In this document: positions 1-64,000 of the stretch, in pieces
Layout of the letters: every line of letters starts with the position of its first letter
How positions within the stretch are numbered: position 1 is the first letter of the stretch
Source: Hyphomicrobiales bacterium
GTDB taxonomy: Bacteria; Pseudomonadota; Alphaproteobacteria; Rhizobiales; OSC116
Assembly: GCA_002401855.1 (NCBI GenBank)
Contig: NVUH01000007.1
Location: 49,826-113,825 of the forward strand
Length of the DNA stretch: 64,000 bases
Direction of reading: 5' to 3'
The notes under the pieces: model-generated
Databases searched by the model: none
Told to the model about the DNA's origin: nothing
What the model saw: the letters and a program-made list of their open reading frames with translations, nothing else
Translations under genes and position numbers: made by a program

Positions 1-1
1 C

Positions 2-1774
2 ACATGGATAGATTATTACACTCATGTGCGCAATATTGGCCTCGCTTTGGCCGATTTCGGCTTCGAAAAAGGTGACATTGTCGGCATCATCGGCGACAAT
101 CGCCCTGCATGGATTTGGGCAGAGATTGCCTGCCAAGCCAACCGTGGTATGAGTTTAGGCATTTATCGCGATGCGTTAGAAGACGAGATTGCCTATCTGC
201 TAGATTACGCCAAACCAAAATTTATTTTTGCCGAAGATGAAGAGCAAGTCGACAAATTCTTAAATCTAGGCGACCGAATTCCATCTGTGCAAAAAATCAT
301 TTACGCCGACCCACGCGGTATGCGTAAATATGATGATGAACGTCTCATCAGCCTAGCGGATTTTGAGGAGATCGGCCGGAAAATCCAAGCCAATGACAAT
401 GGTGTATTTAGACGCTTGCTCAAAAAAGTTAAAGGCAGCGACATCGCTTTATTATGCGCAACCTCAGGCACCACAGGCAACCCAAAACTCACCATGATTA
501 GCCACAAATCATTAATTCATCATTGTGTAAACTATTTGCAAGCCGACCCCAAAAATTCCGACGACGAATATGTCTCTACCCTGCCACTAAGCTGGATTAT
601 GGAACAAATTTACGCAGTCGGTTGGTCACTCTTGGCACGCATGAAAGTCAATTTTGTCGAAGAAGCCGAAACCATGATGAGCGACCTGCGCGAAATTGGG
701 CCGACCTTTGTTTTATTTGCCCCGCGCTTGTGGGAGCAAATCGCTGGCGACGTGCGCGCGCAAATTATGGATGCCGATAAATTCAAGCAATTTATGTATA
801 AATTAGGCATGGATATGGGTTTGAAAGCCGTCGATGATGGCGCAAAATCCCCCTTGGCACATTTCCTTTTATTCCGCGCGTTAAAAGACAGCCTCGGCTT
901 AAGCCGCGTAACATCTGCTGCAACTGGCGGCGCAGCACTCGGGCCAGATACATTCAAGTTTTTTCTAGCCATGGGCGTTCCCCTACGCCAGCTATACGGC
1001 CAGACCGAAAGCTTAGGCGCCTACACATTACACGAAACCAATGATGTAGATTATGACAGTGTTGGCCACGGTTTTAACGATGTCGAAATGGTGATTGATC
1101 AACCCGATAAAGAAGGCATTGGCGAAGTTGTGGTGCGCCACGCCAATATGATGGACGGCTATTATTTAAACGAGGAGGCCACCAAAGAGGCGTTTACCGA
1201 GAACCACTGGATGCGCACTGGCGATGCAGGCTATTACAACGATGCAGGCCATTTGGTGATCATCGACCGCATTTCAGATTTGGCGACAACCAGCCAAGAT
1301 GTGCGCTTTTCACCTGCTTACATAGAAAACAAACTTAAATTCTCGGCCTATGTAGCCGAAGCAGTAATTCTAGGCTCAGGCCAAGATTATCTAACCGCAA
1401 TGATCTGCATTCGTTTCCCGATAGTCTCGAAATGGGCGGAAAAAAACCGCATCAACTTCACCACCTATACCGACCTTTCTGCACGGCCAGAAATTTACGA
1501 AATGCTGCGCAAAGAGGTTGAAATGGTCAATAAAACCCTACCAGATGCGCAAAAAATCAAAAAATTCATCCTGCTTTATAAAGCCTTAGATGCCGATGAT
1601 GGCGAGCTAACCCGCACCCTAAAAGTGCGCCGTAAAGTGATCACCAAGAAATACGCCGACATCATCGAAACGCTTTATTCAGATAAACAAGAAATTGATA
1701 TCGATACCGTCATTCACTTCCAAGATGGTGGTCAACAACGCATTCAAACCACTGTCAAAGTCGAAAAGATATAA
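2..1774 (+). CDS. AMP-dependent acyl-CoA synthetase (fatty-acid-CoA ligase family), 5' end cut by window edge
   Basis: Frame is open from nt 2 (no stop upstream of the GTG at 26); AMP-binding motifs TSGTTGNPK, YGQTE, TGDAGYY in translation. Confidence 0.85.
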   Translation, partial: TWIDYYTHVRNIGLALADFGFEKGDIVGIIGDNRPAWIWAEIACQANRGMSLGIYRDALEDEIAYLLDYAKPKFIFAEDEEQVDKFLNLGDRIPSVQKIIYADPRGMRKYDDERLISLADFEEIGRKIQANDNGVFRRLLKKVKGSDIALLCATSGTTGNPKLTMISHKSLIHHCVNYLQADPKNSDDEYVSTLPLSWIMEQIYAVGWSLLARMKVNFVEEAETMMSDLREIGPTFVLFAPRLWEQIAGDVRAQIMDADKFKQFMYKLGMDMGLKAVDDGAKSPLAHFLLFRALKDSLGLSRVTSAATGGAALGPDTFKFFLAMGVPLRQLYGQTESLGAYTLHETNDVDYDSVGHGFNDVEMVIDQPDKEGIGEVVVRHANMMDGYYLNEEATKEAFTENHWMRTGDAGYYNDAGHLVIIDRISDLATTSQDVRFSPAYIENKLKFSAYVAEAVILGSGQDYLTAMICIRFPIVSKWAEKNRINFTTYTDLSARPEIYEMLRKEVEMVNKTLPDAQKIKKFILLYKALDADDGELTRTLKVRRKVITKKYADIIETLYSDKQEIDIDTVIHFQDGGQQRIQTTVKVEKI

Positions 1775-1789
1775 AGAGAGGGCATTTAC

Positions 1790-2683
1790 ATGAATTGGGA
1801 TCTACTGTTTCAACTTTTAATTAACGGCGTGATTGTCGGCCTATTATATGGCGTGGTCGCCATGTGTTTTGTGCTGATTTACAAGTCAACTCAAGTGGTT
1901 AACTTTGCCCAAGGCGAATTTTTATTATTGGGCGCATGGGTTTGTTTGTATTTTTTAGTCGAATATGAATTGCCGTTCTGGATTGGCTTCTTGCTGACAA
2001 TGGGCTTTATGGCAGTATTTGGCATTGTGGTGCAAATGCTGATTTTACGGCCACTAATTGGCGAACCAATCATTTCCATCATCATGGTGACAATCGGTTT
2101 CTCAAGCTTTATGCAATCGCTAATGAGTTGGATTTTTGGCAACAGCGCGGTGAGTTACCCTCAAATATTCGAGGTCGAAGTGGTCAATATTGGCGGTCTC
2201 AACGTCGAGACGGCCTATCTAATGTCAATCGCCATGTCGGTTGCGATTATGATTATTTTCTTCCTATTCTTCCGCTATTCTCGCTTCGGTTTGGCTATGC
2301 GTGCCACAGCTTACAACCAACAAATTGCGCAATCTTTAGGCATATCCATCAAGCAGGTATTTATGATGGCATGGGCAATCTCGGCCGTGGTTTCAGCAGT
2401 TGCAGGCATCATCATCGGCATGGTATCAGCCGTTTCAACCGCGCTCTCCTTCATCGGCATTAAAGTCTTCCCCGCAGTCATTGTTGGCGGCATGGATAGC
2501 ATTGTCGGCGGGGTGGTTGGCGGCGTCATCATTGGTGTGCTAGAAAATTTGGCCGAATTCGTAGATGGTCAATATCTACACATCGGCAACATGTATCAAA
2601 TCGCACCATTTTACATTTTAATTGTGATTTTAATGATCAAACCATATGGCTTGTTTGGCACGCCAGACATTGAAAGGGTTTAA
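1790..2683 (+). CDS. Branched-chain-amino-acid-type (LIV family) ABC permease, LivH-like
   Basis: 297-aa polytopic membrane protein, LivH-like N-terminus LLINGVIVGLLYGVVAMCFVLIY; 15 nt after previous gene. Confidence 0.85.
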   Translation: MNWDLLFQLLINGVIVGLLYGVVAMCFVLIYKSTQVVNFAQGEFLLLGAWVCLYFLVEYELPFWIGFLLTMGFMAVFGIVVQMLILRPLIGEPIISIIMVTIGFSSFMQSLMSWIFGNSAVSYPQIFEVEVVNIGGLNVETAYLMSIAMSVAIMIIFFLFFRYSRFGLAMRATAYNQQIAQSLGISIKQVFMMAWAISAVVSAVAGIIIGMVSAVSTALSFIGIKVFPAVIVGGMDSIVGGVVGGVIIGVLENLAEFVDGQYLHIGNMYQIAPFYILIVILMIKPYGLFGTPDIERV

Positions 2684-2685
2684 TT

Positions 2686-3744
2686 ATGGCGGGTATTTCT
2701 TCTCCACGCCCGTGCGGTGATTACCGCACTAGCTACAAATCAGATATGACGATTTTTCCATCGAGAAATTCATTATATGCGGCAATTGCTGGGCTGTTTT
2801 TGCTACTGGCCTTTCCAATGATTGGCAATGATTATCATCTCAGCCTCCTCATCCAAATCGGCTATTACAGCATCGCCGCCATTGGCCTGAATATATTGGT
2901 TGGCTTCACAGGTCAAATTAGCCTTGGTCATGGTGCATTTTTTGGCTTTGGCGCCATATTCAGCGCCTATTTAAACAACGCAACAGGCATCCCCGTATTC
3001 TTTACCATCCCGCTAGCAGGTTTTGCCACCGCGGCTGTTGGCCTGATATTCGGCATACCCGCAGCACGCATCAAAGGCCTATACCTAGCCATCGCCACCT
3101 TAGCCTCACAATTTATATTGGAAGATTTCTACGCCCGTGCCGATTGGTTTTCAGGCGGATCATCAGGCTCATTGGCCGAAATCGTCAACTTTTTGGGCAT
3201 CGATTTAGACACCGACCAAAAATATTTCTACCTCGTTCTATTCTGGTTAGTCGTCAGCCTCATCGCCGCTGCCAACCTAATCCGCACCCGCGATGGCCGT
3301 GCATTGGTCGCCGTGCGAGATCACTATTTATCAGCCGAAATTATGGGAATTAACCTCACCAAATATCGTATTTTATCGTTCGGCATATCCAGCGCCTTCG
3401 CTGGCATTGGCGGCGCACTATACGGCCATTATCTAGGCTTCGTATCAGTCGAAGGTTTTACCCTTGGCCTGTCAATTTCGTTTTTAGCCATGATCATCAT
3501 CGGCGGTTTAGGCTCAGTAATGGGCTCAGTGTTAGGCGCTATTTTCATCACATTATTGCCCGAATTTACCGAAATTATGGCCGATTTCGTGCTGCCAGAA
3601 TCAATCGCCGACGGCAAAGCCTATGTCAAAGAAATGAGCGTTGGCGCCGCAATTATATTATTTCTAGTCTTTGAGCCAGAAGGTCTGGCACATAGATGGA
3701 AACTCATTAAAGCTTATTGGAAGCTTTATCCATTTTCTTACTAA
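2686..3744 (+). CDS. LIV-family ABC permease, LivM-like
   Basis: 352-aa membrane protein with LivM-like GQISLGHGAFFGFGA segment; starts 2 nt after LivH-like stop. Confidence 0.85.
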   Translation: MAGISSPRPCGDYRTSYKSDMTIFPSRNSLYAAIAGLFLLLAFPMIGNDYHLSLLIQIGYYSIAAIGLNILVGFTGQISLGHGAFFGFGAIFSAYLNNATGIPVFFTIPLAGFATAAVGLIFGIPAARIKGLYLAIATLASQFILEDFYARADWFSGGSSGSLAEIVNFLGIDLDTDQKYFYLVLFWLVVSLIAAANLIRTRDGRALVAVRDHYLSAEIMGINLTKYRILSFGISSAFAGIGGALYGHYLGFVSVEGFTLGLSISFLAMIIIGGLGSVMGSVLGAIFITLLPEFTEIMADFVLPESIADGKAYVKEMSVGAAIILFLVFEPEGLAHRWKLIKAYWKLYPFSY

Positions 3745-3796
3745 CATTTAGGGATGTTGTTAAGGAATTTTAAGACTAAACCAGAGAGGGAAAACA

Positions 3797-5023
3797 ATGT
3801 TAAAAACACTAAAAATAGCAGTAGCCGTTGGCGCTTTATTAAGCTCAACAGCTGTGCAAGCCGATAGTATATTGGTTGGCCATTTGGTCGACTATACAGG
3901 CCCAACCGCCTTTGTTGGCAGAACTTATGGCCCAGGCATTAAAGATGCTGTGGCTTATATTAACGCCAATGGCGGCATTGATGGCACAACCATCGAGCTT
4001 GACCAAATTGACTATGCCTATAAAGTGCCGCAAGCTATCGCTGCCTATAAAAAGTGGAAATCACGCGGCATGGTTGCTTTGCAAGGTTGGGGCACAGGCG
4101 ATACCGAGGCGCTAATCTCATTTGTTGCACGTGATGAAATTCCAGTATGGTCAGCATCATATTCAGGTCATCTAACTGACCCAACAAAGCTAAACCCAAA
4201 TACCAAAAAAGCCGCCCCTTATAACTATTTCTATGGCCCATCATATTCAGATGGTTGCCGCGCTATGGTGCAATGGGCAGCAGCCGATGCCAAAAAAGCT
4301 GGCAATACAGATCCCGTATTTGTTTACACTGGCGATAACCATCCATATCCAAACGCGCCAAAAGCTGCGTGTAATGAATATGCGGCAGAGCTAGGCTTCA
4401 AAGTGCTAGACCCAATCGTAGTGCCAATGGCACCGGGTGATTTTAAAGCTCAATGTTTAACCATTAAAGAATCTGGTGCCAATTATGCCTTTATCGGCAA
4501 TTTGGGCGGGTCTGTGGTTTCATTGCTAAAATCATGTAAAACAGTCGGCACTGATGTGCAATATATGGCCAACATTTGGGGCGGCGATTATAAAACCATC
4601 GAAGCCGCCGAAGCGATTGATTATATCTTCCCATCAGCTTCACCTTTCTGGGGTGCAGATGTACCAGGCATGAAAATGGTTATGGATATTGCCGAGCTTT
4701 CAGGTGCAGCCAAAGATGAAAAACCAACGCATCATTATATTCGCGGCATTTGCAGCACATATTACATGAAAGAAGCCATGGAATGGGCCAAAGCCAATGG
4801 CGGCCTCACAGGCGCTAACATCAAAAAAGGCATGGAAACCAAAAAGAACTGGGTGCCTGTAGGCTTAGAAGGCGTATGTATGCCTTCAACTTGGACCGAA
4901 ACTGACCATCGCGGTACAACCGTTGTATCAGTTAACCGTGGTTCATTTGTAAATGGCAAAGTGGCCATTCAATTGCTAGGCCAAATTTCATTGCCTCGTC
5001 GTGATGATTGGATTGGCTACTAG
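3797..5023 (+). CDS. LIV-family periplasmic substrate-binding protein
   Basis: 408 aa, signal peptide MLKTLKIAVAVGALLSSTAVQA, type-I periplasmic binding protein-like sequence, SD GAGAGGG upstream. Confidence 0.8.
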   Translation: MLKTLKIAVAVGALLSSTAVQADSILVGHLVDYTGPTAFVGRTYGPGIKDAVAYINANGGIDGTTIELDQIDYAYKVPQAIAAYKKWKSRGMVALQGWGTGDTEALISFVARDEIPVWSASYSGHLTDPTKLNPNTKKAAPYNYFYGPSYSDGCRAMVQWAAADAKKAGNTDPVFVYTGDNHPYPNAPKAACNEYAAELGFKVLDPIVVPMAPGDFKAQCLTIKESGANYAFIGNLGGSVVSLLKSCKTVGTDVQYMANIWGGDYKTIEAAEAIDYIFPSASPFWGADVPGMKMVMDIAELSGAAKDEKPTHHYIRGICSTYYMKEAMEWAKANGGLTGANIKKGMETKKNWVPVGLEGVCMPSTWTETDHRGTTVVSVNRGSFVNGKVAIQLLGQISLPRRDDWIGY

Positions 5024-5057
5024 TATTGGTTACTAAAATTAGCCTCAACATATCAAA

Positions 5058-5083
5058 GAGTGTGAAAAGCAATTTTCACACTC
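5058..5083 (+). promoter_or_regulatory. Intercistronic hairpin after binding-protein gene (11-bp stem, GCAA loop)
   Basis: GAGTGTGAAAA-GCAA-TTTTCACACTC read directly; no U-tract, so more likely an mRNA-stability or attenuation element than a terminator. Confidence 0.4.
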
Positions 5084-5093
5084 GCATAGAATT

Positions 5094-5945
5094 TTGACTG
5101 ACAATTGGATGAATGACATGGCACAAGCAGCACAAAAAACCAGCACTGATTATATTTTATCGGTCAACAATATCGAAGTGGTTTATAGCGAAGTTATTTT
5201 GGTTTTGCGCGGGCTTAGCCTCAATGTAGAGCGCGGTAAGATCACCGCACTTTTAGGCGCCAATGGCGCAGGTAAATCTACCACATTAAAAGCCATTTCA
5301 GGCCTACTAAACACCGAAGATGGCGAAGTCTCACGCGGCAGTATAAATTTCGAAGGCCAAAATATCGCAGGCACCAGCCCCGATAAAGTGGTGCGCAAAG
5401 GCGTTTTTCAAGTGATGGAAGGTCGCGGCATTGTGCAAGATATGACGCTGCTAGAAAATTTGAAACTAGGCGCATTCACCCGCAAGAATTTCAATATGAA
5501 TGAAGAAATCGAAAAAGTGTTTCATTTCTTCCCACGCCTAAAAGAACGCTCCATTACAGGCGGCGCAGCAGGCTATCTATCTGGCGGCGAACAGCAAATG
5601 CTAGCCATCGGCCGCGCGCTAATGGCCAAACCAAAACTAATTCTAATGGACGAACCATCAATGGGCTTGTCGCCACTTTTAGTCAAAGAAGTGTTCGGCA
5701 TCATCAAACGCATGAACGAAGAATTGGGCATTTCAATTCTATTGGTTGAGCAGAATGCCAACATGGCACTAAACGCCGCCGATTTCGGTTACATTATGGA
5801 AAACGGCAAAATTGTACTCGATGGTACAGCCGAAGAGCTGAAAAATAATGAAGATGTTAAAGAATTTTATTTGGGCGGCGGCGGTGATGAGCGCAAAAGC
5901 TTTAAAGACATAAAATCATTTAAACGTCGTAAACGTTGGTTGTAA
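5094..5945 (+). CDS. LIV-family ABC ATP-binding protein, LivF-like, with basic C-terminal tail
   Basis: Walker A GANGAGKST, signature LSGGEQQML, Walker B LILMDEP; TTG start uncertain (ATG alternatives at 5109 and 5118). Confidence 0.85.
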   Translation: MTDNWMNDMAQAAQKTSTDYILSVNNIEVVYSEVILVLRGLSLNVERGKITALLGANGAGKSTTLKAISGLLNTEDGEVSRGSINFEGQNIAGTSPDKVVRKGVFQVMEGRGIVQDMTLLENLKLGAFTRKNFNMNEEIEKVFHFFPRLKERSITGGAAGYLSGGEQQMLAIGRALMAKPKLILMDEPSMGLSPLLVKEVFGIIKRMNEELGISILLVEQNANMALNAADFGYIMENGKIVLDGTAEELKNNEDVKEFYLGGGGDERKSFKDIKSFKRRKRWL

Positions 5946-5956
5946 ATAGGTGAAAT

Positions 5957-7186
5957 ATGGTAATTTTAGATGTGTTAGAACAAAGAGACCCCCAGCAAAG
6001 ACAGCTAGAGCAGTTGGCGCAACTCCAAGCTCAAGTGGCCTATGCGCGTAAAAACACCGATTATTTCGCCAACAGTTTAGCCAATTGCGCCGACATCGCA
6101 ACCTTAGATGATTTGCAAAAACTCCCCTTAGTGCGCAAATCAGATCTCATGGACTTGCAAAAACCAGACGCACCATTTGCAGGCATGAATGCCGTGCCGA
6201 TGAGCGAGTTAAAAAACCTATTCCTATCCCCAGGCCCAATAGCTGAACCAATGGGACGGCAAGAAAACGAGCATCGTTTAGCCCGCGCCATGGCAGCAGC
6301 AGGCATCAATGCCAACGACCGAGTGTTAAACTGCTTTTCCTACCATCACACCCCAGCAGGCTTGATGTTCGAAGGCGGCGCAACCAAAATTGGTTGCTCA
6401 GTCTACCCAGGCGGTGCCGGCATGCGCGATGACCAAATCAAAGCCATTCAAGCCTTTAAATTAAACACCTATGTCGGCACTCCCGATTTTTTAAAGTTAA
6501 TCATCGAGAAGGCCGAAGAAACAGGTGAAAACCTAACCAGCATAACCAAAGGCTTGGTATCAGGCGGCCCTTTTTTCCCGCAGCTTAAAGACTTCTATCA
6601 ATCGCATAACGTCGCAATAAAAGAATGCTACGCCACCGCCGACCTCGGCCTAATTGCCTATCAAGATGATGACACGGGCTTAGTGATCGACGAAGACGTG
6701 ATCGTCGAAATCGTCACCCCAGGCACAGGCAATGTGGTAGCCGATGGACAAGTCGGCGAGGTTGTGGTGACATTATTGACCAATAAAGTCTACCCTCTAA
6801 TACGCTTCGCAACGGGCGATTTATCGATGATATTGCCCAATGACCACTCAGCAAAGCGCACCAATAAACGCCTAAAAGGCTGGCTCGGCCGCGCCGATCA
6901 AACCTGTAAAGTCAAAGGCATGTTTGTACACCCAAAACAAATCGCCGAGATCATCGCAGCTCATTCAGAAATTCAAAAAGCACGGTTTATAGTCGATGCG
7001 GTCGATGGACAAGACACGGCTATATTACAAGTCGAACTCGCTATCAACATCAGTGATAAAACTATGGCAAAAATCGCCGAAACAGTAAAAAATATTACAA
7101 AAATATCTGCCAAAGTAGAGCCGTTCAAAGTCGGTCAATTGCCAAATGATGGCATCATCATTGAAGATTGCCGCAGCTATGAGTGA
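5957..7186 (+). CDS. Phenylacetate-CoA ligase-like (PaaK/F390 synthetase family) adenylate-forming enzyme
   Basis: 409 aa, size and overall sequence resemble the PaaK family, including a C-terminal KVKG segment; family call by eye. Confidence 0.7.
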   Translation: MVILDVLEQRDPQQRQLEQLAQLQAQVAYARKNTDYFANSLANCADIATLDDLQKLPLVRKSDLMDLQKPDAPFAGMNAVPMSELKNLFLSPGPIAEPMGRQENEHRLARAMAAAGINANDRVLNCFSYHHTPAGLMFEGGATKIGCSVYPGGAGMRDDQIKAIQAFKLNTYVGTPDFLKLIIEKAEETGENLTSITKGLVSGGPFFPQLKDFYQSHNVAIKECYATADLGLIAYQDDDTGLVIDEDVIVEIVTPGTGNVVADGQVGEVVVTLLTNKVYPLIRFATGDLSMILPNDHSAKRTNKRLKGWLGRADQTCKVKGMFVHPKQIAEIIAAHSEIQKARFIVDAVDGQDTAILQVELAINISDKTMAKIAETVKNITKISAKVEPFKVGQLPNDGIIIEDCRSYE

Positions 7187-7928
7187 CATCCGATCATCAG
7201 CAACAATTTTGCTCATCCAAGAAATTAACCAACTAGAAGTGCTGATGCTAAAACGCTATCAGGGCGATGACATCCTCTCAGGCGCAATGATGTTCCCAGG
7301 CGGAAAATTAGAAGCCCACGATGAGACCGATGACTGGGCTGAGCGGGTGATAGGTTGGGCATCTACCCCCCAAACAGAGCGCGGCCTACGCATCGCCGCT
7401 ATTCGCGAAGCCTTTGAAGAAACCGGAATAATGCTAGGCCAAAACGTTAAAAACAACGCATCCGAAGCCGAAACATTGAGCATCAGAAAAGCCATCGAAG
7501 CAGGCGATTTAAGCTTTTATGATTATGTACGATCACAAAATATCACCCTAGATTTACAAGCTTTGACATTATTCTCACGCTGGCAAACCCCGCCTACAAT
7601 AGGCCGAAGATTTGATACACATTTTTATCTCGCTGCCGCACCAAAAGGCCAAACCCCCGTTGCAGATGGCCGCGAAGCCGTAAAAACCGAGTGGGTAACC
7701 CCACAAAAGGCCTTAAATCTGGCGGCAAATATGCAACGCAAATTACTATTTCCAACCCGCATGAATTTAAAGATGTTGAACGAATCCAACGCCCTTCACA
7801 CAGCCGTAAACCAAGCCAGAACCCGCAAAATTCATAAGGTCGAACCCAAAGTCGAGCAAAGAGGCGATGACAGATATCTAGTCCTAGATTCAAAATTCGG
7901 CTACGGCCATGTCGAAGAATTAATCTAA
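7179..7928 (+). CDS. NUDIX-family hydrolase
   Basis: NUDIX-box remnant GGKLE...REAFEETGI; ATG at 7179 overlaps upstream stop by 8 nt, preferred over ORF-track start 7146. Confidence 0.7.
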   Translation: MSDIRSSATILLIQEINQLEVLMLKRYQGDDILSGAMMFPGGKLEAHDETDDWAERVIGWASTPQTERGLRIAAIREAFEETGIMLGQNVKNNASEAETLSIRKAIEAGDLSFYDYVRSQNITLDLQALTLFSRWQTPPTIGRRFDTHFYLAAAPKGQTPVADGREAVKTEWVTPQKALNLAANMQRKLLFPTRMNLKMLNESNALHTAVNQARTRKIHKVEPKVEQRGDDRYLVLDSKFGYGHVEELI

Positions 7929-7989
7929 AACCATCCCCAAAAGAATAACAAATTAAACACCAAATCAAGCCAATAAGTAGGAATGCAAA

Positions 7990-9486
7990 ATGCAAAAATT
8001 TGAACATTTTATCGACGGTGCTTATGTCGACAGCACATCAGGCAATAGCCAAGCGGTTTTCAACCCAAGTTTAGGCGTAGAATCTGGCCAAGTGGCATTA
8101 GCCTCAATTGCCGATGTCGATGCCGCAGTGGCCAGCGCCCAAACCGCTTTTCAAACATGGCGGCACACATCCCCATTGGCGCGCGCAAGGCTAATGAATA
8201 AATTCTTAGCAATATTGAATGAGCGCAAACGCGAGCTAGCCACCCTGATTTCCGAGCAACATGGCAAAACCATCTTAGATGCCGAAGGCGAAGTTATACG
8301 CGGCATCGAAGCCGTAGAGTTTGCCTGCGCCGCACCACATTTGCTAAAAGGCGAGTTTAGCGACAACGTTTCAACAGCCATGGATATGTATTCAATGCGC
8401 AAACCATTGGGCGTCACCGCGGCCATCACGCCATTTAATTTCCCCGTTATGGTGCCCATGTGGATGGTTGCCATCTCAACAGTTTGCGGCAATTGCGTGG
8501 TTTGGAAACCATCCGAACGCGACCCAGCCGCCCCTTTAAAAATTGCCGAATATATGATGGAAGCAGGTTTCCCCAAAGGCGTGCTAAACGTTGTAAATGG
8601 CGATAAAGTGGCGGTTGACCGCCTCACAGAACATGACGACATCAAAGCCGTAAGCTTTGTTGGTTCAACCCCAATCGCAAAATATGTTTACGACCGCTCA
8701 CACGAGCACAACAAAAGATGCCAAGCCATGGGCGGCGCAAAAAATCACATGATCATCATGCCCGATGCCAATATTGAAAACACCACAAACGCATTGCTCG
8801 GCGCTGCATACGGCTCGGCAGGCGAGCGCTGTATGGCAATTTCGGTGGCAGTATGCGTGGGCGATGACACAGCCGACAGAGTGATCGCAGCACTAACCCC
8901 AAAAATCAAAAACCTAACCATCAATCATTCGATGGATGAAAAAGCCGATTACGGCCCCTTGGTCACCAAACAGCACCTAGAAAAGGTAATCTCATATATC
9001 GATATGGCCGAAAAAGAAGGCGCAACATTGCTCATGGATGGCCGCGGCTTCAAACTAGATGACGATAAATATGCCGATGGCTATTTCCTAGGCCCAACTC
9101 TAATCGATAACGTAACATCAGAAATGCAATCCTACAAAGAAGAAATTTTTGGCCCCACATTACAAATTATCCGTGTGGCAACGCTCGAAGAAGCCATGCG
9201 CCTACCTTCAGAGCATGAATTCGGCAACGGCACATCCATCTTCACCGAAAATGGTGCAGCAGCACGCCAATTTTCCGATAATGTCGAAGTTGGCATGGTC
9301 GGCATTAATGTCCCTATCCCCGTGCCAATGGCGTTTCATTCATTTGGTGGTTGGAAAAACTCAGCATTTAATGAGCATAACCAACACGGCATGGAAGGCA
9401 TTCGCTTTTACACAAAAGTGAAAACCGTAACAAGTCGTTGGAAAGGCGGCGAGAGCGCAGAATTCACCATTCCTACATTAAGTTAA
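7990..9486 (+). CDS. mmsA: Methylmalonate-semialdehyde dehydrogenase (CoA-acylating), aldehyde dehydrogenase family
   Basis: 498 aa; ITPFNFPVMVPMWM and catalytic-Cys region GERCMA typical of MMSDH-type ALDH. Confidence 0.8.
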   Translation: MQKFEHFIDGAYVDSTSGNSQAVFNPSLGVESGQVALASIADVDAAVASAQTAFQTWRHTSPLARARLMNKFLAILNERKRELATLISEQHGKTILDAEGEVIRGIEAVEFACAAPHLLKGEFSDNVSTAMDMYSMRKPLGVTAAITPFNFPVMVPMWMVAISTVCGNCVVWKPSERDPAAPLKIAEYMMEAGFPKGVLNVVNGDKVAVDRLTEHDDIKAVSFVGSTPIAKYVYDRSHEHNKRCQAMGGAKNHMIIMPDANIENTTNALLGAAYGSAGERCMAISVAVCVGDDTADRVIAALTPKIKNLTINHSMDEKADYGPLVTKQHLEKVISYIDMAEKEGATLLMDGRGFKLDDDKYADGYFLGPTLIDNVTSEMQSYKEEIFGPTLQIIRVATLEEAMRLPSEHEFGNGTSIFTENGAAARQFSDNVEVGMVGINVPIPVPMAFHSFGGWKNSAFNEHNQHGMEGIRFYTKVKTVTSRWKGGESAEFTIPTLS

Positions 9487-9598
9487 TCAATAGAATCCAG
9501 TAATTTGCTAGGCTGTCATTTTATTTAACTTTCAATTGACTGCGATTGAGCTATATTACAACAGCTATCGTTTTAATAGCGCGATAAGGGGAATAGCT

Positions 9599-9967
9599 GT
9601 GAAAAACATAACAAAACACAAAGTCAACATTCCAACCCCTGGCAAACCAGTGCGTGGTTCAAAATCTGGCGCGCCAATTATGGCATTGTTTGACCTGCTC
9701 GGCAGGCGTTGGGCCATGGGTGTATTATGGACTTTGAATGAAATCGAACCAGCAACTTTCAGAAAATTGCAAGATAGCTGCGAGACAATATCACCCGCCG
9801 TGCTCAACCAACGGCTCAAAGAATTACGCGCAGCAGGCTTGGTGGATAGAGGAGAGGGCGGTTATATTGTAACAAATATGGGGCAAGAAATTTACACATT
9901 ATTAGTCCCCCTTGGCAGCACGGCAAAAAAATGGGCAAAGCAACAAATTTTAAAAACAGACATCTGA
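9599..9967 (+). CDS. HxlR-family winged-helix transcriptional regulator
   Basis: LLGRRWAMGVLWTL motif; GTG at 9599 preceded by AAGGGGA SD, preferred over TTG at 9536. Confidence 0.75.
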   Translation: MKNITKHKVNIPTPGKPVRGSKSGAPIMALFDLLGRRWAMGVLWTLNEIEPATFRKLQDSCETISPAVLNQRLKELRAAGLVDRGEGGYIVTNMGQEIYTLLVPLGSTAKKWAKQQILKTDI

Positions 9968-9999
9968 AATCATTCAACTAGCTTGCCAATAATCCACAA

Positions 10000-11115
10000 C
10001 TAAACCTGGTCGATTTTGCTCAAAACGGGTGCAGTGCGGCTCAGTGATAATTCAGCATCAGAAAATTTCCACGGGCTGCGCACACCTTTCACACCCTCGG
10101 GCGATATTTGCATCTCGCGGGCAATGGTTTGAGGGCTATCAAAATTTTGCCCAATATTGCGTATCGGCCCAACAGGCACATTGGCCGCCTCTAAACCTCT
10201 CAATAAGTCATCATTAGCCCATTTTGCAATAGATTTGGTCAGTATTTCAGTCAGTAAATCGCGGTTTTTTACGCGCAACTGATTGGTTTTAAATCGCTCA
10301 TCGGCGCCCACTTCAGCCAAGCCAAGCACTGCGCAGCAACGCTCAAATTGCCCGTCATTGCCAACCGCCAAAATCACATGGCTATCAGCTGTTTCAAACA
10401 CCTGATAGGGCGCAATATTGGGATGTTCATTGCCCTTTCGGTTCGGGCTTTCACCCGTAGCCAGATAATTCATATTCTGGTTAGCCAACATAGCTGTGGC
10501 GCAATCCAGTAGCGACATATCGATATGTTGCCCAAGCCCCGTGCGGTGGCGCTGCTCCAAAGCCGCCATAATGCCAATGGTGCTGTATAAACCAGTGACA
10601 ATATCAGTAATCGCCACCCCCACTTTTTGCGGCTGCCCGTCTGGCTCACCAGTGACCGACATAAGCCCAGACATGCCTTGAATCAGATAATCATAGCCGG
10701 CCAATTTTGCATCTGGCCCCGTTTGGCCAAAACCAGTGATAGAACAATAAATTAACTTGGGGTTTATCGCCGCAAGGCTGGCATAATCCAAACCATATTT
10801 TTTTAACCCACCGACTTTAAAATTTTCAACCAATATATCGGCGTCTTTAATCAAATCACGAATCTCTTGCTGCCCAGCTTGGGTCTTGAAATCAATGCTG
10901 ACAGATGTTTTGCCACGGTTGCAAGCATAAAAGTACGCCGCCGAAACATCGCCATCACGTTCAATGAAAGGTGGCCCCCATTTGCGGGTGTCATCACCCT
11001 CGAGGCTTTCGATTTTAATCACCTCAGCGCCCAAATCGGCCAGCGATTGCCCAACCCACGGCCCCGCCAAAATACGTGCCAATTCAACCACTTTAATGCC
11101 ATCTAATGGATGCAT
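10000..11115 (-). CDS. Family III CoA-transferase (CaiB/BaiF), probable glutarate CoA-transferase
   Basis: N-terminus LDGIKVVELARILAGPWVGQSLADLGAEVIKIE; immediately downstream of gcdH as in the Pseudomonas gcdH-gcoT arrangement. Confidence 0.8.
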   Translation of the reverse strand: MHPLDGIKVVELARILAGPWVGQSLADLGAEVIKIESLEGDDTRKWGPPFIERDGDVSAAYFYACNRGKTSVSIDFKTQAGQQEIRDLIKDADILVENFKVGGLKKYGLDYASLAAINPKLIYCSITGFGQTGPDAKLAGYDYLIQGMSGLMSVTGEPDGQPQKVGVAITDIVTGLYSTIGIMAALEQRHRTGLGQHIDMSLLDCATAMLANQNMNYLATGESPNRKGNEHPNIAPYQVFETADSHVILAVGNDGQFERCCAVLGLAEVGADERFKTNQLRVKNRDLLTEILTKSIAKWANDDLLRGLEAANVPVGPIRNIGQNFDSPQTIAREMQISPEGVKGVRSPWKFSDAELSLSRTAPVLSKIDQV

Positions 11116-11139
11116 AATCGCTCCTAATAAAACGCCTGC

Positions 11140-12384
11140 CTAGTAAAAAGCTTGAATACCAGTTTGGGCGCGGCCAAGAATCAACGCATGCACATCATGC
11201 GTACCTTCATAGGTATTGACAGTTTCCAAATTCTGCGCGTGGCGCATCACATGATATTCAATCTGAATGCCGTTGCCGCCATGCATGTCACGGGCGTTGC
11301 GGGCAATTTCGAGCGCCTTGCCGCAATTATTACGCTTAATCATCGAAATCATTTCAGGCGCAGCATTCGCACTATCCATCAACCGCCCAACTTGCAAACA
11401 AGCTTGCAATCCGAGGCTAATTTCAGTTTGCATATCAGCCAATTTTTTCTGGTAAAGCTGCATACCTGCCAACGGTTTGTTAAATTGCTTACGGTCTAAA
11501 CCATATTGTCTGGCGCGGTGCCAACAATCTTCAGCCGCCCCCAAAACACCCCACGCAATGCCATAACGAGCGCGGTTCAAACAACCAAACGGCCCCTTAA
11601 GACCAGATACATGCGGTAACAAAGCATCATCAGAAATCTCAACATCTTGCATAACAATTTCGCCCGTTACAGATGCCCGAAGCGACAATTTTCCGCCAAT
11701 TTTCGGCGCCGATAAACCGTCTAAACCCTTGTCAAGAATAAACCCACGTATCGCACCATCATGCGCGTCAGATTTAGCCCAAACCACAAACACATCAGCA
11801 ATCGGGCTGTTAGAAATCCAAGTTTTCGCCCCATTTATCACATAACCGCCATCAACTTTTTTAGCGCGAGTGACCATGCTATTGGGGTCAGATCCTGCGT
11901 CAGGCTCGGTAAGTCCAAAACAACCAATCCATTCGCCCGCAGCTAGTTTAGGTAAATATTTTTGGCGCTGAGCCTCACTACCATAAGCATAAATCGGGTA
12001 CATAACCAACGAAGATTGCACACTCATCATCGAGCGATATCCACTGTCAATGCGCTCAATCTCGCGCGCCACCAAACCATAGGATACATATGTGCTGTCA
12101 ATGCCGCCATATTGCTCAGGCAAAGTAACTCCAAGCAAGCCAACGTCACCCATTTTTTTAAATATCTCAACATTAACGGTTTCAGACATATAAGCATCTT
12201 CTATAATCGGCGCCAAATGCTCAGCGGCAAAAGCCGCGGCACTGGCTTGAATCATCGTTTCTTCTTCGCTCAATTGGCTGTTAAACCGCAGCGCATCATC
12301 CCATTGAAAGTCGCTTAAATTCGGGCTGTCCTTAGCTCTTAAAATTGGTTTATCGGTTGCGTTCGATTGATTGTTTTTAGGCAT
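11140..12384 (-). CDS. gcdH: Glutaryl-CoA dehydrogenase
   Basis: 414-aa acyl-CoA dehydrogenase; [30 protein letters not shown] segments as in GCDH. Confidence 0.8.
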
Positions 12385-12548
12385 ATAGGTTCTCGAATAG
12401 GTTATATTAAATTTGACTAATAAAATTTAGCGTATAAATTTCAATTGGCTATTTTTTGCTTATTAGGCTAATGTTATTATATATTTTTATATAAAGCTAA
12501 CAAATAAATAACATAAGATAATGAGTTAAAATCATAAAGTAGGCAAAA

Positions 12549-13445
12549 ATGCGTGATACATATTTACCAACAATTAGTGAATTACAAGCCTTTTTATCTT
12601 GCTCTCAACTGGGCGCAACCACGCGCGCGGCCAAAGCCCTAAATTTAACCCAAAGTGCCATCAGCCGCTCCATTCACTCATTAGAAGAGCGGCTAGGCGT
12701 GCAGCTTTTTCACCGGGTGCGCCAACGTTTAATCCTGTCAGATGCAGGGCGCGTATTGCAACGAGATGCAGCTAACCTATTGGCAAATTTAAACCAAGCG
12801 GCAATGACCGTCATGGCGTTTGGTGGCCATAGCGAATTGCTAAGGTTGGCATCATTACCGACATTCGCCAGTGTTTGGCTCATCCCAAAATTGCAAAATT
12901 TCCAACAAATTATGCCCAACATGACTTTTGACATTTCGGCCAAACTAACCGATGTGGATTTTGAAAATGAGGCATTTGATGCTGCCATTCAACGCGGAAA
13001 ACACCCATCAATCGCGGTGGAATCATTAGAATTAATCGATGAATATCTAATTATAGTGGCAAAACCCGACTTTTTACCCAATGGCAAAATGCTCGAAGAC
13101 GCCGATTTAGCCAAATTACCGCTCCTGCAGCAAGCCACACGCCCGACATTATGGCTCGACTGGTTCGAACATGCAGGTTTAGACACCCGCACCATATTGC
13201 GCGGCGCAAGGTTTGAGCATTTCGATATGGTAATTAACGCCGCCATCGCTGGTTTAGGCATAGGCTTAGTGCCAGAAATATTGGTGCAAGACGCACTCAA
13301 AACTGGCCAACTAATCGTCGCGTCCCAACGTAGATTGCTGACGGATGAACCATATTGCTTAGTATACCCGCAACGCAGCGCCGAAATAGACGGGTTTGAG
13401 AATTTCAAACAGTGGTTACTTGCTGAAGCTAAAACTCTCAAATAA
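12549..13445 (+). CDS. LysR-family transcriptional regulator, divergent from gcdH (GcdR-like)
   Basis: N-terminal HTH LQAFLSCSQLGATTRAAKALNLTQSAISRSI; divergent position relative to gcdH operon. Confidence 0.85.
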   Translation: MRDTYLPTISELQAFLSCSQLGATTRAAKALNLTQSAISRSIHSLEERLGVQLFHRVRQRLILSDAGRVLQRDAANLLANLNQAAMTVMAFGGHSELLRLASLPTFASVWLIPKLQNFQQIMPNMTFDISAKLTDVDFENEAFDAAIQRGKHPSIAVESLELIDEYLIIVAKPDFLPNGKMLEDADLAKLPLLQQATRPTLWLDWFEHAGLDTRTILRGARFEHFDMVINAAIAGLGIGLVPEILVQDALKTGQLIVASQRRLLTDEPYCLVYPQRSAEIDGFENFKQWLLAEAKTLK

Positions 13446-13594
13446 CCTGAAAAGTTAAGTCAAATTTGCCCCATGATTGCAGTAAAACGGCTCAGCCCGT
13501 TCAATCGTTTCAGCTATATGAAGCACCGTGTCATCTGCCATTGATAAAGGCTTGAGTGGTGAGGGTGAGTTTGTCAGGTTGTCAATAGCTTTAT

Positions 13595-13610
13595 TAATAT
13601 GATCATATTA
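13595..13610. promoter_or_regulatory. Perfect 16-bp palindrome TAATATGATCATATTA (copy 1)
   Basis: Read directly; overlaps stop codon of the GntR C-terminal fragment; same core as 14347-14364. Confidence 0.4.
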
Positions 13611-14260
13611 TTTTATAACAGCATCCATAGGTATTTTAGCGCCTTGTTTAATATCGGCATTCATAGCGATCAATAAATTGGAAACATTTTTTGCAATTAA
13701 AGCGGACACAATGGATTTATGTTGATCTTGCATTTGAGCTGTGCCATTGCGGCCGCAAATGATACGCATATAAGGCCCTAATTGTAGCCATAGGCTTTGA
13801 ATGAACGGGATGGCCACATCATATTGAGTCAAATTATATAAGTAGAAATGAAAGGCGTGATTATGCTGAAGATAACCCGTTATATTGCCATCATAAATGG
13901 CAAAGTCGAGCTGTTCGTCAATGGTTTGTAATTGGCTTATTTGAGTGTCGGTAATGTGGATAATTTTATTTAGCACACTGATAATTATAATAAAATTATA
14001 ATTTCAATTAAATCTCTTAGTCGAGATTTAATCATTATTGATATAGAAATACGGCGATTATCTTTTAATAATAAAGTGCCTTCTGCGATGAGCCGTCGCA
14101 GCGCTTCCGGCACGGGAGTGGTGCCAACATTTAGCATATCGGCGGCGCATTGGATGGTGATTGAATCACCTGGCTGTAAATCGCCAAATAATATTTTTTC
14201 GGATAGTTTTTGATAGGTTAATTGGTGTGTTAGCAAGTTGTCATTTTCAATTGTGTCCAC
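13608..14260 (-). pseudogene. GntR/FCD-family regulator split by frameshift and stop
   Basis: HTH part (13985-14260, ...TPVPEALRRLIAEG...) ends at TAA; FCD part (13608-13976, ...HNHAFHFYLY...) continues in another frame after a 9-nt gap in an AT-rich run. Confidence 0.7.
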
Positions 14261-14346
14261 CGATCACTTCCAATGTTGATTGCATTAATATTACATTGGT
14301 TCGTAAATATGTTTAAGTGATATGCAAAAACCGCTTGCGAAATTTT

Positions 14347-14364
14347 ATAATATGATCATATTAT
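14347..14364. promoter_or_regulatory. Perfect 18-bp palindrome ATAATATGATCATATTAT (copy 2), plus degenerate copy at 14368-14381
   Basis: Read directly in the divergent region between the broken GntR gene and the ferredoxin gene. Confidence 0.45.
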
Positions 14365-14411
14365 TTCTTATGATTCATATTGTAAAAATGGAATTTTTTA
14401 AAAGGTTCAAA

Positions 14412-14660
14412 ATGCTTATATTTGTTTCTAACCTGTCCATTTATCAGCTTGAAATATTGGCTCGATATCGCGCAAAAAACGGCGTTGAAATTGCCAATTC
14501 TTGTCTTGCTGGTATTTGTGGAACTTGTCGTTGCAAGTTAACCAAAGGCGAGGTATTTTTATCCAACATTTTAGGGTTAAGCCAGAAAAATATTGAACAA
14601 ATATATATATTGGCGTGCAATGCTTTCCCGACATCAAATATTGAAGTGAACACATTATGA
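14412..14660 (+). CDS. Small plant-type [2Fe-2S] ferredoxin
   Basis: SCLAGICGTCRC (C-x4-C-x2-C) plus distal LAC cysteine; ATG at 14412 gives 82 aa; stop overlaps next start (ATGA at 14657). Confidence 0.7.
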   Translation: MLIFVSNLSIYQLEILARYRAKNGVEIANSCLAGICGTCRCKLTKGEVFLSNILGLSQKNIEQIYILACNAFPTSNIEVNTL

Positions 14661-16042
14661 CAAAAAATTTAAACCGTTTTACTGCAGAGATTGCACAAAA
14701 ATTTAAAATTGAAGTTGCAGATTTTATCAAACAATATCCAAAAATTGAGCAGATTCATATTATGTTTCCAGACATGAATTGCATTATGCGCGGCAAGGCC
14801 ATTGACATTTCGGCGCTTGAAAAAATATCTACGGGCAGCATGAAAATGCCGTTTTCAACTCATGGTTTGAATGTTTGGGGTAGGGATGTTGAAGCCACTG
14901 GCTTGGCGCTCGAAAATGGTGATCCAGATGGTGTATTTTGGCCAATTCTGGGCAGCCTTGCACCCGCGCCGAACAGCCAAACACATGGCCAGATACTCAC
15001 CCAATTATTGCCGTTAAAAACCGGTTTTGAAAGCCCCGTTGATCCGCGTGATATCTTGGCAAAAATATTGTCTAAATTTAGTGAAAAAGGTCTAAAACCT
15101 GTGTTGGCGCTCGAACTTGAATTTTATTTAATGTCGGATCAGACGCCTGCTGATGGCCCGCCAATGCCGATTTCTAGCGGTAAAGTGCAGCGGGTCAACG
15201 AAATTGATGCATTGGTTGACCAGCAGGGCTTTTTAGATGATGTGTTAGCGGGATGCCGCCAGCAAAGTATACCCATTGATACCATCATTGCCGAATATGG
15301 CCGTGGGCAATTTGAGATGAATATGTTGCACAGTGACAATGTGCTGCAAGCGGCTGATCATGCGATGTTATTTAAACATTTGGTGCGCCATTGTGCAAAA
15401 AAACACGGCATGCGTGCCACCTTTATGGCCAAACCGCTTGCGGGACAACCCGGCAATGGTTTGCATGTGCATATCAGCGTTTTGGATGAAGTTGGAAATA
15501 ATATTTTTGCTGCAAATCAGGGGGATGACACCGCCAATGATGCTCTGTTAAATGCAATAGCTGGTGTGTTGGATAGCATGCCTGATTTTCAGGCTATATT
15601 TGCGCCTCATGCAAATTCTTATCGCCGATTTATGGTTGATTCTCACGCACCAACCAACCTTTCTTGGGGCTATGACCACCGAGGGGTGGCCATTCGCATT
15701 CCTGAATTTAAAGGCAAAAATGCGCGGTTGGAACACCGCGTGAGTGGAGCCGATGCGAACCCATATTTACTGTTAACCGCAATTTTGGCGGGGATATTGA
15801 ACGGTTTAGTGGAGAATATGCAACCACCTTCAGCCGTTGTGAATGGAGGAATGTTAGGTGATGACAATTTAACCAATGAGTGGGGTGCTGCGTTGCGGAA
15901 TTTTAAAAAATCTGAAGTGGCAAAGCAAGCCTTTGGGGTGAATTATCATGATATTTATGTAGCCTGTCGGCATGATGAAATGAATCAATTATGCGCCATG
16001 ATACCAGACATTGAGTATCTGACTTATCTACATCGTCTATGA
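14657..16042 (+). CDS. Glutamine synthetase-family protein (gamma-glutamyl-amine synthetase-like, PuuA/GmaS type)
   Basis: 461 aa; ELEFYL, NGLHVHISV, NSYRR, ARLEHRVSGADANPYL motifs of GS catalytic domain. Confidence 0.85.
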   Translation: MTKNLNRFTAEIAQKFKIEVADFIKQYPKIEQIHIMFPDMNCIMRGKAIDISALEKISTGSMKMPFSTHGLNVWGRDVEATGLALENGDPDGVFWPILGSLAPAPNSQTHGQILTQLLPLKTGFESPVDPRDILAKILSKFSEKGLKPVLALELEFYLMSDQTPADGPPMPISSGKVQRVNEIDALVDQQGFLDDVLAGCRQQSIPIDTIIAEYGRGQFEMNMLHSDNVLQAADHAMLFKHLVRHCAKKHGMRATFMAKPLAGQPGNGLHVHISVLDEVGNNIFAANQGDDTANDALLNAIAGVLDSMPDFQAIFAPHANSYRRFMVDSHAPTNLSWGYDHRGVAIRIPEFKGKNARLEHRVSGADANPYLLLTAILAGILNGLVENMQPPSAVVNGGMLGDDNLTNEWGAALRNFKKSEVAKQAFGVNYHDIYVACRHDEMNQLCAMIPDIEYLTYLHRL

Positions 16043-16093
16043 TGGAGCGTGATATTTAAAAAGATACAGATTATTTGCTGCAACATGCTCAAC

Positions 16094-16861
16094 CTAGTTG
16101 ATTGCTTTGATCAAATCTGTGACGCGTTGTTCGTTACTGGTTGCAAGACTACCATCTTTGTTCCATAGGCTGTTTTCAAAACCAATTCGCATTTTTCCGC
16201 CTAATTTATGCGCTGTGACCAAACAATCAATTTCATTGACCCCAAACGCGCAGACCATCCAATCTGCTTTGACATTATGTGTGGTGAGAATGTTTAGAAA
16301 TACTTGTAAATCTTGCGGTTTGCTGCTGTTGACATCGCCATATTTACCTAAAACGAACAATAGGTCGAGTTGGCCATTGGGCAAAATATTTTGATCTCGT
16401 AAATTGATTAGGTTTAATAAATCCATTTTGTCATATAAAATATGTTGCACGGCAATATTATCACTTAAACAGCTGTGATAGAATTTTGAATATTGTTTTT
16501 TACCAACATCGCCATTAGTAATTTCTCGCAATGCCACGGATACCAATTTGGGTTTGATATCCTCAATTAATTGGATCTGTTGTTCGGCACGATAAATTCC
16601 CACGGCTTCAGTGGTAATTTGCACCTCTATCTCAGGGACGACGTGGTTTATATGATCTAGTAATTCTCTATAAATACCTGTGTCTAAACTATGTTTTCCA
16701 TTTTTATCTCGTATATGAGCGTGTATGCCATCGGCGCCCGCTAAAAACCCAGCTTTTGCAGTTTTGGCAATTTCTTCGATTGAAATTGGCAAATTCGGGT
16801 GATCTGATTTTGTATGTCGCGCTCCATTTGGCGCTAACATTATGTGAGGCAGTGGTTGCAT
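16094..16861 (-). CDS. BKACE (DUF849, 3-keto-5-aminohexanoate cleavage enzyme family) protein
   Basis: MLAPNGARHTKSDHPNLPISIEEIAK...GADGIHAHIRD N-terminus typical of BKACE; start abuts upstream stop. Confidence 0.8.
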   Translation of the reverse strand: MQPLPHIMLAPNGARHTKSDHPNLPISIEEIAKTAKAGFLAGADGIHAHIRDKNGKHSLDTGIYRELLDHINHVVPEIEVQITTEAVGIYRAEQQIQLIEDIKPKLVSVALREITNGDVGKKQYSKFYHSCLSDNIAVQHILYDKMDLLNLINLRDQNILPNGQLDLLFVLGKYGDVNSSKPQDLQVFLNILTTHNVKADWMVCAFGVNEIDCLVTAHKLGGKMRIGFENSLWNKDGSLATSNEQRVTDLIKAIN

Positions 16862-17800
16862 TTATTTCGTTTCTTCAAGAGCTTTTAACAAAGCCACCAG
16901 TTTTTTATCGCGATCTTGTTTTAAGTCGAGTAATGACTGGCCATTGGCTTCATCAAACACGCCATCAATTAATTTTTGGCGTGTTGGCGCATCTAATACT
17001 GGGCGTCCCAAGTCTTTCCAACGAGCCTCTTGCGCAGGCCCGAGATGGTTTAAATAGGCTTCAATTCCGCCTTCGCCACCACCCAAATGATAGAGCATAT
17101 GCGGGCCATGAATGGCCCAACGTAGGCCTGGCCCGTTGGCAATGGCACGATCGACATCTTCAACCGATGCAATGCCTTCGGCCACAATATTCACTGCTTC
17201 TTGCCACAGTGCAGCCGTCAGGCGGTTGGCAACATGGCCAATGGCTTCTTTGCTAACCCGAATGGGCTTTTTGCCAATATTTTGGTAAAAATCATAGGCG
17301 ATATCAATTGAAGCACTTGCTGTGTTTTTACCAGCGACCAACTCGACAAGCGGTATTAGGTGCGGAGGGTTAAACGGATGAGTAACCAATATGCGATGTT
17401 GGTTGACGCATTTTTCTTGCAAATCGGAACATAATAAAGATGATGTGCTTGAGCCAATTAAAATATCTGGTGGCAGCAGCGCATCTATTTCGGCCAGTAA
17501 TTTTTGTTTAAGCGGCAGTTTTTCAGGCGCGTTTTCTTGCACATAATCAGTGCCAGTTAAGGCCTGCTTTAAATCATCATGGAATGATAAATTCCCTGTC
17601 TTTGCCGCATACTTGTCGTTAACCGTTTCAATATCGGTTAACATCACTTGTATCAGAGCTTTTATTTTGTCATAGGTTTCGGGAGCGGGGTCGTAAATGC
17701 GTATATTTATTTGCCTGGATAAATAATAGGCTGCCCAACTGGCACCAATTAAGCCCGCGCCGACTATGGTTATGGTGTTGATTTGCGGTAATTTGGTCAT
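16862..17800 (-). CDS. 3-hydroxyacyl-CoA dehydrogenase-family NAD enzyme, L-carnitine dehydrogenase-like
   Basis: Rossmann ITIVGAGLIGASWAAYY; C-terminal GGGEGGIEAYLNHLGPAQEARW resembles carnitine dehydrogenases; adjacency to BKACE. Confidence 0.65.
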   Translation of the reverse strand: MTKLPQINTITIVGAGLIGASWAAYYLSRQINIRIYDPAPETYDKIKALIQVMLTDIETVNDKYAAKTGNLSFHDDLKQALTGTDYVQENAPEKLPLKQKLLAEIDALLPPDILIGSSTSSLLCSDLQEKCVNQHRILVTHPFNPPHLIPLVELVAGKNTASASIDIAYDFYQNIGKKPIRVSKEAIGHVANRLTAALWQEAVNIVAEGIASVEDVDRAIANGPGLRWAIHGPHMLYHLGGGEGGIEAYLNHLGPAQEARWKDLGRPVLDAPTRQKLIDGVFDEANGQSLLDLKQDRDKKLVALLKALEETK

Positions 17801-17815
17801 TACATCCCCTTAATT

Positions 17816-18450
17816 TTATAGAATAGCATAAAGGTTTGTATTAAAATTGAACATATGTGGTTTTATTATCTTTTCAGATTTTTTTGTCTTGATTGCAGAT
17901 ACACGAACCTGCCGACTGTCAAACATAGTGAGCGGTAGCGTTTTTTGACGGCCAACGAGATAGCTTGAGTGAGAGAATTCGTTTAATGACAATAAGAATG
18001 AAAAGATAATGCCGTCTTCAATACTGGGTTTTATGAGCGAAAAAATAAGCGCAACGCTCGAAATGGCGAATGCCTGTGGGAAATTGACCACCCGCATGAC
18101 GTCGTTAATCATGATGGTGAACAACGCCATTAAAATAAATGCCCAGCGGTTCGTGGCGATAAAATGAATAGCCACGGCAGCGGGATAGCCGACCAATAGG
18201 CATAGAATAGCAGCTAAGAAAGCTTTGCCGAAGGTTGATAGATAAACTGTCCAACTGTCCAACTGTCCACCTGCCGACCTCGCCAATGGCTAAATAGGCA
18301 TCGAAGGATAGGTCGGGTTTGATCCAATATGTTGAGGGATCCCAAGCCCAAAAACTTCAATAAAGGATGATGAGCAAAGGAATAAACCCAACAATAGCCA
18401 ACAGCAAAAAAGCCGGGGCTGCAAGTGATAGTCCGCGCTTTATTTGAAAC
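17816..18450 (-). pseudogene. Decayed ABC permease (PotB/PotC-like)
   Basis: 156-aa ORF lacks the central EAA-loop region; N-terminal segment MFQIKRGLSLAAPAFLLLAIVGFIPLL at about 18370-18450 is in another frame with a stop. Confidence 0.55.
18247..18278. repeat. Tandem octanucleotide CTGTCCAA x3 (+1 degenerate unit)
   Basis: CTGTCCAA CTGTCCAA CTGTCCAC CTGCCGAC read directly inside the permease remnant. Confidence 0.8.
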
Positions 18451-18510
18451 ATTTAGAAATTCTAATCACTAGTTAAAAAATTGGCCAAAAGCACGGACGT
18501 ATCAGCCTAT

Positions 18511-19090
18511 TTATGCATTACGCAGCTTTTGCCACCATTGTTCGTAAAGTTGGAAATTATCAGAGCGGGTATTCTGCCAGTAGATTTTGCTTGAGAATTT
18601 TTTACGCACATGTTCGGTCACTTCGGCCACTTTATCGACATTTAAATCGCTTGGCACAACATAACCGTGCAATAATGACAATTGCGCGCCATAGAAGCTG
18701 CCATAAATCCAGGCGTCTTCCATGGCCACACGGCCTTTAAGTTTTTTATCAAAAATTACCCCATTGCCAGACTTTGTCATAATTGGAGATTTTACTCACA
18801 TCCGACGGGGCGATGGCGCCTTGTTGGGCTAGTTCACGTTCAGCACTGGCTTGTAGGCCGCTGACATCGTAAATGGCATTGGCGTAGCCTTACACCAAAC
18901 ATGCAAAAATCGAGCCTGAGTCATTGCCATTGTAGATGAATGCAACATTCAAGCCAGCGTCTTTATTGGCTTGATCCCACATATCGCCAATGTCTAATGT
19001 ACCTGTGCCCCAAAAAGCGATGTCACCGCCATCTGCCGTCTTGTTCGGTAATGCGGCCAACAAGTTGGCCATCTTCGGCTTGTAGGGCAT
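18511..19090 (-). pseudogene. Decayed periplasmic binding protein (PotD/PotF-like)
   Basis: Fragments 18511-18780 and 18890-19090 in different frames; DIAFWGTGT...GLNVAFIYNGNDSG resembles polyamine-type SBPs; no signal peptide. Confidence 0.5.
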
Positions 19091-19201
19091 AGTCTATGGC
19101 TTTGCGCCACTCAGCTTTTGTCGCAAAAACTTTACCGCTTTGCATCTTAATTCGTCAAGGCTTGAGGTGCTCCCCAAATCTGCGACAGATTTTGCATTGA
19201 T

Positions 19202-20077
19202 TTAAGCTACACTTTTCACTGACCAGTCGTTGGGTTGATTGTTTAATTTGTTCCAATAAATCACATCAGGCGTTAAACCACAATGCGCTTTATGGGGGCG
19301 TTCTGTATTATAGAAGTTGATCCACTTGCCAATTCCTTCTCGGGCTTCTGTGCCACCACTCCAAGCATGTAAATAAACACATTCATATTTAAGTGATCGC
19401 CACAACCGTTCGATAAATATATTGTCCAAATATCGGCCTTTGCCATCCATCGATATTTTAATGTTGGCAGACTTAAGCCGATCAATCCATTGCCAAGATG
19501 TAAATTGACTACCCTGATCGGTGTTAAAGATCTTAGGTGCACCAAAGCGGTAAATGGCCTCATTCAAAGCCTCAATGCAAAAATCAGTCTCCATGGTGTT
19601 TGATAAGCGCCAGCTTAAAACCCTGCGTGTTGCCCAGTCCATAATCGCAACCAGATATAAAAATCCCTTGCGCATCGGAATGTAAGTAATGTCAGCACAC
19701 CACACATGGTTTGGCTCTGTGATATTCATTCCTTTCAAGAGGTAAGGATATATTTTATGTTGTTTATTAGGTTTACTGGTGTTGGGTTTTTGATAAATTG
19801 GCATCAACCTCATCAAACGCATAAGCCTGCGTATCCGTTTGATATTGACTTTATGACCTTGGGCGCATAAATGCCACCTCATCTGGCGAACACCATAAAA
19901 TGGCCTAGCTAAGAATTGTTTATCAATCAATGTCATCAGCTCAAGATTATAGTTAGTTTCGCCTTTGGCCTGCCGATAAACCGATGAGCGAGATATTGAC
20001 AATAGCTGGCATTGAGATTTTATCGCCAGTTTTGGATGTTGCTTGTTAATCATGCTAACCCTCACTTGTCGATCCAA
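19202..20077 (-). CDS. IS3-family transposase OrfB (DDE integrase core)
   Basis: [30 protein letters not shown] segments; frame opens just after candidate slippery heptamer TTTTTTG (20095-20101). Confidence 0.9.
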
Positions 20078-20358
20078 GGAGCTAGCTTTTCCCGCAAAAA
20101 ATCATTGGCGACGGCCAACTCCCCGATTTTAGCATGAAGGGCTTTTACTTTGACATCACTATCATCGGCAGGCTTTGTTTTCTGACCACGTTCAAAAACT
20201 TCAGCAGCACCTTCGTGCAATGAGCGTTTCCATTGATGGATTTGGGTTGGATGAACGCCAAAACGACTGGCTAGCTCCGTCACGGTTTGTTCACCTTTTA
20301 GAGCTTCCAAAGCAACACGAGCTTTAAAAGCTGGATTATGGTTCTTACGTTTAGACAT
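20062..20358 (-). CDS. IS3-family transposase OrfA (HTH)
   Basis: 98 aa, [38 protein letters not shown] typical IS3/IS911 OrfA. Confidence 0.9.
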
Positions 20359-20440
20359 TTTAGATTTCCTCGTCTGGTTAAAGACCAGTCAAGCAAAAAT
20401 TGTAGCTTAAGTCACTGTCTCTTTATTGGGGAGCACCTCA

Positions 20441-20932
20441 GCTAATGCCCAAAAATGCGGCTCTTGAAATCAGAAATTCTAGCAAAACGGCATGCAATTG
20501 AATATACCCAGAATCATCTTCACCCGATTCGAGTGGTAAACCGAGATTTTGAACCAAAGTGAATAGCTCTATGGCTTCAGCTTCCCCGATGCAAGCACTC
20601 ACAACATCTATACGAATAATTGGAAAAACCTCAGCTTTTATAAGTAAGTTTCATTGTTCAATAGATGGCGAACCTCTTTATCTGAAAATTGGAAATCTTC
20701 ATCATTCAGCTCATAATATTGCGAATTCAGCTGTAGGGAGGATACGGGTAAATCTGGATTTGTTCGCGAAGCCAGCACCAAATTAAGCCATTTAACATCT
20801 GTTAGGTTGATAAGTTGGGTAAGTATTTGCACCATTGACGCAAAAGGGTGCTCTTGCCACTACCAGCAGAGGAGGTGGGCTACCTGCTGATTTCAATTTT
20901 TCTAGTATATTTTTTCGTAATACTTCCATTAC
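20441..20932 (-). pseudogene. MalT/LuxR-type STAND ATPase regulator remnant, interrupted by the IS
   Basis: Pieces in three frames: P-loop GSGKSTLLRQW (about 20846-20875), LVLASRTNPDLPV...ELNDEDFQFSDKEV, LFTLVQNLGLPLESGEDDSGYIQLHAVLLEFLISR; continues beyond the IS in 19091-19161 (AEWRKAIDYALQAEDG). Confidence 0.5.
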
Positions 20933-21082
20933 CAACAGTTAATATTTTGATGTGTGGATTGAATATGCCGTATTTTTTTAAAGAAAGTAATTAAATTTTT
21001 ATGCGAAATAAATCCCTAGTTATTTTGTAAACAGTTTGCTTTGTACAATTTCGCATTGTTTTGGGTGAGGGGACGTCTCAAG

Positions 21083-21118
21083 ACAAAAAAACACGGGCCA
21101 TAAATCTGACCCGTGTTT
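21083..21118 (-). terminator. Rho-independent terminator of csp
   Basis: AAACACGGG / CCCGTGTTT 9-bp stem followed on the minus strand by a U7 run (A-run 21085-21091). Confidence 0.7.
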
Positions 21119-21145
21119 CATCAATAACTAAACATGCTGCTTAAA

Positions 21146-21349
21146 TTAAACAGATTTTAGATTACAAGCAGATTGCTTGCCTTTTTCTTCTTGAACTTCA
21201 TACTCGATTTTTTGGCCTTCGTCCAAACCATCTAGGTCTGAATTTTGAACAGCGCTAATGTGAACAAACACATCAGAACCACCATTTTCAGGCTCGATGA
21301 AACCAAAACCCTTAGCAGGGTTAAACCATTTTACTGTACCAATTGCCAT
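21146..21349 (-). CDS. Cold-shock protein (CspA family)
   Basis: [34 protein letters not shown]; GGAG SD before ATG at 21349 (ORF-track start 21382 rejected). Confidence 0.9.
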
Positions 21350-21646
21350 TTTATTTCTCCTTGTGCAAATATGGGTATTCAATCAACCACAATGTTGTGA
21401 TCGAAGATTTGGGCTTGAAAAAGACTTACGTCTATTACCCTCGACTTAACCTAAATATTTAGAAAGAGAAGTAGGATGCATTAGTAACGTATCAATCAAA
21501 CGTAGGGGGCGTTAAACACTACTTTAAATTATAAAACAAGCTATTTCGTAATTAATGCCATAAAATATCGGATTCGAAGTAAATATAGGCTTAATTATAT
21601 GTCTAATAGCTTTCCAGCTCACTTAATTCTAAATGGGGTTGCGCTC

Positions 21647-21856
21647 TTAACCAGACCGCGCAGCACCACGGCTTGAGGCCGCCAAGTTAGGAATATTCTT
21701 GCCACCGGTGTTTTTGCCGTTTCTGTTTAAATGAGTGTTAAATTTGCCAGCAGTATGCTTTTGCTCTGCGACAGCGGCGGGGGTAGGGGCTTTGCCCGCT
21801 GCATGCGCTTGGGCTAATCTTTTTTTCTTACGCTCACGTGCTCTAGCTTTGCTCAT
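21647..21856 (-). CDS. Small, highly basic hypothetical protein (69 aa)
   Basis: MSKARARERKKKRLAQAHAAGK...; ATG at 21856; no family recognised; coding status uncertain. Confidence 0.4.
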   Translation of the reverse strand: MSKARARERKKKRLAQAHAAGKAPTPAAVAEQKHTAGKFNTHLNRNGKNTGGKNIPNLAASSRGAARSG

Positions 21857-22126
21857 CGGAATGGCCTTTCTTTGGTTTATACACACGTTAGCCTATATTC
21901 GAAATAAAAGAAAGGGTGGCAAATTAATGCCGTACTTGCTACCAAATGGTGCAAACTTTGTATAAAAGCAGTTCGGCTTGCCCCTGAGGCAGAAAGCAAT
22001 GGCGCTTGCCGACCTGATGTTCCATCGAACATTAGCGAAAGAATTTCTAGCATCCACGCACGGGACATGACTCTGATGATTGATTGCGTTGATTTATAGG
22101 GTAACTATCTGATTTAGTTAAAAGCC

Positions 22127-22168
22127 CGAACAGCGTGTCAAGAACAGCGTGTTCAAAACAGCGCGTAT
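22127..22168. repeat. Three tandem copies of an approximately 14-bp unit (GAACAGCGTGTCAA / GAACAGCGTGTTCAA / AACAGCGCGTATT)
   Basis: Read directly in the intergenic region between the IclR gene end and the small basic ORF. Confidence 0.7.
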
Positions 22169-22278
22169 TGTATCTGTATCGTCGAATTATATGAATGACT
22201 TAATTGGGTAAATAACCACACTCTTGCGCAAGGAAAATTGGCTACATAAACTGCCATTAAAGAAAAATAACCTCTATA

Positions 22279-23019
22279 TCATTCCGCTAGATTATTACTG
22301 ATAATTTTTGCTGTGGATACTAACAACGGAAGAATTTGAGGCTCATCTTCGTGTAAAAGTAAATTTGCATCAGAAATTATACTCAGGCTGGCAAAAATAT
22401 TATGTTTTTCGCTAACAATTGGTGCCGCTAGGCCAATCAAACCTTGGTCAACTTCTCCGCGGGTCACGCAATAACCTCTGCGATTGATTTCCTTCAGCTC
22501 AATAAGGAATTGTTTTTTTGTGGCATCAGTTTTACAATCTTCAAATTGCTGGTCGAGTAGCTCGTTTAAGCGTTTTGGTTTTAAACTGGCTAAAATAACT
22601 TTAGAAGTTGCGCCTTTAAGTAAAGGCATGGGATGGCCTTTTTGATAGCTTGTACTGAATTTAATATTCGGTGATTGTTGAGTGATCGTACACATAACCT
22701 GATTGTCATAAAGCCTTGAAAGAGCAACAACACTCGGCGCCGGAACATGACTTATGAGTGAGGTTAGAAATTTAGAACCAGTGCGCATCAGTGGGTCTGT
22801 CAGTTGGAAACGGCGGTTAAATTCCACAAATGCTGGTCCGAGCCGATATCTGGAGGACGGTGCAGATTCTAAAAACCCAGCTTTGGAAAGCTCTCTTGCA
22901 TTTCTATAGATTGTACTTGTTGGCGCTCCTAAGCGTTCCGCCATTTCTGGAATGGTCCATTGGCCTTGCGTTTCATCAAATAGCCGTATTATATCTATAA
23001 ATCGATTTAAGCCCGTCAT
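22279..23019 (-). CDS. IclR-family transcriptional regulator
   Basis: 246 aa; N-terminal wHTH (IPEMAERLGAPTSTIYRNARELSKAGFL) and C-terminal IclR effector domain-like sequence. Confidence 0.85.
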   Translation of the reverse strand: MTGLNRFIDIIRLFDETQGQWTIPEMAERLGAPTSTIYRNARELSKAGFLESAPSSRYRLGPAFVEFNRRFQLTDPLMRTGSKFLTSLISHVPAPSVVALSRLYDNQVMCTITQQSPNIKFSTSYQKGHPMPLLKGATSKVILASLKPKRLNELLDQQFEDCKTDATKKQFLIELKEINRRGYCVTRGEVDQGLIGLAAPIVSEKHNIFASLSIISDANLLLHEDEPQILPLLVSTAKIISNNLAE

Positions 23020-23143
23020 TATGCCTCAGTTTTCAAAATTAACCATTATCAGTATATCATAATTCAAATTAACACACGATATTATAATATCAGTATTTAA
23101 TAAAGTTATTGATCTATTTCATATTTAGTGATTTTTTTGAAGA

Positions 23144-23642
23144 TTGTTAAAAAGCGACGGTTTATGCCTTTTGGTGAGGTGGTGGTTAAATCAACGACAG
23201 ATTATCTGCAAATCTCATTTTTCGTTGATTTCTTCTACCCATAGCTTCCAAGCTCTACCCAATTTTGCATTGCGTATCAACATATCACTGGCATCGCCAA
23301 CGTTATTTCAAATTTCGTACGGATGTCCAGATCCTTGTAAAAACCACACATATGACAGACGGGGCGTAAGCTATCTGCGACGACGGTGAAGGGCGCGACG
23401 CTTGACGCGTGGGTATGAATGATGGCATTCACGTCGAGGCGGCACTTGTAAATTTCGCTATGAATAAACCGCTCTAGAAAAGGCTTTTGGTTAGTTTTAC
23501 TGACAATGTCTCCCTCAAAATTATAAACCAAAATATCCTCTGGCCGAATGCGCCCCCGTGCCTTGCTATATGACATTAAAAAAGTTTCTGAGTCAGATTT
23601 GTTATGGCAGCTTACATGTCTGAAATTATTTATTATTATCAT
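23144..23642 (-). pseudogene. Class II aldolase/adducin-domain gene remnant
   Basis: 121-aa ORF (23277-23642) covers only the central part (KPFLERFIHSEIY...AIIHTHASS); downstream homologous pieces (DMLIRNAKLGRA) are in other frames; N-terminal about 30 aa missing. Confidence 0.5.
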
Positions 23643-23655
23643 AAAAAAGAAATTT

Positions 23656-23684
23656 TATGATAATAATATTGACAAATTATCATA
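23656..23684. promoter_or_regulatory. Inverted repeat TATGATAAT-N11-ATTATCATA overlapping a TTGACA -35-like hexamer
   Basis: Read directly 42 nt upstream of the dioxygenase start; TTGACA at 23669-23674; related ATTATCA half-site at 23045-23051 upstream of the IclR gene. Confidence 0.4.
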
Positions 23685-23725
23685 TTTTGATAATTATGCG
23701 GGAATAAAATCAAAAAGGACTTATA

Positions 23726-24565
23726 ATGACTTTAACAGCTTTACGCGCTAGCGCATATTTACATCATGTTGCTTTTGAGAGTGATGACCCACAAAAATTA
23801 GCCGAATTTTACAGTCAAACCATGCAAATGGAAGTTGAGAAAATTAATGCCAATGAATGGCGTTGTGAGGGCCCAGATCGCCGTTTTGTGGCTATCAAAG
23901 GCACCGATCGTCAATTGGCCTATGCTGGCCTTGCATGCCGTGATCAACAAGGTGTTGATGAGATATTGGAACGTGCGAAAGCCGAAGGCATTGAAATAGA
24001 AAAAAGCCCATCACCTTATTTTAAACAGGGGGCTTTTGCTGTGCGTGACCCAGATGGTAATTTGATTTGTTTTGGTTTGGCCATTCCGCAAAAAGCTGGC
24101 TTTACAGGCATTCATGGCCCAACCCAACATTTAACTTTTGCAAGCTTTGATGTTGAAGCATTTTCTGACTTTTATCACAATAAATTGGGTTTCTCTATTT
24201 CCGATCGTGTATTGCACGAAAATGGCGAAATGGCCACTTGCTTTACCCGCTCTAACCACGAACATCACACCATTGCATGTTTTAAATCTGACCGCCAAGG
24301 TGTTGATCATCATAGTTATGAGGCGGGTTTGTGGGATAACATTCGCGATTGGTCAGATCATTATGCTGATTTGGACATTCAGCTTATGTGGGGTCCAGGC
24401 CGCCATGGGCCAGGTAATAACTTATTCATTTTCATTGAAGATCCTGACAAAAATTGGATCGAAGTTTCGGCTGAACTTGAAATCATTCACGACCGCCCCG
24501 TTAAAGATTGGCCGCAAGATGCGCGCACCCTTAATCGCTGGGGCAGAGCCATTTTCCGTTCGTAA
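23726..24565 (+). CDS. Two-domain VOC-superfamily extradiol ring-cleavage dioxygenase
   Basis: 279 aa; LHHVAFESDD and HLTFAS...DHHSYEAG...GPGRHGPGNNLFIFIEDPD typical of type I extradiol dioxygenases. Confidence 0.8.
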   Translation: MTLTALRASAYLHHVAFESDDPQKLAEFYSQTMQMEVEKINANEWRCEGPDRRFVAIKGTDRQLAYAGLACRDQQGVDEILERAKAEGIEIEKSPSPYFKQGAFAVRDPDGNLICFGLAIPQKAGFTGIHGPTQHLTFASFDVEAFSDFYHNKLGFSISDRVLHENGEMATCFTRSNHEHHTIACFKSDRQGVDHHSYEAGLWDNIRDWSDHYADLDIQLMWGPGRHGPGNNLFIFIEDPDKNWIEVSAELEIIHDRPVKDWPQDARTLNRWGRAIFRS

Positions 24566-24599
24566 AATAATTTCTAATCATAGACAATCAGGAAAATAA

Positions 24600-25460
24600 A
24601 TGAAATATATTAGTTTTATCCGCTGCGGAAAAGCAGGATTCGGCCTGCTAACCGTGCGCGGCAATGGCCAGCAAGCCATTATTGATTTAACCCATAAGCT
24701 TGGTTCAGATATTGATAATCTGCAGGATGCAATATCTAACCACAAGCTTGAAGATGCTGAAAAGTTTGCCGATGCACCCGCAGATTTCTTCTTAAGCGAT
24801 GTGACATTACTCCCCGTCATTCCCAACCCAAGTAAGATTTTGTGCATTGGCTTAAATTATGAAACCCATCGGGCAGAAACCAAACGTCCCGATGCAAAAT
24901 ATCCAACCATATTCACCCGCTTTGCTGATTCTCAGGTGGCACATGGCCAACCTTTGATCATTCCGCACGTGTCTGAACGTTTTGATTATGAAGGTGAATT
25001 GGCCATCATCATTGCCCAAGGTGGGCGTTATGTCGAGGAAGCTGACGCCATGCAACATGTAGCAGGTTATGCTTGCTATAATGATGCCACGGCGCGTGAT
25101 TGGCAACGTCATACCCATCAATTCACTCCGGGCAAGACCTTTCCCGCCACGGGAGCGTTTGGCCCTTATATGGCAGATGCAAAATCCATTGGCGATTATA
25201 CCAAGCTGAAAATTCAAACGCGCCTTAACGGCAAAATCATGCAAGATGCCGATCTAAGCCAATTGATTTTTTCCATCCCTAAATTGATTGCTTATTGCTC
25301 ATCATTCACGCCGTTAACCGCGGGTGATGTGATCATCACGGGCACCCCAGGCGGTGTTGGTGATAGACGAGAGCCGCCTATCTATATGCAAGCTGGTGAC
25401 GTGGTCGAAGTTGAAATTTCTAAACTCGGAACTTTAAGTAATCCGATTATAGCGGAATGA
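24600..25460 (+). CDS. Fumarylacetoacetate hydrolase (FAH) family protein
   Basis: 286 aa; KILCIGLNY, DYEGELAIII, GDVIITGTPGGVG motifs. Confidence 0.85.
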   Translation: MKYISFIRCGKAGFGLLTVRGNGQQAIIDLTHKLGSDIDNLQDAISNHKLEDAEKFADAPADFFLSDVTLLPVIPNPSKILCIGLNYETHRAETKRPDAKYPTIFTRFADSQVAHGQPLIIPHVSERFDYEGELAIIIAQGGRYVEEADAMQHVAGYACYNDATARDWQRHTHQFTPGKTFPATGAFGPYMADAKSIGDYTKLKIQTRLNGKIMQDADLSQLIFSIPKLIAYCSSFTPLTAGDVIITGTPGGVGDRREPPIYMQAGDVVEVEISKLGTLSNPIIAE

Positions 25461-25466
25461 TAGAAT

Positions 25467-27056
25467 ATGAGTATTGATGAAACTGAAATCCTAATCATTG
25501 GGGCAGGGCCAACGGGTTTGACTCTTGCCAACTTATTAGGCCAAGCGGGCGTGAATGTAATCATTGTTGAGCGCAATAGCTCGACAGTGCAAGAACCACG
25601 CGCCGTTTCGATTGATGATGAATCAATGCGCACCATGCAAGCCATTGGCTTGGATGCCGAGATTCTGAAAATTGTTGCTCGTGGTTATGGTTCTCGTTAT
25701 TTGGGACCAAATGGCAAATGCTTTGCATCGGTAGAGCCTGTTTCGCGCGAATATGGCTTTGACAAACGCAACGCCTTTCAACAACCAGAGCTTGAGGATA
25801 TATTGCGCAAAGGGCTTAAACGTTTTGCCAATGTTGAAACGCGGTTCGGTTGCAACATGCAAAGCTTTGCGCAAGATGATACAGGTGTGACCGCAAAAGT
25901 AGTTTCGACACAGCATGGTGAACAATCTATCAAAGCCCAGTATATGGTGGCTTGCGATGGAGGCCGTTCACCCACTCGTATTGAATTGGATATTTTACTG
26001 GATGGCTCAACATTCTCCGAGCAATGGCTCATTGTCGATATTTTCAACACTAAAAACCATTTCCGCCATACCGAAGTGTTTTGTAACCCCAAGTTGCCTT
26101 GCATTTCATTGCCGGGGCCAGAGGGCATAAGGCGTTATGAATTTATGATTCAAAACGGCCAAAGCGAGCAAGAAGCTGAACAGGAAGACAATGTACGTCA
26201 ATTACTTTCGCAAGTTGGTGAGGATAAAGACGCTGAATTGCGCCGCGTGAAAGTTTACACCTTCCATGGCCGTGTGGCGGTAAAATGGAAACAAGGTCGT
26301 ATATTTCTGGCGGGAGATGCCGCACATTTAACCCCACCATTTGCCGGGCAGGGCATGAATAGTGGTCTGCGAGATGTGCATAATTTGGCTTGGAAACTGG
26401 CGTTGACATTGTGTTCAAATGACAGTGGCAAGATAAAAAATCTACTCGATTCTTATCAGCAAGAGAGGTCGCCTCACGCTTGGAATATGATTGAAATCGC
26501 GCTGACCATGGGGCGGGTGATGATGCCAACCTCAAAATTGCAAGCAGCATTGGTAAGAGCCGCATTTCGCATCATGAGCATATATCCGCCTGCGCGAGAT
26601 TACATTGCTCAAATGCGTTATAAGCCCAAACCTTTATTTAAAGTGGGTTATCAGCAAGCCGATGGCCGCTCTGTAAAACAGACCATGGTCGGGCGTTTAT
26701 TTTACCAGCCAGAAATTGAGGATATGCACCGCAACCGCATGTTGCTTGATCGCATCATTGGCAATCAACCCTGCTTGTTGGTATTTTCAGAAATGCCCGA
26801 GCAAGTTGTTGATGCAAAGACACGTAAAATATTTGAAGCAAAAAACATCCTCATCATCGGCATCACGCCAGAATGGGTGAACCCGATTGAAGGCGACTTT
26901 CCAATTTACCGAGATGTATCAGGCGAGTTGAGCCATAAGAATTTCATGAGTTACCAAGAGCATACTTTTCTACTTCGGCCAGACCATTATGTTGCGGCGA
27001 TAGAGCCAAATGCGAATATCATCAGCTTAGAGAATATGGCAGATAGGTTGGTTTGA
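25467..27056 (+). CDS. FAD-dependent aromatic-ring monooxygenase (MhpA/PheA-TfdB class)
   Basis: 529 aa; ILIIGAGPTGLTLANLL, GRIFLAGDAAHLTPPFAGQGMNSGLRDVHNLAWKL. Confidence 0.85.
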   Translation: MSIDETEILIIGAGPTGLTLANLLGQAGVNVIIVERNSSTVQEPRAVSIDDESMRTMQAIGLDAEILKIVARGYGSRYLGPNGKCFASVEPVSREYGFDKRNAFQQPELEDILRKGLKRFANVETRFGCNMQSFAQDDTGVTAKVVSTQHGEQSIKAQYMVACDGGRSPTRIELDILLDGSTFSEQWLIVDIFNTKNHFRHTEVFCNPKLPCISLPGPEGIRRYEFMIQNGQSEQEAEQEDNVRQLLSQVGEDKDAELRRVKVYTFHGRVAVKWKQGRIFLAGDAAHLTPPFAGQGMNSGLRDVHNLAWKLALTLCSNDSGKIKNLLDSYQQERSPHAWNMIEIALTMGRVMMPTSKLQAALVRAAFRIMSIYPPARDYIAQMRYKPKPLFKVGYQQADGRSVKQTMVGRLFYQPEIEDMHRNRMLLDRIIGNQPCLLVFSEMPEQVVDAKTRKIFEAKNILIIGITPEWVNPIEGDFPIYRDVSGELSHKNFMSYQEHTFLLRPDHYVAAIEPNANIISLENMADRLV

Positions 27057-27126
27057 AAAAACAATCACATTTGTGGAATTAGTTTCTCGCAAGCCGTGCT
27101 TGAAATTTCATAAATATTTTCAAATA

Positions 27127-27158
27127 AAAAGCCCTTCAAAAATCAGTGAAGGGCTTTT
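27127..27158. terminator. Bidirectional rho-independent terminator
   Basis: AAAAGCCCTTCA / TGAAGGGCTTTT 12-bp stem, T-runs on both strands. Confidence 0.7.
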
Positions 27159-27180
27159 AATATTTCAATTTAATGAAGGG

Positions 27181-27327
27181 TTAAAGCTTCATTTGAGCGA
27201 CATAACGTTCTGCGCGGGCAATTTGAGCTTTAACAATTAAAGCGCCCATTCTCTTAAAGAAATTTGCAATTGCAGTCGCAATGGTTGGATGATTATGAGT
27301 TTCATTTGTGTGAAGAATATAAGCCAT
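27181..27327 (-). CDS. Candidate small protein (48 aa), below the ORF-track cutoff
   Basis: ATG 27327 to TAA 27181: MAYILHTNETHNHPTIATAIANFFKRMGALIVKAQIARAERYVAQMKL; ends 23 nt before the terminator; weak SD; no family recognised. Confidence 0.3.
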   Translation of the reverse strand: MAYILHTNETHNHPTIATAIANFFKRMGALIVKAQIARAERYVAQMKL

Positions 27328-27573
27328 TTTTAATCCGTTTCTAAAAGTTGGTTACCTTAATATTTAATAAAAATATATAGCGAATAAACCGTTAAAGAAA
27401 GCATTGATAGGATGAGGCTGTCATGCGTAAAATGCATGGCTAAATTCATAAAAAATATATAAAGGTGCAATGAAGCTATTTATAGATTATTGCGGCTTTT
27501 CGATAGATAACGAAAAGCCGTCATCATGAAATTGTGGCCGTGCTCGAAAAACAATCTCACAAATTTTGAGTGT

Positions 27574-27885
27574 TTATGCCGTTACATACCAATCATCGTT
27601 TGCGGCAGATAAAGTGCAATTTGCGGAAAATAACCAGCAAAGCAACCATGAAGGCCATGGCGAACCGAATGGCCAACTGCCAGCAAAAAATTCGCGCATC
27701 GGCACTTCGGGCGCTATGGATTTTATGATAAATACATTCAAGCCAACGGGCGGCGATATCATGCCCATTTCCAAAACAATCATAATGACCGGTAATTCTT
27801 TTAAATTGGTATTTGCATCGCCCGCTAGCATTTCTTTAAATCGCGATATTTGACATTGCTTTGACAATAATAACAAATTACTCAT
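27574..27885 (-). pseudogene. Orphan C-terminal remnant of a TRAP DctM large permease
   Basis: VIMIVLEMGMISPPVGLNVFIIKSIAPEVPMREFF matches the DctM C-terminus; no DctQ/DctP or N-terminal part nearby; 10-bp-stem hairpin at 27493-27520 downstream. Confidence 0.6.
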
Positions 27886-27975
27886 AAAAATAATATTGCC
27901 CTCATTGCGATGATGTTTGAATAAATTTCATTAAAACTCGAAAATCAGAAAACTTGACAGAAAGTTTGCCTTACG

Positions 27976-28008
27976 TTACTAATACGTATTACTAATACGA
28001 ATTACTAG
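27976..28008. promoter_or_regulatory. Candidate LacI-type operator: 20-bp CG-centred palindrome plus overlapping direct repeats of TTACTAATACG
   Basis: TTACTAATAC|GTATTACTAA (one mismatched pair) at 27976-27995; repeats at 27976, 27989, partial 28002; TTGACA at 27954-27959 upstream. Confidence 0.45.
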
Positions 28009-28021
28009 ATTGTTTAACATA

Positions 28022-29026
28022 ATGAAACCAACTGCCACTCAAAAAGATGTTGCTAGGAAAGCCGGCGTATCGCAGGCCACTGTGTCGCTCGTATTAAATG
28101 GTTCAGGTGGTGGCTCTATTCCAGAATCCACGGTTTTAAAAATTAACCAGGCGATGAAGGAGCTCGGATACTCACCTAATTACATGGCGCGTGCGCTGCG
28201 CACAAATCAAACAATGACACTAGTCTGCGTGGTGCCAGACATTACCAACCCATATTATCCATTATTGGTGCGCGGTGTGCAAACTGTCGCCGAGGCTGCT
28301 GGCTATGACGTGATCACTGTTAACACTGACGGCAAAAAAGACCGTGAACTGCATTACATTAATATGGCGCGACAGGGCCGTGTAGATGGCGTTGTTGGGG
28401 TGTTTTTCGGCTTGACCATTCGCGACATGTTGCCATTTGTCGAGGTGGGCATACCAATTGTGCGACTAGAAGCGTCAGTAAAAACTGGCGGCTCCATTGC
28501 CGTCGATGATGTATTTGTCGATAACTGTCAGGCTGCTGAAGATTTAACTTCATTTCTGATGTCAAAAGGCCATCGTTCCATCGCTATGATTGCAGGTCGA
28601 GATGGACCGCAGTCGGTACGCGTGGATGGTTATCTCAAAGCACTTCAAGCCAAGGGTTTTAAAGCACGTATTCAACTAGACGATGCCTTCACCGAAGAAG
28701 GCGGCGCACGTGCGGCCACAGTTTTGCTCGATGAGGGCGAGCGCCCCACTGCGATCATTGCCGCCAATGATTTGATGGCAATTGGCGCAATGCACACTTT
28801 GCTAGACCGCAATGTGTCCATTCCAGATGAAATTGCGATTGCAGGGTTTGATGACATTCCATCATCACGTTTGGTATCGCCAGCGCTAACTACAGTGACC
28901 CAGTTCCAACATAATCTAGGTGCAGAGGCTGCACGAACCTTAATTAAGAGACTCAACGGTTTAGTAACCGGGGGAGGACGAGTGACAGAACTACCCTACA
29001 AAATAATAGAAAGATCATCTACTTAA
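28022..29026 (+). CDS. LacI-family transcriptional regulator
   Basis: MKPTATQKDVARKAGVSQATVSLVLNG HTH; sugar-binding domain; ATG 28022 preferred to TTG 28010. Confidence 0.85.
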   Translation: MKPTATQKDVARKAGVSQATVSLVLNGSGGGSIPESTVLKINQAMKELGYSPNYMARALRTNQTMTLVCVVPDITNPYYPLLVRGVQTVAEAAGYDVITVNTDGKKDRELHYINMARQGRVDGVVGVFFGLTIRDMLPFVEVGIPIVRLEASVKTGGSIAVDDVFVDNCQAAEDLTSFLMSKGHRSIAMIAGRDGPQSVRVDGYLKALQAKGFKARIQLDDAFTEEGGARAATVLLDEGERPTAIIAANDLMAIGAMHTLLDRNVSIPDEIAIAGFDDIPSSRLVSPALTTVTQFQHNLGAEAARTLIKRLNGLVTGGGRVTELPYKIIERSST

Positions 29027-29048
29027 ACGTTCATTAATGGAGGAAATA

Positions 29049-30359
29049 ATGACACATAAACTAACACTTATAGCAGGCGCTATTGCTGCTTTCACAACGG
29101 CTCAAGCCGCTTTGGCGCAAGAGCCAGTTACTTGGTGGTACGAGGCTGCAAACCCGGAGCAGCAGGCTGCGCTAGGCGAATTTATGATAGATAAATTTAA
29201 CGCCGCAAACCCTGAACATGTATTGACTATTGACTATCGCGGTAACGAGTTGGATCGGCAATTACGTATAGCATTGCTTTCAGGCACTGGGCCTGATGTG
29301 GTGAACACCCCTGGCCCTTCATTTGTGGCGACCATGGCGCGCGCTGGCCAACTGATGCCACTAGATGACATCGCGGCTGAAATGGGTTGGAATGACCGCA
29401 TTTTGCCATTTTTTATGGATTTAGGCCGATTTGACGGCCATCTTTACGCTTTGCCCAAAACCTATGAAACACTGGGCTTGTTTTACAACAAAGCGCTGTT
29501 TACCGAAAACGGCTGGACACCACCAACAACATTGGCGGAATTGGACACTTTGGCAGAGGCGATGATGGCAAAAGACATCATACCTTTTGGTTCAGGTAAT
29601 TCAGGTTGGCGCCCTTCCAACGAATGGCAGGTGTCTATTGCGTTAAATTCCATTGCTGGGCCAGACAATGTACAAAAGGCATTGAAGGGCGAATTACCAT
29701 GGACGGCCGAACCGTTTGTTAAAGCGATTAATGCGCTCGACGGATGGTGGGACAAAGGTTATTTCGGACCTGATTACTTTTCGCTTAATGGTGAACAAGT
29801 TATGGCAAATTTGGCCGATGGCACTGCAGGTATGGCGCCAACAGGCACTTGGAACTTTGGCATCGTACCTGAGTATTTTAAAGGCAGGTTCGAAGATGTC
29901 GGCTTTGTTGGCTTTCCCAGCGGCGAAGGTGTCTCTTATCCGATCTATGCGTTGGGTATAGGCTCGACTTTCTCCATCTCTGCCAAGGCACAGAACCCAG
30001 AAGGTGCCGCGAAAGTGATTGACCAGGTGTTTTCCGAAAACTTCTACACAGACATCAACAATGTTTGGCAGGGTGAATGGAATGTGCCGTTACGTGACCT
30101 CAGTAATTTGAAGCTTAGCGATGATGTGATCCCTCTTTACTCAAGCGCGATGGCAAATTTAGCATCTGCGGTGAATGAAAACCAATATGGTTATACAACT
30201 TGGACATTCATGCCCCCTGCAACAAATTCCTATCTTGTTAGTGGCATTGAAGAAGTTTGGTTGGACTCTCTCACCACCGAAGATTTCTTAGCTGAAATGG
30301 ATAAAATATTCCAACAGGAATTGGCTGAAGGCAAAGTTGCTGAAATTCCAGCACGCTAA
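29049..30359 (+). CDS. Sugar ABC transporter substrate-binding protein (family 1 extracellular solute-binding)
   Basis: Signal peptide MTHKLTLIAGAIAAFTTAQAALA; GGAGG SD before ATG 29049. Confidence 0.85.
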   Translation: MTHKLTLIAGAIAAFTTAQAALAQEPVTWWYEAANPEQQAALGEFMIDKFNAANPEHVLTIDYRGNELDRQLRIALLSGTGPDVVNTPGPSFVATMARAGQLMPLDDIAAEMGWNDRILPFFMDLGRFDGHLYALPKTYETLGLFYNKALFTENGWTPPTTLAELDTLAEAMMAKDIIPFGSGNSGWRPSNEWQVSIALNSIAGPDNVQKALKGELPWTAEPFVKAINALDGWWDKGYFGPDYFSLNGEQVMANLADGTAGMAPTGTWNFGIVPEYFKGRFEDVGFVGFPSGEGVSYPIYALGIGSTFSISAKAQNPEGAAKVIDQVFSENFYTDINNVWQGEWNVPLRDLSNLKLSDDVIPLYSSAMANLASAVNENQYGYTTWTFMPPATNSYLVSGIEEVWLDSLTTEDFLAEMDKIFQQELAEGKVAEIPAR

Positions 30360-30424
30360 GCCAAACAAACTGAACGGGGCGGCGGTAAAGTCGCCGCCCA
30401 ATTTCTCAAAGCCATGGGGTTTAC

Positions 30425-31270
30425 ATGCATCGTTTATTCGTCATTCCGACACTGTTAATCAATGTGTCGATCATTCTTATACCTGCTTTGTTGACGGTCG
30501 TTTTGGCCTTCTATCGGTGGGATGGTATTTCGGATCCAACTTTTATTGGGTTTGCTAATTTTGAAAAATTATGGGGTGATCGCATTTTTTGGAAGGCACT
30601 CAAAAATAATTTTATTTGGACCGCTATGTTCCTGATATTCCCGATCGCGACGGGTCTTTTGGCGGCGTCATTATTGTTGATCATTCGGCGGGGGCGGACA
30701 CTCTTGCAGGTCATATATTTTCTACCGATGATCATTGCAACGGTGATCACCGCACGGATTTGGCAGGGTATGATTTATAACCCGCAAAACGGTATTTTGG
30801 CAATGCTTAACCAATATGGATTTGAACTTAGAGACCCGCTTTCGCAGACTTCGACAGCTTTATTTGGCGTCGCTGTGGTTGATCTTTGGCATTGGTGGGG
30901 GTTTATGGCGGTGATTTTCTTTGCCGCGATGCGCCAAGTGTCGCAAGAACAGATCGAAAGCGCCCGTATAGAAGGGGCTAACTATTTTCAACTCATGCGG
31001 TGGGTGTTGATTCCAGCGATCAAGCCAACCATTGCCTTGATGATGATTATGACTGTAATTTGGTCGTTCTTAGTTTTTGATTTTATTTACATCATGACGC
31101 AAGGCGGGCCCGCTTTTTCAAGCGAAGTGCTGAGCACGATGGCCTATCGCAAAGCTTTCTATGAACTTGATGTTGGGTACGCCGCCACTTCGGCGCTTGT
31201 TATAAGCCTGTTTGGCCTGACCGCGGCATTTTTCTACATAAGAATCCAAAATAAGGAGGGTGTCGAATGA
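30425..31270 (+). CDS. Sugar ABC permease (MalF/UgpA-like)
   Basis: 281-aa membrane protein with EAA-like ESARIEGANYFQLMRWVLIPAIKP. Confidence 0.85.
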   Translation: MHRLFVIPTLLINVSIILIPALLTVVLAFYRWDGISDPTFIGFANFEKLWGDRIFWKALKNNFIWTAMFLIFPIATGLLAASLLLIIRRGRTLLQVIYFLPMIIATVITARIWQGMIYNPQNGILAMLNQYGFELRDPLSQTSTALFGVAVVDLWHWWGFMAVIFFAAMRQVSQEQIESARIEGANYFQLMRWVLIPAIKPTIALMMIMTVIWSFLVFDFIYIMTQGGPAFSSEVLSTMAYRKAFYELDVGYAATSALVISLFGLTAAFFYIRIQNKEGVE

Positions 31271-32100
31271 ATTTAGTTGAAAGTCGAACGACGACGACCA
31301 TCATATATGTAATTTTGGGTGTTGCTGCCTTTACAGCTCTGTTTCCAATCGCGCTAATGGTCTTAAACTCACTCAAGACAACACCAGAAATTGCTGCCAG
31401 CCCACTGGCACTACCATTGGTGCCTCATTGGGATAATTATGCCCACGCATGGCAGGGCGCAAAATTCAGTCAAACGTTTATTAATTCCGCCGTGCTGATG
31501 TTAACGACAATCTTTTTGGTGCTATCAACCGGTTCATTGACCGCTTACGTACTGGCGCGTAAGAAAATCAAAACGTGGAAACTGGTCACTGCATATCTTC
31601 TTGCGACGACAACCGCGCCGATCCAACTTTTCCTATTTCCGCTTTATTTTGGGTTTGCCAAGTTAGGCCTTATCAATAATGTCTTCGCCGTCTCGGTGGT
31701 TTATTGCGCGCTGTTTTCGCCATTCTCAATCATGTTATTGCGCACCTATTTTCTTGCCGTGCCAAAAGAGCTAGAGGAGGCGGCACTGGTCGACGGCGCA
31801 ACACCGTGGCAAGTGTTTTCCAAAGTTTATTTGCCAATGGTTTGGCCTGGCCTGTTGACCGTGGCGCTCATCGTGGGGCTTTACACATGGAACGAATTCT
31901 TGATTGCCACCACGTTTCTTCAGGCATCTGAATCGCGAACCGCAGTTGTGTCCTACTTCCTGCTCTCTGGGCAATATTCCACTGATTGGGGTGATCTTAT
32001 GGCTGGTGCCATGCTGGTCACTGCCCCCATCGTTATTCTATTCATCTTCCTGCAACGTCACTTCATCGAAGGTATGACTGGCGGGTCAGTCAAAGGTTAA
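31267..32100 (+). CDS. Sugar ABC permease (MalG/UgpE-like)
   Basis: 277 aa; EEAALVDGATPWQVFSKVYLPMVWPG EAA loop; 4-nt overlap with upstream gene. Confidence 0.85.
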   Translation: MNLVESRTTTTIIYVILGVAAFTALFPIALMVLNSLKTTPEIAASPLALPLVPHWDNYAHAWQGAKFSQTFINSAVLMLTTIFLVLSTGSLTAYVLARKKIKTWKLVTAYLLATTTAPIQLFLFPLYFGFAKLGLINNVFAVSVVYCALFSPFSIMLLRTYFLAVPKELEEAALVDGATPWQVFSKVYLPMVWPGLLTVALIVGLYTWNEFLIATTFLQASESRTAVVSYFLLSGQYSTDWGDLMAGAMLVTAPIVILFIFLQRHFIEGMTGGSVKG

Positions 32101-32112
32101 AGAGGTATCAAA

Positions 32113-34182
32113 ATGTCACTTCCAAATGATTATCTGGAGCGCGTCTATGCAGGCGTTCTCGGCAAACTAATCGGTGTTTATCTGGGCCGCCCTTTTGAAG
32201 GATGGACCTATGATAAGATTATGAAAGAATTGGGGCCGATTGAATATTATGTTCACGAAAAACTGGGCGACCCTCTGGTCATTACAGATGATGACGTGGC
32301 CGGTACCTTCACTTTCATACGGGCGCTAGAGGATTATGACCTGTCAGAAAACCTATCGGCAGAAGATATTGGTAAATTATGGTTGAACTATATCGTTGAA
32401 AAGCGCGCAATCCTTTGGTGGGGCGGTAATGGCAATTCGACGGAGCATACAGCGTGGCTGAACCTGAAGCGCGGCATACCCGCACCTGCAAGCGGCTCAA
32501 TTGAAACCAATGGTCTCACTGTTGCCGAACAAATCGGCGCACAAATATTCATTGACGGCTGGGCGCTTGTCGCCCCCGGCAAGCCCGCGTTAGCTGCAAA
32601 ACTTGCGAAACAAGCGGGCAGCGTGAGCCACGATGGCGAAAGCGTTTATGCAGGAATGTTATGGGCGGCAATGGAAGCCGAGGCTTTTTTATCGGCTGAC
32701 ATTGACCACTTGCTAGACACTGGGTTGGCTCAAATTCCCGCAAGCAGCAAGATTGCCAAATTGATAGCTGACATTCGCGGTTGGCATGCTCAAATGCCAG
32801 ACTGGCGTGACTGTCGGCAAAAAATTCAGGACAATTATGGTTATGATAAATACAGCGGAAACTGCCACGTTATGCCTAACCATGCGTTGATGATCATGAC
32901 GATGCTATATGCGCCAGATGATTTTTCAAAAGGTCAGATGATCGTCAACACTTCGGGTTGGGATACAGATTGCAACGCGGGCAATGTTGGCTGCTTGCAT
33001 GGCATTATGCTCGGTCTTGAGGGCTTGAATATGGGCCCAGATTGGCGTGGACCGATTGCAGATCGAATGTTGATTTCCTCGGCTGACGGTGGTAACTCGA
33101 TTAACGACGCCGTCCGCATGGCGTATTATATTGCCAACCTTGGGCGGCAGTTGGATGGGCAGCCCGCACTTGATGCCCCCAAAGACGGCGCGCAGTTCCA
33201 TTTTTCCTTATCAGGGTCAGTACAAGGCTTCCAATTGGTCAGTGGTGAGGGCGCAGTGTCACCAAGCAACGACGCCCTTGAGATTAGTAGCAATGGCGGC
33301 GCGGTGGTGGCAACAACGCCTATGTTTGCGCCGCTGGATGTCATTCGGATGCGTACTTATGACCTGATGGCAACGCCGTTGGTGTATTCTGGTCAAAAGG
33401 TTTCAGCATGCGTCACCGCCTCTTTGCAAAACGACAAGCCGATTACAGTTGCATTACGGATGCGCCACTATGGCGCAAATGATATTTTGGTGGATTGCAC
33501 CAGCCCAACACGAATGTTGGAGCCGGGTGAAGAAGCAATGCTGGATTGGATTTTGCCAGACACAGGCGCCCAACCTATCGCTGAGATGGGACTGATGATT
33601 GATAGCCGAGATGGCGGAACGGTCATGCTAGATTGTATGGGGTGGTCAGGCACCCCAGAATTGACATTGACCAAACCTAAAGAGGAAGGCGATTTTTGGC
33701 ACCGCGCTTGGGTCAATGGAGTGGATGTATTTTCCAAACATTTTCCTGAGAGTTTTCATATTTCGCATGATCGCGGCGAGGGGGTGATTTTACATGGCAC
33801 ACGCGATTGGGTTGATTACACCGTCGAGGCTGATTTGGTTGTTCATCTTGGCTCTAGTGCTGGTGTCATTGCACGCGCCCAAGGGCTGCGTCGCTATTAT
33901 GCTGCACGGGTCACACGTGATGGCAAATTCGAATTGGTACGGCAGTATGATGACACATTTGAGGTTTTAGCTTCGGCTGAAATATCTATGGCGTTTGACG
34001 AGACAATACCCATCACCCTTACGGTCAATGGACTAAATCTGAGCGCCGTAACGGGGGACACGTCCTTATCAGTTACAGACACTTCAGATGTTGCCATTTC
34101 TTGTGGTGCCATCGGCCTAATGGTTGCAGATGGCGCGGCATCAGCGAATACAGTGCGGGTTTCTGCACCAAAAGGAGCCTAA
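32113..34182 (+). CDS. ADP-ribosylglycohydrolase-family domain fused to an approximately 350-aa C-terminal beta-sandwich-like region
   Basis: N-terminal about 340 aa: YAGVLGKLIGVYLGRPFEGW, TDDDVAGT, GWDTDCNAGNVGCLHGIMLG (ARH metal-site motifs); the C-terminal half (HGTRDWVDYTVEADLVV...YYAARVTRDGKFELV) looks jelly-roll/LamG-like by eye only. Confidence 0.75.
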   Translation: MSLPNDYLERVYAGVLGKLIGVYLGRPFEGWTYDKIMKELGPIEYYVHEKLGDPLVITDDDVAGTFTFIRALEDYDLSENLSAEDIGKLWLNYIVEKRAILWWGGNGNSTEHTAWLNLKRGIPAPASGSIETNGLTVAEQIGAQIFIDGWALVAPGKPALAAKLAKQAGSVSHDGESVYAGMLWAAMEAEAFLSADIDHLLDTGLAQIPASSKIAKLIADIRGWHAQMPDWRDCRQKIQDNYGYDKYSGNCHVMPNHALMIMTMLYAPDDFSKGQMIVNTSGWDTDCNAGNVGCLHGIMLGLEGLNMGPDWRGPIADRMLISSADGGNSINDAVRMAYYIANLGRQLDGQPALDAPKDGAQFHFSLSGSVQGFQLVSGEGAVSPSNDALEISSNGGAVVATTPMFAPLDVIRMRTYDLMATPLVYSGQKVSACVTASLQNDKPITVALRMRHYGANDILVDCTSPTRMLEPGEEAMLDWILPDTGAQPIAEMGLMIDSRDGGTVMLDCMGWSGTPELTLTKPKEEGDFWHRAWVNGVDVFSKHFPESFHISHDRGEGVILHGTRDWVDYTVEADLVVHLGSSAGVIARAQGLRRYYAARVTRDGKFELVRQYDDTFEVLASAEISMAFDETIPITLTVNGLNLSAVTGDTSLSVTDTSDVAISCGAIGLMVADGAASANTVRVSAPKGA

Positions 34183-34185
34183 ATA

Positions 34186-35250
34186 ATGGCACAAGTGAAT
34201 ATTCAAAATGTTGAGAAATCTTTTGGCGAAACCGAAGTCCTTAAAGATATATCGCTTTCAATTGAAGATGGCGAATTTCTGGTTCTTGTGGGGCCATCTG
34301 GTTGCGGAAAATCGACCTTGTTGCGGATGATCGCAGGGCTAGAAGACATCACCAGCGGTGACATTTCTATCGGCGACAAAGTGGTCAACAATCTGCCGCC
34401 AAAAGAGCGTGACATTTCCATGGTCTTTCAAAATTATGCACTCTACCCGCATTTGACCGTTGCCCAAAATATGGGGTTCTCTTTAATGTTGGCGCATGCA
34501 CCAAAGGCAGAACAGAAACGCCGTGTGCAAGAAGTTGCAGTTATTCTTGGTTTGACAGATTTGCTGGAACGTAAGCCAAAACAATTATCGGGAGGCCAAA
34601 GGCAGCGTGTTGCCATGGGCCGCGCGATCGTGCGTGATCCAAAAGTATATTTATTTGATGAACCTTTATCAAACCTTGATGCGAAGTTACGCGTGGCAAT
34701 GCGCGCCGAAATTAAATTGATGCATCAAAAAATCAAAACCACCTCAGTATATGTGACCCATGATCAGGTCGAAGCGATGACCATGGCCAACCGCATCGCA
34801 GTGATGAATGCTGGCCGTATTGAACAGGTTGGCCAACCGCTCGAAATATATGACAATCCAAAAAATGTGTTTGTCGCCGGGTTTATTGGCACGCCATCAA
34901 TGAACCTATTATCGGCAACGGTGGATCTTTCAAGAAATACGCCGCGTGCAGTATTGACCCCAGATTTGTCCTTGCCCTTGCCACTGAACACGACTTTGAA
35001 AGATGGCCAAAAAATCACCTACGGAATTCGCCCCGAACATTTAAATATCTCTTCTAAGGGAGCGCCTGCAAAAGTGAATGTGATTGAACCGACGGGGTCT
35101 GAGACCCATATAATGTTGAGTTTTGGCGAAACTTCGCTGGTTGTAGTCGCGCGTGATCGGCTGGCTTTGTCGCCAGAAGAAATGGTAAATGTTGCGCCAG
35201 ATTTGTCCCGAGTTATGATTTTTGATTTGGATTCTGGCGAACGCCTATGA
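34186..35250 (+). CDS. Sugar ABC ATP-binding protein (MalK/UgpC-like)
   Basis: GPSGCGKST, LSGGQRQRVAMGRA, YLFDEPLSNLD; C-terminal TOBE-like region. Confidence 0.9.
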   Translation: MAQVNIQNVEKSFGETEVLKDISLSIEDGEFLVLVGPSGCGKSTLLRMIAGLEDITSGDISIGDKVVNNLPPKERDISMVFQNYALYPHLTVAQNMGFSLMLAHAPKAEQKRRVQEVAVILGLTDLLERKPKQLSGGQRQRVAMGRAIVRDPKVYLFDEPLSNLDAKLRVAMRAEIKLMHQKIKTTSVYVTHDQVEAMTMANRIAVMNAGRIEQVGQPLEIYDNPKNVFVAGFIGTPSMNLLSATVDLSRNTPRAVLTPDLSLPLPLNTTLKDGQKITYGIRPEHLNISSKGAPAKVNVIEPTGSETHIMLSFGETSLVVVARDRLALSPEEMVNVAPDLSRVMIFDLDSGERL

Positions 35251-36119
35251 GCATCTTAAATATAGGCTCGCTCAATCTTGATATAGTTTATAGAGTTTCT
35301 TGTTTGCCACTAGCTGGGGAAACCGTGAAAGCTCTGAATAAGTCGATTTATTTGGGCGGCAAGGGGTTAAATCAATCAGTTGCCATTGCCATGGCTGGTG
35401 GTGATGTGAAGCATTTCGGCGTGATATCTAGTGATGACGAATGGATAATAAGCAAATTACTCAAGTGCGGGGTGGATTGCAATTTTATTAGCAAAACCCA
35501 ACAAGCAGACACGGGGCAAGCGATTATTTTTGTGGCCGAAAATGGTGATAATTCAATTGTGCTTTTATCTGGTGCAAACCACTTTTTGAAAGAAAGTGAG
35601 TTGGAGGCAGCGCTTGATGAATTTTCAAACAGTGACTGGCTTCTGACCCAAAATGAAACCAATGCCGCTGAATATGGCATTGAATTAGCCAGAAATCGTG
35701 GCCTGTCTATTGCTTATTCGGCGGCTCCATTTGATCTTCAAAAATTGTTGCCTATTTTACCCAAGATAGATTTATTGTCAGTCAATGAAATTGAATATGA
35801 GCAATTGATCGCCGCTATTGGGGACATTCATTGCCTTCCTAAAAATCAAGCTTTGTTAATTACCAAGGGAGCTAGTGGTGCAGAATATATTAAAGATGAC
35901 GCTCGTATAAATGTGGATGCTTATGCAGCGAATGCAGTTGACACAACAGGTGCTGGTGATACATTTTTAGGGTATTTTTTAGCTATGTTAGATGTTGGAA
36001 AAGAAATTGAAGATTGCATGAAATTTGCGTCGATAGCTGCTGGTTTACAAGTGATGAAACAAGGCGCATCGAATTCTATTCCTTCAATTGAACAGGTTAA
36101 AATTCATTTTGAAGGCTAG
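35247..36119 (+). CDS. rbsK: Ribokinase (PfkB family)
   Basis: GGKGLNQSVAIAMAGG and DTTGAGDTFLGYFLA motifs; 4-nt overlap with ATPase gene. Confidence 0.7.
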   Translation: MSILNIGSLNLDIVYRVSCLPLAGETVKALNKSIYLGGKGLNQSVAIAMAGGDVKHFGVISSDDEWIISKLLKCGVDCNFISKTQQADTGQAIIFVAENGDNSIVLLSGANHFLKESELEAALDEFSNSDWLLTQNETNAAEYGIELARNRGLSIAYSAAPFDLQKLLPILPKIDLLSVNEIEYEQLIAAIGDIHCLPKNQALLITKGASGAEYIKDDARINVDAYAANAVDTTGAGDTFLGYFLAMLDVGKEIEDCMKFASIAAGLQVMKQGASNSIPSIEQVKIHFEG

Positions 36120-36235
36120 CAGTTATTTTCTCCCAGCCTTCATCGGTTAGATTTCTTATCTCCTTGATATTCTTTTTTATGCAAATATTGCGCTATGATA
36201 CAATTTTTGAGACGATCAAAAATTAAATCATCACA

Positions 36236-37174
36236 TCAATTTTGTTTGCACCAAGATTGATACCAGTTTTGGAAAAGAGCAAATTGTTTTTCTAAATAGT
36301 TTCGTTGGCTATCTGACAAAATATCAGTTTCATTGAAGTGCAATGCATATTCTTCATTGCCTTGTAATACCATTAAATGTTTGTAATAGAGTACTAAGTC
36401 AGCGCCTTCATCAAAGGAAGATAAGACACCTAAAGCATTTTCTAATTCAAGTGCTTTTGAGCGGGCTTTTGCATCGCCTGTTGCCGCCTTTTGGCACAAG
36501 GCCACTAGATGTAAAACTTCTTTAGGTAGTGCGTTACCAATTCCAGTTATAGCACCGCTAGCGCCGCAATTTACAAACCCGTGATATACTGCGGTATCTA
36601 CACCGATCATAAGGGTAACATCAACGTCGCGGCTGGTAATTCTTTCAGCGGCATAACGCAGGTCAGCATGACCGCCAAATTCTTTAAAGCCAACTAGATT
36701 AGGATGTTGGGAACGAATATCAAAAAACAAATCTTCGCGCGTTGCAAAGCCGTAATAGGGACTATTGTAAATAACAGAATCCAAATCTGGTGCTGCAGAA
36801 AGTACGCTAGAGAAATGCGCCCGCTGGGCAGCCACAGATGTACCGCGTGACAATACCCGAGGAATGACCATCAAGCCTTGTGCCCCAACTTTTTGTGCAT
36901 GCGCAGCATGTTCAACCGCTTTCGCCGTGTTGACTGCGCCCGTTCCAACAATAACCGGAACACCAGCTTTTACCAACTGGGCCACGCCTTCTTGGCGCTC
37001 TTCGTCAGTTAGTAAGGGCCAGTCGCCCATTGAACCACAATATACAACAGCCGACATTCCGTCGCTGATTAATTCTTTGCCCTTACGCACGAGTGCTGCA
37101 AAATCGGGGCGTCGGTCAGCTGTGCAAGGTGTCATTAGCGCAGGCATGCAACCAGAGAATATGTTAGAAGTCAT
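36236..37174 (-). CDS. DHDPS/N-acetylneuraminate-lyase-family aldolase or dehydratase
   Basis: MPALMTPC...VYCGSMGDWPLLTDEERQ...; AAGGA SD before ATG 37174 (longer ORF-track start 37279 rejected). Confidence 0.8.
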   Translation of the reverse strand: MTSNIFSGCMPALMTPCTADRRPDFAALVRKGKELISDGMSAVVYCGSMGDWPLLTDEERQEGVAQLVKAGVPVIVGTGAVNTAKAVEHAAHAQKVGAQGLMVIPRVLSRGTSVAAQRAHFSSVLSAAPDLDSVIYNSPYYGFATREDLFFDIRSQHPNLVGFKEFGGHADLRYAAERITSRDVDVTLMIGVDTAVYHGFVNCGASGAITGIGNALPKEVLHLVALCQKAATGDAKARSKALELENALGVLSSFDEGADLVLYYKHLMVLQGNEEYALHFNETDILSDSQRNYLEKQFALFQNWYQSWCKQN

Positions 37175-37293
37175 GTGTTTCCTTAATTTTTTAATTTCAG
37201 ACAAAGCCGTAAAACAGATTTGCCATATTTGATTTATCTGCCATTGGGCAGGAGTTTTACTGTTAATAATGGCTTTCAATATGAGGCGGTTAA

Positions 37294-38610
37294 TTATAGC
37301 CCGACTAATAGAGTTGGTAAATATGTCGCCACTCCAGGAATAAATGCAACAACAATCAGCACTAGCAATTGTATCATAACAAATGGAATGACGCCGCGAT
37401 ACATATGTTTATAGGTTAAGTTAGGCGGCGCAATTGAACGAAGATAAAAAATGGATGGTGCCATGGGCGGTGTGAGATAGGATGTTTGAATAACCACCAT
37501 AACCATAACAGTAAACCATATTTGATTGATTCCAGCGGCATTAATAATAGGAATAAAAATCGGAATGAATATTAATACGATGGATATCCAATCGAGGACG
37601 AAACCGGCGATAAAAACAATAGCCAAAAGAAATAAAATTAACCCAACTTCGCCAAACTCTGCACTGACCACAAAATCTCTCACCATCTGACCGCCACCAG
37701 ATAGTGCAAATACGCTGGTAAACATGGTGCCGCCAACCACGATGAGCATGATCATGGATGTTATACGAACTGTAACGGCCAATGCTGATTTTAGTGTTTT
37801 CCATTTTAGCTCTTTAAATGCAGCCGCTAACAGCAGCGCGCCAACGGCGCCGACAGCAGCGGCTTCAGTTGGAGAGGCCGCACCGACAAGCAGTGAACCT
37901 AGAACCGCAAAAATAAGAATTAAAGGCGGCAATAGTGCCTTCACTGTGATAAGGAGTTTTGTCTTCAGCGGAATGTCATTGTCTTCCTTTGAAATGGGAG
38001 GGGCATCTTGGGGTTTTAAATATGCTCTTAACAAAATATACCCAACAAAAAATACTACCATTAACAAACCTGGAAGCATCGTGGCGGCAAATAATTGGCC
38101 AATCGACAATTGAGCCATTGAGGCATAAACCACGACCACTATTGAAGGTGGGATTATGGTGCCCAATGAGCCGCCCGCACAAATTGTACCTGCAATGAGA
38201 CTGCCATCATATTTATATTTTTGCATTGCGGGGATTGCCATTAGACCTACCACAATTTCAACCGCACCAACAACGCCTGAGGCGGCGGCAAAAACAGCGC
38301 ACATTAGAATCGTCGCGATGGCGACACCACCAGGCCAACGGCCAACCCATAATTGTAAAGCTTGGAACAGCCGAAGTGCAATGCCCGTTCGTTCAAGTAT
38401 GGTGCCCATAAAAATAAATAAGGGTATTGCCGCCAAAATAAAGTTTGAGCTGGTTGAAAGAATGGGGCCATAAAGTTGTAAAAATATTAAGTCTCCGAGA
38501 ATTAAATAGCCAAACGAAACAGATATAATAATCAGAGAAAAAGCAACGGGAATACCAAGAAACACAAGTATAAACAGCGCAGGAAATATCACAATTGGAA
38601 TGAAACTCAT
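37294..38610 (-). CDS. dctM: TRAP transporter large permease
   Basis: 438-aa polytopic protein, DctM-like throughout; 4-nt overlap with dctQ. Confidence 0.9.
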   Translation of the reverse strand: MSFIPIVIFPALFILVFLGIPVAFSLIIISVSFGYLILGDLIFLQLYGPILSTSSNFILAAIPLFIFMGTILERTGIALRLFQALQLWVGRWPGGVAIATILMCAVFAAASGVVGAVEIVVGLMAIPAMQKYKYDGSLIAGTICAGGSLGTIIPPSIVVVVYASMAQLSIGQLFAATMLPGLLMVVFFVGYILLRAYLKPQDAPPISKEDNDIPLKTKLLITVKALLPPLILIFAVLGSLLVGAASPTEAAAVGAVGALLLAAAFKELKWKTLKSALAVTVRITSMIMLIVVGGTMFTSVFALSGGGQMVRDFVVSAEFGEVGLILFLLAIVFIAGFVLDWISIVLIFIPIFIPIINAAGINQIWFTVMVMVVIQTSYLTPPMAPSIFYLRSIAPPNLTYKHMYRGVIPFVMIQLLVLIVVAFIPGVATYLPTLLVGL

Positions 38611-39146
38611 TTGAATTCCTCAATAACTTCCAGTTCCCCATGGTGATCGCCGGGGACATTTTGTTTTAATAAATACCTGATGGCTTCAATAAAAAATTGA
38701 ATGGCAAAAGAAAGTAAGCCGATCGCAATAACGCCATAGAATGGCCATACTAATGGTGCCCACGGGCTAACGCTTTCAACCTCGGATGTGATGAATGCTT
38801 TCCATGCCTTTTGGCTCGCCACATAACCAAAAGTTGTAAAAATTGGGCCAAGAATTAGCATGTAGAATATACCGTTGATCCATTGCTGAACGCGCAGACT
38901 GAGTTTTGTTGAAAGAAAATCTATGCGCACATGAGCATCGTTGCGCAGTGTATAAGCGGCGCCTAACAGAAATATAGTTCCATTTAGCATATAGGAAATA
39001 TCAAAGGCCCATAATGTGGGTTGGTTAAACCCGTAGCGAGCAACAACTTCATAAATCATTGATGTTATCAATAAAATTACAATAAATTGAGCAACACCGC
39101 CCAATATGATTGATATTTTGTCTAGAGTGTTCAGTATTTTTTGCAT
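38607..39146 (-). CDS. dctQ: TRAP transporter small permease
   Basis: 4-TM protein; ATG 39146 preferred because TTG 39179 lies inside the hairpin at 39165-39198. Confidence 0.8.
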   Translation of the reverse strand: MQKILNTLDKISIILGGVAQFIVILLITSMIYEVVARYGFNQPTLWAFDISYMLNGTIFLLGAAYTLRNDAHVRIDFLSTKLSLRVQQWINGIFYMLILGPIFTTFGYVASQKAWKAFITSEVESVSPWAPLVWPFYGVIAIGLLSFAIQFFIEAIRYLLKQNVPGDHHGELEVIEEFK

Positions 39147-39164
39147 AAGTTTGGATCCGATTGG

Positions 39165-39198
39165 AACAACCAAATACAATATTCTGTATTTGGTTGTT
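39165..39198 (-). promoter_or_regulatory. Perfect 14-bp-stem hairpin between dctP and dctQ
   Basis: AACAACCAAATACA-ATATTC-TGTATTTGGTTGTT read directly; no U-tract. Confidence 0.5.
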
Positions 39199-39226
39199 TA
39201 AATATCAATGTAGAAATATTTACCGG

Positions 39227-40294
39227 TTATTTATTATCGGTTACTAAATAACCAGAATTTTCTGACCAGTTGGTTTGATATGCAAAATATGAATCCATTA
39301 CTTTTTGCATTGTATCATCACCATTAGCAGATAATTCCTTGGCCTTATTTCTAGCCCATTCGCGGCCAGCCACACGCAATTCTTCAACCACGGCTTTGTC
39401 GAGTTCAATAATTTCAACTTTCGTTTTTTTGTATTCAGCCATGGCATAAACATCGGCATGCCCAAAATGTGCATAGCTTTCGTAAGTTGTTAATTTTGCA
39501 GCTGCTTCAATTTGACGGCGTAATTGTTCTGGTAAGGCATCCCACTTCTCGGCTTTAATCACAACTTCCCACAAAAATGAAGGTTGATGAACTCCGGGGA
39601 GGATGATGTAAGGAGCGACTTCATGAAATCCTTCAGATAAGTTTGCCCCAGGAGTTGACCATTCAATTGCATCCACACCTTTTCTTTGTAATAAAGTATA
39701 TATTTCACCACCCGGCACTACGGTCGGCACGCCTTCATAGTTTTCTTTCACAACCGCAGCCCATGCGCCTGATGTTCTATATTTAAGTCCCTTAAAGTCG
39801 GCGGTTGTTCTAATTTCTACATTTGAATGAGCGAGAATTTCTGACGTTCCGATGCCGACGACTAATGAATGTAAACCCATTTTTTCGCGGCGAAAATCTT
39901 GCAACATTTTTTCTCCACCGCCATTATAAACCCAATGTAAAGTGGCTTCACCGCCCATGCCGCCGGGGAAACTAGCAAATATAGCATTGGTTGGGTCTTG
40001 GTTTACTAGATATGAAGGGGTGGAATGACCTGCATCAACTATGCCATCTTGAACGGCTTCAAAAACTTTAAATGCGGGTACAATGACGCCGGCACCAAAT
40101 GGTTGAATTTTAAGTTTTCCGCTGGTGATTATATCAACATTTGCGGCAAATCTTTCCATAAAGTTTTTGTAAAAGAATGAACCTTCTGATATGGCAGCTG
40201 GCATTCGCCAAGTAATTTCTGCAGATTGCGCGGCGGAAATGGAGCCAATACTTGCCATAAATATGGCTGGCATTAATAAAAATTTTAATTTCAT
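39227..40294 (-). CDS. dctP: TRAP transporter substrate-binding protein
   Basis: 355 aa, signal peptide MKLKFLLMPAIFMASIGSISAAQSA, DctP-family sequence. Confidence 0.9.
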   Translation of the reverse strand: MKLKFLLMPAIFMASIGSISAAQSAEITWRMPAAISEGSFFYKNFMERFAANVDIITSGKLKIQPFGAGVIVPAFKVFEAVQDGIVDAGHSTPSYLVNQDPTNAIFASFPGGMGGEATLHWVYNGGGEKMLQDFRREKMGLHSLVVGIGTSEILAHSNVEIRTTADFKGLKYRTSGAWAAVVKENYEGVPTVVPGGEIYTLLQRKGVDAIEWSTPGANLSEGFHEVAPYIILPGVHQPSFLWEVVIKAEKWDALPEQLRRQIEAAAKLTTYESYAHFGHADVYAMAEYKKTKVEIIELDKAVVEELRVAGREWARNKAKELSANGDDTMQKVMDSYFAYQTNWSENSGYLVTDNK

Positions 40295-40467
40295 AACAGT
40301 ATCCTTTTGATTTATTACTTCAGAATGAGAATGTGGTAATTAAGGTTGCTTTGGTGAGTATTGGTAATACTCATAAATATTTTTTTATCATTAAGCCCCT
40401 TGTTTATTTGGCCAATTGAAGTTTGAATAAACACCATTTATATTGGCTATTCATCAACGCTAGCATA

Positions 40468-40479
40468 ATTGTATACAAT
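40468..40479. promoter_or_regulatory. 12-bp perfect palindrome ATTGTATACAAT (GntR-type GT-N-AC operator candidate)
   Basis: Read directly in the 455-bp dctP / GntR divergent region, followed by half-repeat ATACAATT. Confidence 0.4.
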
Positions 40480-40749
40480 ATACAATTAACTTATAAAAAT
40501 ATTAATCCTAATGTATAATAGAAAAAAATCATATATATTACATTGTCTTAGGAAAGTTTTCTGTGTAATTTCGAAGTTTTTATTGTGCTAAATAATTAGC
40601 AAATAGAAAATAAGAGGGGCGGGAACTACCGTCGAGTTTTTCTTATATCTAATGGTTTTCGTGATTTTATTTAAGAATGCTTTGCATATAAAATTTTACA
40701 CGAGTGATGAAATATTCTATAGGGTTGCTGTATAACGAGGTGAAAAATA

Positions 40750-41406
40750 GTGGCAATTGCAAAAACAATTAAAAGACGAACACTAGCGGACGAGTCGTTT
40801 AATTTATTGAAGCAACGCATTATCTCTGGTTTTTATAAACCTGATCATGCACTTCGACAAGATGAGTTGGCTAAGGAATTAGGTGTTAGTCGAATTCCTC
40901 TACGTGAAGCACTCCTAAAACTCGAAGCAGATGGCTTGATTGATATTCTGGCTCATAAAGGCGGTATTGTACGTGCCTTATCCTTTGATAAAGCACAAGA
41001 ATTGTTTGACCTTAGAATTTTAATTGAATGTGATTTGATCGTTAAGTCGGTTCCAAAAATGACATCTGAAAATTTTGCAAATGCCGAAATTGCCTTAAAA
41101 GAATTTGATAAAATTGCTTTAAATGAGGAAAATATTGAGGATTGGACAGAATTAAATTGGCAATTTCATTATAAATTATATGAAGCCGCTGAAAAAGAAG
41201 AAACAATTAAGATATTGAAAAGTTTGCATTCAAACTGTGACCGTTATATCCGTAAGCAATTATTGGTTGCCGGCGCAGGAAACCAAGCTCATAAACAACA
41301 TATGAAATTGCTAGAATATTGTAAATCCGGCGACGTTTCTGCAGCAGTTGGGGAGTTAAAAAGCCATATTACAGAGGTTTTTAATGGAATAGGAGAGTTT
41401 GTCTGA
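40750..41406 (+). CDS. GntR/FCD-family transcriptional regulator
   Basis: 218 aa; ELAKELGVSRIPLREALLKLEADGLI HTH; GAGGTG SD before GTG. Confidence 0.85.
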   Translation: MAIAKTIKRRTLADESFNLLKQRIISGFYKPDHALRQDELAKELGVSRIPLREALLKLEADGLIDILAHKGGIVRALSFDKAQELFDLRILIECDLIVKSVPKMTSENFANAEIALKEFDKIALNEENIEDWTELNWQFHYKLYEAAEKEETIKILKSLHSNCDRYIRKQLLVAGAGNQAHKQHMKLLEYCKSGDVSAAVGELKSHITEVFNGIGEFV

Positions 41407-41564
41407 TTGCCGAACTATTGAAGATTATGGTATATCTTTTAATGAATTATTGGTAAAATGAAGGACACTATATTCCGAAGCCGATATTATTTGCAAAGAG
41501 AAAAAAATGTGAGGCGCACCCAATTTTAAAAGCCTATAAAAATGACCACTTGCTAAAATTTAAT

Positions 41565-41592
41565 TGTTTTATAGAATAGGGTGTCATAAAAC
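41565..41592. promoter_or_regulatory. Inverted repeat GTTTTAT-N13-ATAAAAC containing core TGTTTTATA
   Basis: Read directly about 30 nt upstream of the IclR ATG; same 9-mer as at 49123, 49142 and 55866. Confidence 0.4.
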
Positions 41593-41622
41593 TAAGCAGT
41601 AACCAATTGATATCAGGTGGTA

Positions 41623-42423
41623 ATGAGTAATTTTCAAAAACATAAAAATCACGACACTTATTTTGTTCCGGGTCTTTTTCGCGGGCTAAGAGTGTTGGAA
41701 ATTTTGGCCGAACACGAAGCACCTATGTCAACCAGTGAGTTGGCGCGCGAAATGAAAATTAGCCGCTCATCGGCATTTAGGTTGGTCTATACGCTTAATT
41801 ATATGGGCTTCACGCAAAACGCCAAAGGTTCACAAGATGTCGAACTTGGGGGGCGGGTGCTCAATTTAGGTTTTTCATTTTTGGCTTCACAAAAAATGGT
41901 TCAAACCGCACGTGATGATTTGAAAACACTGCGTGATGAAACAAAGATTTCTAGCCATATGGCAATATTGGAATCAAAAGAAGTGTTGTTTTTAGAGTGT
42001 ATTCAATCAAAATCAGGCCATTTAAGCAACGTCAATGTTGGGCGTCGTATGCCAGCTTATCAATCGCCATTGGGGTGGATATTGTTATCCGATCTCACCA
42101 GCCGTAAATTGATGGCACTTTATAAAGATGTTGAAATGATCCAGTTGACAGACAAAACACCCAACACGCCCAACATGTTGGTAAACGCAATCAATAAGGC
42201 GGCAGAAACAGGCATTGTGGTGAGTTATGGCGCGGTGGGCAAAGATGGCATATCAATTTCAGCACCGATATTTGATAAAGATGGCGCCATCATTGCCGCC
42301 ATTGATATTTCGGGCCCCAATGCGGCATTTGATATGAATGTGATAGAAAGCTTTTACATTCCTAATGTCGAAAAAGCCGCACAAAATATTTCCTCACGGC
42401 TGGGATATATTGGCAATTCCTAA
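41623..42423 (+). CDS. IclR-family transcriptional regulator
   Basis: GLFRGLRVLEILAEHEAPMSTSELAREMKISRSSAFRLVYTL; AGGTGG SD before ATG 41623. Confidence 0.85.
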   Translation: MSNFQKHKNHDTYFVPGLFRGLRVLEILAEHEAPMSTSELAREMKISRSSAFRLVYTLNYMGFTQNAKGSQDVELGGRVLNLGFSFLASQKMVQTARDDLKTLRDETKISSHMAILESKEVLFLECIQSKSGHLSNVNVGRRMPAYQSPLGWILLSDLTSRKLMALYKDVEMIQLTDKTPNTPNMLVNAINKAAETGIVVSYGAVGKDGISISAPIFDKDGAIIAAIDISGPNAAFDMNVIESFYIPNVEKAAQNISSRLGYIGNS

Positions 42424-42429
42424 TTGTTT

Positions 42430-43227
42430 TTAAAACCGCCCGCAATCTATTTTGGCTTTGTCTCCCGTGATGGCAGATGACGCATCAGAGGCATAATATA
42501 ACGCGGCATAACCGACCTCTAACGGGTCTACCCAACGTTTTAGGGCGGCAGGGTCGGTATAGTTTTCTTTCACGATGTCTTCGGTAGGGCGGCCTTCTGC
42601 AACGCTGCGTTTGGCTAATATCCTATCCATATTATCACCATAAACGGCACCTGGCATCAAAACATTACATCTAACGCCAAACTCTCCAACTTCGCGGGCA
42701 AGAGTTTCCGTCATGCCAACAAGTGCGAATTTAGAGGCACAATAGGCGCTGCGCATCGGGTAGCCTTGTATGCCCATTAATGATGACATATTGATGATAG
42801 ACCCGCTTTTTTGTCCGCACATAATTTTGCTGGCGGCTTTCATGCAATATACCGCGCCAAACAGGTTAACCTCCATACAAGCGCGCCATGCTTCAATGTC
42901 CAAATCTGCCATTGTAGCAATCGGCCCTGGGCCGCCCGCATTATTCACTAAAATGTCTATTTTCCCCGTTATCTTTAAAGCTTGGGCGAACAGGTTTTCG
43001 ACATCTTGCCAATTGGATACATCGCACTTTATGGCTGTGCCATTGACTAATTTAGCCACCACTTCTAATTTATCCATGCTTCGGCCTGCCACAACCACAT
43101 GTGCACCTGCTGCGGCAAAAATTTCGGCGCAGGCTTTGCCAATACCACTGCCACCACCAGTTATTATGGCAAGTTTTCCATCTAGGCGGGTGCGTTTTGC
43201 AATATCGTTATTAATATGAAATGTCAT
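42430..43227 (-). CDS. Short-chain dehydrogenase/reductase (SDR)
   Basis: ITGGGSGIGKA cofactor motif and YCASK active-site region; start abuts upstream stop. Confidence 0.85.
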   Translation of the reverse strand: MTFHINNDIAKRTRLDGKLAIITGGGSGIGKACAEIFAAAGAHVVVAGRSMDKLEVVAKLVNGTAIKCDVSNWQDVENLFAQALKITGKIDILVNNAGGPGPIATMADLDIEAWRACMEVNLFGAVYCMKAASKIMCGQKSGSIINMSSLMGIQGYPMRSAYCASKFALVGMTETLAREVGEFGVRCNVLMPGAVYGDNMDRILAKRSVAEGRPTEDIVKENYTDPAALKRWVDPLEVGYAALYYASDASSAITGDKAKIDCGRF

Positions 43228-44328
43228 TTATTTTCCAGTTTCGGTAAATTGCCTGTTGGGGTTGAAAAGCGGTAATTCTAATTCATTGCCCAAAATATAA
43301 TCACCCATTAATTTGGATATATAGGGCCCAATGGTAAAGCCACCGCGAACGCATCCCAATATATAGGCATTGGCAATGTTGCCCAATGCACCTGCGAGTG
43401 GGTAAAAATCGGGCACATTGGCCTCAAAGCCAGTCCAAGATCGGATGATCCTCAACGCCGATAAAGCGGGCAGAGCATATTGCGCCAGTTGAATGTTTGG
43501 AATTAAGGTCTGGGCATGCACTTTGCCGCGGCCTTCATTCGGGCTACCCGTGCCTTGCCATCCGCCGCCAATTAAAATACTGCCATTGGCTTTTTGTTTC
43601 ATGGTCAATAAACCTGTCGCATGGCCAATCACATTGCTTATTAATGTCGGACTACGCTCAGTGACTGAAACGGTATTCACTCTGGCCTGAATTGGTAAAT
43701 CAACATCAAGCAGAGCCGCCGCTTGCTTCATCCATCCGCCACACGCAAGCAAAAGGCGCTTGGCTTTATATTGTTGGCTTTCAGTATGGACGCTAAAGCC
43801 TTTGTCAGAGTGATCAATTTTAACGATTTGGTTTTGTTCAAGATAATCAACAGAGGAATGATTTAACAAATTTCGATAATATTGCCCAGTTAAGGAACTG
43901 TTTGCATAACCGTCATCGGCACAATAGCTAACAGCCATAACTTTTTTGCTGATATTGGGTTCATTTTCAAACAATATTTGTGGTGAAACAAACTCAATAT
44001 TCGCGCCCGCTTCGCGTTTTAATGTCATTCGTTCTTCTAGCAATTTGGCTTCTCGCTGGTTAAAAGCCAGTGTATAGCCACCTGTTTTGACAAACCCAAC
44101 TTTATCGCCCATTTTTTGCCATTCATGATGGCCTTTAAGGGCATAAGGCATCAACTTCACACGCTTAATTTGCAATGATAATGTGCCCGCATTCACACCC
44201 GATGCCCCTTGGCCAATGTCATCTTTTTCGAGCAATATGACCGACATGCCTGCTTCGGCTAAATGCAAAGCAGTTGCGCAGCCCATTATACCGCCACCAA
44301 TGATGGCTATGTCATAATTTTTGGTCAT
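43228..44328 (-). CDS. FAD-dependent oxidoreductase, DAO family (HcnC / opine-oxidase B / D-Hyp dehydrogenase beta-like)
   Basis: 366 aa; YDIAIIGGGIMGCATALHLAEAG dinucleotide fold. Confidence 0.8.
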   Translation of the reverse strand: MTKNYDIAIIGGGIMGCATALHLAEAGMSVILLEKDDIGQGASGVNAGTLSLQIKRVKLMPYALKGHHEWQKMGDKVGFVKTGGYTLAFNQREAKLLEERMTLKREAGANIEFVSPQILFENEPNISKKVMAVSYCADDGYANSSLTGQYYRNLLNHSSVDYLEQNQIVKIDHSDKGFSVHTESQQYKAKRLLLACGGWMKQAAALLDVDLPIQARVNTVSVTERSPTLISNVIGHATGLLTMKQKANGSILIGGGWQGTGSPNEGRGKVHAQTLIPNIQLAQYALPALSALRIIRSWTGFEANVPDFYPLAGALGNIANAYILGCVRGGFTIGPYISKLMGDYILGNELELPLFNPNRQFTETGK

Positions 44329-44334
44329 AATTTC

Positions 44335-45762
44335 CTATAAAGGCGCGGGCGCGGGAATGGGCAAATCATCATAATCAAAATTTTGAGCGATGGCACTGAT
44401 TGGCAAAGGACGTAACGGCGGGCGGTGTGTCGCCAAGCCAATTTGTTGGCGGGTTTTACCCGATATGGTTTGGTTGATGAGCGCAACAACATCACTGCAA
44501 TAGCGCCCGCCACACGGCCCCATTCCACATCTTGTGCCAGATTTTATGGCATTTGGTGAGAGTGCGCCGCTTGATATTTCAATTTCTAATTGTTGGCGGC
44601 TGACCGTTTCACATCTACAGATGATGGCCGTTTGTTGCGTATTTTTAATCATACCAGCGCGCAACACCGTAAGCTTTGTTGTCGCAAGGCCAAATTTTGC
44701 CGCCGATTTCATTCTTGCCACAAGTCTGTCGGTATTTTCGGCGTTTGCAAGTTTTAGAAACTGCAAAACCGCAATGGCTGCAAGCTTGCCTCGGTACGGC
44801 GCTGCGCCTGCGCCATAAATACCCGCATTGTCTCCCGCCGCAAATAAACCAACTTTATCTGTGCGGCCAAAATCATCGGTTTTTACATGCCATCCGCCAA
44901 GCTCTGGCGTATATATATGAGTGGCATCAGCAAGCTTTGTCGCTTCTATAGCGGGGTTTAGGCCATGCCCCATGCACAAGCTGTCGGCTTTTATATTTGT
45001 TTTTCGCCCCTGACTTACTGAGCTCCAATTTGCATCGACACGCGAAATATTTACCGAATCAATGTGAGTGTCGCCGATAATTTCGGTAATTGTAGATTGC
45101 CAATATATAGGAGTTCTTGCTGCGGCTATTTTAGCCAACCATCCCGCGCCACGTAATAGTAAATCTGGCCTCGCCATCATGTTAATTGATGCTTTTGCCC
45201 AGTCTGTTTTGGAGTTTAATGATACAATCGCAGTTATTTTTCCGCCCAACCTCAATATTTCATATGCCGTAAAAATAAGCAAAGGGCCACAACCCGCAAC
45301 AATGGTTTGTTTACCAGGAATTGTTAAATGCTGCTTAAATAAAGCCGTGGCCGCAGCCAAGCCAATAACACCCGGTAATTGAGCGCCTACCACAGGTATA
45401 ACTCGTTCTTGCGCGCCTGTTGCGGCAATAATGGCTTTGCAAGTCGCATTGTGCAATTGGCCATTATTTAAATAACCAATATTCCACAAATCATCATTGT
45501 TTTTTTCAATTTGCCACACTCTTGCATTTGCAATGTGTAAAATATTGTTTGATTTTAAGTCACTGCGTAATTTATCGCCTGCGATGGTTTCTGGCGTTTT
45601 GGGTGCGCTTATAATACTAGGTGATTTTGCCCGCCAAACTTGCCCACCTGCTTCGGCTTGTTCATCAAGCATAAGTATTTTGGCGCCGGCTTTGGCCGCT
45701 TCCAAGGCTGCGTGGCTGCCTGCCGCGCCCGCGCCAATAATAATCAAGTCAAAGTCAGACAT
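44335..45762 (-). CDS. FAD/NAD(P)-binding oxidoreductase with BFD-like [2Fe-2S] Cys motif (HcnB / opine-oxidase A-like)
   Basis: FDLIIIGAGAAGS; ICRCE...RCGMGPCGGRYC; AGGGAGG SD before ATG 45762. Confidence 0.8.
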   Translation of the reverse strand: MSDFDLIIIGAGAAGSHAALEAAKAGAKILMLDEQAEAGGQVWRAKSPSIISAPKTPETIAGDKLRSDLKSNNILHIANARVWQIEKNNDDLWNIGYLNNGQLHNATCKAIIAATGAQERVIPVVGAQLPGVIGLAAATALFKQHLTIPGKQTIVAGCGPLLIFTAYEILRLGGKITAIVSLNSKTDWAKASINMMARPDLLLRGAGWLAKIAAARTPIYWQSTITEIIGDTHIDSVNISRVDANWSSVSQGRKTNIKADSLCMGHGLNPAIEATKLADATHIYTPELGGWHVKTDDFGRTDKVGLFAAGDNAGIYGAGAAPYRGKLAAIAVLQFLKLANAENTDRLVARMKSAAKFGLATTKLTVLRAGMIKNTQQTAIICRCETVSRQQLEIEISSGALSPNAIKSGTRCGMGPCGGRYCSDVVALINQTISGKTRQQIGLATHRPPLRPLPISAIAQNFDYDDLPIPAPAPL

Positions 45763-46078
45763 TTTTGCCTCCCTTGGCCTTTGGCTCCTCATATAACGAA
45801 CCAATGCTTTGTACAATTAACCCTTCAGATAATGCCACTTGGCAAGCTTCTATGCGCAATCCGCCTATCAACAATACACATTCTTGGCAGGTGCCCATAA
45901 AGCAAAACGCACCTCTTGCACTGCCATCGTGAGCCATTCGCGTGGTTATGATGCCATTTGCGGCCAAGGCAACAGTCACACTTTCGCCTAAATGACCAAA
46001 ATAAGTGGTTCCGTTGAAACTAAATTCAACCAGTTGGCTACGTTTAACTTTCGAACCTGTTTGCCTAAAAAAACGCAT
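45755..46078 (-). CDS. Small (2Fe-2S)-binding subunit (HcnA-like)
   Basis: FSFNG...GAFCFMGTCQECV; stop overlaps next start by 8 nt; start (46078 ATG or 46087 TTG) uncertain. Confidence 0.7.
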   Translation of the reverse strand: MRFFRQTGSKVKRSQLVEFSFNGTTYFGHLGESVTVALAANGIITTRMAHDGSARGAFCFMGTCQECVLLIGGLRIEACQVALSEGLIVQSIGSLYEEPKAKGGKNV

Positions 46079-46089
46079 GAAGTGCAACT

Positions 46090-46989
46090 TTATTGGTAAG
46101 AAATGTTGAGTGAATCAAAACATTTTTTAATTTTATCTATATCTACCTGCGTGGCTGCATTCACTGGCTCGCGAGGCACGCCAGCAGGCAGGCCAATTAA
46201 ATTTAACGCCGCCTTAAACGAGGCTGGCCACGTTGCCGTACTCATTAATAATTCATACAATACAGTTAAATCATAATGTAATTTTTTATATTCTTCATTC
46301 GGGCTTTGGGTGGCGATTTGAGATATACGCTTGGTTATATCGCCTAAAAATTCTGGCCCCGTGGCAATAAAACCTTTTGCACCCAAACCAATTGAAGGCA
46401 GTATATAATGGCATGGCCCGACCATAATAGACATTCTATCGGCAAACCTCTCAATTAAATGCGTGTGATGAAAAAAATCCCGTTGAGATTCTTTAATGCC
46501 AATAATCGGCGCGACATCTAAAATAGCCCCAATGTCATCGACAGACATATTAAGCCCCGCTCTGCGTGGTGAATTATAAGCAATAATCGGCAAATCGCAG
46601 CCAGCAGCTAGGTTCTCGAAGCGGGCTAACAATTCATCGCGAGTTGCTTTAAGCACATAAGTTTGCGGCATAGCCAAGATAGCCGAAGCTCCGTTTTCTT
46701 TGGCTTCGTGACAATAGGCAAGACTGGCTTTTAGGGTCGGTGCCGATACGCCCGTTATAATCGGCACACGGCCTGCCGATGTTTCAACGGCTAATTTCGT
46801 CAACCGCCCGCGTTCTTCTGGTGATAATGTCCAGCTTTCGCCATTGTCGCCCGAGACGCAAATGGCGGTTGCGCCATTGACAATGAGCCAATTGACGATT
46901 TCTTTAAAGTCATCCTCCATAATGTCGCCCGCTTTATTAAACGGTGTGACGACGGCAGGCACAAAGCCATGTAAATCTTGTTTTTGCAT
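46090..46989 (-). CDS. DHDPS-family protein (aldolase or Pyr4H2C-deaminase-like)
   Basis: 299 aa; GFVPAVVTPF...ICVSGDNGESWTLSPEER. Confidence 0.8.
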   Translation of the reverse strand: MQKQDLHGFVPAVVTPFNKAGDIMEDDFKEIVNWLIVNGATAICVSGDNGESWTLSPEERGRLTKLAVETSAGRVPIITGVSAPTLKASLAYCHEAKENGASAILAMPQTYVLKATRDELLARFENLAAGCDLPIIAYNSPRRAGLNMSVDDIGAILDVAPIIGIKESQRDFFHHTHLIERFADRMSIMVGPCHYILPSIGLGAKGFIATGPEFLGDITKRISQIATQSPNEEYKKLHYDLTVLYELLMSTATWPASFKAALNLIGLPAGVPREPVNAATQVDIDKIKKCFDSLNISYQ

Positions 46990-46992
46990 TTT

Positions 46993-47880
46993 TTAACTCT
47001 CATTTACGGAAATGTTGATGCGGTAAATTGCACCATATTGTGCTTCAATTATATATAATTCATTTTGGTTTTTTGGCTGAAAGGCAATGCTGGTTACCCA
47101 TAAACCTTGCGGTAAGCGTATGTCCAACAACAAGTCACCTAAAGGCGAATAAATATAAACGCGCCCCTTTTGGGCATGAGCAACGGCTAACTTATCATCT
47201 TCATTAATCGCCAACCCATCTGGGCCTAATCCTCCAGTTAGCTGTATATAATTGCCAACCATTGGGTATGTGGGTTCGGGTTTGTTGGTTTTAAACTTCC
47301 ACACTGCATTGGCGCGGGTGGCCGCTACAAAACAGCTTTGCCCATTGGGTGATGTCACAATCCCATTGGGGTAGGGGACATTGTTAAGGATGAGGCTCAA
47401 ACCATCTAAATTATTATATTTATATACGCAACCTGTCGGGTTAGAAAGGCTTGTGCGGCCACAGTCGGTAAAATAATAATCACCATTGGCTGCGATGGTT
47501 AAATCCGAAAGGCCTTTAAACGGCACTCCATTATAAGCAGTGACAATTGTTGATAGCTTATTTTTTTTCGGCGCGTATTTTACCAGACCTAACTTGTAAT
47601 CAACAATGATAAAATCGCCATTCTTATCTATTTTTATGGAATGTGGCTCACCGTCATATTGGTAGAATAATTGCCATTCACCAAGCTGGGTGATTTTAAA
47701 AATGCGTCCGTAAGGCACATCAACTAAATATAAATTGCCATCAGCATCAAATTCGGGGCCTTCAAGAAATGAATGTAAATTTTGCCCCGGTCTGGTCATT
47801 TTAACCCAGTCATTCGGCGCGCCTTTAAAATGCAGCTCTTCTGGCAATTGAGTGAACAGACTTGCGGTTATTTTTGCCAT
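46993..47880 (-). CDS. SMP-30/gluconolactonase/LRE-like beta-propeller protein
   Basis: 295 aa; LEGPEFDADGNLYLVDVPYGRIFKI, PNGIVTSPNG repeats. Confidence 0.8.
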   Translation of the reverse strand: MAKITASLFTQLPEELHFKGAPNDWVKMTRPGQNLHSFLEGPEFDADGNLYLVDVPYGRIFKITQLGEWQLFYQYDGEPHSIKIDKNGDFIIVDYKLGLVKYAPKKNKLSTIVTAYNGVPFKGLSDLTIAANGDYYFTDCGRTSLSNPTGCVYKYNNLDGLSLILNNVPYPNGIVTSPNGQSCFVAATRANAVWKFKTNKPEPTYPMVGNYIQLTGGLGPDGLAINEDDKLAVAHAQKGRVYIYSPLGDLLLDIRLPQGLWVTSIAFQPKNQNELYIIEAQYGAIYRINISVNES

Positions 47881-49052
47881 TATAATATCACTCCGCTTTT
47901 TCTAAGCGCTGCTATTTCTTCAGGTTTAACATCAATTTGTTGCAAAATTTCATCCGTATGTTGCGAAATTTGCGGCGCAGAACGTGTTAATTTCACTCCG
48001 CCTTCATCTGCAAATTTGTAAGCAGATGTGGGTATATATTGGGGCTTGCCATTAATTGTCACTTTTTCAAAAAATTGTCGCGTATCAAGCTGCTGGTCAT
48101 TAACCGCAGCTGCCAAAGGGCGCAATTTTTCGGCTGGTAAGCCAATATTGTGCATATATTCCTGCCAAAACTCGGCCGTATTTTGTAAAAACACACTCCG
48201 CAATTCGGTGTAAAGACTCTCGCCAGCTTTCCACAACTCATCCCATTCATTCAAAATTGGAATTCTAATGTGGCAATAACCATCTAGAGACAAGGCTTTT
48301 AAACATTTGCTCATCTGCTGCGGCGTAAAAGCCCCTAAACATAATTCACCCTGTTGAGTTGGGTATATTTTAATGCCAGCTTCCAAATGGTTTGGGTTGT
48401 TATGTTGGTTTTTCTCTCGTGCCGCTTCAGGCGCCATCATTAACAAGGCCGTTTCATACATTGAAACTGAAATATAAGCCCCCATTCCCGTTCGTTCGGC
48501 TCTAAAAAGTGCAGCCGAAATTGCAAAAGCTGCCTCTAAACCTGTTGCATAATCTACAAAGGAAACACCAGGTTTATGCCCGCCACTTTGGCTAATGATG
48601 CCGCTTGAAGCCTGTATCACATTGTCATAAGCATTGGTTTTGGCTTTGTTGCCGGTCGCCCCAAAACCAGTGATTGAGCAATATATTAGCTTTGGGTTGA
48701 CGGCGGTTAGTGCTTTATAACCAAGCCCCAACTCATCAAGTGCAGAGGTGCGGTAATTTTCCACCAATATGTCGGCTTGCTTGATGAGTTTTTTAAATAT
48801 CGTTTGACCTTGGTAAGTTTTAAGGTCGATGCTGATTGCACGTTTATTGCCACCCTGCACTTGATAATTCATACCCAGCATTTTGTTGTTTTGAGAGACA
48901 TCACCACCGCGTCCCCGCGCGCAGTCTGGGTTTTTTGGGTTTTCAACTTTGATAACGTCAGCGCCCAATAGGGCGAATTGATAGGTTGCGAAAGGTCCTG
49001 CGAGAACATGTGTTAAATCAATGACTTTGATGTCTTTAAACGGTTGGCTCAC
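47880..49052 (-). CDS. Family III CoA-transferase (CaiB/BaiF)
   Basis: FKDIKVIDLTHVLAGPFATYQFALLGADVIKVE; stop shares 1 nt with next start. Confidence 0.85.
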   Translation of the reverse strand: MSQPFKDIKVIDLTHVLAGPFATYQFALLGADVIKVENPKNPDCARGRGGDVSQNNKMLGMNYQVQGGNKRAISIDLKTYQGQTIFKKLIKQADILVENYRTSALDELGLGYKALTAVNPKLIYCSITGFGATGNKAKTNAYDNVIQASSGIISQSGGHKPGVSFVDYATGLEAAFAISAALFRAERTGMGAYISVSMYETALLMMAPEAAREKNQHNNPNHLEAGIKIYPTQQGELCLGAFTPQQMSKCLKALSLDGYCHIRIPILNEWDELWKAGESLYTELRSVFLQNTAEFWQEYMHNIGLPAEKLRPLAAAVNDQQLDTRQFFEKVTINGKPQYIPTSAYKFADEGGVKLTRSAPQISQHTDEILQQIDVKPEEIAALRKSGVIL

Positions 49053-49122
49053 ATTATACCTATTTTGTTGAAATGTTATATTTTATATTGACTGATTTTC
49101 AAAAAATAATAAACTGCGATTG

Positions 49123-49157
49123 TGTTTTATACACTAAATTATGTTTTATATACAAAC
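49123..49157. promoter_or_regulatory. Two adjacent TGTTTTATA boxes (GTGTTTTATACAC and ATGTTTTATATACAAAC)
   Basis: Read directly in the divergent promoter region; the 17-mer is identical to 55865-55881. Confidence 0.45.
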
Positions 49158-49193
49158 GATAGTATCAAAATAACGACACTGGATCACATTGAA

Positions 49194-50552
49194 ATGACCG
49201 CTTTATTGCATCGAGACCTAAAATCTAACTTACCTATTGTAGTCAAAGGTGAGGGGTCTTATTTATTTGATGCCAAAAATAATAAATATTTAGATGCATG
49301 TGGCGGCGCCGCAGTGGCAAGTCTAGGTCATTCTCACCCAAAAGTTTTAAAAGCCATAAAAGCTCAATTGGATGATTTTTCATTCGCCCATACCGGTTTT
49401 TTTACCAACAATCCCGCCGAGCAACTTGCCTTAAAACTGCAACAATATGCACCTAAAGGTTTTGAAAATGCCCGCACCATGTTTTTAGGTTCAGGTTCTG
49501 AGGCGATGGAGGCCGCCATAAAACTTGCGCGCCAATTTCACCTAGAAAATGGCGAAGCCAGCCGAACCAAATTAATATCACGCGAATTTGCTTATCATGG
49601 CAATACACTTGCGGCGCTTGCTGTTGGTGGCCATCCAGAACGGCGCAAACCCTTTTTGCCTTTACTGCTTTGCGTCGGGCGCATTCCTGCATGTTATGCA
49701 TATCGTGAGCAGCAAGATTTTGAAAGTGAAGAGCAATATGGCATTCGCGCGGCCAATTATTTGGAAGCAGAAATTCTACGTTTAGGCGCAGACACTGTGG
49801 CGGCATTTACTGTAGAGCCAGTATCTGGCGCTACATTGGGCAGTGTGGTGGCGGCAAAGGGCTATTTTAAGCGCATACGTGAAATTTGCGACCAATATGG
49901 CGTGTTATTGATTGCTGATGAAGTTATGTGTGGGATGGGGCGTACAGGCACAATGTTTGCCATTGAACAAGAAGGCATTACCCCTGATATCATCACCATG
50001 GCGAAAGGTTTGGCGGCTGGCTACCAGCCTTTAGCCGCGGTTATGGCATCGGATAAAGTGGTGAATGTTATTTTGTCTGGTAGTGGTAAATTATGGAATG
50101 GCCACACCTATATGAGCCATGCTGTGGCTTGTGCAGGCGCACTTGCAGTGCTGAATGTCATCGAAGAGGAAAATTTATTAGAAAATGTAAATGTCCAAGG
50201 CAAAAAATTAGCCAAAGCGTTAAAACAAGAATTTTCAAACCGCGATTATATCGGCGACATTCGGGGGCGCGGTTTATTTTGGTCGTTAGAGCTTGTGCAA
50301 AATAAACGGACCAAGCAACCGTTTGACGCGGCATTGGGCTTGGCCGCTAAATTCAAATCAAAAGCATTTGAGAATGGTTTGCTCACCTATCCTGCTAGCG
50401 GGTTTATTGATGGCAAGTTGGGCGATCATGTTCTATTGGCACCACCGTATAATGTTTCAGATGCAGAAATATCTGAAATTATAAAAAAATTAGCGATTAC
50501 TTTTGATCAAATTATGCCAGTTTTAGCAAATGAGGGGCAAATTAATGACTGA
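49194..50552 (+). CDS. Class III (omega) aminotransferase
   Basis: YLDACGGAAVASLGHSHP, LIADEVMCGMGRTG, PDIITMAKGL (PLP-Lys); ATG 49194 preferred to GTG 49122, which lies inside the boxes. Confidence 0.85.
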   Translation: MTALLHRDLKSNLPIVVKGEGSYLFDAKNNKYLDACGGAAVASLGHSHPKVLKAIKAQLDDFSFAHTGFFTNNPAEQLALKLQQYAPKGFENARTMFLGSGSEAMEAAIKLARQFHLENGEASRTKLISREFAYHGNTLAALAVGGHPERRKPFLPLLLCVGRIPACYAYREQQDFESEEQYGIRAANYLEAEILRLGADTVAAFTVEPVSGATLGSVVAAKGYFKRIREICDQYGVLLIADEVMCGMGRTGTMFAIEQEGITPDIITMAKGLAAGYQPLAAVMASDKVVNVILSGSGKLWNGHTYMSHAVACAGALAVLNVIEEENLLENVNVQGKKLAKALKQEFSNRDYIGDIRGRGLFWSLELVQNKRTKQPFDAALGLAAKFKSKAFENGLLTYPASGFIDGKLGDHVLLAPPYNVSDAEISEIIKKLAITFDQIMPVLANEGQIND

Positions 50553-51420
50553 TAAAACAATCATCACTTGCGCAATAAATGGCAATTTAACCAAATTGTC
50601 TCAACATCCAGACTTGCCCATAACTCCACAACAAATTGCCAAAGCGGCATTAGACGCAGCCGATGCAGGCGCGGCAATTGTCCATTTACATGTCAGAAAT
50701 CCGGAAACATCAATTGGTTGTATGGATTTAGATTTGTATGAAGAAATGTATCATTTGATCAGATCAAAAAACACTGACCTCATTATAAACCTCACTACAG
50801 GCGAAGGCGGACGGTTTGTTCCCTCTGATGATGACCCGCAAATGGCCGCAAAAGGCAGCACGCTTTGCAGCCCAGAGCGCCGTGTCGAACATGTAAAAAG
50901 ACTAAAGCCCGAAATTTGCACCTTAGATTTCAATACAATGTGGTCTGGGCAAGCGGCCGTAATTAACAGCCCGCGAAATGTCAAAATTATGGCAGATATT
51001 ATTTACGCCGCAGGAACAAAACCTGAGATTGAATTATTTGATGGTGGCGACTTAAATATGGCGTTAGATTTCCTTAAAAAAGGCATCATCAAAGCGCCGT
51101 TAATGATGCAAATTGTGATGGGGGCAAATTATGGTGCCATTGCAAACCCGCAAACATTAATGTATCTGGTGTCTCAAATACCAAAGGACACTGTGTGGGC
51201 AGCGTTTGGCATTGGGCGGCACGAATTCCCAATGGTTGCACAGGCCTTTCTTTTGGGCGGTCATGTAAGGGTTGGTATGGAGGATAATTTGCAAATTAGC
51301 AAAGGTGTTTTGTGCAAAGATAACGCACAATTGGTTGGCAAAGCCAAATTGATCATTGAAAATTTGGGCGGAACCATAGCCACTCCAACAGATGCACGCA
51401 AAATGCTAGATTTAACCTAA
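50545..51420 (+). CDS. BKACE (DUF849) family beta-keto acid cleavage enzyme, second paralog
   Basis: IITCAINGNLTKLSQHPDLPITPQQIA...AGAAIVHLHVRN; ATG overlaps aminotransferase stop by 8 nt. Confidence 0.85.
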   Translation: MTDKTIITCAINGNLTKLSQHPDLPITPQQIAKAALDAADAGAAIVHLHVRNPETSIGCMDLDLYEEMYHLIRSKNTDLIINLTTGEGGRFVPSDDDPQMAAKGSTLCSPERRVEHVKRLKPEICTLDFNTMWSGQAAVINSPRNVKIMADIIYAAGTKPEIELFDGGDLNMALDFLKKGIIKAPLMMQIVMGANYGAIANPQTLMYLVSQIPKDTVWAAFGIGRHEFPMVAQAFLLGGHVRVGMEDNLQISKGVLCKDNAQLVGKAKLIIENLGGTIATPTDARKMLDLT

Positions 51421-51436
51421 TGTATTGGAGGCTGAA

Positions 51437-52075
51437 ATGGTGAAAAATAATATGAATGACACGATAAACCCAACCAATAGGTTGCCGCTCACCAATGAAG
51501 ACACCGTCGGGCCCTATTATCCTATTTGTTATGATCATGATGACCGAATGGATTTAACCAAATCAATTGTTGGCCAACAATTCGAGCCCAAAGGTGACAA
51601 AATTATCCTTCGTGGGCGGTATATAGATAAAAATGGCGACGGCGCACATGGCGCATTGATAGAGTTTTGGCAAGCCAACGCCCAAGGGGTGTTTAGAACC
51701 GAAGACACAGAATCTTCGCCAGAAATTGACCCACATTTCGATGGTTATACGCGATACCGCACTGTCACTGGCGATTTTGAACTTAAAACCATAAAATCTG
51801 GCACGCAATTAGGCCGTGCGCCCAACATCACTTTGACATTGTTTTCAGATGGCATTTCAAGACTGGTGACCCAAGTTTTCTTTGAAAATGAAATTTCAAA
51901 TGAAACCGACCCCGTGCTCATGTCGTTGCCGCAAGATAAACGTGACAAATTAATTGCGCGACTTGTTGGTGAAGATGACGATAACATTCCGATTTATGAC
52001 ATTGAAATTATTTTGGCAGGTGAGGGTGAGACGCCCTTTTTTGATGATTTTTTAGCATTAGGGTGGAGAGATTAA
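51437..52075 (+). CDS. pcaG: Protocatechuate 3,4-dioxygenase alpha-subunit-like (intradiol dioxygenase family)
   Basis: TVGPYYP..., IEFWQANAQGVF...; GGAGG SD before ATG 51437. Confidence 0.65.
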   Translation: MVKNNMNDTINPTNRLPLTNEDTVGPYYPICYDHDDRMDLTKSIVGQQFEPKGDKIILRGRYIDKNGDGAHGALIEFWQANAQGVFRTEDTESSPEIDPHFDGYTRYRTVTGDFELKTIKSGTQLGRAPNITLTLFSDGISRLVTQVFFENEISNETDPVLMSLPQDKRDKLIARLVGEDDDNIPIYDIEIILAGEGETPFFDDFLALGWRD

Positions 52076-52743
52076 TGGAAAAATTAGGTAGAAAATTACG
52101 CATTGGCCCGACCGACAATACATCTTATGAGCGCACGCCGAGAGAAAATTTACGCATCATCCCGCCTGCCGCGCGCGATAGCTTTTTACCATATTCTCGG
52201 GTGCAGCCCGGCATTCGCTTGGGCGAAAACGACTTAACACGCTTAGCGCCCGATCTGCCACGTGCTGATGGTGATGCGATAGAAATGAGCGGCCAAATAT
52301 TGGATGACACTGGCCAGCCGCTCCGTCATGCTTTGGTCGAAATTTGGAACGCCAATAAATATGGTAAATATGCTCATGATTTAGATGGTTATAGCGCTCC
52401 GTTAGACCCTAATTTTATTGGCCTTGGCCGTATGTTGACTGATGAAGAAGGCCGATATAAATTTTGGACAATCGACCCTGGATGCTATCTTGCACGGCCT
52501 GATATTAACAGGTGGCGGCCGAAACATATTCATTTGTCTATAAGGGGCGGTGCATCACGGCTCATCACGCAAATGTATTTTAAAGATGCCGAACATAATG
52601 ACACCGACCCCATGCGCATTGTGATGGGTGATGATTTTCATTTAAACATCGGCAAACAATATGAAACACCCAATATAGACGTTGAGCGCGGGTATAAATT
52701 TGACATTGTGATAAGAGGCAAAGACTCAACTTTTTTTGAGTAG
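52075..52743 (+). CDS. pcaH: Protocatechuate 3,4-dioxygenase beta-subunit-like
   Basis: VEIWNANKYGKYAH, DPGCY, WRPKHIHLSI (positions of the Tyr/Tyr/His/His iron ligands appear conserved by eye); TAATG overlap with alpha. Confidence 0.7.
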   Translation: MEKLGRKLRIGPTDNTSYERTPRENLRIIPPAARDSFLPYSRVQPGIRLGENDLTRLAPDLPRADGDAIEMSGQILDDTGQPLRHALVEIWNANKYGKYAHDLDGYSAPLDPNFIGLGRMLTDEEGRYKFWTIDPGCYLARPDINRWRPKHIHLSIRGGASRLITQMYFKDAEHNDTDPMRIVMGDDFHLNIGKQYETPNIDVERGYKFDIVIRGKDSTFFE

Positions 52744-52769
52744 GTAATTTAGCATTTATTGGATGCAAT

Positions 52770-54707
52770 CTATGCGGTCACTCGCTTGTCATGGTTGAGT
52801 AAAAAGAGGCATAATGCAGCCATTATTATGGAAAACACCACCCATAAACCACTGTCGATGGCGTCTCCAATCGTTGTGCCAAATAATGCCGCTGCTAATA
52901 TGAATAGGACTATTCTGGTTTTCCAAGATAAATACCAACGCCAATAGCCAATGCTTGCAATGGGTATGACAGCAAATAATGCCATTCCAATGCAAAAATC
53001 ATAAAGCACTTCGAGCCAGTTCTCATCTAATAAGCTTGAAAACGCAAACATAAATGGCAAAATATATAGTGCTTTTGCGATTTTTACACACTCCCATCCC
53101 GTTCGCATCGGGGGCGCTTCGGCAATGCGCGCGCCTACAATTGCAGTCATGCAAATTGGCGGTGTTATGGTCGAATCTTGTGCAAACCAAAAAATAATTA
53201 AGTGAGCCGCAAGGATAGATATTCCCATGTCTTGTAATGCCCCCGCGCCCAAAGCGGCTATGATCACATAGGCTGCCGTAACTGGCAGACCCATGCCAAT
53301 AACATAAGACATAAGACCGATTAAAATTATAGCAATAACCGCGGAACCCGCTGAATAAGCGATGAGAATGGAGGTGATTTTGGTCAATAACCCGGTTTGA
53401 ACGGTAACTGCATAAATGATGGCAGCACTGGCCAATAACGCCGAAATGGTGGCCGCAGATCTTGCGCCGCCTTCAAGTGCTGTTAACAATTGCCGCCAAT
53501 TTAACCGTGTGGCTTTTTTGGCATAACTGATGACGATGGTCATAACAACGCAAGCTGTGCTCGCAAAATAGGGGGTGAATTTCATCAATAGGAGAATGAT
53601 TAAAATGATGACAGGTATAAATACATGCCCGCCATTTTTCAGCACTTGCCACGCGCTTTTAAGTTTGTTTTTATCAATGCCTTTCATGCCATATTCGGCG
53701 GCTTTAATATCAGCATAAAAATAAATAGCCGCATAATATAAAATCGCAGGTGCCGTCGAATAGATTAAAATTGTCACCAGTGGAATGTTTGTCAAACTCG
53801 CCATGATGAACACACCAGTGCCCATTAATGGTGGCATAAGCCCGCCACCCACCGAAGACACCACTTCGATGGCTGCAGCTTCATAATTTTTAAAGCCGAG
53901 TTTTTTCATCATTGGAATGGTCATAGTGCCCGTTGTAGATACATTTGAGATAGAGCTGCCAGATAACATGCCCATTAATGCACTCGATACAACGGCTACT
54001 TTTGCGGGTCCACCACGGCGATGCCCGGCAATTGCACTTGCAAGTTCGGTAAAAACCTTATCGCCGCCTGTCATTCGTAGAAGAACCCCGAAGAGTAAAA
54101 AGGTAAATATAAATGTGGCCATGATGCCAGTGATGAAATTAAAAATACCTTCGACATCCATATACATTGTTTCGACCAGTTCGACAGTTGAAATGCCTTT
54201 ATGCTCTAAAATGCCCGGAAATAAATTGCCATATAGCGCATAGAAAATAAAAATGAGATTAAGAATAACAATGGTTGCACCCACAGTGCGCCTTGTCGCT
54301 TCGAAAATGGCTAACATCGCAATGCAGCCAAAAATAAAATCGGTATTTGGCACGGGATCGAACCCAATAAAACGATCTAGCCATCGATCTGCACTGGCAA
54401 ACGCCCATATAAAAGCAGCCATTGCAGCCAAAGCAAATGCCCAATCGAACAGGCTTGGAGATATTCTATGAGAGGATTTAAGCGCAGGATATAATAATAG
54501 GGTCAGTGGCACCATGAACATTAAATGCATGGCACGCATTTGTATTTGACCGGGTGTGATGTTAAATGCGTAATAAAGAGTGATTAATGTGATTGCAATT
54601 GCAGCGACGGTAATCGGAACGCGTTGCCAACCCGTAATTTTTCTTTGTTCATTTGGAAATGTTTTATTTCTTAAGCTCTTTGTGCTGTCATAAAAATTAC
54701 GTAGCAT
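52770..54707 (-). CDS. TAXI-type TRAP transporter fused (4TM/12TM) permease
   Basis: 645-aa polytopic protein downstream of TAXI binding protein. Confidence 0.85.
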   Translation of the reverse strand: MLRNFYDSTKSLRNKTFPNEQRKITGWQRVPITVAAIAITLITLYYAFNITPGQIQMRAMHLMFMVPLTLLLYPALKSSHRISPSLFDWAFALAAMAAFIWAFASADRWLDRFIGFDPVPNTDFIFGCIAMLAIFEATRRTVGATIVILNLIFIFYALYGNLFPGILEHKGISTVELVETMYMDVEGIFNFITGIMATFIFTFLLFGVLLRMTGGDKVFTELASAIAGHRRGGPAKVAVVSSALMGMLSGSSISNVSTTGTMTIPMMKKLGFKNYEAAAIEVVSSVGGGLMPPLMGTGVFIMASLTNIPLVTILIYSTAPAILYYAAIYFYADIKAAEYGMKGIDKNKLKSAWQVLKNGGHVFIPVIILIILLLMKFTPYFASTACVVMTIVISYAKKATRLNWRQLLTALEGGARSAATISALLASAAIIYAVTVQTGLLTKITSILIAYSAGSAVIAIILIGLMSYVIGMGLPVTAAYVIIAALGAGALQDMGISILAAHLIIFWFAQDSTITPPICMTAIVGARIAEAPPMRTGWECVKIAKALYILPFMFAFSSLLDENWLEVLYDFCIGMALFAVIPIASIGYWRWYLSWKTRIVLFILAAALFGTTIGDAIDSGLWVVFSIIMAALCLFLLNHDKRVTA

Positions 54708-54727
54708 TTATTCTAACCTGTAAAATA

Positions 54728-54757
54728 TTAAAAAAAGGCGGTCAAATTGACCGCCTT
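54728..54757 (-). terminator. Hairpin plus U7 between TAXI binding-protein and permease genes
   Basis: AAGGCGGTC-AAATT-GACCGCCTT, A-run 54730-54736 gives a U-run on the minus strand. Confidence 0.65.
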
Positions 54758-54777
54758 ACGATCGTAATGAATGTAGA

Positions 54778-55767
54778 CTACATCCAACCACGTTCTTTGT
54801 AATATTTTACGGCGCCAGGATGGGTAGGAATTGGATGCCCAATTGGCAAGTCGGCTGGTTTCCAGTTTTTGAAGCCACCATAAGCTGCAATGAGCTTATC
54901 GTGATTTTCAGCCATTTCTTTCACCATATTATAGACGATTTCATCATCCATATCGGCCGTTGTAAAAATGACAGTCGGAAGATTTAGTGAATCCACTGGG
55001 TTATCTTGTCCGTCATAGGTGCCCGCTGGAATTGTAAAGGGCGTGTAACCCCATTTATTCACCATGATATCACGCACATTATCTGGTATTGAGAAAACGC
55101 GCGCATTTCGTGCCGTAATGGCTTGCGTTAAATCGCTAGAGTTCATTCCAACAGTATTGGTGTAAATATCCAATTGACGATTTTGAAATGCATCAAGAAG
55201 GCCCTGTTGCGCACCCTGTTCAACGTGAGTACCAGCAGCGCTAAGTTGATCATAGTCAAAGCCGTAAGTCATCATTATTTTTTCGATTGCAAAATAGTTT
55301 GAAGAACCTTTTTGTCCAACCCCAATGCTGGTTTTTCCACCCGTTTTAAGGTCATCAAAAACACTATTCTCAACGCCTTCAGCCAACACTATATGAACCG
55401 TGTTTGCAACCACATTGGCCACCATCCGCAGGTTTTTAAACCCGTCAATGTCATAAACATCGTTTTCCCCTTCATAAGCAAGCTTTAAGAATGGGCCATA
55501 AGAAAGACCAAATTCAGCTTTGCCAGAACCCACCTGCAATGGGTTGCCAATTGCGCCTTTGCCAGGAATTGTTGTGACGGGTTGGCCATCATAGTGACCG
55601 TTGACCATTTCAGAAATTGCAGCCGCCGTTGGGTACCAGGTGCCTGTCGGGCCACCTGAAATGAATGAAAGAGCTTTATGAGGCTCAGCTGAAACGTTTG
55701 AAAAGCTTATCGAAGCCACTAAACTTATACCAATTGCAATGGATTTATACTTATTAATGAAATACAT
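54778..55767 (-). CDS. TAXI-family TRAP substrate-binding protein
   Basis: Signal peptide then GGPTGTWYPTAAAISEMV typical of the TAXI/immunogenic-protein family; GGGAGGG SD before ATG 55767. Confidence 0.85.
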   Translation of the reverse strand: MYFINKYKSIAIGISLVASISFSNVSAEPHKALSFISGGPTGTWYPTAAAISEMVNGHYDGQPVTTIPGKGAIGNPLQVGSGKAEFGLSYGPFLKLAYEGENDVYDIDGFKNLRMVANVVANTVHIVLAEGVENSVFDDLKTGGKTSIGVGQKGSSNYFAIEKIMMTYGFDYDQLSAAGTHVEQGAQQGLLDAFQNRQLDIYTNTVGMNSSDLTQAITARNARVFSIPDNVRDIMVNKWGYTPFTIPAGTYDGQDNPVDSLNLPTVIFTTADMDDEIVYNMVKEMAENHDKLIAAYGGFKNWKPADLPIGHPIPTHPGAVKYYKERGWM

Positions 55768-55864
55768 ATTCCCTCCCAAGAAAAATTATTAGATTAACAC
55801 AAGTCTTTAATTTTTTATTGTGCTCGCGATCGAAATTAGTGAAAATTAGTTTACATGTCAATAA

Positions 55865-55881
55865 ATGTTTTATATACAAAC
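55865..55881. promoter_or_regulatory. 17-mer ATGTTTTATATACAAAC identical to 49141-49157
   Basis: Read directly 98 nt upstream of the TAXI SBP start; embedded in inverted repeat AAATTAGTTT (55843-52) / AAACTAATTT (55878-87). Confidence 0.45.
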
Positions 55882-56281
55882 TAATTTACAGCTTTCAAAC
55901 TTTAATCTTGTATCGAATTAAATAAGATTAATCAGGTAGGTCACTTGAGAAAGCCAACTTCATAAATGGAGTTTAAATAAACAATAAAAAATTGTAGAAA
56001 CTTCGAAAATCATAAAAACCGAAGCACTTATTAAAAGTGGACGCAGCCCACAAAGAATATAACAATATTTTTGGAGGATATAATGACCCGAATGAGACCT
56101 GCCAAAGAGTTCCGAGATGCAGTGATTGATTAGCCAGAAACTCACGAACAAACCAACCACAATAAGGAAAGTTTAGAAGAGCTTATTCCTTTCATTGTTG
56201 CTAATTTTTCAAACCCGATTATATTTTTAAACGAGCTATGAAAACTATAATAAAGCTGGATCAGTGGATTGGGTTTTCAAC

Positions 56282-56401
56282 CTAAATGATTTGAGCTACC
56301 GCATCTCGCTTAAATTCCTCGGTGTAACGACTGCTTGACATACGTCTTCTCCTTACTTTCTTTTTACCCTACAAAGTGTCTGTTAATCTAGCGGCTATTC
56401 A
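56282..56401 (-). mobile_element. Scar of a second, different IS3-family element (left end plus first 19 codons of orfA)
   Basis: GGAGAAGACGT-ATG MSSSRYTEEFKRDAVAQII-stop; putative IRL TGAATAGCCGCTAGATTAACAGACAC about 60 nt upstream of the ATG. Confidence 0.45.
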
Positions 56402-56501
56402 GATAACACTCTGCACTAGCTTGGAAAAGTGTCTTGGTTTTTGAAAATATAGTTGCTTAAACGAATACAAGGAACGGAACGAAAGCGGGAAACGATCACT
56501 A

Positions 56502-57824
56502 TCAATAGAGCCAGCGCATTAAAAATAATGTTATGGAAGGAAATATTACTAAGATAATTGTTCTTATTAAATCAGATGTAATAAACGGAATAACACCTCT
56601 GAATGTGTCTGATAATTTGGTTTCCTTTGCCATAGAATTGATGACAAACAAATTCATTCCTACGGGCGGCGTGATCAACCCAACTTCAACTACAATCAAA
56701 ACCAGTACACCGAACCAAATAGCAAACTCATCTGGAGATAAGCCGAAATCAAGAACAGAAACAATAGGAAAGAATATCGGTATCGTTAATAAGATCATTG
56801 AAAGCGAATCCATTACACAACCCAAGACCATATATATAATTAAAATAATAGTAAGTATCATCCAAGGGTTTAGCCCCAACATAACCACCCATTCAGCGAC
56901 TTCTTGGGGTACTTGGCTAAGGGCTAAGAACCCATTGTAAATACTTGCTCCAAATACAATAAAGAAGATCATACCAGTTGAGGCGGCGGTTTCTAAAATA
57001 GAATCCATTAGTGTCTCTTTTGTTAAGCCACCATTCAAAAGCGCCAAAATTCCAGTTCCTGCTGCACCAACTGCTGCACCCTCGGTGGGGGTGAATATAC
57101 CCATGTAAATGCCACCAACTACAATTAAAAATATAGCTAGAACGGGCCAAACCTCTAACAAGGCTTTAAAACGTTCTGAATAGGGAGCGCGCTCGCGCGA
57201 CCCCGCGGACTCTGGATAAATGCGAACATAAATAGAAATGGCTATAATGTAGCCAACAGCAGCCAATAGACCTGGTACAAGCGCCGCAATAAATAATTTC
57301 GCAATATTCTGTTCTGTTAAAATGGCAAAAATGACCAATACAAACGATGGTGGAATTAAGATACCAAGTGTTCCACCTGCAGCTAATGTACCAGTTGCAA
57401 GTTTTCCAGAATATCCATATCGTTTTAACTCTGGCAACGCAACTTGCCCCATCGTTGCTGCGGTTGCTAATGATGAACCGCAAATAGCACCAAAACCAGC
57501 ACAAGCACCGATTGCAGCCATTGCTACACCGCCTTTTTTGTGCCCCATCCAAGTTTCTGCTGCTTTAAACAAAGCTTGAGACATACCACCTAGCCTAGCA
57601 AATTGCCCCATTAACAAAAATAAAGGAATAATTGTTAATGAATAACTAGAAAATGTTGAGTAAGTTTCATTCTTAAATTTAGCTAAGATTGGCAGCCAGT
57701 TGTCGCCAATTAGAAAACTTCCAACAAAACCAGTTATTAACATTGAAAGGCCAATGGGAATGCGAATAAATATTAAAACCATTAATATTGGGAATGACCA
57801 AATTCCTATTTCTAAACTGCTCAA
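56502..57824 (-). CDS. dctM: TRAP transporter large permease
   Basis: 440-aa DctM-like protein; 4-nt overlap with dctQ. Confidence 0.9.
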   Translation of the reverse strand: MSSLEIGIWSFPILMVLIFIRIPIGLSMLITGFVGSFLIGDNWLPILAKFKNETYSTFSSYSLTIIPLFLLMGQFARLGGMSQALFKAAETWMGHKKGGVAMAAIGACAGFGAICGSSLATAATMGQVALPELKRYGYSGKLATGTLAAGGTLGILIPPSFVLVIFAILTEQNIAKLFIAALVPGLLAAVGYIIAISIYVRIYPESAGSRERAPYSERFKALLEVWPVLAIFLIVVGGIYMGIFTPTEGAAVGAAGTGILALLNGGLTKETLMDSILETAASTGMIFFIVFGASIYNGFLALSQVPQEVAEWVVMLGLNPWMILTIILIIYMVLGCVMDSLSMILLTIPIFFPIVSVLDFGLSPDEFAIWFGVLVLIVVEVGLITPPVGMNLFVINSMAKETKLSDTFRGVIPFITSDLIRTIILVIFPSITLFLMRWLY

Positions 57825-58369
57825 TGAACTGCCCCTGAGTTTGAATTAATTTCTGTTTTTCCGTAGATCACTTCGATGATCCGCAATATAATCATGTAGA
57901 ATGCAACTAGGCACCCTAATAAAGCTACCGATAAGCTCAAGGCATATGCCCACCAAATTGGGAATTGCAGTATAAACGTTGTTTCGCCATATTTAGTTTT
58001 TGAGATGGTGCCATCCCATAATTTCCATGCAATTATAAAAATGGCTAATCCCATTAATATTTCTGCAATTAAGTCAATCCAACGATTGAAATTATCAGGT
58101 AAGAATGCCGTGAATATGTCAACTGCAGCGTGACCTCTGGTGATCTGACACCAAGGTAAAAAAGCAAACACAACAAATGCGGCAAGAGCTTCAATCAATT
58201 CAAAATCACCTGGAATAGGCCCTAGTCCTATATTAATAAGAGTTCTTCCGAATATTGAAACACATGTGATAATTATCATTGATATAAGGACGAAACCACC
58301 TAATAGGGCTAATGTTCGAGCTAGCCACTCAACCGCTACTTTAATTTTTGAGTTCATAGTAAATCTCAT
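57821..58369 (-). CDS. dctQ: TRAP transporter small permease
   Basis: 4-TM protein; ORF-track start 58435 would include the terminator U-run, so ATG 58369 (or 58357) preferred. Confidence 0.75.
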   Translation of the reverse strand: MRFTMNSKIKVAVEWLARTLALLGGFVLISMIIITCVSIFGRTLINIGLGPIPGDFELIEALAAFVVFAFLPWCQITRGHAAVDIFTAFLPDNFNRWIDLIAEILMGLAIFIIAWKLWDGTISKTKYGETTFILQFPIWWAYALSLSVALLGCLVAFYMIILRIIEVIYGKTEINSNSGAVH

Positions 58370-58413
58370 TTTGAAATTGTATTCTCGCAATTTACTCTGT
58401 TGAGAAAATTGCT

Positions 58414-58454
58414 TCAAAAAAAAAAGAGCAAACAAATATTTTTGTTTGCTCTTT
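58414..58454 (-). terminator. Strong rho-independent terminator/attenuator between dctP and dctQ
   Basis: AAGAGCAAACAAA-TATT-TTTGTTTGCTCTT (13-bp stem), then U10 on the minus strand (A-run 58416-58425). Confidence 0.7.
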
Positions 58455-58461
58455 AAAAATA

Positions 58462-59517
58462 TCAGTTGCTCATTTTTGAGCTTTTCAATAATAGAGCTTT
58501 TGCCTCAGCAATTAATGCTTTTCCGTCAAAGCCTTTATCATCCATTTCTTTTGCCCAAGTGTCATAAACTGGTGCAGCAGCAGCAGCCCAGACGGCACTT
58601 TCATCTGCATTTAGAACAATAATATTATTACCTTGTTCAACAGCTTTAGCTCTTACAGGTGCATCAAAGTCTTGCATTATCTTGGCTGCATTAACACTAA
58701 ATTCAAGGCCTGAATTGTCATCGATGATTTTCTTTAAATCATCAGGTAAGCTTGCATATTTTTCTTTGTTCATGGCCATAACAAATGTCACTGTGTACAA
58801 TGCATTGCCTGTAAACTCAGTGTGATTACTTACCAATTCAGGAACTTTCACTGCTGCTGCCACTTCCCATGGAATTGTAGTTGCGTTAATAACACCTTTT
58901 GACAAAGCTTCTGACACTGCAGGAACTGGCATACCCACTGCTGTAGCACCAAATTGTTTAAGCATCATGTTAATGGCTCGCGAACCACCACGGACTTTTA
59001 AGCCCTTCATATCTTCAACTGTCTTTACAGGTTTGTCGGAATGAAGAAGTCCTGGGCCGTGAACCCAAACACCCAACACATGCATATCTTTGAATTCATT
59101 GTCCTTCATGTCTTTTTCAAACATTGTCCAAAGTGCTTGGGTTGTTTCTTGAGCATCTTTTTGAATGAAAGGTAATTCAAACACTTCGGTACGTGGAAAA
59201 CGACCCGGTGTATAACCGTTTACAGTCCAAATAATATCTACAACACCATCAATAACTTGATCAATTAGTTCTGGAGGCTTGCCACCAAGCTGCATTGAAG
59301 GATAATGTTGAATTTTAATACGGCCCTTTGACTGTTCTTCAATTTTCGCACCCCAAACTTGAAGTACTTGTTTTGGAACAGTCGCTTGCCCAGGTAAAAA
59401 TTGATGTAACTTTAAAATCACGACATCAGCCGCGACGGCAGAAGTTACGCTTGATAATAAACCAAGCGCTCCAACCATTGCCATTCCAGCAATATTTCTA
59501 AATGAATTTATTTTCAT
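58462..59517 (-). CDS. dctP: TRAP transporter substrate-binding protein
   Basis: 351 aa, signal peptide ...LLSSVTSAVA, DctP-family sequence, GGGAGAG SD. Confidence 0.9.
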   Translation of the reverse strand: MKINSFRNIAGMAMVGALGLLSSVTSAVAADVVILKLHQFLPGQATVPKQVLQVWGAKIEEQSKGRIKIQHYPSMQLGGKPPELIDQVIDGVVDIIWTVNGYTPGRFPRTEVFELPFIQKDAQETTQALWTMFEKDMKDNEFKDMHVLGVWVHGPGLLHSDKPVKTVEDMKGLKVRGGSRAINMMLKQFGATAVGMPVPAVSEALSKGVINATTIPWEVAAAVKVPELVSNHTEFTGNALYTVTFVMAMNKEKYASLPDDLKKIIDDNSGLEFSVNAAKIMQDFDAPVRAKAVEQGNNIIVLNADESAVWAAAAAPVYDTWAKEMDDKGFDGKALIAEAKALLLKSSKMSN

Positions 59518-59534
59518 TTTTCTCTCCCTTTTCG

Positions 59535-59582
59535 TTTTATTTCCCTATTCATTGAAAATATTCAGAGAATAGGGAAATAAAA
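59535..59582. promoter_or_regulatory. Perfect 16-bp-arm inverted repeat with 16-nt spacer, just upstream of the dctP SD
   Basis: TTTTATTTCCCTATTC-N16-GAATAGGGAAATAAAA read directly. Confidence 0.5.
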
Positions 59583-59694
59583 GCTCTTCTTTTACGATAT
59601 TCAGCAGCAGTAAACAATATCTTTGCAAACTGTGTAAAAGGAAACAGTGTCAAAGTCAATTAGCAGATTCCCCCTGGAATGGTAACTCATTGCC

Positions 59695-59716
59695 ATTACG
59701 TAGTATACTACATAAT
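59695..59716. promoter_or_regulatory. 22-bp palindrome ATTACGTAGTA|TACTACATAAT (one mismatched pair), candidate MarR operator
   Basis: Read directly in the dctP / marR divergent region, 113 nt upstream of the marR ATG. Confidence 0.45.
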
Positions 59717-59828
59717 GTAACAGATAACTTAAAACTTGACATGAGTCAAATTTAACACGAGTGATTTTTATTACTCAAAAATTATTTTAGTACTTGAGTG
59801 GGTAATTTATTAGGAATATATATTCAAT

Positions 59829-60284
59829 ATGTTAGAAATTTATGAAATGCCAGGGCACTTAATTCGCCGTTTAAATCAGGTATCAGTATCGTTATTCTTA
59901 CAAGAAACAACGAAGGCTGGAATTGACATTACTCCAGTGCAATATGCTGCCATGACTTCAATAAATACCGATCCAGGATTGGATCAAATCACACTTGCAA
60001 GCAACATAGCTTATGACCGCGTTACAATAGGTGGTGTCGTAGATAGATTGGTAAAAAAAGGTTTCGTAATTCGTAAGGTTAACAGCAAGGACAGGCGCTC
60101 AAAATCCCTTCATTTGACAGGCAAGGGTGAGGCTCTTCTTGTGCAAATAAAACCCTTCATATCTCAAGTGCAACTTAACTTGTTGGATGGACTGAGTGAC
60201 AGTGAGGTGGATATTTTTCTTTCCCTGTTAAAAAAAGCTACGAATGCTTCAAACCTACAAAGTAGAGCGCCATTGAAGATATAA
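59829..60284 (+). CDS. MarR-family transcriptional regulator
   Basis: 151 aa; GHLIRRLNQVSVSLF...ITPVQYAAMTSI...DRRSKSLHLTGKG. Confidence 0.85.
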   Translation: MLEIYEMPGHLIRRLNQVSVSLFLQETTKAGIDITPVQYAAMTSINTDPGLDQITLASNIAYDRVTIGGVVDRLVKKGFVIRKVNSKDRRSKSLHLTGKGEALLVQIKPFISQVQLNLLDGLSDSEVDIFLSLLKKATNASNLQSRAPLKI

Positions 60285-60344
60285 AACCTAACGTGAAATA
60301 ATTATAAAATTTACAAATTGTTCAATTATAATTATTTAATATTT

Positions 60345-60359
60345 GTCCAATATATGGAC
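60345..60359. promoter_or_regulatory. GTCCAA-box copy 1 (GTCCAATATATGGAC)
   Basis: Near-palindrome read directly, 188 nt upstream of the SDR start. Confidence 0.45.
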
Positions 60360-60546
60360 TTTGTGAATTTATCATTATCATATAATTTTTTATTATATTT
60401 TTAAATACCAATATATTCAACTAGTTACACGGATATAATCAACTAACATTTTGACGTGTAAATTCTCGCCAATTGGACAATCTTGAATTTGACTGTCATA
60501 ATATAATTCAATACTAAAATTAAAGTTATAAATTTGGAGTTTTGAA

Positions 60547-61281
60547 TTGAAGAATAATCTAAGTGGGAAAATAGCGATTGTAACAGGTGGCGCACGGGGG
60601 ATAGGGCTTGCAGTGGCGAAGCGTTTCTCAAATTCGGGAGCAAAAATCGCCATTTGGGATATTCAAGGAGCTAAGGGAGCTGCAAGTGATATTGAGGGTG
60701 CAATTGGCGTTGAAGTTGATGTGGCAGATGCGTCTTCCATAGAGCAAGGTCTAAACGAGACAAAAAAATTGCTGGGCAAGGTAGATATTCTAGTCACATC
60801 GGCTGGTATGACCGGGCCAACGGGACCAGTAGATGGTTACCCTATAGAGGAATGGCAAAAAGTCGTGAATGTGCACCTTATTGGTGGCTTTTTATGTTGC
60901 CGCGCCGTGTTGCCTGATATGAAGGCAGCGGATTATGGGCGTATAGTTATGGTAAGTTCTGTTGCGGGTAAGGAGGGCAATGCAAATGCCTCAAGTTATT
61001 CTGCGGCCAAAGCTGGTATTATTGGTCTTGTTAAATCTCTTGGTAAAGAAATGGCAGAAACAGGTGTTCGGGTTAATTGCATCGCTCCTGGCTTAATTGA
61101 CACCCCGCTTATGCAGCAGCTACCTAAAGAACAAGTTGCTTGGTCTTTAGGTAAAATTCCTCAAGGTCGGTTTGGTACGGTTGAAGAGGCGGCAAGCTTA
61201 ATATCTTGGTTGTCTTCTGAGGAGTGCTCATTTAATAGTGGTGCTATTTTTGATCTATCAGGTGGCAGGGCAACCTACTGA
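60547..61281 (+). CDS. Short-chain dehydrogenase/reductase (FabG-like)
   Basis: VTGGARGIGLA, YSAAKAG; TTG start with GGAG SD. Confidence 0.85.
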   Translation: MKNNLSGKIAIVTGGARGIGLAVAKRFSNSGAKIAIWDIQGAKGAASDIEGAIGVEVDVADASSIEQGLNETKKLLGKVDILVTSAGMTGPTGPVDGYPIEEWQKVVNVHLIGGFLCCRAVLPDMKAADYGRIVMVSSVAGKEGNANASSYSAAKAGIIGLVKSLGKEMAETGVRVNCIAPGLIDTPLMQQLPKEQVAWSLGKIPQGRFGTVEEAASLISWLSSEECSFNSGAIFDLSGGRATY

Positions 61282-61307
61282 TGAAATTCTTATTTTTTTT
61301 CGTTAAC

Positions 61308-61322
61308 GTCCAATATGTGAAC
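61308..61322. promoter_or_regulatory. GTCCAA-box copy 2 (GTCCAATATGTGAAC)
   Basis: Read directly, 75 nt upstream of the LivH-like start. Confidence 0.45.
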
Positions 61323-61396
61323 TTTATTAGTTGATCGATTGCAGGTCAAACCTTATGTTCCTACGTTATGTAAAAGCTATTATCTTGGGGTAAAAA

Positions 61397-62338
61397 ATGG
61401 ATATTATTGTATTTGCGCTTATAAATGGGTTGCTGTATGGAATGCTATTGTTTGTTTTGGCGAGCGGGCTGACGTTAATTTTTAGCATGATGGGTGTTTT
61501 AAATTTTGCCCATGCTAGTTTTTATATGCTGGGCGCCTATTTAGGTTATCAAATAAGCGTTTGGACTGATTTTTGGGTGGCTCTTTTTGTGGCTCCAATT
61601 ATTGTTGGTATTTTGGGTGCGGCAGTTGAGCGTTATGGTTTGCGCACCGTTCATAAATATGGACATCTTGGGGAACTGTTATTCACTTTCGGACTTGCAT
61701 TTTTTATTGAGGAGATTGTTCAAATGAGTTGGGGGCGTTCCCCATTGGACTTTCAAGTTCCTGATATATTGAATTTTACTGCATTTACACTTTTTGAGAC
61801 AGGTTATCCAGCATTTAGAATATTTATGCTAGTTGTGTCGGTTTCAATCTTTATTGCCTTGCTATTAGTTCTGACCAAAACTCGTATTGGTCTGATTGTT
61901 CAAGCGGCTCTTGTTCACCCCGAAATGGTTGAAATGTTGGGACATAACGTACCAAAAATATTCATGATGGTGTTTGGGGCTGGGGCCGCCTTGGCAGGGA
62001 TAGCGGGGGTCATTGCTGGGCCAGTTTTGATAACGCAACCTTCAATGGCTGCGGCGCTGGGGCCGATATTGTTTGTGATTGTCGTTGTTGGTGGGTTGGG
62101 CTCCCTAACAGGCGCATTTATAGCGTCATTACTGATTGGTTTCATTCAAACATTTGCCGTTGCAATCGACTATTCGCTAGCTGATCTTATGGGGTTATTT
62201 GGTGTAATGGAATCTCCCGTTTATCTGAGTGATATTTGGGAAGTAACGGTGGCTCAAATCGGACCCATTATCCCTTATATGTTGTTAATTTTAATTTTGG
62301 TATTCAGGCCTGCTGGCTTAATTGGCAAACGCCTTTAG
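61397..62338 (+). CDS. LIV-family ABC permease, LivH-like
   Basis: 313-aa membrane protein, INGLLYGMLLFVLASGLTLIFSMMGVLNFAHASF. Confidence 0.85.
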   Translation: MDIIVFALINGLLYGMLLFVLASGLTLIFSMMGVLNFAHASFYMLGAYLGYQISVWTDFWVALFVAPIIVGILGAAVERYGLRTVHKYGHLGELLFTFGLAFFIEEIVQMSWGRSPLDFQVPDILNFTAFTLFETGYPAFRIFMLVVSVSIFIALLLVLTKTRIGLIVQAALVHPEMVEMLGHNVPKIFMMVFGAGAALAGIAGVIAGPVLITQPSMAAALGPILFVIVVVGGLGSLTGAFIASLLIGFIQTFAVAIDYSLADLMGLFGVMESPVYLSDIWEVTVAQIGPIIPYMLLILILVFRPAGLIGKRL

Positions 62339-62472
62339 TTTGTTGGTGTATTTCTAATAAGGGGGTTTCAGTTGTCTAGGTTGGCGTTTCTGTCATTTGC
62401 AAGAATATTAGGCTATTGGCTTTGAAATTTCTTTGATCTTAGTCAAATTAGTTAGACGTTATTGAGTATTTA

Positions 62473-62487
62473 GTCCAACATGCGAAC
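62473..62487. promoter_or_regulatory. GTCCAA-box copy 3 (GTCCAACATGCGAAC)
   Basis: Read directly, 222 nt upstream of the binding-protein start. Confidence 0.4.
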
Positions 62488-62708
62488 TCTCAATATTGAC
62501 GTTCAATTTTTCATTAGATATATTTTTATTGTGATAAAGGGCGTTTGTTGTAAAAGGAATAATTCATAAAATTCATATGGGTGAGGGGTGTTTTAGTGTG
62601 CCAACTTACATGTGAAATTTATGGTTCTTTTGTTGCAAGGTCATATTAAAAAGTATGTGTTTAAAACGATAAACTATTATTTGATGAATGATAGTTGGAG
62701 GGAAAATT

Positions 62709-63941
62709 ATGAATAAAAAAATGGGCATTTTACCAATAGTGGTTTCGCTTGGATTAATGGCAAGCGTTGCATTTGCTGAAGATACTTTTAAATTTGCTGT
62801 TATTGATCCGGGTTCGGGTGGTGCAGCAGTGGTAACTGAACGTATCCTAGAAGTTTTGAACTTTTCAGTCGAAAAATTGAACGCTGAAGGTGGTTTAAAC
62901 GGCGTTCCAGTTGAAGTCATTACATTTGACAATCAAATGTCACCAAAAGAAACTGCAATTCAAGCCCAAAAAGCAATTGATGCTGGTGCGCGTATTCTTC
63001 AAACAAGTGTTTCATCTTCAAATACATTTGCATTAATTGATTTTGTAAGAAAATATAACCGTCGTAACCCAGACAATAAAGTTATTGTGTTTGATGGTGC
63101 CTCTCACGACCCTGCTACCTCTGGTTCAAAATGTAGCTATAATAGTTTTTCTTGGGTTTTAAATGCCAACATGAAGACGAAAGGCCTTGCTGAATTCTTC
63201 AAAAGCCAAACAGATATCAAAAAAGTTTATAATTTGAACGCAGAAGGTTCTTCTGGTCAAACTACCCGAAAAAATATTTTAAATATGATTGGTGAAACTC
63301 GTCCAGACATTGAGTTTGTTGGCGATGAAACCCATCCATTGCAGAAAATTACAGATTTTGCGCCTTATATTGCTAAAATTCGCGCATCCGGTGCAGACGC
63401 AGTGACAACAAGTGATTGGGGTGGTGATTTAGCTTTACTTCTAAAAGCGGCAGGAGAAGCTAATTTGGATGTAAAATGGTTTACATATTTTTCAACGGGT
63501 CCAGGTTCAGCTGCAGCTATTAAACAAACAGGACTTGATGGTCTGGTTTATTCGGTGTTCGATGGTGATGCTGGAATTGACAATGCTGATTTGAAGGCAT
63601 TTGAAGGCGAGTTCAGAACAATTAATGTTCATTCTGCTAGTGCTTTTCCAGGTGATACATCTGCAATTAGAGCTCTTGCAAGTGCCGCTAAGCAAGCTGG
63701 ATCAAATGATTTTGACGCATTGATTGTAGCGCTAGAAAATCAGAAATTTAAAACAGTATATGGCGCTGATGCTTATATGCGTGCTGACGATCACCAGATT
63801 ATCACTCAAATGGTTATTTCTAGTTTTGGGCCAACTGATGGCTTAGATGAAGATGGCACTGGTTGGGGATGGCACACACAAGCCGTCATACCAGCCGATA
63901 AAATTACGTTTGAATCTACATGTGAAATGAAACGTCCATAA
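62709..63941 (+). CDS. LIV-family periplasmic substrate-binding protein
   Basis: Signal peptide MNKKMGILPIVVSLGLMASVAFA; GGAGGG SD before ATG 62709. Confidence 0.85.
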   Translation: MNKKMGILPIVVSLGLMASVAFAEDTFKFAVIDPGSGGAAVVTERILEVLNFSVEKLNAEGGLNGVPVEVITFDNQMSPKETAIQAQKAIDAGARILQTSVSSSNTFALIDFVRKYNRRNPDNKVIVFDGASHDPATSGSKCSYNSFSWVLNANMKTKGLAEFFKSQTDIKKVYNLNAEGSSGQTTRKNILNMIGETRPDIEFVGDETHPLQKITDFAPYIAKIRASGADAVTTSDWGGDLALLLKAAGEANLDVKWFTYFSTGPGSAAAIKQTGLDGLVYSVFDGDAGIDNADLKAFEGEFRTINVHSASAFPGDTSAIRALASAAKQAGSNDFDALIVALENQKFKTVYGADAYMRADDHQIITQMVISSFGPTDGLDEDGTGWGWHTQAVIPADKITFESTCEMKRP

Positions 63942-63954
63942 TATAAGCTATTAC

Positions 63955-63990
63955 GGCCACGCTTTCAAACATAGCGTGGCCATTTTAATT
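63955..63990 (+). terminator. Rho-independent terminator
   Basis: GGCCACGCT-N9-AGCGTGGCC followed by ATTTTAATTT. Confidence 0.6.
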
Positions 63991-64000
63991 TAAATGTTGA

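Follow-up and report, generated by a model that had tools for sequence, protein, structure and literature searches.

Which compound is imported and cleaved by a sugar ABC operon that carries, among its transporter genes, the gene of an ADP-ribosylglycohydrolase (ARH)-like fusion protein? The question was raised by a 64,000-nt stretch of DNA from a Hyphomicrobiales bacterium (contig NVUH01000007.1; hereafter "the window"), in which the ORF list and Pfam/NCBIfam scans revealed seven co-directional, densely packed genes (28010-36119, + strand), in the same order as in a first-pass annotation of this DNA.

A seven-gene operon with a LacI-type repressor

All on the + strand, the genes encode a LacI-family repressor (28022-29026, in an ORF that opens at 28010; HTH (PF00356) and Peripla_BP_1/3), a periplasmic CUT1-type solute-binding protein (29037-30359; SBP_bac_1/SBP_bac_8), two ABC permeases (30425-31270 and 31267-32100; both BPD_transp_1, respectively 65-73% and 58-75% identical in cassette loci), the 689-aa ARH fusion protein (32113-34182), a MalK/UgpC-type ABC ATPase (34186-35250; ABC_tran, OB_MalK and TOBE_2, with an OB/TOBE regulatory domain; 493 bits against NF008653, cutoff 432) and an accessory ribokinase-like PfkB kinase (35247-36119). 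The binding protein carries a Sec signal peptide (cleavage context ...AAFTTAQA/ALAQE), and the ligands of its closest relatives of solved structure are chitobiose and xylobiose (E about 1e-26 to 1e-24). The intergenic gaps are 10, 65, -4, 12, 3 and -4 nt in operon order, with 4-nt overlaps between the two permease genes and between the ATPase and kinase genes, in keeping with the earlier description of gaps of at most about 65 nt and overlapping starts and stops. The upstream flank is an aromatic-degradation gene set, while the downstream flank, on the opposite strand, holds a TRAP transporter and a DHDPS-family gene; both are unrelated to the operon, which thus ends where it had been placed before. 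The seven genes form one operon. The 65-nt gap 3' of the binding-protein gene contains a GC-rich hairpin with a 9-bp stem (30377-30399, + strand; minimum free energy -23 kcal/mol over a 73-nt stretch, z-score merely -1.66), which may, very tentatively, terminate transcription in part or stabilise the mRNA.

Upstream of the repressor gene, sequence reading suggested a putative promoter with two tandem LacI-type operators (27954-28007, + strand): a -35 element TTGACA (27954-27959), a weak -10 element, and the inverted repeats TAATACGTATTA (27980-27991) and TAATACGAATTA (27993-28004). At least 50 related loci have the operator motif T[GAT]ATACGTAT[CAT]A 10-45 bp 5' of their LacI gene, and about 85 of the 100 sites in the 1.84 Mb scanned were at that location. 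This conserved operator went unmentioned in the first-pass annotation. As the start of LacI, the ATG at 28022 (giving MKPTATQKDVA) appears more plausible than the TTG at 28010. The top NCBIfam models of the repressor were RbsR, CcpA, CytR and PurR, every one below cutoff, and the UriR model gave a weak match of 122 bits (cutoff 550).

A large fusion family with a conserved transporter core and an accessory kinase

In a one-genome-per-species collection, the ~700-aa fusion architecture was found in 546 confirmed matching stretches from many phyla, a family size not mentioned previously; a paralogous subfamily of the fusion protein is 34% identical. Rhizobium, Mesorhizobium, Devosia and Citrobacter are among the cultured carriers. 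The family is very large yet functionally uncharacterised: the literature searched yielded no functional study of it, nor biochemical or genetic data. A permease gene lies immediately 5' of the fusion gene in 53 of 83 loci and an ATPase gene immediately 3' in 46 of the 83; the position between permease and ATPase genes, pointed out earlier for the window, was confirmed there and recurs in related loci. The conserved core consists of LacI, the ABC transporter and the ARH fusion, together with the conserved operator.

The ribokinase, on the other hand, is accessory and not a conserved part of the system: of some 90 loci, only about 10, from at least five unrelated lineages, have the kinase gene next to the fusion gene, which contradicts the earlier picture of an operon built around it. 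A ribokinase-like PfkB gene forms part of the cluster or flanks it in the window, in its 89%-identical relative L088 (where the gene also adjoins the fusion), in L019, L026, Deinococcus L085, L094 (where it overlaps the ARH gene by 4 bp) and in L086, the Agrobacterium paralogue; in Kaistia L009/L078 and in L072 such a gene lies close by. The identification of the window kinase as a ribokinase held only in part: its best PDB matches are all ribokinases and the ribose-binding motifs (N-x-D, GGKG-NQ, E and DT-AGD) are kept, but its score against the TIGR02152 ribokinase equivalog was 215 bits (cutoff 299.65). Ribokinase was the best match of all six PfkB proteins scored (window, L019, L026, L085, L086 and L094), at 215-291 bits, each below the cutoff.

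An intact ARH site and a predicted lectin-like β-sandwich pair

The catalytic domain covers residues 1-346 of the fusion protein (32113-33150, + strand), with PF03747 on residues 14-305 (E 9e-52), in agreement with the N-terminal ARH-family domain proposed before. Its profile matched MJ1187 (7.5e-19), ARH3 (2.8e-9) and DraG (1e-8), the match to ARH3/DraG being confined to catalytic motifs. The metal-binding residues, whose loss had been named beforehand as grounds for dropping the proposal, are present on proper profile alignment to these proteins: E29, T58-D59-D60-D61 and D284-T285-D286 are kept, and the two motifs quoted in the first-pass annotation lie at residues 58-65 (TDDDVAGT) and 282-293 (GWDTDCNAGNVG). 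Moreover, E29, D59, D60, D61, D284, T285, D286 and C287 are invariant among 77 sequences of three clades, with identities as low as 31-34%. The ARH fold of the fusion thus retains its catalytic Glu and its metal-binding Asp residues. Its AlphaFold2 model (pLDDT 92.8, pTM 0.93) aligned with ARH3, DraG and MJ1187 in Foldseek at TM 0.70-0.75. The fusion shares this fold, the catalytic Glu and the Asp-rich metal-binding motifs with the ARH family (PF03747: ARH1, ARH3, DraG, MJ1187), but differs in that: i) identity is just 13-16%; ii) the usual metal-ligand Thr is replaced by Cys (C287) in all fusion proteins; iii) about 345 C-terminal residues of tandem β-sandwich are added; iv) the gene is in a sugar ABC operon rather than in a protein-modification or nitrogen-fixation context, and has no partner transferase. 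Sequence inspection found no signal peptide in the 689-aa protein, which is predicted to be cytoplasmic, unlike the signal-bearing binding protein.

The C-terminal extension, described earlier as β-sandwich/LamG-like, was indeed modelled by AlphaFold2 as two β-sandwiches, at about residues 360-520 (33190-33672, + strand; pLDDT mostly >90) and 545-685 (33745-34167, + strand). Foldseek matched this half to CBM66, the galactocerebrosidase lectin domain, galectins and laminin LG domains, and tandem galectin, CBM22 and LamG pairs matched across both sandwiches; the model thus presents a lectin/CBM-like β-sandwich pair. The second sandwich resembles CBM66 (TM 0.83, rmsd 1.8-1.9 A) and the galactocerebrosidase lectin domain (PF21708). 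By sequence, the family profile matched the CBM66 of the Bacillus subtilis levanase SacC (E 7e-4) and PF21708 narrowly passed its cutoff in some homologues, for instance P0427 (28.4 bits, cutoff 27), while a Pfam scan of the C-terminal half of the window protein gave no match for either sandwich. In SacC and galactocerebrosidase the catalytic partner is GH32 or GH59, whereas here it is ARH-fold and probably cytoplasmic. Among the best matches in a search of 1.84 billion representatives, the β-sandwiches were seen only fused to ARH domains.

Neighbouring genes suggest a pentofuranoside substrate

At ten related loci the neighbouring genes encode, instead of a ribokinase, proteins closely homologous to the exo-α/β-D-arabinofuranosidases ExoMA1 (GH172) and ExoMA2 (GH116). 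The ExoMA1-like gene is immediately 5' of the fusion in L049, L050, L064 and L067 and nearby in L037 and L076 (414 bits against the exo-α-D-arabinofuranosidase ExoMA1 versus 136 against αFFase1), while the ExoMA2-like gene adjoins the fusion in L081 and is nearby in L049, L045 and L054 (365-403 bits against the exo-β-D-arabinofuranosidase ExoMA2 versus 50-141 against β-glucosidases); the gene string of L081 also includes a GH43/32-like gene. Genes of the GH172, GH116 and GH183 families are absent from the window and from most cassette loci. With the D-arabinofuranosidase homologues, the range of candidate substrates extends beyond ribosides to pentofuranosides, which may derive from glycans of the bacterial cell envelope. 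This link was not mentioned in the first-pass annotation. Like the loci described here, the D-arabinan locus of Microbacterium arabinogalactanolyticum, the source of ExoMA1 and ExoMA2, combines a CUT1 ABC importer with signal-less intracellular exo-furanosidases; however, no ARH gene is listed there as described, and an isomerase and a kinase, rather than a ribokinase-like PfkB, serve as its downstream enzymes (PMC10509167).

We consider it about evenly balanced that the operon, under LacI repression, serves to take up and cleave a pentofuranose-containing glycoside or short oligosaccharide, with ribose as the favoured product. The fusion would then most likely be a cytoplasmic metal-dependent pentofuranosidase acting on the imported glycoside, and the sugar cut off is probably D-ribose. 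The substrate would enter the cell after binding in the periplasm; once in the cytoplasm, its furanose ring would be gripped by the hydroxyls at the two-metal site of the ARH domain and its glycosidic bond hydrolysed there, while the β-sandwiches, which may contact the active site, would recognise the rest of the molecule (aglycone or neighbouring sugar), as the lectin domain of galactocerebrosidase does. The freed sugar, most likely D-ribose, would be converted to ribose-5-phosphate by the operon's kinase, and an inducer (substrate or product) would release the repressor. Judging from the related loci, one source may be the D-pentofuranosyl glycans of bacterial envelopes.

The earlier proposal that a riboside is imported, cut and its ribose phosphorylated was thus supported in part, by the operon, the ARH residues and the ribokinase-like kinase, but the kinase is rare and the substrate class is now wider. 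Ribose is favoured by the ribokinase-like genes near clusters, by the best LacI matches (RbsR, CytR, PurR) and by L087, whose neighbouring, divergently oriented ABC operon carries a gene for an IU-nucleoside hydrolase at the equivalent place, between the permease and ATPase genes; the GH172, GH116 and GH43/32-like neighbours argue more broadly for a furanoside. Against ribose, the ribokinase is missing from about 90% of the loci examined and below the equivalog cutoff wherever scored, the D-arabinofuranosidase neighbours point to D-arabinose instead, and the solved relatives of the binding protein take disaccharides, not ribosides. Also counting against the pentofuranosidase reading are the Cys at the place of the metal-ligand Thr and the lack of a Pfam match for the last domain of the window protein.

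An unlikely, though appreciable, alternative is that the fusion acts as a D-arabinofuranosidase, or cleaves some other residue from fragments of D-arabinan, in the scavenging of actinobacterial arabinogalactan/lipoarabinomannan oligosaccharides, the kinases acting on D-arabinose or a derivative. It would suit the ExoMA1-like and ExoMA2-like genes beside or near the fusion, the similar logic of the published locus (ABC importer plus intracellular exo-enzymes; PMC10509167) and the PfkB neighbours, six of six just below the ribokinase cutoff. Yet the published ExoMA1, ExoMA2 and GH183 endo-arabinanases already fully degrade D-arabinan, these families are absent from the window and most cassette loci, the window kinase keeps its ribose-binding motifs, and the operons have no pentose isomerase. 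Moreover, in ARH3 structures the metal site binds the cis-2,3-diol of ADP-ribose, and arabinofuranose has no such cis-diol. Slightly more doubtful is the idea that the substrate is an uncommon or modified nucleoside, resistant to ordinary nucleoside hydrolases, whose base would be recognised by the β-sandwiches; nicotinamide riboside, α-ribazole and modified RNA nucleosides are examples of such N-ribosides. ARH1 and DraG do cleave N-glycosidic ribosyl bonds. The LacI protein is closest to RbsR, CytR, PurR and UriR regulators, L087 has its nucleoside hydrolase, an isochorismatase-family gene, whose product could be nicotinamidase-like, adjoins the ribokinase gene in L026, and nucleoside hydrolases and ARH genes are mixed in Bacteroidetes ribose-utilisation loci (bioRxiv 10.1101/574913). 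However, the lectin/CBM-like domains and the GH172, GH116 and GH43-like neighbours suit a sugar aglycone better, and the cassette has no conserved base-salvage or deaminase genes. Known nucleoside ABC importers, furthermore, use BMP-type, not CUT1-type, binding proteins.

We regard as improbable a true ADP-ribose-type hydrolase, acting on imported ADP-ribose, O-acetyl-ADP-ribose, α-NAD or a phosphoribosyl conjugate, or de-ADP-ribosylating a protein (the operon position then reflecting transporter regulation). The ARH catalytic signature and fold are complete, a metallophosphoesterase gene is 3' of the fusion in L007, L009 and L078, and the isochorismatase-family gene of L026 would also fit; but hydrolysis of ADP-ribose gives an already phosphorylated product, making a ribokinase pointless, and CUT1 systems with MalK-type ATPases usually carry neutral sugars. 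In addition, none of the loci has an ADP-ribosyltransferase partner, defence-system models gave no match, the profile match to ARH3/DraG is limited to catalytic motifs, and the neighbours are glycoside hydrolases.

Comparison with known systems

The proposed pentofuranoside operon has partial counterparts elsewhere. In Corynebacterium glutamicum, the uridine operon uriR-rbsK1-uriT-uriH unites a LacI-type repressor, ribokinase, transporter and ribosyl hydrolase, so that a riboside is likewise cut and its ribose phosphorylated within one unit, but with an IU-nucleoside hydrolase and a secondary carrier. Escherichia coli yegTUV, cited in the first-pass annotation as a parallel, does combine, within a single operon, a transporter with an ARH-family protein and a PfkB kinase, and is still annotated merely as "putative" (regulator GgaR/YegW; PMC10819704); it is an analogy only and not orthologous, as YegU is 17% identical (hhalign probability 97%) and has no C-terminal module, YegV is 23% identical and not ribokinase-like, the transporter YegT is a single gene rather than a binding-protein-dependent ABC system, and the regulator is of the GntR family rather than LacI. 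In the Bacteroidetes ribose-utilisation (Rus) loci, one or more ribokinases and a transporter are accompanied by a regulator, in some cases LacI, and by a varying set of enzymes that liberate ribose, ADP-ribosylglycohydrolases and nucleoside hydrolases among them (bioRxiv 10.1101/574913). They resemble the present operon in this make-up; they differ in that the ARH genes are described merely as predicted ADP-ribosylglycohydrolases, with no lectin-like fusion reported, that SusC/D outer-membrane machinery and a permease take the place of the CUT1 ABC system, and that ribokinase is core there and accessory here.

An ARH fusion protein within a carbohydrate importer operon

Seven plus-strand genes at 28010-36119 stand in the order that the first-pass annotation gave, as established from the ORF list and from Pfam and NCBIfam matches: a LacI-family regulator (28010/28022-29026; HTH_LacI and Peripla_BP), a binding protein (29037-30359; SBP_bac_1), permeases 1 (30425-31270) and 2 (31267-32100; BPD_transp_1 in both), the 689-aa ARH fusion (32113-34182; PF03747 on residues 14-305, E = 9e-52), an ATPase (34186-35250; UgpC/MalK type with OB/TOBE domains) and a PfkB kinase (35247-36119) for which ribokinase is the best match (215 bits vs a cutoff of 299.65). 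The gaps between them measure 10, 65, -4, 12, 3 and -4 nt, and the tight packing claimed earlier was thus borne out. Translation of the regulator likely starts at the ATG at 28022 (MKPTATQKDVA).

All features of a CUT1 carbohydrate ABC importer were found, namely an SBP_bac_1 protein with a Sec signal peptide, two BPD_transp_1 permeases and a MalK-type ATPase with OB/TOBE domains. Those of the LacI family were likewise present: an N-terminal HTH_LacI domain, an effector domain resembling periplasmic binding proteins, and a nearby palindrome with a central CG, which is the typical form of a LacI operator. The 689-aa protein carries no signal peptide, and the first conserved ARH helix forms its N-terminus. 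The operon is of an ordinary type; it is the enzyme inside it that is unusual.

An intact ARH active site joined to two β-sandwiches

Enzymes of the ARH fold are known as erasers of ADP-ribosylation. By Pfam match (PF03747, 176.9 bits vs a gathering cutoff of 26.2, residues 14-305), fold and catalytic residues, the fusion is a member of the ARH superfamily, and it belongs to no characterised ARH subgroup. A single-sequence search of the PDB with the fusion protein gave no significant match. A first structure model, built from 38 close homologues, was poor in its N-terminal half; the alignment for the final model held 77 sequences from three clades, i.e. the clade of the window protein, a Chloroflexi-centred clade (~50% identity) and a paralogous subfamily (31-34%), and the resulting predicted model was confident (pLDDT 92.8, pTM 0.93). 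Residues 1 to ~345 of this model superposed on the all-helical ARH fold in a Foldseek search of the PDB, with target-normalised TM scores of 0.72 for MJ1187, 0.73-0.74 for ARH3 and 0.70-0.75 for DraG.

Eight residues (E29, D59, D60, D61, D284, T285, D286 and C287) were invariant in 77/77 sequences, and E29, T58-D59-D60-D61 and D284-T285-D286 aligned with motifs of MJ1187, ARH3 and DraG. An ARH profile, to which the short ARH genes adjoining some fusions had been added, matched the same three proteins (7.5e-19, 2.8e-9 and 1e-8 respectively), pairing 'GxxLGxPxE', 'TDD' and 'GxDTD(T/S/C)' motif by motif. There was a single systematic change, in that every fusion protein has Cys (C287) where the metal motif ends in Thr. 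The active site thus retains its catalytic Glu and its acidic metal ligands; the earlier reading as a ribosyl hydrolase had been staked on the metal-binding residues, and these were kept on profile alignment.

The C-terminal extension had been described as looking like a β-sandwich, and structure prediction indeed found two, at about residues 360-520 and 545-685 of the predicted model. The last domain superposed on the CBM66 of Bacillus subtilis levanase SacC (TM 0.83, rmsd 1.8-1.9 Å over ~160 columns), and a family profile matched this CBM66 at E = 7e-4. Six residues of the CBM66-like domain (H561, W566, R588, R594, D613 and D656) are invariant. PF21708, the C-terminal lectin domain of galactocerebrosidase (GH59), was reached by one homologue (P0427; 28.4 bits vs a cutoff of 27), two other homologues falling below, while the C-terminal 383 residues of the window protein alone had no Pfam match at E<10. 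Searched against 1.84 billion cluster representatives, the C-terminal 345 residues matched 846 clusters (524 of them at E ≤ 1e-10), the best 150 of which were proteins of ~700 aa matched in their C-terminal half, or shorter pieces. The 350-420-aa matches were considered as stand-alone modules and rejected: the short pieces that were inspected begin inside the ARH domain or the linker, and are therefore gene fragments. Neither a free-standing module nor another partner domain occurred among these best 150 of the 846 clusters. The module thus seems bound to this one type of ARH domain, and it would make a better fit as an aid to recognising the substrate at the active site than as a detachable anchor.

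A widespread core cassette with a conserved putative operator

A protein search with the fusion returned at least 7737 relatives at E ≤ 0.001, all named 'ADP-ribosylglycohydrolase family protein' or 'hypothetical' among the matches listed; the window protein itself is 100% identical to a hypothetical protein from a Hyphomicrobiales metagenome-assembled genome. Relatives are encoded by 546 stretches of a collection that represents each species by one genome, and the carriers include members of Rhizobium, Mesorhizobium, Devosia, Kaistia, Pleomorphomonas, Paracoccaceae, Citrobacter, Superficieibacter and Paraburkholderia as well as of Planctomycetota, Verrucomicrobiota, Anaerolineae, Dictyobacter and Bacillota. 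The fusion is also present in Deinococcus and on an Enterobacter replicon. No match was obtained when the fusion gene was searched against plasmids by megablast, or the Citrobacter orthologue against E. coli genomes by blastn.

Neighbourhoods were read from tblastn with the window proteins and from the called genes of the contigs (loci carrying a fusion homologue or paralogue bear L numbers). By tblastn, permease 2 is the immediate upstream neighbour of the fusion in 53 of the 83 loci, all but a few of which also matched the LacI regulator, binding protein and permease 1, and the ATPase follows the fusion directly in 46 of the 83. This recurrence defines the conserved unit as LacI regulator, ABC transporter and ARH fusion. 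The family is very large and uncharacterised; its architecture is distinctive, its ARH active site is intact, and its setting is carbohydrate catabolism.

Two predicted operators lie in tandem directly upstream of the LacI gene, TAATACGTATTA at 27980-27991 and TAATACGAATTA at 27993-28004, 20 nt 3' of a TTGACA hexamer. Both copies fall within a 13-bp tandem direct repeat at 27977-28006 (TACTAATACGTAT / TACTAATACGAAT / TACTAG). One to three copies of the motif T[GAT]ATACGTAT[CAT]A precede the LacI gene by 10-45 bp in no fewer than 50 related loci, ranging from Rhizobium to Citrobacter; copies are spaced by 13 bp in many orthologous loci and by 21 bp in another group. About 85 of 100 motif matches in 1.84 Mb of loci hold this position before a LacI gene, and where transporter genes diverge (L069 and L074) the motif is in the shared intergenic region. 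Position and form indicate a putative autoregulated, dedicated repressor. A generic promoter scan gave no more than the shuffled expectation, and nothing beyond the -35 hexamer and the position of the operators defines the candidate promoter. A GC-rich hairpin 3' of the binding-protein gene may perhaps raise expression of that gene relative to the remaining operon genes.

Enterobacter, Citrobacter and Huaxiibacter (L084, 7966-12425; L061, L066 and L073) have a three-gene unit of LacI regulator, ARH fusion and binding protein, with neither permease nor ATPase. In Enterobacter (L084) this unit is inserted between chiP and glnS and adjoins nag genes. Its record, CP103578.1, is labelled a 517-kb Enterobacter hormaechei plasmid, yet holds the chromosomal genes glnS, fur, seqA, pgm and nagBACD, and may be a mis-assigned or hybrid replicon.

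An accessory ribokinase-like gene and furanosidase-like neighbours

A ribokinase-like gene adjoins the cluster in the window, in L088 (89% identical), and in loci of Devosiaceae (L019), Shinella (L026) and Deinococcus (L085); it also adjoins in a distant lineage (L094, overlapping the ARH gene by 4 bp) and beside an Agrobacterium paralogue (L086), and lies nearby in Kaistia (L009 and L078) and in L072. The ribokinase model was the best NCBIfam match for 6/6 PfkB neighbours scored, although none reached the TIGR02152 equivalog cutoff of 299.65 (215.2 bits for the window kinase, 267-291 bits for those of L019, L026, L085, L086 and L094). The window kinase motifs GSLNLD, GGKGLNQ, QNE and DTTGAGD align with ribose- and ATP-binding motifs of solved ribokinases, and all of its top PDB matches are ribokinases. 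Thus the kinase of the operon is ribokinase-like by its motifs, as first proposed, but it is not a conserved part of the system: across the related loci it is an accessory gene, adjoining the fusion in only about 10 of some 90, recruited repeatedly and outside the core. Such repeated recruitment is good evidence that bears on the product of the enzyme.

Other neighbours include hydrolases. In four genomes of soil Alphaproteobacteria (L049, L050, L064 and L067) a GH172 gene is the immediate upstream neighbour of the fusion, and in L037 and L076 one is nearby; these neighbours scored 414 bits with ExoMA1, the exo-α-D-arabinofuranosidase of a published D-arabinan locus, and far lower (136 bits) with the fructofuranosidase αFFase1. 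GH116 adjoins the fusion in Anaerolineales (L081) and is nearby in L049 and two Pleomorphomonas genomes (L045 and L054), those tested (L081, L049 and L054) scoring 365-403 bits with ExoMA2, the exo-β-D-arabinofuranosidase of that published locus, vs 50-141 bits with β-glucosidases. A GH43/32-like gene lies 5' in L081, making three successive hydrolase genes. Genes of GH172 or GH116 are limited to ten related loci. Paracoccaceae loci have an adjoining GH1 gene and CUT2 transporter, and L026 an isochorismatase-family gene beside the kinase. In one Mesorhizobium and two Kaistia genomes (L007, L009 and L078; ~11150-12990), a calcineurin-like metallophosphoesterase of ~580-600 aa follows the fusion in the usual ATPase slot, hinting that the substrate may bear a phosphate in some lineages. 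The theme shared by the neighbours is the processing of glycosides, especially furanosides. Two hypothetical neighbours in Deinococcus (370 and 679 aa) were compared with the fusion as possible relatives and proved unrelated.

Ensifer, Agrobacterium, Devosia and Phyllobacterium carry a full-length paralogue (34% identity) that forms a second, likewise large, subfamily, and some Devosia species have both proteins. The operon of the paralogue (L090, L091 and L092, ~11100-14200 each; L086, 8765-14127) has a conserved gene set of its own, consisting of LacI regulator, two permeases, binding protein, a short 400-aa ARH gene, the 700-aa ARH fusion and usually then the ATPase. In Ensifer and Devosia a family-III CoA-transferase and an HpcH/CitE-like lyase follow with overlapping stop and start codons, and on the Agrobacterium plasmid (L086) a ribokinase lies downstream. 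This gene content suggests a substrate made of a sugar and a hydroxy-dicarboxylic acid. The link to the CoA-transferase and lyase is real but confined to the paralogue, and is therefore not applied to the window operon.

Proposed mechanism and alternatives

Operon parts and order, catalytic signature, fold, the cytoplasmic and periplasmic locations of the proteins, the conserved operator and the recurrent neighbours are what the analysis showed. We propose that a glycoside or short oligosaccharide containing a pentofuranose would be bound in the periplasm and imported; the two-metal site of the ARH domain would hold the furanose hydroxyls while Glu-assisted water cuts the glycosidic bond, and the β-sandwiches would hold the remainder of the molecule. 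D-ribose would be freed, to be phosphorylated to ribose-5-phosphate in loci that have the kinase, and repression would be lifted by substrate or product. We judge this whole proposal, from pentofuranoside import through ARH cleavage to D-ribose release, to be about evenly poised between right and wrong. The observation of the first-pass annotation thus stood, and its interpretation did so in part, the ribokinase having lost its place in the core.

Other substrates have to be weighed against a riboside. The ExoMA-like neighbours would suit a hydrolase of D-arabinofuranosides or D-arabinan fragments, and in the D-arabinan locus an ABC importer takes in oligosaccharides whose breakdown is completed intracellularly by signal-less ExoMA1 and ExoMA2 (PMC10509167). 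However, tblastn of GH172 and GH116 queries against the 64-kb window gave no match, ExoMA-like genes are likewise missing from most loci, the kinase has ribose motifs, and a cis-diol geometry is expected of an ARH site; we consider the arabinose substrate unlikely. In L087 (fusion 81% identical), a second CUT1 ABC operon (1-4712, minus strand) diverges from the LacI gene and has an IU-nucleoside-hydrolase gene between permease and ATPase, the slot of the ARH fusion; that the fusion itself hydrolyses unusual nucleosides seems quite improbable to us.

A true ADP-ribose-type hydrolase would be in keeping with the superfamily to which the fusion belongs. The ribokinase counts against it, because the product would already be phosphorylated, as do the transporter type, the lack of a transferase partner and the absence of any match to PADLOC defence-system models, and we hold it to be very unlikely. 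The sugar ABC operon, the ribokinase and the glycoside hydrolase neighbours together argue for a non-nucleotide candidate substrate.

For the ~700-aa family as a whole we tentatively suggest, with somewhat less than even confidence, a new, unclassified family of metal-dependent glycoside hydrolases in many bacterial phyla. They would be the first ARH-fold enzymes of carbohydrate catabolism whose substrates are free pentofuranosides other than nucleotides, in effect the dedicated D-ribofuranosidase that has been missing, with two deep subfamilies that would differ in aglycone specificity, the second feeding an organic acid to the CoA-transferase and CitE-like lyase.

Comparison with known systems and implications

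Among riboside systems, the corynebacterial uriR operon has a logic resembling that of the window operon. Functionally most alike are the Rus loci of Bacteroidetes, in which ribokinases, a transporter and a regulator occur with a variable set of enzymes, some encoded by ARH genes, and whose natural substrates are still unknown (bioRxiv 10.1101/574913). The operon is nevertheless not a member, since Rus loci have a SusC/SusD pair and core ribokinases whereas the operon has no SusC/D-type genes and an accessory ribokinase. Nor, by the GH172 and GH116 searches of the window, is it of the family of the D-arabinan utilisation locus (GH183/GH172/GH116); homologues of the GH172 and GH116 enzymes of that locus adjoin the fusion in some genomes. 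Orthology with E. coli yegTUV was rejected: YegU and YegV are 17% and 23% identical and only the gene types are in common, YegU has no C-terminal module, and YegT is a single-gene transporter in contrast to the binding-protein-dependent ABC system here. The yegTUV genes were still without clear function in a 2024 paper on GgaR (PMC10819704). In the literature searched (8 million papers, subscription journals excepted), we found no paper characterising the fusion family and no use of the word 'ribofuranosidase'.

Were a very large bacterial ARH branch to serve in sugar-import operons, the reach of the fold would widen to ordinary carbohydrate catabolism, and furanosidases would gain a metal-dependent mechanism. 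Rhizobia, Devosia, Paracoccaceae, some Enterobacteriaceae, Deinococcus and Chloroflexi commonly carry the family, which would thus point to a nutrient taken up by many bacteria of soil and water. Handles on that nutrient are the binding protein, the repressor with its conserved operator (for reporter use), the catalytic residues and the confident model. The link to homologues of D-arabinofuranosidases hints at how Gram-negative bacteria of the soil may recycle sugars from the cell walls of actinobacteria.

Genomic setting

The genes on both sides are unrelated to the operon. Upstream (22279-27056), an IclR gene on the minus strand precedes plus-strand genes for a two-domain glyoxalase/dioxygenase, an FAA-family hydrolase and an FAD monooxygenase, which looks like a hydroxybenzoate/gentisate-type cluster for aromatic degradation. 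At 19202-20077, ~8 kb upstream of the operon, there is a transposase that has an rve integrase core. The G+C content of the operon (0.44-0.50) exceeds that of its immediate flanks (0.41-0.42), and acquisition by transfer may account for this. Downstream on the minus strand (36236-41406), TRAP transporter genes DctP, DctQ and DctM and a DHDPS-family lyase, adjoining a GntR/FCD regulator, probably form an uptake unit for an acid sugar or hydroxy acid; in the related locus L088, a DHDPS gene and a GntR gene also lie 3' of the operon.

Follow-up and report, generated by a model that had tools for sequence, protein, structure and literature searches.

What is degraded by an operon that joins a three-subunit, amino-acid-type flavoprotein dehydrogenase to a class I lyase, a probable lactone hydrolase, a CoA-transferase and an SDR is the question raised by a locus of a Hyphomicrobiales bacterium (GenBank assembly GCA_002401855.1, contig NVUH01000007.1), here analysed in a stretch of 64,000 nucleotides that we call the window. 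The minus-strand operon runs from 49052 to 42430, and each of its seven genes overlaps its neighbour or sits at most 6 nt from it. All seven open reading frames and their junctions are as the preliminary description had them, and Pfam returns precisely the domains that it named for each.

Organization and conservation of the locus

The features of the operon and of its surroundings are as follows.

47880-49052, minus strand: family III CoA-transferase, first gene of the operon (CoA_transf_3, PF02515 at 1.5e-83)
46993-47880, minus strand: SMP-30/gluconolactonase (SGL) six-bladed propeller, probable lactone hydrolase (PF08450 at 3.5e-29)
46090-46989, minus strand: DHDPS/NAL-family class I (Schiff-base) lyase (PF00701 at 1.3e-47)
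45755-46087, minus strand: gamma subunit, [2Fe-2S] protein, start uncertain (Fer2_4, PF13510)
44335-45762, minus strand: alpha subunit, FAD/NAD(P)-type Rossmann protein with BFD-like Cys cluster (Pyr_redox_2, PF07992; Fer2_BFD, PF04324)
43228-44328, minus strand: beta (catalytic) subunit, DAO-family flavoprotein (PF01266 at 7.8e-50)
42430-43227, minus strand: classical SDR, final gene of the operon (adh_short, PF00106 at 8.2e-56)
41617-42423, plus strand: IclR-family regulator, convergent with the operon (PF09339, PF01614)
49141-49157, plus strand: 17-nt box ATGTTTTATATACAAAC, 89-105 nt upstream of the operon's first gene
49194-50552, plus strand: class III (amine:pyruvate-type) aminotransferase, divergent from the operon (PF00202 at 2e-100)
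50530-51420, plus strand: beta-keto acid cleavage enzyme (BKACE), overlapping the aminotransferase gene (PF05853 at 2.7e-92)
51425-52743, plus strand: PcaG/PcaH-like intradiol dioxygenase pair (alpha 51425-52075, beta 52063-52743; PF00775 twice)
52770-55779, minus strand: TAXI-TRAP transporter (fused QM 52770-54707, PF06808; binding protein 54778-55779, PF16868)
55865-55881, plus strand: exact second copy of the 17-nt box, 86-102 nt upstream of the TAXI binding-protein gene

Read from the sequence, the CoA-transferase and SGL genes overlap by 1 nt in the TAATG at 47880, the gamma and alpha genes overlap by 8 nt at 45755-45762 (ATGTCTGA), and the TAA of the beta gene abuts the ATG of the SDR gene (43228/43227), the other junctions being gaps of 3 nt (SGL/DHDPS, 46989/46993), 2 nt (DHDPS/gamma, 46087/46090) and 6 nt (alpha/beta, 44328/44335). 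No convincing internal terminator was found inside the seven-gene operon, whose genes are probably co-transcribed. Although the longest open reading frame of the alpha subunit (44335-45816) opens at TTG 45816, ATG 45762 is the better start because GGGAGG precedes it. The gamma gene may begin at TTG 46087 or ATG 46078, neither with a clear ribosome-binding site, and its product has 110 aa in the window versus 92-94 aa in orthologues. The aminotransferase frame opens at GTG 49122, with ATG 49194 as the likely start; its match to NF005685 (an unnamed equivalog, 629 bits) begins at residue 25.

The order CoAT-SGL-DHDPS-Fer2-PyrRedox-DAO-SDR, opposite AT3-BKACE, is found in about 56 loci, and the seven genes keep their order in about 50 of the best 80 genome loci and on two plasmids; because the same order recurs across loci, the grouping is more than chance. 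The seven genes singled out earlier are only one arm of a larger conserved unit, the divergent aminotransferase-BKACE pair being equally conserved, and the most conserved genes of the cluster are those for the dehydrogenase, the DHDPS-like enzyme and the SGL protein. The IclR gene is present in 51 loci, and the regulator scores best against the PcaR/PcaU/PobR model (145 bits, under cut-off). Orthologues of the TAXI-TRAP transporter (TIGR02122, 193 bits) adjoin the cluster in 8 other loci, and amino-acid-type transporters (AA_permease, SBP_bac_3 ABC) are attached at some. In the window, the two copies of the 17-nt box share their orientation and stand at nearly equal distances from the seven-gene and TAXI operons.

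Core enzymes and their closest relatives

None of the seven proteins reaches an NCBIfam equivalog, no function is assigned to them in curated models, solved structures or the literature found, and no paper describing this gene set was found, in line with the earlier statement that it fits no described pathway. In D-hydroxyproline catabolism, a three-subunit dehydrogenase (LhpBEF) is followed by a DHDPS-family enzyme (LhpC). The window shares this pairing with Azospirillum brasilense, in which LhpC is a deaminase acting on the resulting cyclic imine or 2-oxo acid (Watanabe and co-workers), and the architecture common to HcnABC, opine dehydrogenase and D-hydroxyproline dehydrogenase, to which the trio had been likened, is borne out by its subunits and motifs. 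The Cys motif of gamma, the two ADP-binding motifs and the Arg-x-Trp motif of beta, known from the FAD/FMN/[2Fe-2S] enzyme LhpBEF, recur here: the gamma subunit carries C62-x4-C67-x2-C70-x11-C82, the gamma motif of Watanabe 2015; the alpha subunit has GxGxxG at 10-15 and the cluster C382-x-C384-x27-C412-x4-C417, with a spacer of 27 residues instead of 15-20; and the beta subunit, which among solved structures comes closest to glycine oxidase and the PDH1 beta subunit 1y56_B, has GxGxxG at 11-16 and the FMN motif R296-S-W298. The three products would be expected to form a complex. On the other hand, the hydroxyproline epimerase and ketoglutarate-semialdehyde dehydrogenase, rightly said to be missing from the cluster, are absent from all of the approximately 56 loci (the only Pro_racemase gene of the window's genome lies on another contig), identity of the DHDPS-like protein to other family members encoded on plasmids does not exceed 35%, and the cluster adds genes for a CoA-transferase, SGL protein, SDR, aminotransferase, BKACE and dioxygenase. 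HcnABC shares the order of small 2Fe-2S, Pyr_redox_2-type and DAO-type subunits and is likened by architecture only, whereas the set here lies within a nine-gene catabolic cluster and nothing points to the oxidation of glycine to cyanide.

Identification of the DHDPS-like protein as DapA was rejected (TIGR00674, 159 bits versus a cut-off of 206); the genome's real dapA is on another contig (320 bits). The motifs GDNGESW, YNSPRR and GxKES (Lys166) are kept in 40 orthologues, the enzyme thereby retaining the Schiff-base Lys and the two Arg of YNSPRR, whose counterpart in DapA, Arg138, presumably binds the partner's carboxylate. The nearest solved relative of the SGL protein is the Drp35 lactonase (1.8e-18); the motifs SFLE, PYxNG and GGLGPDG are invariant among orthologues, and a signal peptide is not evident in its sequence. 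The CoA-transferase finds its best NCBIfam and PDB matches among dicarboxylate or formyl/oxalyl-CoA transferases, all far under cut-off, and its AYDNxIQAxSG motif is kept across 41 orthologues. In the SDR, TGGGxGIG and the Ser-Tyr-x3-Lys triad are present, and strand beta2 is followed by a conserved Gly-Arg, a feature that among SDRs in general suggests NADP(H). In the divergent arm, the closest structures to the aminotransferase are omega-transaminases; BKACE, about 52% identical to PDB 9zsc, is under the cut-off of all named equivalogs and scores highest against Kce, the amino-keto-acid enzyme (243 bits), not the 3-oxoadipate type (158 bits).

A modified dioxygenase and its aromatic front end

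Both subunits of the dioxygenase fall under the TIGR02422/3 cut-offs. The beta subunit retains Tyr408, Tyr447, His460 and His462, together with Arg457, leaving the Fe ligands intact; Trp449 is replaced by Ala and Tyr324 by Asp18, the latter invariant in 21/21 orthologues. In 3,4-PCD structures, Tyr324 presumably hydrogen-bonds the substrate carboxylate, and for this reason Asp at its position would fit a cationic substituent; the amine would therefore remain at the time of ring cutting. The dioxygenase lies inside the locus in 35 of 56 cases, just outside it in Bosea LjRoot90 and elsewhere in the genome in Aliikangiella. Front-end genes, namely two unrelated sulfatase families, FGE, SfmD_perox, a P450, a phenol-hydroxylase-type FAD enzyme and a 2OG oxygenase, occur within 10 kb of 16/35 dioxygenase loci versus 1/21 loci without dioxygenase (Fisher p = 0.001, for loci that are not phylogenetically independent). 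Four kinds of aromatic hydroxylase thus accompany the dioxygenase, of which SfmD is tyrosine-3-hydroxylase-like, SfmD-type enzymes hydroxylating free tyrosines. The window's genome (94.7% complete) contains no canonical PcaH, no PcaB and no homogentisate dioxygenase, so that further conversion of the ring-fission product must fall to the cluster itself. The protocatechuate branch of the beta-ketoadipate pathway, in which BKACE replaces PcaIJF in some pca clusters (PMC8963497), shares the PcaGH-type dioxygenase, the PcaR-like IclR and the terminal BKACE; in contrast, PcaB, PcaC and PcaD are absent here, the dioxygenase is the sub-cut-off form with Asp at Tyr324 and BKACE is not of the 3-oxoadipate type.

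A candidate lower pathway and its alternatives

Our analyses suggest, with a probability of about one half, that the operon and the aminotransferase-BKACE pair together take over after ring cleavage, as the lower pathway by which a catecholic amino compound is degraded; L-DOPA or tyrosine and their O-sulfates are the most plausible candidates. The domains, the architecture and the lack of a matching pathway in the preliminary description therefore stand, whereas the extent of the conserved unit and the substrate are revised: a ring-fission product of an amino-catechol is likelier than hydroxyproline or an opine because a modified dioxygenase, sulfatases and aryl hydroxylases are attached. In the order we favour, a sulfatase would free the phenol, a hydroxylase would make the catechol and the Asp-bearing PcaGH variant would open the ring at the bond that joins the two hydroxylated carbons, so that the resulting muconate keeps its aminated side chain. 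Capture of the electrophilic carbon of this muconate would lead to a lactone if a carboxylate is the partner and to a proline-like imino acid if it is the side-chain amine. The lactone would be opened by the SGL propeller to a beta-hydroxy acid and oxidized by the SDR to a beta-keto acid; the imino or amino acid would be oxidized by the membrane-linked alpha-beta-gamma dehydrogenase to an imine, whose hydrolysis would give a 2-oxo acid with the beta-amine left, and the aminotransferase would convert this hypothetical beta-amine substrate to the same kind of beta-keto acid. From it and acetyl-CoA, BKACE would form acetoacetate and a dicarboxylyl-CoA, and the family III CoA-transferase would release the free acid. 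Lys166 of the DHDPS-family enzyme would finally form a Schiff base with the remaining 2-oxo acid, a 4-oxalomesaconate-like compound, to yield pyruvate and a C4 dicarboxylate. In the protocatechuate 4,5-cleavage/gallate pathway, the LigJ hydratase and LigK aldolase act on 4-oxalomesaconate; the likeness of the last intermediate and its split is one that we infer, and the class I (Lys Schiff base) enzyme here belongs to another family. The sequence lactone, beta-hydroxy acid, beta-keto acid, acyl-CoA plus acetoacetate is shared with the Pseudomonas simiae deoxyribonate operon, in which a cluster of the same lactonase, SDR dehydrogenase and BKACE families is genetically proven (10.1101/205583), although here the set is joined to amino-acid-oxidizing enzymes, a class I lyase and an aromatic front end, and BKACE is under all named equivalog cut-offs.

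Several points count against this scheme, which is one among several that balance the carbon count. Of the nine TAXI-bearing loci, seven lack the dioxygenase, and three genomes of this kind have solely a canonical-like PcaH; the core can therefore operate where the supposed front end is missing, on a substrate that we cannot specify. The cluster encodes no cycloisomerase, and the lactone or imino acid would have to arise without an enzyme or through an activity of the SGL protein for which there is no precedent; alpha-amino acids are seldom substrates of class III aminotransferases; and the SDR gene is missing from one Bosea subgroup.

The best-surviving alternative, which we consider unlikely, overlaps the amino-catechol reading instead of excluding it: the nine-gene core would chiefly consume an imino or amino polycarboxylic acid that is not aromatic, such as a proline or pipecolate with substituents or some other non-protein amino acid of plants or algae. 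In the window, TAXI would import this compound directly, and the dioxygenase, hydroxylases and sulfatases would be optional add-ons feeding an aromatic precursor into the same route in some lineages. The core stands without dioxygenase in 21/56 loci, and likewise in 7/9 TAXI-bearing loci; IMCC20636, Hoeflea and Stappia have solely a canonical-like PcaH in their genomes, the three-subunit enzyme has the motifs of the imino-acid/opine dehydrogenase family, and its combination with a DHDPS-family enzyme follows hydroxyproline logic. However, a close relative resembles the window in having TAXI as well as the dioxygenase, no specific compound suggests itself, and clusters with and without dioxygenase are equally similar orthologues, so that one shared chemistry is probable.

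It is improbable that the dioxygenase acts last, with beta-tyrosine or a similar aromatic beta-amino or imino acid having its side chain degraded by the core. Aminotransferase (to an aroyl-acetate), BKACE (to aroyl-CoA), CoA-transferase (to hydroxybenzoate), hydroxylase and, only afterwards, intradiol ring cleavage would make a chemically simple chain, canonical PcaGH occurs elsewhere in genomes without the cluster dioxygenase, and the IclR is of PcaR/PobR type. Yet a benzoate is hard to reconcile with an Asp that invariably stands where Tyr324 would bind the carboxylate, the PcaB needed for the product is absent from the window's genome, SfmD-type enzymes act on free tyrosines, and no role is left for the dehydrogenase, the DHDPS-like enzyme and the SGL protein, the most conserved genes.

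Somewhat less probable again is that the cluster serves a modified form of opine or N-carboxyalkyl amino acid catabolism, in which the three-subunit enzyme would split a secondary amine as OdhABC/OoxAB do and the remaining genes would consume both halves. Subunit composition and motifs are those of a flavin-containing opine dehydrogenase, the gamma-alpha-beta order is that reported for Burkholderia thailandensis OdhC-A-B (PMC4575208), and rhizobial loci carry an SBP_bac_3 ABC importer, a type used for opines; but identity of the beta subunit is only 23.8% with OoxB of pTi15955 and 26.8% with a second Ti-plasmid beta subunit, the neighbouring genes are not those for opine uptake and ornithine cyclodeaminase, most carriers live in the sea and a subsurface metagenome is the source of the window, and the dioxygenase with its aryl front end and BKACE are left unexplained. 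An oxidative (amino-)sugar-acid route of deoxyribonate or Weimberg type, with the SDR as sugar or hydroxy-acid dehydrogenase, SGL as aldonolactonase, the DHDPS-like protein as KDG-type aldolase/dehydratase and BKACE for the final cleavage, is very improbable: the proven deoxyribonate set does comprise lactonase, SDR and BKACE, and non-phosphorylative pentose pathways combine SDR, SMP-30 lactonase and DHDPS-family enzyme, but sugar-acid dehydratase, kinase and sugar transporter are absent from all loci, the regulator is of aromatic-acid type, and what recurs beside the set is an amino-acid-type dehydrogenase, an aminotransferase and the aryl front end.

Carriers of the cluster belong to the alpha-, beta- and gammaproteobacteria and include Bosea, Rhizobium, Emcibacteraceae, Kordiimonadaceae, Rhodobacteraceae, Stappiaceae, Sphingomonas, Casimicrobiaceae, Aliikangiella and Halieaceae, the plasmid copies being those of Sulfitobacter SK012 and R. 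leguminosarum. The seven genes are the constant core of a rare, unstudied cluster that has spread by horizontal transfer.

Organization of the gene cluster and its putative operator

The cluster consists of known enzyme families in an undescribed combination, and we give about an even chance (roughly 0.5) to the general statement that it is the lower pathway of an amino-catechol cluster. The preliminary description could map the gene set to no described pathway, a view that still stands, since no publication on this set was found in a full-text literature search and no named NCBIfam equivalog was passed: none of the seven operon proteins, the BKACE or the dioxygenase reached the cut-off of a named-function model. 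The NetSyn BKACE preprint does not mention the partner genes. The genes are arranged as follows.

42430-49052, minus strand: predicted seven-gene operon, in order of transcription (by Pfam) CoA_transf_3, SGL (SMP-30/gluconolactonase), DHDPS, Fer2_4, Pyr_redox_2 with C-terminal Fer2_BFD, DAO and adh_short (the SDR)
Convergent with the SDR gene: IclR gene
49194-50552 and 50530-51420, plus strand: overlapping genes for a class III aminotransferase and BKACE, divergent from the operon
51425-52743, plus strand: PcaG/PcaH-like intradiol dioxygenase pair, which with the two preceding genes lies directly upstream of the operon
52770-55779, minus strand: TAXI-TRAP transport system, beyond the dioxygenase pair and on the opposite strand from it

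Reading of the ORFs and junctions bore out the seven codirectional genes of the preliminary description and their tight coupling, with TAATG at 47880, gaps of 3, 2 and 6 nt, an abutting stop and start (TAA then ATG at 43228/43227) and an overlap at 45755-45762 (ATGTCTGA), where GGGAGG precedes the ATG at 45762; of the seven starts, only that of the small 2Fe-2S gene is uncertain. In a consensus scan, promoter-like and terminator-like sites occurred in the operon region at about their frequency in shuffled sequence, and no convincing terminator was seen inside the seven-gene block.

If the aminotransferase starts at ATG 49194, where the match to the curated model begins, the divergent spacer is 141 nt. 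The exact 17-mer ATGTTTTATATACAAAC (core GTTT-N7-AAAC) is present at 49141-49157 and at 55865-55881, that is, 89-105 nt upstream of the first gene of the seven-gene operon and 86-102 nt upstream of that of the TAXI operon, in identical orientation relative to the two operons; by a rough estimate, the chance of an exact match of this length in ~600 nt of AT-rich promoter DNA is below 0.01. The 17-mer fits a candidate common operator, presumably recognised by the IclR protein, and upstream of the IclR gene, near 41561-41575, is a weaker, degenerate copy.

Predicted enzymes and the systems they resemble

The operon proteins are predicted members of the three-subunit dehydrogenase family and of the DHDPS, SGL, SDR and family III CoA-transferase superfamilies. 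Solved structures are those of distant relatives only, except for BKACE, which is ~52% identical to PDB 9zsc.

The dehydrogenase is encoded by three adjacent, overlapping, separate genes for gamma (PF13510), alpha (PF07992 and PF04324) and beta (PF01266). The features of the D-hydroxyproline, opine, HCN-synthase and archaeal proline dehydrogenases have been listed by Watanabe et al. (PMC4575208), with Cys-x4-Cys-x2-Cys-x11-12-Cys as the family motif of gamma and Cys-x-Cys-x15-20-Cys-x4-Cys as that of alpha. In the window, gamma carries C62-x4-C67-x2-C70-x11-C82, and alpha retains all four cysteines (C382-x-C384-x27-C412-x4-C417), with a spacer of 27 against the 15-20 of the family and a match to Pfam Fer2_BFD. 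The ADP-binding GxGxxG motif is present N-terminally in alpha (10-15) and beta (11-16), and the Arg-x-Trp (FMN) motif of beta (R296-S-W298) lies in an RxWTG kept in 44 orthologues. Judged by its subunit set and by the gamma, ADP-binding and Arg-x-Trp motifs, the enzyme is a predicted member of the alpha-beta-gamma flavoprotein dehydrogenase family. Its beta subunit is 23.8% identical to OoxB of pTi15955, 26.8% to a beta subunit of pTi186 and below 30% to other plasmid-borne homologues, in a tblastn comparison covering Ti-plasmid OoxB and Odh-like genes only, and the enzyme is predicted to form its own branch within the three-subunit family. The earlier label of an HcnABC/opine-oxidase-like trio holds for the three-subunit architecture and the gamma and beta motifs, but not for a close kinship to OoxB. 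A further match, on a Ralstonia megaplasmid, had no annotation.

The DHDPS-like protein keeps the Schiff-base lysine K166 (GIKES) and the catalytic tyrosine Y138 (YNSPRR) in 40 orthologues and is a predicted member of the DHDPS/NAL class I aldolase superfamily. Its identity to other plasmid-borne family members does not exceed 35%. Its TIGR00674 score of 159 bits, below the 206-bit cut-off, rules out DapA, and in place of DapA's GTTGES, with its GTTGE motif and Thr44, it reads GDNGES; a true dapA (320 bits) is found on another contig of the genome, G000:C38. The SGL protein matches PF08450, and its E40, N172 and D221 are invariant, in the usual xLEGP, PNG and PDG contexts; by comparison with SMP-30/Drp35 structures they are the putative Glu/Asn/Asp metal site of lactonases. 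The SDR keeps its catalytic triad and a Gly-Arg typical of NADP(H) users. In orthologue alignments the CoA-transferase keeps its Asp motif, and its nearest named relatives use succinyl- or other dicarboxylyl-CoA; BKACE likewise keeps His-x-His and Glu. The latter belongs to PF05853 (2.7e-92) and scores best with Kce, the lysine-fermentation enzyme with an amino-keto acid substrate (243 bits vs a cut-off of 382), and worst with the 3-oxoadipate type (158 vs 350), with 3,5-dioxohexanoate at 205 vs 430. All are below cut-off, which rules out these named specificities.

Two further units of the window carry related genes. A second, more distant BKACE-family gene (16094-16861, minus strand; PF05853, 172 bits) adjoins the ORF at 16862-17800, near an IS element noted in the preliminary description, and the one TAG found inside this match in a whole-genome search is likely to be the stop codon of the ORF itself. 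At 36236-40294 (minus strand), a DctPQM TRAP transporter is directly followed downstream by another DHDPS-family gene (347 aa), beside a divergent GntR/FCD regulator (40750-41406, plus strand); this is a different small catabolic unit (36236-41406), which is not conserved with the seven-gene cluster.

Among known systems, the opine pathway (OoxAB, OdhABC) is ruled out by the low identity of beta to OoxB and by a transporter of the TAXI-TRAP type. The hydroxyproline pathway (LhpA, LhpBEF, LhpC, LhpD) differs in its epimerase and ketoglutarate-semialdehyde dehydrogenase. These were reported earlier as missing from the window's cluster, which we confirm, and neither is among the recurrent neighbours in ~56 related loci; membership is ruled out by this lack. 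The genome's only Pro_racemase gene (414 bits) is on another contig (G000:C31:18463-19452). In D-hydroxyproline catabolism the three-subunit dehydrogenase is followed by a DHDPS-family enzyme. In deoxyribonate catabolism, the enzymes of a lactonase-SDR-BKACE operon convert a lactone first to a beta-hydroxy acid, then to a beta-keto acid and finally to acyl-CoA and acetoacetate (10.1101/205583), and protocatechuate clusters can end in BKACE in place of PcaIJF (PMC8963497). In its make-up the operon resembles the LhpBEF/LhpC pair fused to a lactonase-SDR-BKACE set of the deoxyribonate type and to the final part of a pathway for aromatic ring cleavage.

Distribution, dioxygenase and neighbouring genes

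Loci were gathered from homologues of the SGL protein, their genomic surroundings were fetched and all were scored with the window's proteins. Because our own ORF calling gave spurious antisense ORFs in high-GC loci, several "families" without a Pfam match were discarded. Orthologues of the seven genes in unchanged order, opposite an aminotransferase-BKACE pair and in most cases with an IclR gene, were found in ~56 loci, with amino-acid identities of 40-70%. The carriers are alphaproteobacterial (Bosea, Rhizobium, Emcibacteraceae, Kordiimonadaceae, many Rhodobacteraceae, Stappiaceae, Sphingomonas, Tistlia), betaproteobacterial (Casimicrobiaceae) and gammaproteobacterial (Aliikangiella, Halieaceae, Pseudomonadales). 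SGL homologues below ~44% identity, mostly from Burkholderiales, have unrelated gene contexts; the cluster is therefore rare, occurring in some tens of species among 185,579 species genomes. It is also horizontally mobile, and complete copies are borne by one Sulfitobacter plasmid and one conjugative R. leguminosarum plasmid. Cultured carriers include Sulfitobacter sp. SK012, Celeribacter arenosi, Pacificibacter maritimus, Bosea sp. LjRoot90 and R. leguminosarum GLR17. The window's genome is a MAG from a subsurface metagenome, and a close relative, MAG NORP194, is 87-96% identical in the cluster proteins. Among sequencing runs, a subsurface metagenome, probably the source of the DNA, was the only one to contain the stretch, and no RNA run was listed as containing it. 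In an Emcibacteraceae MAG (locus L085, 12040-13448), the alpha-subunit gene was called in two pieces of 66 and 403 aa, which suggests a frameshift or an assembly error.

The PcaGH-like pair lies inside 35 of the 56 loci; in Bosea LjRoot90 it is just outside the fetched stretch, and Aliikangiella has a clear orthologue elsewhere in its genome. This dioxygenase is not a canonical PcaGH, being below the cut-offs of TIGR02422 and TIGR02423 (182 vs 296 and 118.5 vs 126 bits) and having its Tyr324 contact residue replaced. When its beta subunit was aligned to P. putida PcaH, chain indices 108, 147, 160, 162 and 157 were Tyr, Tyr, His, His and Arg in both, confirming the 3,4-PCD numbering. The iron ligands and Arg457 are kept, so the intradiol site is intact and the protein is still an intradiol dioxygenase. 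On the other hand, Trp449 is replaced by Ala and Tyr324, which in 3,4-PCD complexes binds the protocatechuate carboxylate, by Asp18, invariant in 21 of 21 cluster-linked orthologues. An acidic residue at this position would fit a positively charged substituent and supports a predicted adaptation to an aminated catechol, in which case the amine would still be attached when the ring is cut.

Around dioxygenase-bearing clusters of various lineages we found two unrelated sulfatase families, a formylglycine-generating enzyme (FGE), a SulP exporter, an SfmD_perox haem enzyme, a P450, a phenol-hydroxylase-type flavoprotein, a 2OG oxygenase, an alpha-hydroxy-acid oxidase and an AspC/TyrB-type aminotransferase. 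SfmD_perox is the family of the tyrosine 3-hydroxylases in lincomycin and saframycin biosynthesis. Of the 35 loci with the dioxygenase, 16 have front-end genes (sulfatases, FGE and aryl hydroxylases), as does 1 of the 21 that lack it (p = 0.001, a value that is indicative only because the loci are related). Transporters vary by locus (TAXI, TctABC, SBP_bac_3 amino-acid ABC, AA_permease, MFS, EamA), and all suit an organic acid or an amino acid. No canonical PcaH, PcaB or homogentisate dioxygenase is encoded in the window's genome (3.08 Mb, 94.7% complete), and the cluster itself must therefore deal with the dioxygenase product.

The richest version of the cluster is that of Sulfitobacter sp. 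SK012 plasmid NZ_CP025806 (locus L084), which is surrounded by three sulfatases, an FGE, an alpha-hydroxy-acid oxidase, an AspC/TyrB-type aminotransferase, an MBL-fold hydrolase, a SulP transporter and an SfmD-like gene annotated as hypothetical, making it a good experimental model. The rhizobial versions (Bosea and Rhizobium; loci L001/L012, L087, L091 and L043) have in common a distinct accessory set of an SBP_bac_3 amino-acid ABC importer, a second SDR, a GntR regulator, a gamma-carbonic-anhydrase-like hexapeptide protein and a FAD_binding_2 oxidoreductase of ~530-590 aa. Their SDR and FAD_binding_2 proteins resemble ring-aromatising dehydrogenase pairs and may be an alternative front end.

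A putative route for amino-catechols

Although the odds are well against it, the cluster might encode an aerobic route, hitherto undescribed, by which catecholic amino acids of the L-DOPA or tyrosine type and their sulfate esters are broken down, and the stepwise scheme that we infer for it is equally tentative. The PcaGH variant with Asp in its substrate pocket would perform intradiol cleavage of a DOPA-type compound to a 3-substituted muconate, in which the carbon beta to one carboxylate would have two possible nucleophiles: the other carboxylate, which would yield a 3-substituted muconolactone, or the side-chain amine, which would form a proline-like imino acid; no cycloisomerase is encoded in the cluster. 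The lactone would be converted by SGL and then the SDR to a beta-keto acid, whereas oxidation of the imino acid by the dehydrogenase and hydrolysis would yield a 2-oxo acid with a beta-amine, which an amine:pyruvate-type aminotransferase would turn into the same kind of beta-keto acid, so that the branches would converge. BKACE would cleave this acid with acetyl-CoA, and the family III CoA-transferase would free the acid from CoA. The remaining 2-oxo acid would resemble 4-oxalomesaconate, to be hydrated and split by the DHDPS-like class I lyase into pyruvate and a C4 diacid, in the boldest version oxaloacetate. Net products would be acetoacetate, pyruvate and the C4 diacid, and the carbon balance closes (C9 to C2 + C3 + C4).

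As proposed, the scheme gives every conserved gene a role, and it would explain both the translational fusion of the aminotransferase and BKACE genes and the absence of the SDR from one Bosea subgroup. Counting against it, 7 of 9 TAXI-bearing loci have neither dioxygenase nor front-end genes, and three TAXI-bearing, dioxygenase-free genomes hold a canonical-like PcaH only; the core can therefore run on a directly imported compound. TAXI and the dioxygenase occur together in the window and in its close relative. Other readings were considered: a reverse DapA reaction on diaminopimelate or teneraic-acid-type compounds leaves most genes without a role, the known genes of pantothenate, ectoine and mimosine routes differ, and carnitine or betaine demethylation finds no support in the gene context; all were dropped.

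If true, the amino-catechol route would be a third bacterial way to consume tyrosine-derived aromatics, besides the homogentisate and homoprotocatechuate routes, and would provide first functions for the Asp-type PcaGH, a new DHDPS-family lyase, the Kce-like BKACE, the cytoplasmic SGL lactonase and family III CoA-transferase subfamilies, and a fourth branch of the HcnABC/Lhp/Odh dehydrogenase family. From an ecological point of view, the cluster is scattered over three proteobacterial classes from root, marine and subsurface habitats and is carried on conjugative or large plasmids of a legume symbiont and a roseobacter. In such habitats, plants, algae and invertebrates could plausibly supply DOPA, tyrosine sulfate and related catechols as nutrients. 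Should the substrate prove to be another, the nine-gene core (the seven-gene operon and the aminotransferase-BKACE pair) would still be a compact and well-defined target for substrate discovery.

What the first reader, a model, noticed from the sequence alone, without database searches (positions are those of the whole stretch)
49194..52743. Intradiol (protocatechuate 3,4-dioxygenase-like) alpha/beta genes in one operon with a BKACE enzyme and an omega-aminotransferase, without any other pca genes
Seen in sequence: the order is aminotransferase, BKACE, PcaG-like, PcaH-like, with 8-nt, 16-nt and 1-nt junctions. The beta subunit keeps residues at the expected Tyr/Tyr/His/His iron-ligand positions (GKYAH, GCY, KHIHLS). 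Established knowledge: canonical protocatechuate degradation needs PcaB, C, D, IJ and F after ring cleavage and passes through the beta-keto acid 3-oxoadipate. BKACE enzymes cleave beta-keto acids using acetyl-CoA to give acetoacetate plus an acyl-CoA. None of pcaBCDIJF is in this window. Inference: either a BKACE-based shortcut processes a beta-keto acid formed after intradiol cleavage, or the dioxygenase acts on an amino-substituted or non-classical catechol, with the aminotransferase supplying or removing the amino group. Either would be an undescribed pathway variant.
Basis: partly seen in the sequence, partly recalled or inferred. Interest (0 to 1): 0.65.

Follow-up and report, generated by a model that had tools for sequence, protein, structure and literature searches.

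The report
Orphan catechol-amine breakdown gene cluster
The four genes are real and form half of a conserved, so far unstudied 12-14-gene breakdown cluster of marine and root bacteria. Its ring-opening enzyme resembles protocatechuate dioxygenase but appears re-tooled for a catechol that carries an amino group.

Summary
Aminotransferase (49194-50552), BKACE (50545-51420), PcaG-like (51437-52075) and PcaH-like (52075-52743) genes are translationally coupled, and the window holds no pcaBCDIJF.

The four genes are not a stand-alone unit. They face a divergent operon (42430-49052) encoding a family III CoA-transferase, an SMP-30 lactonase-like protein, a DHDPS-like enzyme, a three-subunit flavoprotein dehydrogenase and an SDR. 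An IclR regulator and a TAXI-TRAP transporter flank them. Of 62 species genomes that carry this PcaH-like clade with enough flank to judge, 55 have the cluster.

The dioxygenase keeps all iron ligands and catalytic residues. Its two protocatechuate-carboxylate contacts are both Asp instead (Tyr324beta, invariant in a 25-sequence alignment; Arg133alpha, 93%). RefSeq calls both subunits "hypothetical protein". This predicts a cationic, amine-bearing catechol as substrate, not protocatechuate.

The BKACE is not the known 3-oxoadipate-cleaving group, which already sits in canonical pca clusters of Rhodobacterales. Its nearest characterised relative is BsfD, a non-canonical enzyme. AT-BKACE is a portable cassette, probably converting a beta-amino acid to a beta-keto acid.

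The substrate is unproven. L-DOPA-type compounds are my best guess. I rate this a new variant of known kinds and a good lead for pathway discovery.

The parts
41617..42423 (+). IclR-family regulator, PcaR/PcaU/PobR-like
   Evidence: PF09339 plus PF01614. TIGR02431 scores 144.7 bits, below the 284.75 cut-off. An IclR gene is present in 47 of 62 related clusters, usually lying between BKACE and PcaG'.
42430..43227 (-). SDR oxidoreductase, last gene of the divergent operon
   Evidence: PF00106 189 bits. Orthologues at 62-71% identity occupy the same position in L086, L087 and L089.
43228..44328 (-). DAO-family FAD subunit (beta) of a three-subunit flavoprotein dehydrogenase
   Evidence: PF01266 170.8 bits. 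Nearest solved chains are glycine oxidase and the beta subunit of Pyrococcus L-proline dehydrogenase, 1y56_B. Present in 54 of 62 clusters.
44335..45816 (-). Pyr_redox_2 plus BFD [2Fe-2S] subunit (alpha) of the dehydrogenase. This is the longest ORF; the true start is probably about 20 codons further in.
   Evidence: PF07992, PF04324 and PF17806. Homologues are 472-477 aa.
45755..46087 (-). Fer2_4 [2Fe-2S] small subunit (gamma) of the dehydrogenase
   Evidence: PF13510 63.4 bits. Conserved position in related clusters.
46090..46989 (-). DHDPS-family class I aldolase/deaminase-like enzyme
   Evidence: PF00701 162.4 bits, with dapA below its cut-off. The Schiff-base Lys (GIKES) and the YNSPRR motif are visible in the translation. 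Present in 55 of 62 clusters.
46993..47880 (-). SMP-30/gluconolactonase-like six-bladed propeller protein
   Evidence: PF08450 102.5 bits. The nearest solved chain is the Drp35 lactonase at 70 bits. Present in 55 of 62 clusters.
47880..49052 (-). Family III CoA-transferase, first gene of the divergent operon
   Evidence: PF02515 281 bits. Nearest relatives are formyl-CoA, YfdE and succinate-hydroxymethylglutarate CoA-transferases. Present in 50 of 51 core clusters.
49053..49193 (.). Divergent promoter/operator region
   Evidence: The aligned stretch 49030-49210, which spans this intergenic region, is 94% identical to the nearest relative L083 and contains the inverted repeat TTTGTTGAAA/TTTCAAAAAA. 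Promoter-like hexamers occur on both strands but are not enriched over shuffles.
49194..50552 (+). Class III (omega/beta) aminotransferase
   Evidence: PF00202 337 bits and NF005685 629 bits. Nearest solved chains are omega-, putrescine-, polyamine- and 6-aminohexanoate-type transaminases. It always lies directly upstream of BKACE, including in an unrelated cluster type.
50545..51420 (+). BKACE (DUF849) of the BsfD/RaKce subclade
   Evidence: PF05853 309.5 bits. It scores 320 bits against BsfD (9zsc). The HxH and ED metal/catalytic motifs are kept, Phe replaces the canonical Tyr, and the GGRF arginine loop is shared with BsfD.
51437..52075 (+). PcaG-like alpha subunit of an intradiol dioxygenase
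   Evidence: PF00775; TIGR02423 118.6 bits, below the 126.25 cut-off. Asp138 aligns to Arg133alpha of PcaG and is conserved in 93% of 61 clade sequences.
52075..52743 (+). PcaH-like beta subunit, the catalytic subunit, of the intradiol dioxygenase
   Evidence: PF00775 111.6 bits; TIGR02422 182.1 bits, below the 296.4 cut-off. Ligands Y99, Y138, H151 and H153, plus R148, Q166, Y168 and W91, are kept, and Asp14 replaces Tyr324. The AlphaFold2 core matches PcaH beta chains at TM 0.70.
52770..54707 (-). TAXI-TRAP fused DctQ/M membrane subunit
   Evidence: PF06808 264 bits. Orthologues sit next to the cluster in L083 (93%), L089 (58%), L092 and L094.
54778..55779 (-). TAXI-TRAP solute-binding protein
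   Evidence: PF16868 185.6 bits and TIGR02122 193 bits. An orthologue at 60% identity lies next to the Acuticoccus cluster.

Best explanation
The four genes are the plus-strand half of a conserved catabolic island, probably under IclR control, spanning window 41617-55779.

Shown or strongly indicated:
- PcaG'H' has the full catalytic apparatus of a two-subunit Fe(III) intradiol dioxygenase.
- Its substrate pocket is not that of protocatechuate 3,4-dioxygenase. The two residues that hold the protocatechuate carboxylate are both Asp.
- I infer from this that the substrate carries a positive charge (an amino group) where protocatechuate carries a carboxylate. Accessory genes in related clusters point to a catecholic aromatic amino acid such as L-DOPA.
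- AT-BKACE is a portable two-gene cassette.

Inferred steps:
- The class III aminotransferase converts a beta-amino acid into a beta-keto acid.
- The BKACE removes the C1-C2 unit of that acid using acetyl-CoA.
- The family III CoA-transferase handles the resulting thioester or acetoacetate.
- The three-subunit flavoprotein dehydrogenase, which has the architecture of D-hydroxyproline, opine or proline dehydrogenases, works with the adjacent DHDPS-like enzyme on a secondary-amine (imino acid) intermediate.
- PcaG'H' is an add-on entry enzyme. Its ring-fission product feeds this core.

One chemically complete route, purely inferred:
1. L-DOPA undergoes 3,4-intradiol cleavage to 3-(alanyl)-cis,cis-muconate.
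2. A 5-exo aza-Michael ring closure gives 4-carboxymethylidene-5-carboxymethyl-proline.
3. The dehydrogenase and hydrolysis yield a 2-oxo, beta-amino triacid.
4. The aminotransferase converts this to a beta-keto acid.
5. BKACE yields acetoacetate plus 4-oxalomesaconyl-CoA.
6. The CoA-transferase releases 4-oxalomesaconate.
7. Hydration and a DHDPS-type aldol cleavage give pyruvate plus oxaloacetate.

The SMP-30-like protein and the SDR have no assigned role in this route.
For: Catalytic residues: the iron ligands and Arg457, Gln477, Tyr479 and Trp400 equivalents are invariant.

Pocket change:
- Tyr324beta is replaced by Asp14, invariant in the GPTDNTS motif.
- Arg133alpha is replaced by Asp138 (93% of 61 sequences).
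- Pro448-Trp449 are replaced by Leu-Ala.
- Canonical Klebsiella PcaG keeps the Arg.
- Both Asp also persist in natural alpha-beta fusion proteins at 40-42% identity.
- Both subunits score below the equivalog cut-offs and are named 'hypothetical protein' in RefSeq.

Co-occurrence: 55 of 62 loci have AT, DHDPS and SGL. 51 have all five core markers. Of these, 43 have BKACE and 50 have the CoA-transferase.

Cassette behaviour: AT-BKACE occurs at 62-64% and 71-74% identity in a different cluster type. The literature describes BKACE group G6 as paired with a class III aminotransferase for beta-amino and beta-ketoglutarate substrates.

Interchangeable parts: clusters lacking BKACE keep the CoA-transferase. 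One cluster lacks the CoA-transferase and keeps BKACE. This fits two alternative ways of processing a beta-keto acid.

Aromatic, amino-acid flavour of accessory genes:
- An aromatic amino acid transaminase (NF006719, 523 bits).
- An FMN alpha-hydroxy-acid oxidase.
- Arylsulfatases plus a formylglycine-generating enzyme.
- A KstD/ChcC1-like ring desaturase.
- An amino-acid ABC transporter, and TTT or TAXI carboxylate transporters.
- A PcaR/PobR-like IclR regulator.
- In Sulfitobacter donghicola, PcaG'H' sits in a homogentisate operon.
Against: - No substrate was tested, and no paper on this cluster was found.
- The roles of Tyr324 and Arg133 in binding the protocatechuate carboxylate come from my memory of the crystallographic literature. 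Only the positions themselves were verified here; the R133H mutant entries are visible.
- Core clusters with a TAXI-TRAP transporter but no PcaG'H' exist in Acuticoccus, Pelagibius and one metagenome contig. The core therefore has a substrate of its own that needs no ring cleavage. A ring-fission product of L-DOPA is an unlikely environmental nutrient.
- PcaG'H' also occurs with no core genes at all (5 of 62 loci).
- The only characterised close BKACE relative, BsfD, makes a beta-diketone and no acyl-CoA.
- D-hydroxyproline and opine dehydrogenases oxidise D-configured centres, whereas L-DOPA would give an L centre.
- Two conserved enzymes, SGL and the SDR, have no role in my route.
Confidence: 0.45

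Rival explanations
1. Two independent modules lie side by side. AT-BKACE and the divergent operon degrade a non-aromatic imino acid or opine-like compound imported by the TAXI-TRAP system. PcaG'H' cleaves an unrelated catechol, or the catechol half of a composite substrate, and its product leaves by other routes.
For: - Core clusters exist without PcaG'H'.
- PcaG'H' exists without the core, next to homogentisate genes, aldo-keto reductase or MFS genes.
- An IclR gene separates the two modules in most genomes.
- The AT-BKACE cassette is also used in another cluster type.
Against: - Co-location in 55 of 62 genomes spans Rhodobacterales, Hyphomicrobiales, Kordiimonadaceae, Emcibacteraceae, Pseudomonadales MAGs, Sphingomonas and Caballeronia. 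That is hard to explain without a shared substrate or regulon.
- In the window, the four genes are translationally coupled.
- The Asp/Asp pocket predicts an amine on the catechol, and the cluster encodes amine-processing enzymes.
Confidence: 0.25
2. PcaG'H' is an ordinary protocatechuate 3,4-dioxygenase, and the BKACE replaces PcaIJ/PcaF by cleaving 3-oxoadipate to succinyl-CoA plus acetoacetate.
For: - That shortcut exists in nature. BKACE group G4 lies in Rhodobacterales pca clusters, NCBIfam has the model NF053568, and Paracoccus BKACE15 has an 'aromatic' genomic context.
- The catalytic residues of PcaH' are intact.
Against: - No pcaB, pcaC or pcaD accompanies the pair in the window or was seen in any related cluster whose genes I listed, so 3-oxoadipate could not be produced locally.
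- Both subunits score below the equivalog cut-offs, and both carboxylate contacts are replaced by Asp.
- The BKACE scores 158 bits against the 350 needed for the 3-oxoadipate family, and only about 138 bits against Paracoccus BKACE15.
Confidence: 0.07
3. The overall pathway is as in the best explanation, but the BKACE works like BsfD. It acetylates the beta-keto acid and decarboxylates it to a beta-diketone, or simply decarboxylates it as reported for G6 enzymes on beta-ketoglutarate. No acyl-CoA is formed.
For: - It scores 320 bits against BsfD.
- It shares Phe at the position of the canonical Tyr, the roughly 20-residue loop and the loop arginine (GGRF).
- G6 BKACE is described as decarboxylating beta-ketoglutarate.
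Against: - A CoA-transferase accompanies the BKACE in 50 of 51 core clusters, which suits a thioester product or acetoacetate activation.
- No beta-diketone hydrolase is conserved in the cluster.
- Whether Phe166 causes the BsfD chemistry is unproven, because the F166Y protein was insoluble.
Confidence: 0.25
4. PcaG'H' acts downstream. The core enzymes build or release a catechol, or an enediol heterocycle, from the imported compound, and the dioxygenase then opens it.
For: - Rhizobial, Devosia, Bosea and Caballeronia clusters add a KstD/ChcC1-like ring desaturase and a further SDR, enzymes that aromatise alicyclic ketones.
- The dioxygenase genes lie last in the window operon.
Against: - If the aminotransferase had already removed the amine, the Asp/Asp pocket would be unexplained.
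- AT-BKACE chemistry needs an aliphatic beta-amino acid, which is more plausible after ring opening than before it.
- Type A clusters work without any PcaG'H'.
Confidence: 0.1

Closest known systems
Protocatechuate 3,4-dioxygenase PcaGH (Pseudomonas putida 2PCD/3PCA; Acinetobacter ADP1 1EO2)
   Same: - Two adjacent homologous Dioxygenase_C subunits.
- The beta subunit has the Tyr/Tyr/His/His Fe(III) site and Arg457.
- About 38-39% identity, with the predicted fold matching at TM 0.70.
   Different: - Tyr324beta and Arg133alpha are replaced by Asp, and Pro448-Trp449 by Leu-Ala.
- Both subunits score below the TIGR02422 and TIGR02423 cut-offs.
- It was not seen with pcaB, C or D in any context whose genes I listed.
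- RefSeq annotates both subunits as hypothetical proteins.
BKACE group G4 in canonical pca clusters of Rhodobacterales (beta-ketoadipate plus acetyl-CoA gives succinyl-CoA plus acetoacetate; Bastard et al. 2014 as cited in NetSyn Table S1; NCBIfam NF053568)
   Same: A BKACE is genetically linked to a PcaGH-type dioxygenase in marine alphaproteobacteria.
   Different: - That context contains true pcaHG, pcaB, pcaC/D, pobA and pcaQ, and no aminotransferase.
- The window enzyme belongs to another subgroup (158 bits against 350; Phe in place of Tyr; extra loop).
BKACE group G6 paired with a class III aminotransferase and a TRAP binding protein (NetSyn cluster 14)
   Same: - An aminotransferase immediately precedes the BKACE.
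- A TRAP transporter is present.
- The substrate is anionic (beta-ketoglutarate).
   Different: - Membership of G6 could not be tested, because no G6 sequences were available.
- The G6 context as described has an RpiR regulator and no dioxygenase, dehydrogenase or DHDPS genes.
BsfD, the flavophos biosynthetic BKACE of Burkholderia (PDB 9ZSC; bioRxiv 10.64898/2026.01.15.699783)
   Same: - It is the closest solved and characterised homologue (320 bits).
- It shares Phe166, the loop insertion and Arg91.
   Different: - BsfD sits in a phosphonate biosynthetic cluster and acts on 3-oxo-4-phosphonobutanoate.
- No phosphonate genes are present here, and the context is catabolic.
D-hydroxyproline dehydrogenase (three subunits) plus pyrroline-4-hydroxy-2-carboxylate deaminase (DHDPS family) of the bacterial hydroxyproline pathway; also opine oxidases OoxAB/NoxAB and HCN synthase HcnABC (from my own knowledge)
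   Same: - The same three-subunit architecture: Fer2_4, Pyr_redox_2/BFD and DAO.
- A DHDPS-family gene lies directly adjacent.
   Different: - The cluster has no hydroxyproline epimerase and no alpha-ketoglutarate semialdehyde dehydrogenase.
- No sequence comparison with the characterised enzymes was possible here.
- The partner genes (aminotransferase, BKACE, CoA-transferase, SGL, dioxygenase) are foreign to those pathways.
Oxidative deoxyribonate pathway (SDR plus lactonase plus BKACE; Price et al. 2019, PMC6365646)
   Same: It combines an SDR, a lactonase-type enzyme and a BKACE that uses acetyl-CoA to release acetoacetate plus an acyl-CoA (abstract).
   Different: That pathway has no nitrogen chemistry, no dioxygenase and no imino-acid dehydrogenase.

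Membership tests
Protocatechuate 3,4-dioxygenase, PcaG/PcaH (EC 1.13.11.3) | Two adjacent genes for homologous alpha and beta Dioxygenase_C subunits | tested here: met
   PF00775 hits both ORFs, and the genes overlap by 1 nt. Natural alpha-beta fusions exist.
Protocatechuate 3,4-dioxygenase, PcaG/PcaH (EC 1.13.11.3) | Fe(III) ligands Tyr408, Tyr447, His460 and His462 in the beta subunit, plus Arg457 | tested here: met
   Y99, Y138, H151, H153 and R148 align without gaps to 2pcd_M and are invariant in 25 sequences.
Protocatechuate 3,4-dioxygenase, PcaG/PcaH (EC 1.13.11.3) | Residues that hold the substrate carboxylate (Tyr324 beta, Arg133 alpha) | tested here: not met
   Asp14 (invariant) and Asp138 (93%) occupy these positions. 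Canonical Klebsiella PcaG keeps the Arg. The functional role of the two residues is taken from memory of the structural literature.
Protocatechuate 3,4-dioxygenase, PcaG/PcaH (EC 1.13.11.3) | Score above the curated equivalog cut-offs (TIGR02423, TIGR02422) | tested here: not met
   118.6 bits against 126.25, and 182.1 bits against 296.4.
Protocatechuate 3,4-dioxygenase, PcaG/PcaH (EC 1.13.11.3) | Genomic association with pcaB, pcaC, pcaD, pcaIJ and pcaF | tested here: not met
   None was found in the window, and none was seen in any related cluster whose genes I listed. The control locus L084 shows the canonical layout.
Protocatechuate 3,4-dioxygenase, PcaG/PcaH (EC 1.13.11.3) | Intradiol cleavage of protocatechuate in vitro | not testable with these tools
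   This needs an enzyme assay.
BKACE / DUF849 (PF05853), canonical beta-keto acid cleavage enzymes | Pfam match, with the Zn-binding HxH and the E/D catalytic motif | tested here: met
   309.5 bits. HLH and GMED align to the corresponding motifs of Kce 2y7d.
BKACE / DUF849 (PF05853), canonical beta-keto acid cleavage enzymes | The active-site Tyr found in all biochemically canonical members (Tyr145 of CcaKce, Tyr173 of PdKce) | tested here: not met
   Phe occupies this position (EIELFDGG), as in BsfD and RaKce.
BKACE / DUF849 (PF05853), canonical beta-keto acid cleavage enzymes | Formation of acetoacetate plus an acyl-CoA from a beta-keto acid and acetyl-CoA | not testable with these tools
   This needs an enzyme assay. 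The closest characterised relative does not perform this reaction.
3-oxoadipate:acetyl-CoA acetyltransferase (NF053568) | Score above the curated cut-off | tested here: not met
   158 bits against 350.
[quoted passage not shown] | Score above the curated cut-off | tested here: not met
   243.1 bits against 382.
BsfD-type BKACE subclade | Phe166, the roughly 20-residue loop after beta3, and Arg91 | tested here: met
   All three features are seen in the alignments, as described.
BsfD-type BKACE subclade | Phosphonate biosynthetic context (PEP mutase and partner genes) | tested here: not met
   No such genes appeared among the annotated window ORFs.
Class III (omega) aminotransferase | PF00202 match and NCBIfam equivalog above its cut-off | tested here: met
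   337 bits for PF00202, and NF005685 629 bits against 485.
Three-subunit D-hydroxyproline / opine / HCN-synthase-type flavoprotein dehydrogenase | Adjacent genes for Fer2_4, Pyr_redox_2 plus BFD, and DAO subunits | tested here: met
   The same trio occurs in 52-55 of 62 clusters.
Three-subunit D-hydroxyproline / opine / HCN-synthase-type flavoprotein dehydrogenase | Sequence orthology to a characterised member, and substrate identity | not tested
   No reference sequences were available. The solved-structure search gives only distant glycine oxidase and 1y56_B matches.

The most novel reading that the evidence does not exclude
The cluster encodes a complete, undescribed aerobic route for L-DOPA-type catecholic amino acids.
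1. A PcaGH-derived enzyme with an Asp/Asp pocket carries out intradiol cleavage.
2. The amino-muconate product closes by aza-Michael addition to a proline analogue.
3. A three-subunit imino-acid dehydrogenase oxidises this analogue.
4. Beta-transamination and BKACE cleavage yield acetoacetate plus 4-oxalomesaconyl-CoA.
5. The route thereby joins the lower protocatechuate 4,5-cleavage (gallate) pathway through a class I, DHDPS-type aldolase.

It would be the first intradiol pathway in which the substrate's own nitrogen cyclises onto the ring-fission product. It would also give a physiological role to the BsfD-like BKACE subclade.
Probability: 0.15. Interest if true: 0.8.

Novelty: new variant of a known kind. 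Interest (0 to 1): 0.58.

Why it matters
Distribution:
- The PcaH-like clade was found in 79 loci of species-representative genomes, and the cluster accompanies it in 55 of the 62 with enough flank to judge.
- It is abundant in marine metagenomes. Single 90%-identity clusters hold up to 746 member sequences.
- It lies on plasmids of Rhizobium leguminosarum and Sulfitobacter.
- Its dioxygenase subunits are annotated as hypothetical proteins, and I found no paper about it.

Consequences if the Asp/Asp pocket does select amine-bearing catechols:
- It would extend the best-studied intradiol dioxygenase family to a new substrate class.
- It would reveal how algal- and plant-associated bacteria use compounds such as L-DOPA or dopamine and their sulfate esters as carbon and nitrogen sources.
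- It would supply a natural function for a BKACE subclade whose only characterised member makes an antibiotic.

The prediction is directly testable, because cultured strains and simple enzyme assays are available.

Tried and rejected
- Canonical beta-ketoadipate reading. I rejected it because no pcaB, C or D is present, the dioxygenase scores are below cut-off, the pocket is Asp/Asp and the BKACE belongs to another subgroup.
- Inactive or ligand-less dioxygenase. I rejected it because all ligands and catalytic residues are invariant.
- Literature searches. Queries on BKACE plus dioxygenase, BKACE plus aminotransferase plus intradiol, L-DOPA plus intradiol catabolism, and L-DOPA as sole carbon source found nothing on this cluster. 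One search failed on syntax. A search for Tyr324/Arg133 papers found nothing usable.
- Hydroxyproline, opine, ectoine, lysine-fermentation, diaminopimelate, kainoid, Amadori-opine and siderophore (petrobactin/aminochelin) scenarios. I considered each on paper. None accounts for all the conserved enzymes, and none could be tested.
- Neighbours of stand-alone PcaG'H' pairs. These are aldo-keto reductase, MFS transporter, alpha/beta hydrolase, old-yellow-enzyme-type reductase and TonB receptor genes, which was not informative. Accessory genes of Kordiimonadaceae and Emcibacteraceae clusters (2OG oxygenase, M24 peptidase, NhaC, gluconate-2-DH subunit 3) were also not decisive.
- Structure prediction. 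The AlphaFold2 model of PcaH' alone is good only for the core, and residues 1-45 (including Asp14) have pLDDT below 50. The alpha/beta interface could not be modelled, so the geometry of the two Asp relative to the iron was not checked.
- Promoter and terminator scan. Hits were not enriched over shuffled sequence.

Full report
**Observation.** The window carries four co-directional ORFs on the plus strand. They encode a class III aminotransferase (49194-50552), a BKACE (50545-51420), a PcaG-like protein (51437-52075) and a PcaH-like protein (52075-52743). The DNA shows an 8-nt overlap (ATGACTGA), a 16-nt spacer containing GGAGG, and a 1-nt overlap (TAATG).

**The real unit is larger.** A divergent minus-strand operon lies immediately upstream (42430-49052). 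In order, it encodes a family III CoA-transferase, an SMP-30/gluconolactonase-like protein, a DHDPS-family enzyme, the Fer2_4, Pyr_redox_2/BFD and DAO subunits of a three-subunit flavoprotein dehydrogenase, and an SDR. An IclR regulator (41617-42423) sits at one end, and a TAXI-type TRAP transporter (52770-55779) sits after PcaH'.

The same gene set surrounds the closest PcaH' homologues in Pseudovibrio axinellae and Rhizobium leguminosarum. It also lies on plasmids of R. leguminosarum GLR17 and Sulfitobacter sp. SK012, where RefSeq names both dioxygenase subunits "hypothetical protein".

I scanned one genome per species and found 79 loci with this PcaH' clade:

| Measure | Count |
|---|---|
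| Loci with at least 9.5 kb of upstream sequence | 62 |
| Of these, with AT, DHDPS and SGL | 55 |
| With all five core markers | 51 |
| Of the 51, with BKACE | 43 |
| Of the 51, with the CoA-transferase | 50 |
| With no cluster genes at all | 5 |
| With BKACE directly abutting PcaG', as in the window | 5 |

In most genomes an IclR gene separates AT-BKACE from PcaG'H'. The nearest public relative of the window is a marine MAG (NORP194, locus L083) with 87-96% protein identity across the whole cluster, including the TAXI genes.

**The dioxygenase.** PcaH' is 38-39% identical to solved PcaH beta chains, and the core of its AlphaFold2 model matches them at TM 0.70. Both subunits score below the curated equivalog cut-offs. 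The catalytic apparatus is invariant, but the substrate pocket has changed:
- The position of Tyr324(beta) is an invariant Asp within a GPTDNTS motif.
- The position of Arg133(alpha) is Asp in 93% of 61 alpha subunits. This position is identifiable from the R133H mutant entries.
- Pro448-Trp449 have become Leu-Ala.
- A canonical Klebsiella pcaG taken as control keeps the Arg and sits among pcaIJ, pobA and pcaB.
- Natural alpha-beta fusion proteins at only 40-42% identity keep both Asp.

From my knowledge of the 3,4-PCD substrate complexes, Tyr324 and Arg133 hold the protocatechuate carboxylate. Replacing both with acidic residues predicts a substrate that bears a cation, most simply an amino group, at that place. 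This is an inference. The geometry could not be checked because the N-terminal arm is poorly modelled in the monomer.

**The BKACE.** It retains the HxH and E/D motifs but belongs to neither the Kce group nor the 3-oxoadipate group (243 bits against 382; 158 bits against 350). Its closest solved and characterised relative is BsfD of the flavophos pathway (320 bits). With BsfD it shares a Phe where canonical BKACEs have Tyr, a roughly 20-residue loop, and the loop arginine that binds the distal anionic group of the BsfD substrate. BsfD transfers an acetyl group and decarboxylates, forming neither acetoacetate nor an acyl-CoA. The textbook BKACE reaction is therefore unverified for this subclade.

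First, a different BKACE group lies in canonical pcaHG/pcaB/pcaCD/pobA clusters of Rhodobacterales and converts beta-ketoadipate to succinyl-CoA plus acetoacetate. The "BKACE shortcut" is therefore already described, but for another subgroup and context. Second, group G6 is paired with a class III aminotransferase and a TRAP binding protein and acts on beta-ketoglutarate.

**AT-BKACE is a cassette.** The pair occurs in a quite different cluster with a similar level of identity to the window (62-64% and 71-74%). That cluster encodes an NDP-forming acyl-CoA synthetase, thiolase/DUF35 pairs, ALDH and an M24 hydrolase. A 77%-identical BKACE stands alone in Kiloniella. The fixed order of aminotransferase then BKACE supports a sequence in which a beta-amino acid is converted to a beta-keto acid and then cleaved. 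Some Pseudomonadales clusters lack BKACE but keep the CoA-transferase. Acuticoccus lacks the CoA-transferase but keeps BKACE. This fits two alternative ways of processing a beta-keto acid.

**Modularity.** Starting from the BKACE side, I found three clusters that have the full core and a TAXI-TRAP system but no PcaG'H': Acuticoccus, Pelagibius and one metagenome contig. A fourth has PcaG'H' plus a sulfatase and a class I aminotransferase. PcaG'H' also occurs alone, for example in the homogentisate operon of Sulfitobacter donghicola next to a sulfatase. The dioxygenase therefore looks like an add-on entry enzyme to a core pathway that has a substrate of its own.

**Clues to the substrate.** Accessory genes in dioxygenase-containing clusters include:
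- cytoplasmic arylsulfatase/PehA-like enzymes (15 loci) with a formylglycine-generating enzyme (6 loci);
- TTT transporters (9 loci);
- a gamma-CA/PaaY/CaiE-like hexapeptide protein fused to the end of the operon (12 loci);
- a bona fide aromatic amino acid transaminase (NF006719, 523 bits; 4 loci);
- an FMN alpha-hydroxy-acid oxidase (3 loci);
- in rhizobia, Devosia, Bosea and Caballeronia, a KstD/ChcC1-like ring desaturase with an amino-acid ABC transporter (8 loci).

The window's IclR is closest to the PcaR/PcaU/PobR subfamily. Together these genes point to a carboxylated, catecholic, aromatic-amino-acid-type compound. L-DOPA, reachable from dihydroxyphenyl-lactate or -pyruvate and from sulfate esters, is my best single guess.

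**A mechanistic proposal (inference only).**
1. Intradiol cleavage of L-DOPA gives 3-(alanyl)-cis,cis-muconate.
2. The free amine can add 5-exo to the C4=C5 double bond, giving 4-carboxymethylidene-5-carboxymethyl-proline.
3. This imino acid is of the kind that three-subunit proline, hydroxyproline and opine dehydrogenases oxidise. Opening the resulting pyrroline-2-carboxylate gives a 2-oxo acid whose amine is beta to a carboxylate.
4. The aminotransferase makes the beta-keto acid.
5. Canonical BKACE chemistry gives acetoacetate plus 4-oxalomesaconyl-CoA.
6. Removing the CoA gives 4-oxalomesaconate, the known intermediate of the protocatechuate 4,5-cleavage and gallate pathways.
7. Hydration gives 4-carboxy-4-hydroxy-2-oxoadipate, which a pyruvate-class I aldolase of the DHDPS family could split into pyruvate plus oxaloacetate. 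The Lys and the YNSPRR arginine of that enzyme are present.

The route uses six of the eight enzyme types and explains the Asp/Asp pocket. Its weaknesses are these:
- The SMP-30-like protein and the SDR have no role in it.
- Dioxygenase-free clusters exist.
- The dehydrogenase family has a stereochemical preference for D centres.
- The BKACE resembles BsfD.
- No experimental data exist.

**Verdict.** The finding is real and more substantial than a four-gene oddity. It is a widespread, unannotated catabolic cluster that contains a distinct PcaGH-derived clade.

The second reading (a non-classical, amino-substituted catechol) is supported by sequence signatures and context but remains unproven.

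I rate it as a new variant of known kinds, with interest 0.58. My confidence in the general explanation is 0.45, and in the specific L-DOPA route about 0.15.

Noticed in passing
window 16094-17800 (- strand): A second BKACE paralogue (PF05853 171 bits, 16094-16861) lies directly next to a 3-hydroxyacyl-CoA dehydrogenase-family gene (16862-17800). This layout matches the carnitine dehydrogenase/BKACE pair described in the literature.
   Followed up: partly
window 22279-27056: A separate aromatic-looking gene set: an IclR regulator, a two-domain glyoxalase/VOC (extradiol-type) protein, an FAA-hydrolase-family protein and a 529-aa FAD_binding_3 monooxygenase. It contains no pca genes.
   Followed up: no
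window 10000-13445: Another family III CoA-transferase (PF02515 413 bits) is paired with an acyl-CoA dehydrogenase and a divergent LysR regulator, a layout resembling glutarate/glutaryl-CoA genes.
   Followed up: no
window 36236-41406: A second DHDPS-family gene (36236-37279) lies in an operon with a DctPQM TRAP transporter (37294-40294), with a GntR/FCD regulator next to it (40750-41406). A third TRAP system, DctMQP, lies at 56502-59517.
   Followed up: no
window 19202-20077 (- strand): An rve-family integrase/transposase ORF with HTH_21. It lies in the region of lowest GC content (about 0.39-0.44) between the carnitine-type genes and the aromatic set.
   Followed up: no
window 28010-36119: A LacI regulator, an ABC sugar-type transporter, a 689-aa ADP-ribosylglycohydrolase-family protein and a PfkB kinase lie in one direction. 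The substrate is unknown.
   Followed up: no
proteins P0241, P0242: Natural single-chain fusions of a PcaG'-like and a PcaH'-like domain (409-418 aa, 40-42% identity). They keep the iron ligands and both diagnostic Asp residues, and would be useful for structural work.
   Followed up: partly
L004, L022, L024, L033, L044, L080, L086 and others, immediately after PcaH' (e.g. L086 14666-15214): A gamma-carbonic-anhydrase/PaaY/CaiE-like hexapeptide protein is fused to the end of the PcaG'H' operon in 12 loci. The window lacks it.
   Followed up: partly
window 49053-49193 versus L083 6945-7125: The aligned stretch spanning the divergent intergenic region (49030-49210) is 94% identical to the nearest relative. 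It carries an imperfect inverted repeat, TTTGTTGAAA ... TTTCAAAAAA, which is a candidate operator.
   Followed up: partly
L088 10001-10882 (Kiloniella majae): Apart from the direct orthologue in MAG NORP194 (95%), the closest BKACE homologues (76-77% identity, Kiloniella spp.) stand alone next to a homoserine O-succinyltransferase-family gene. They have no aminotransferase or cluster partners.
   Followed up: no
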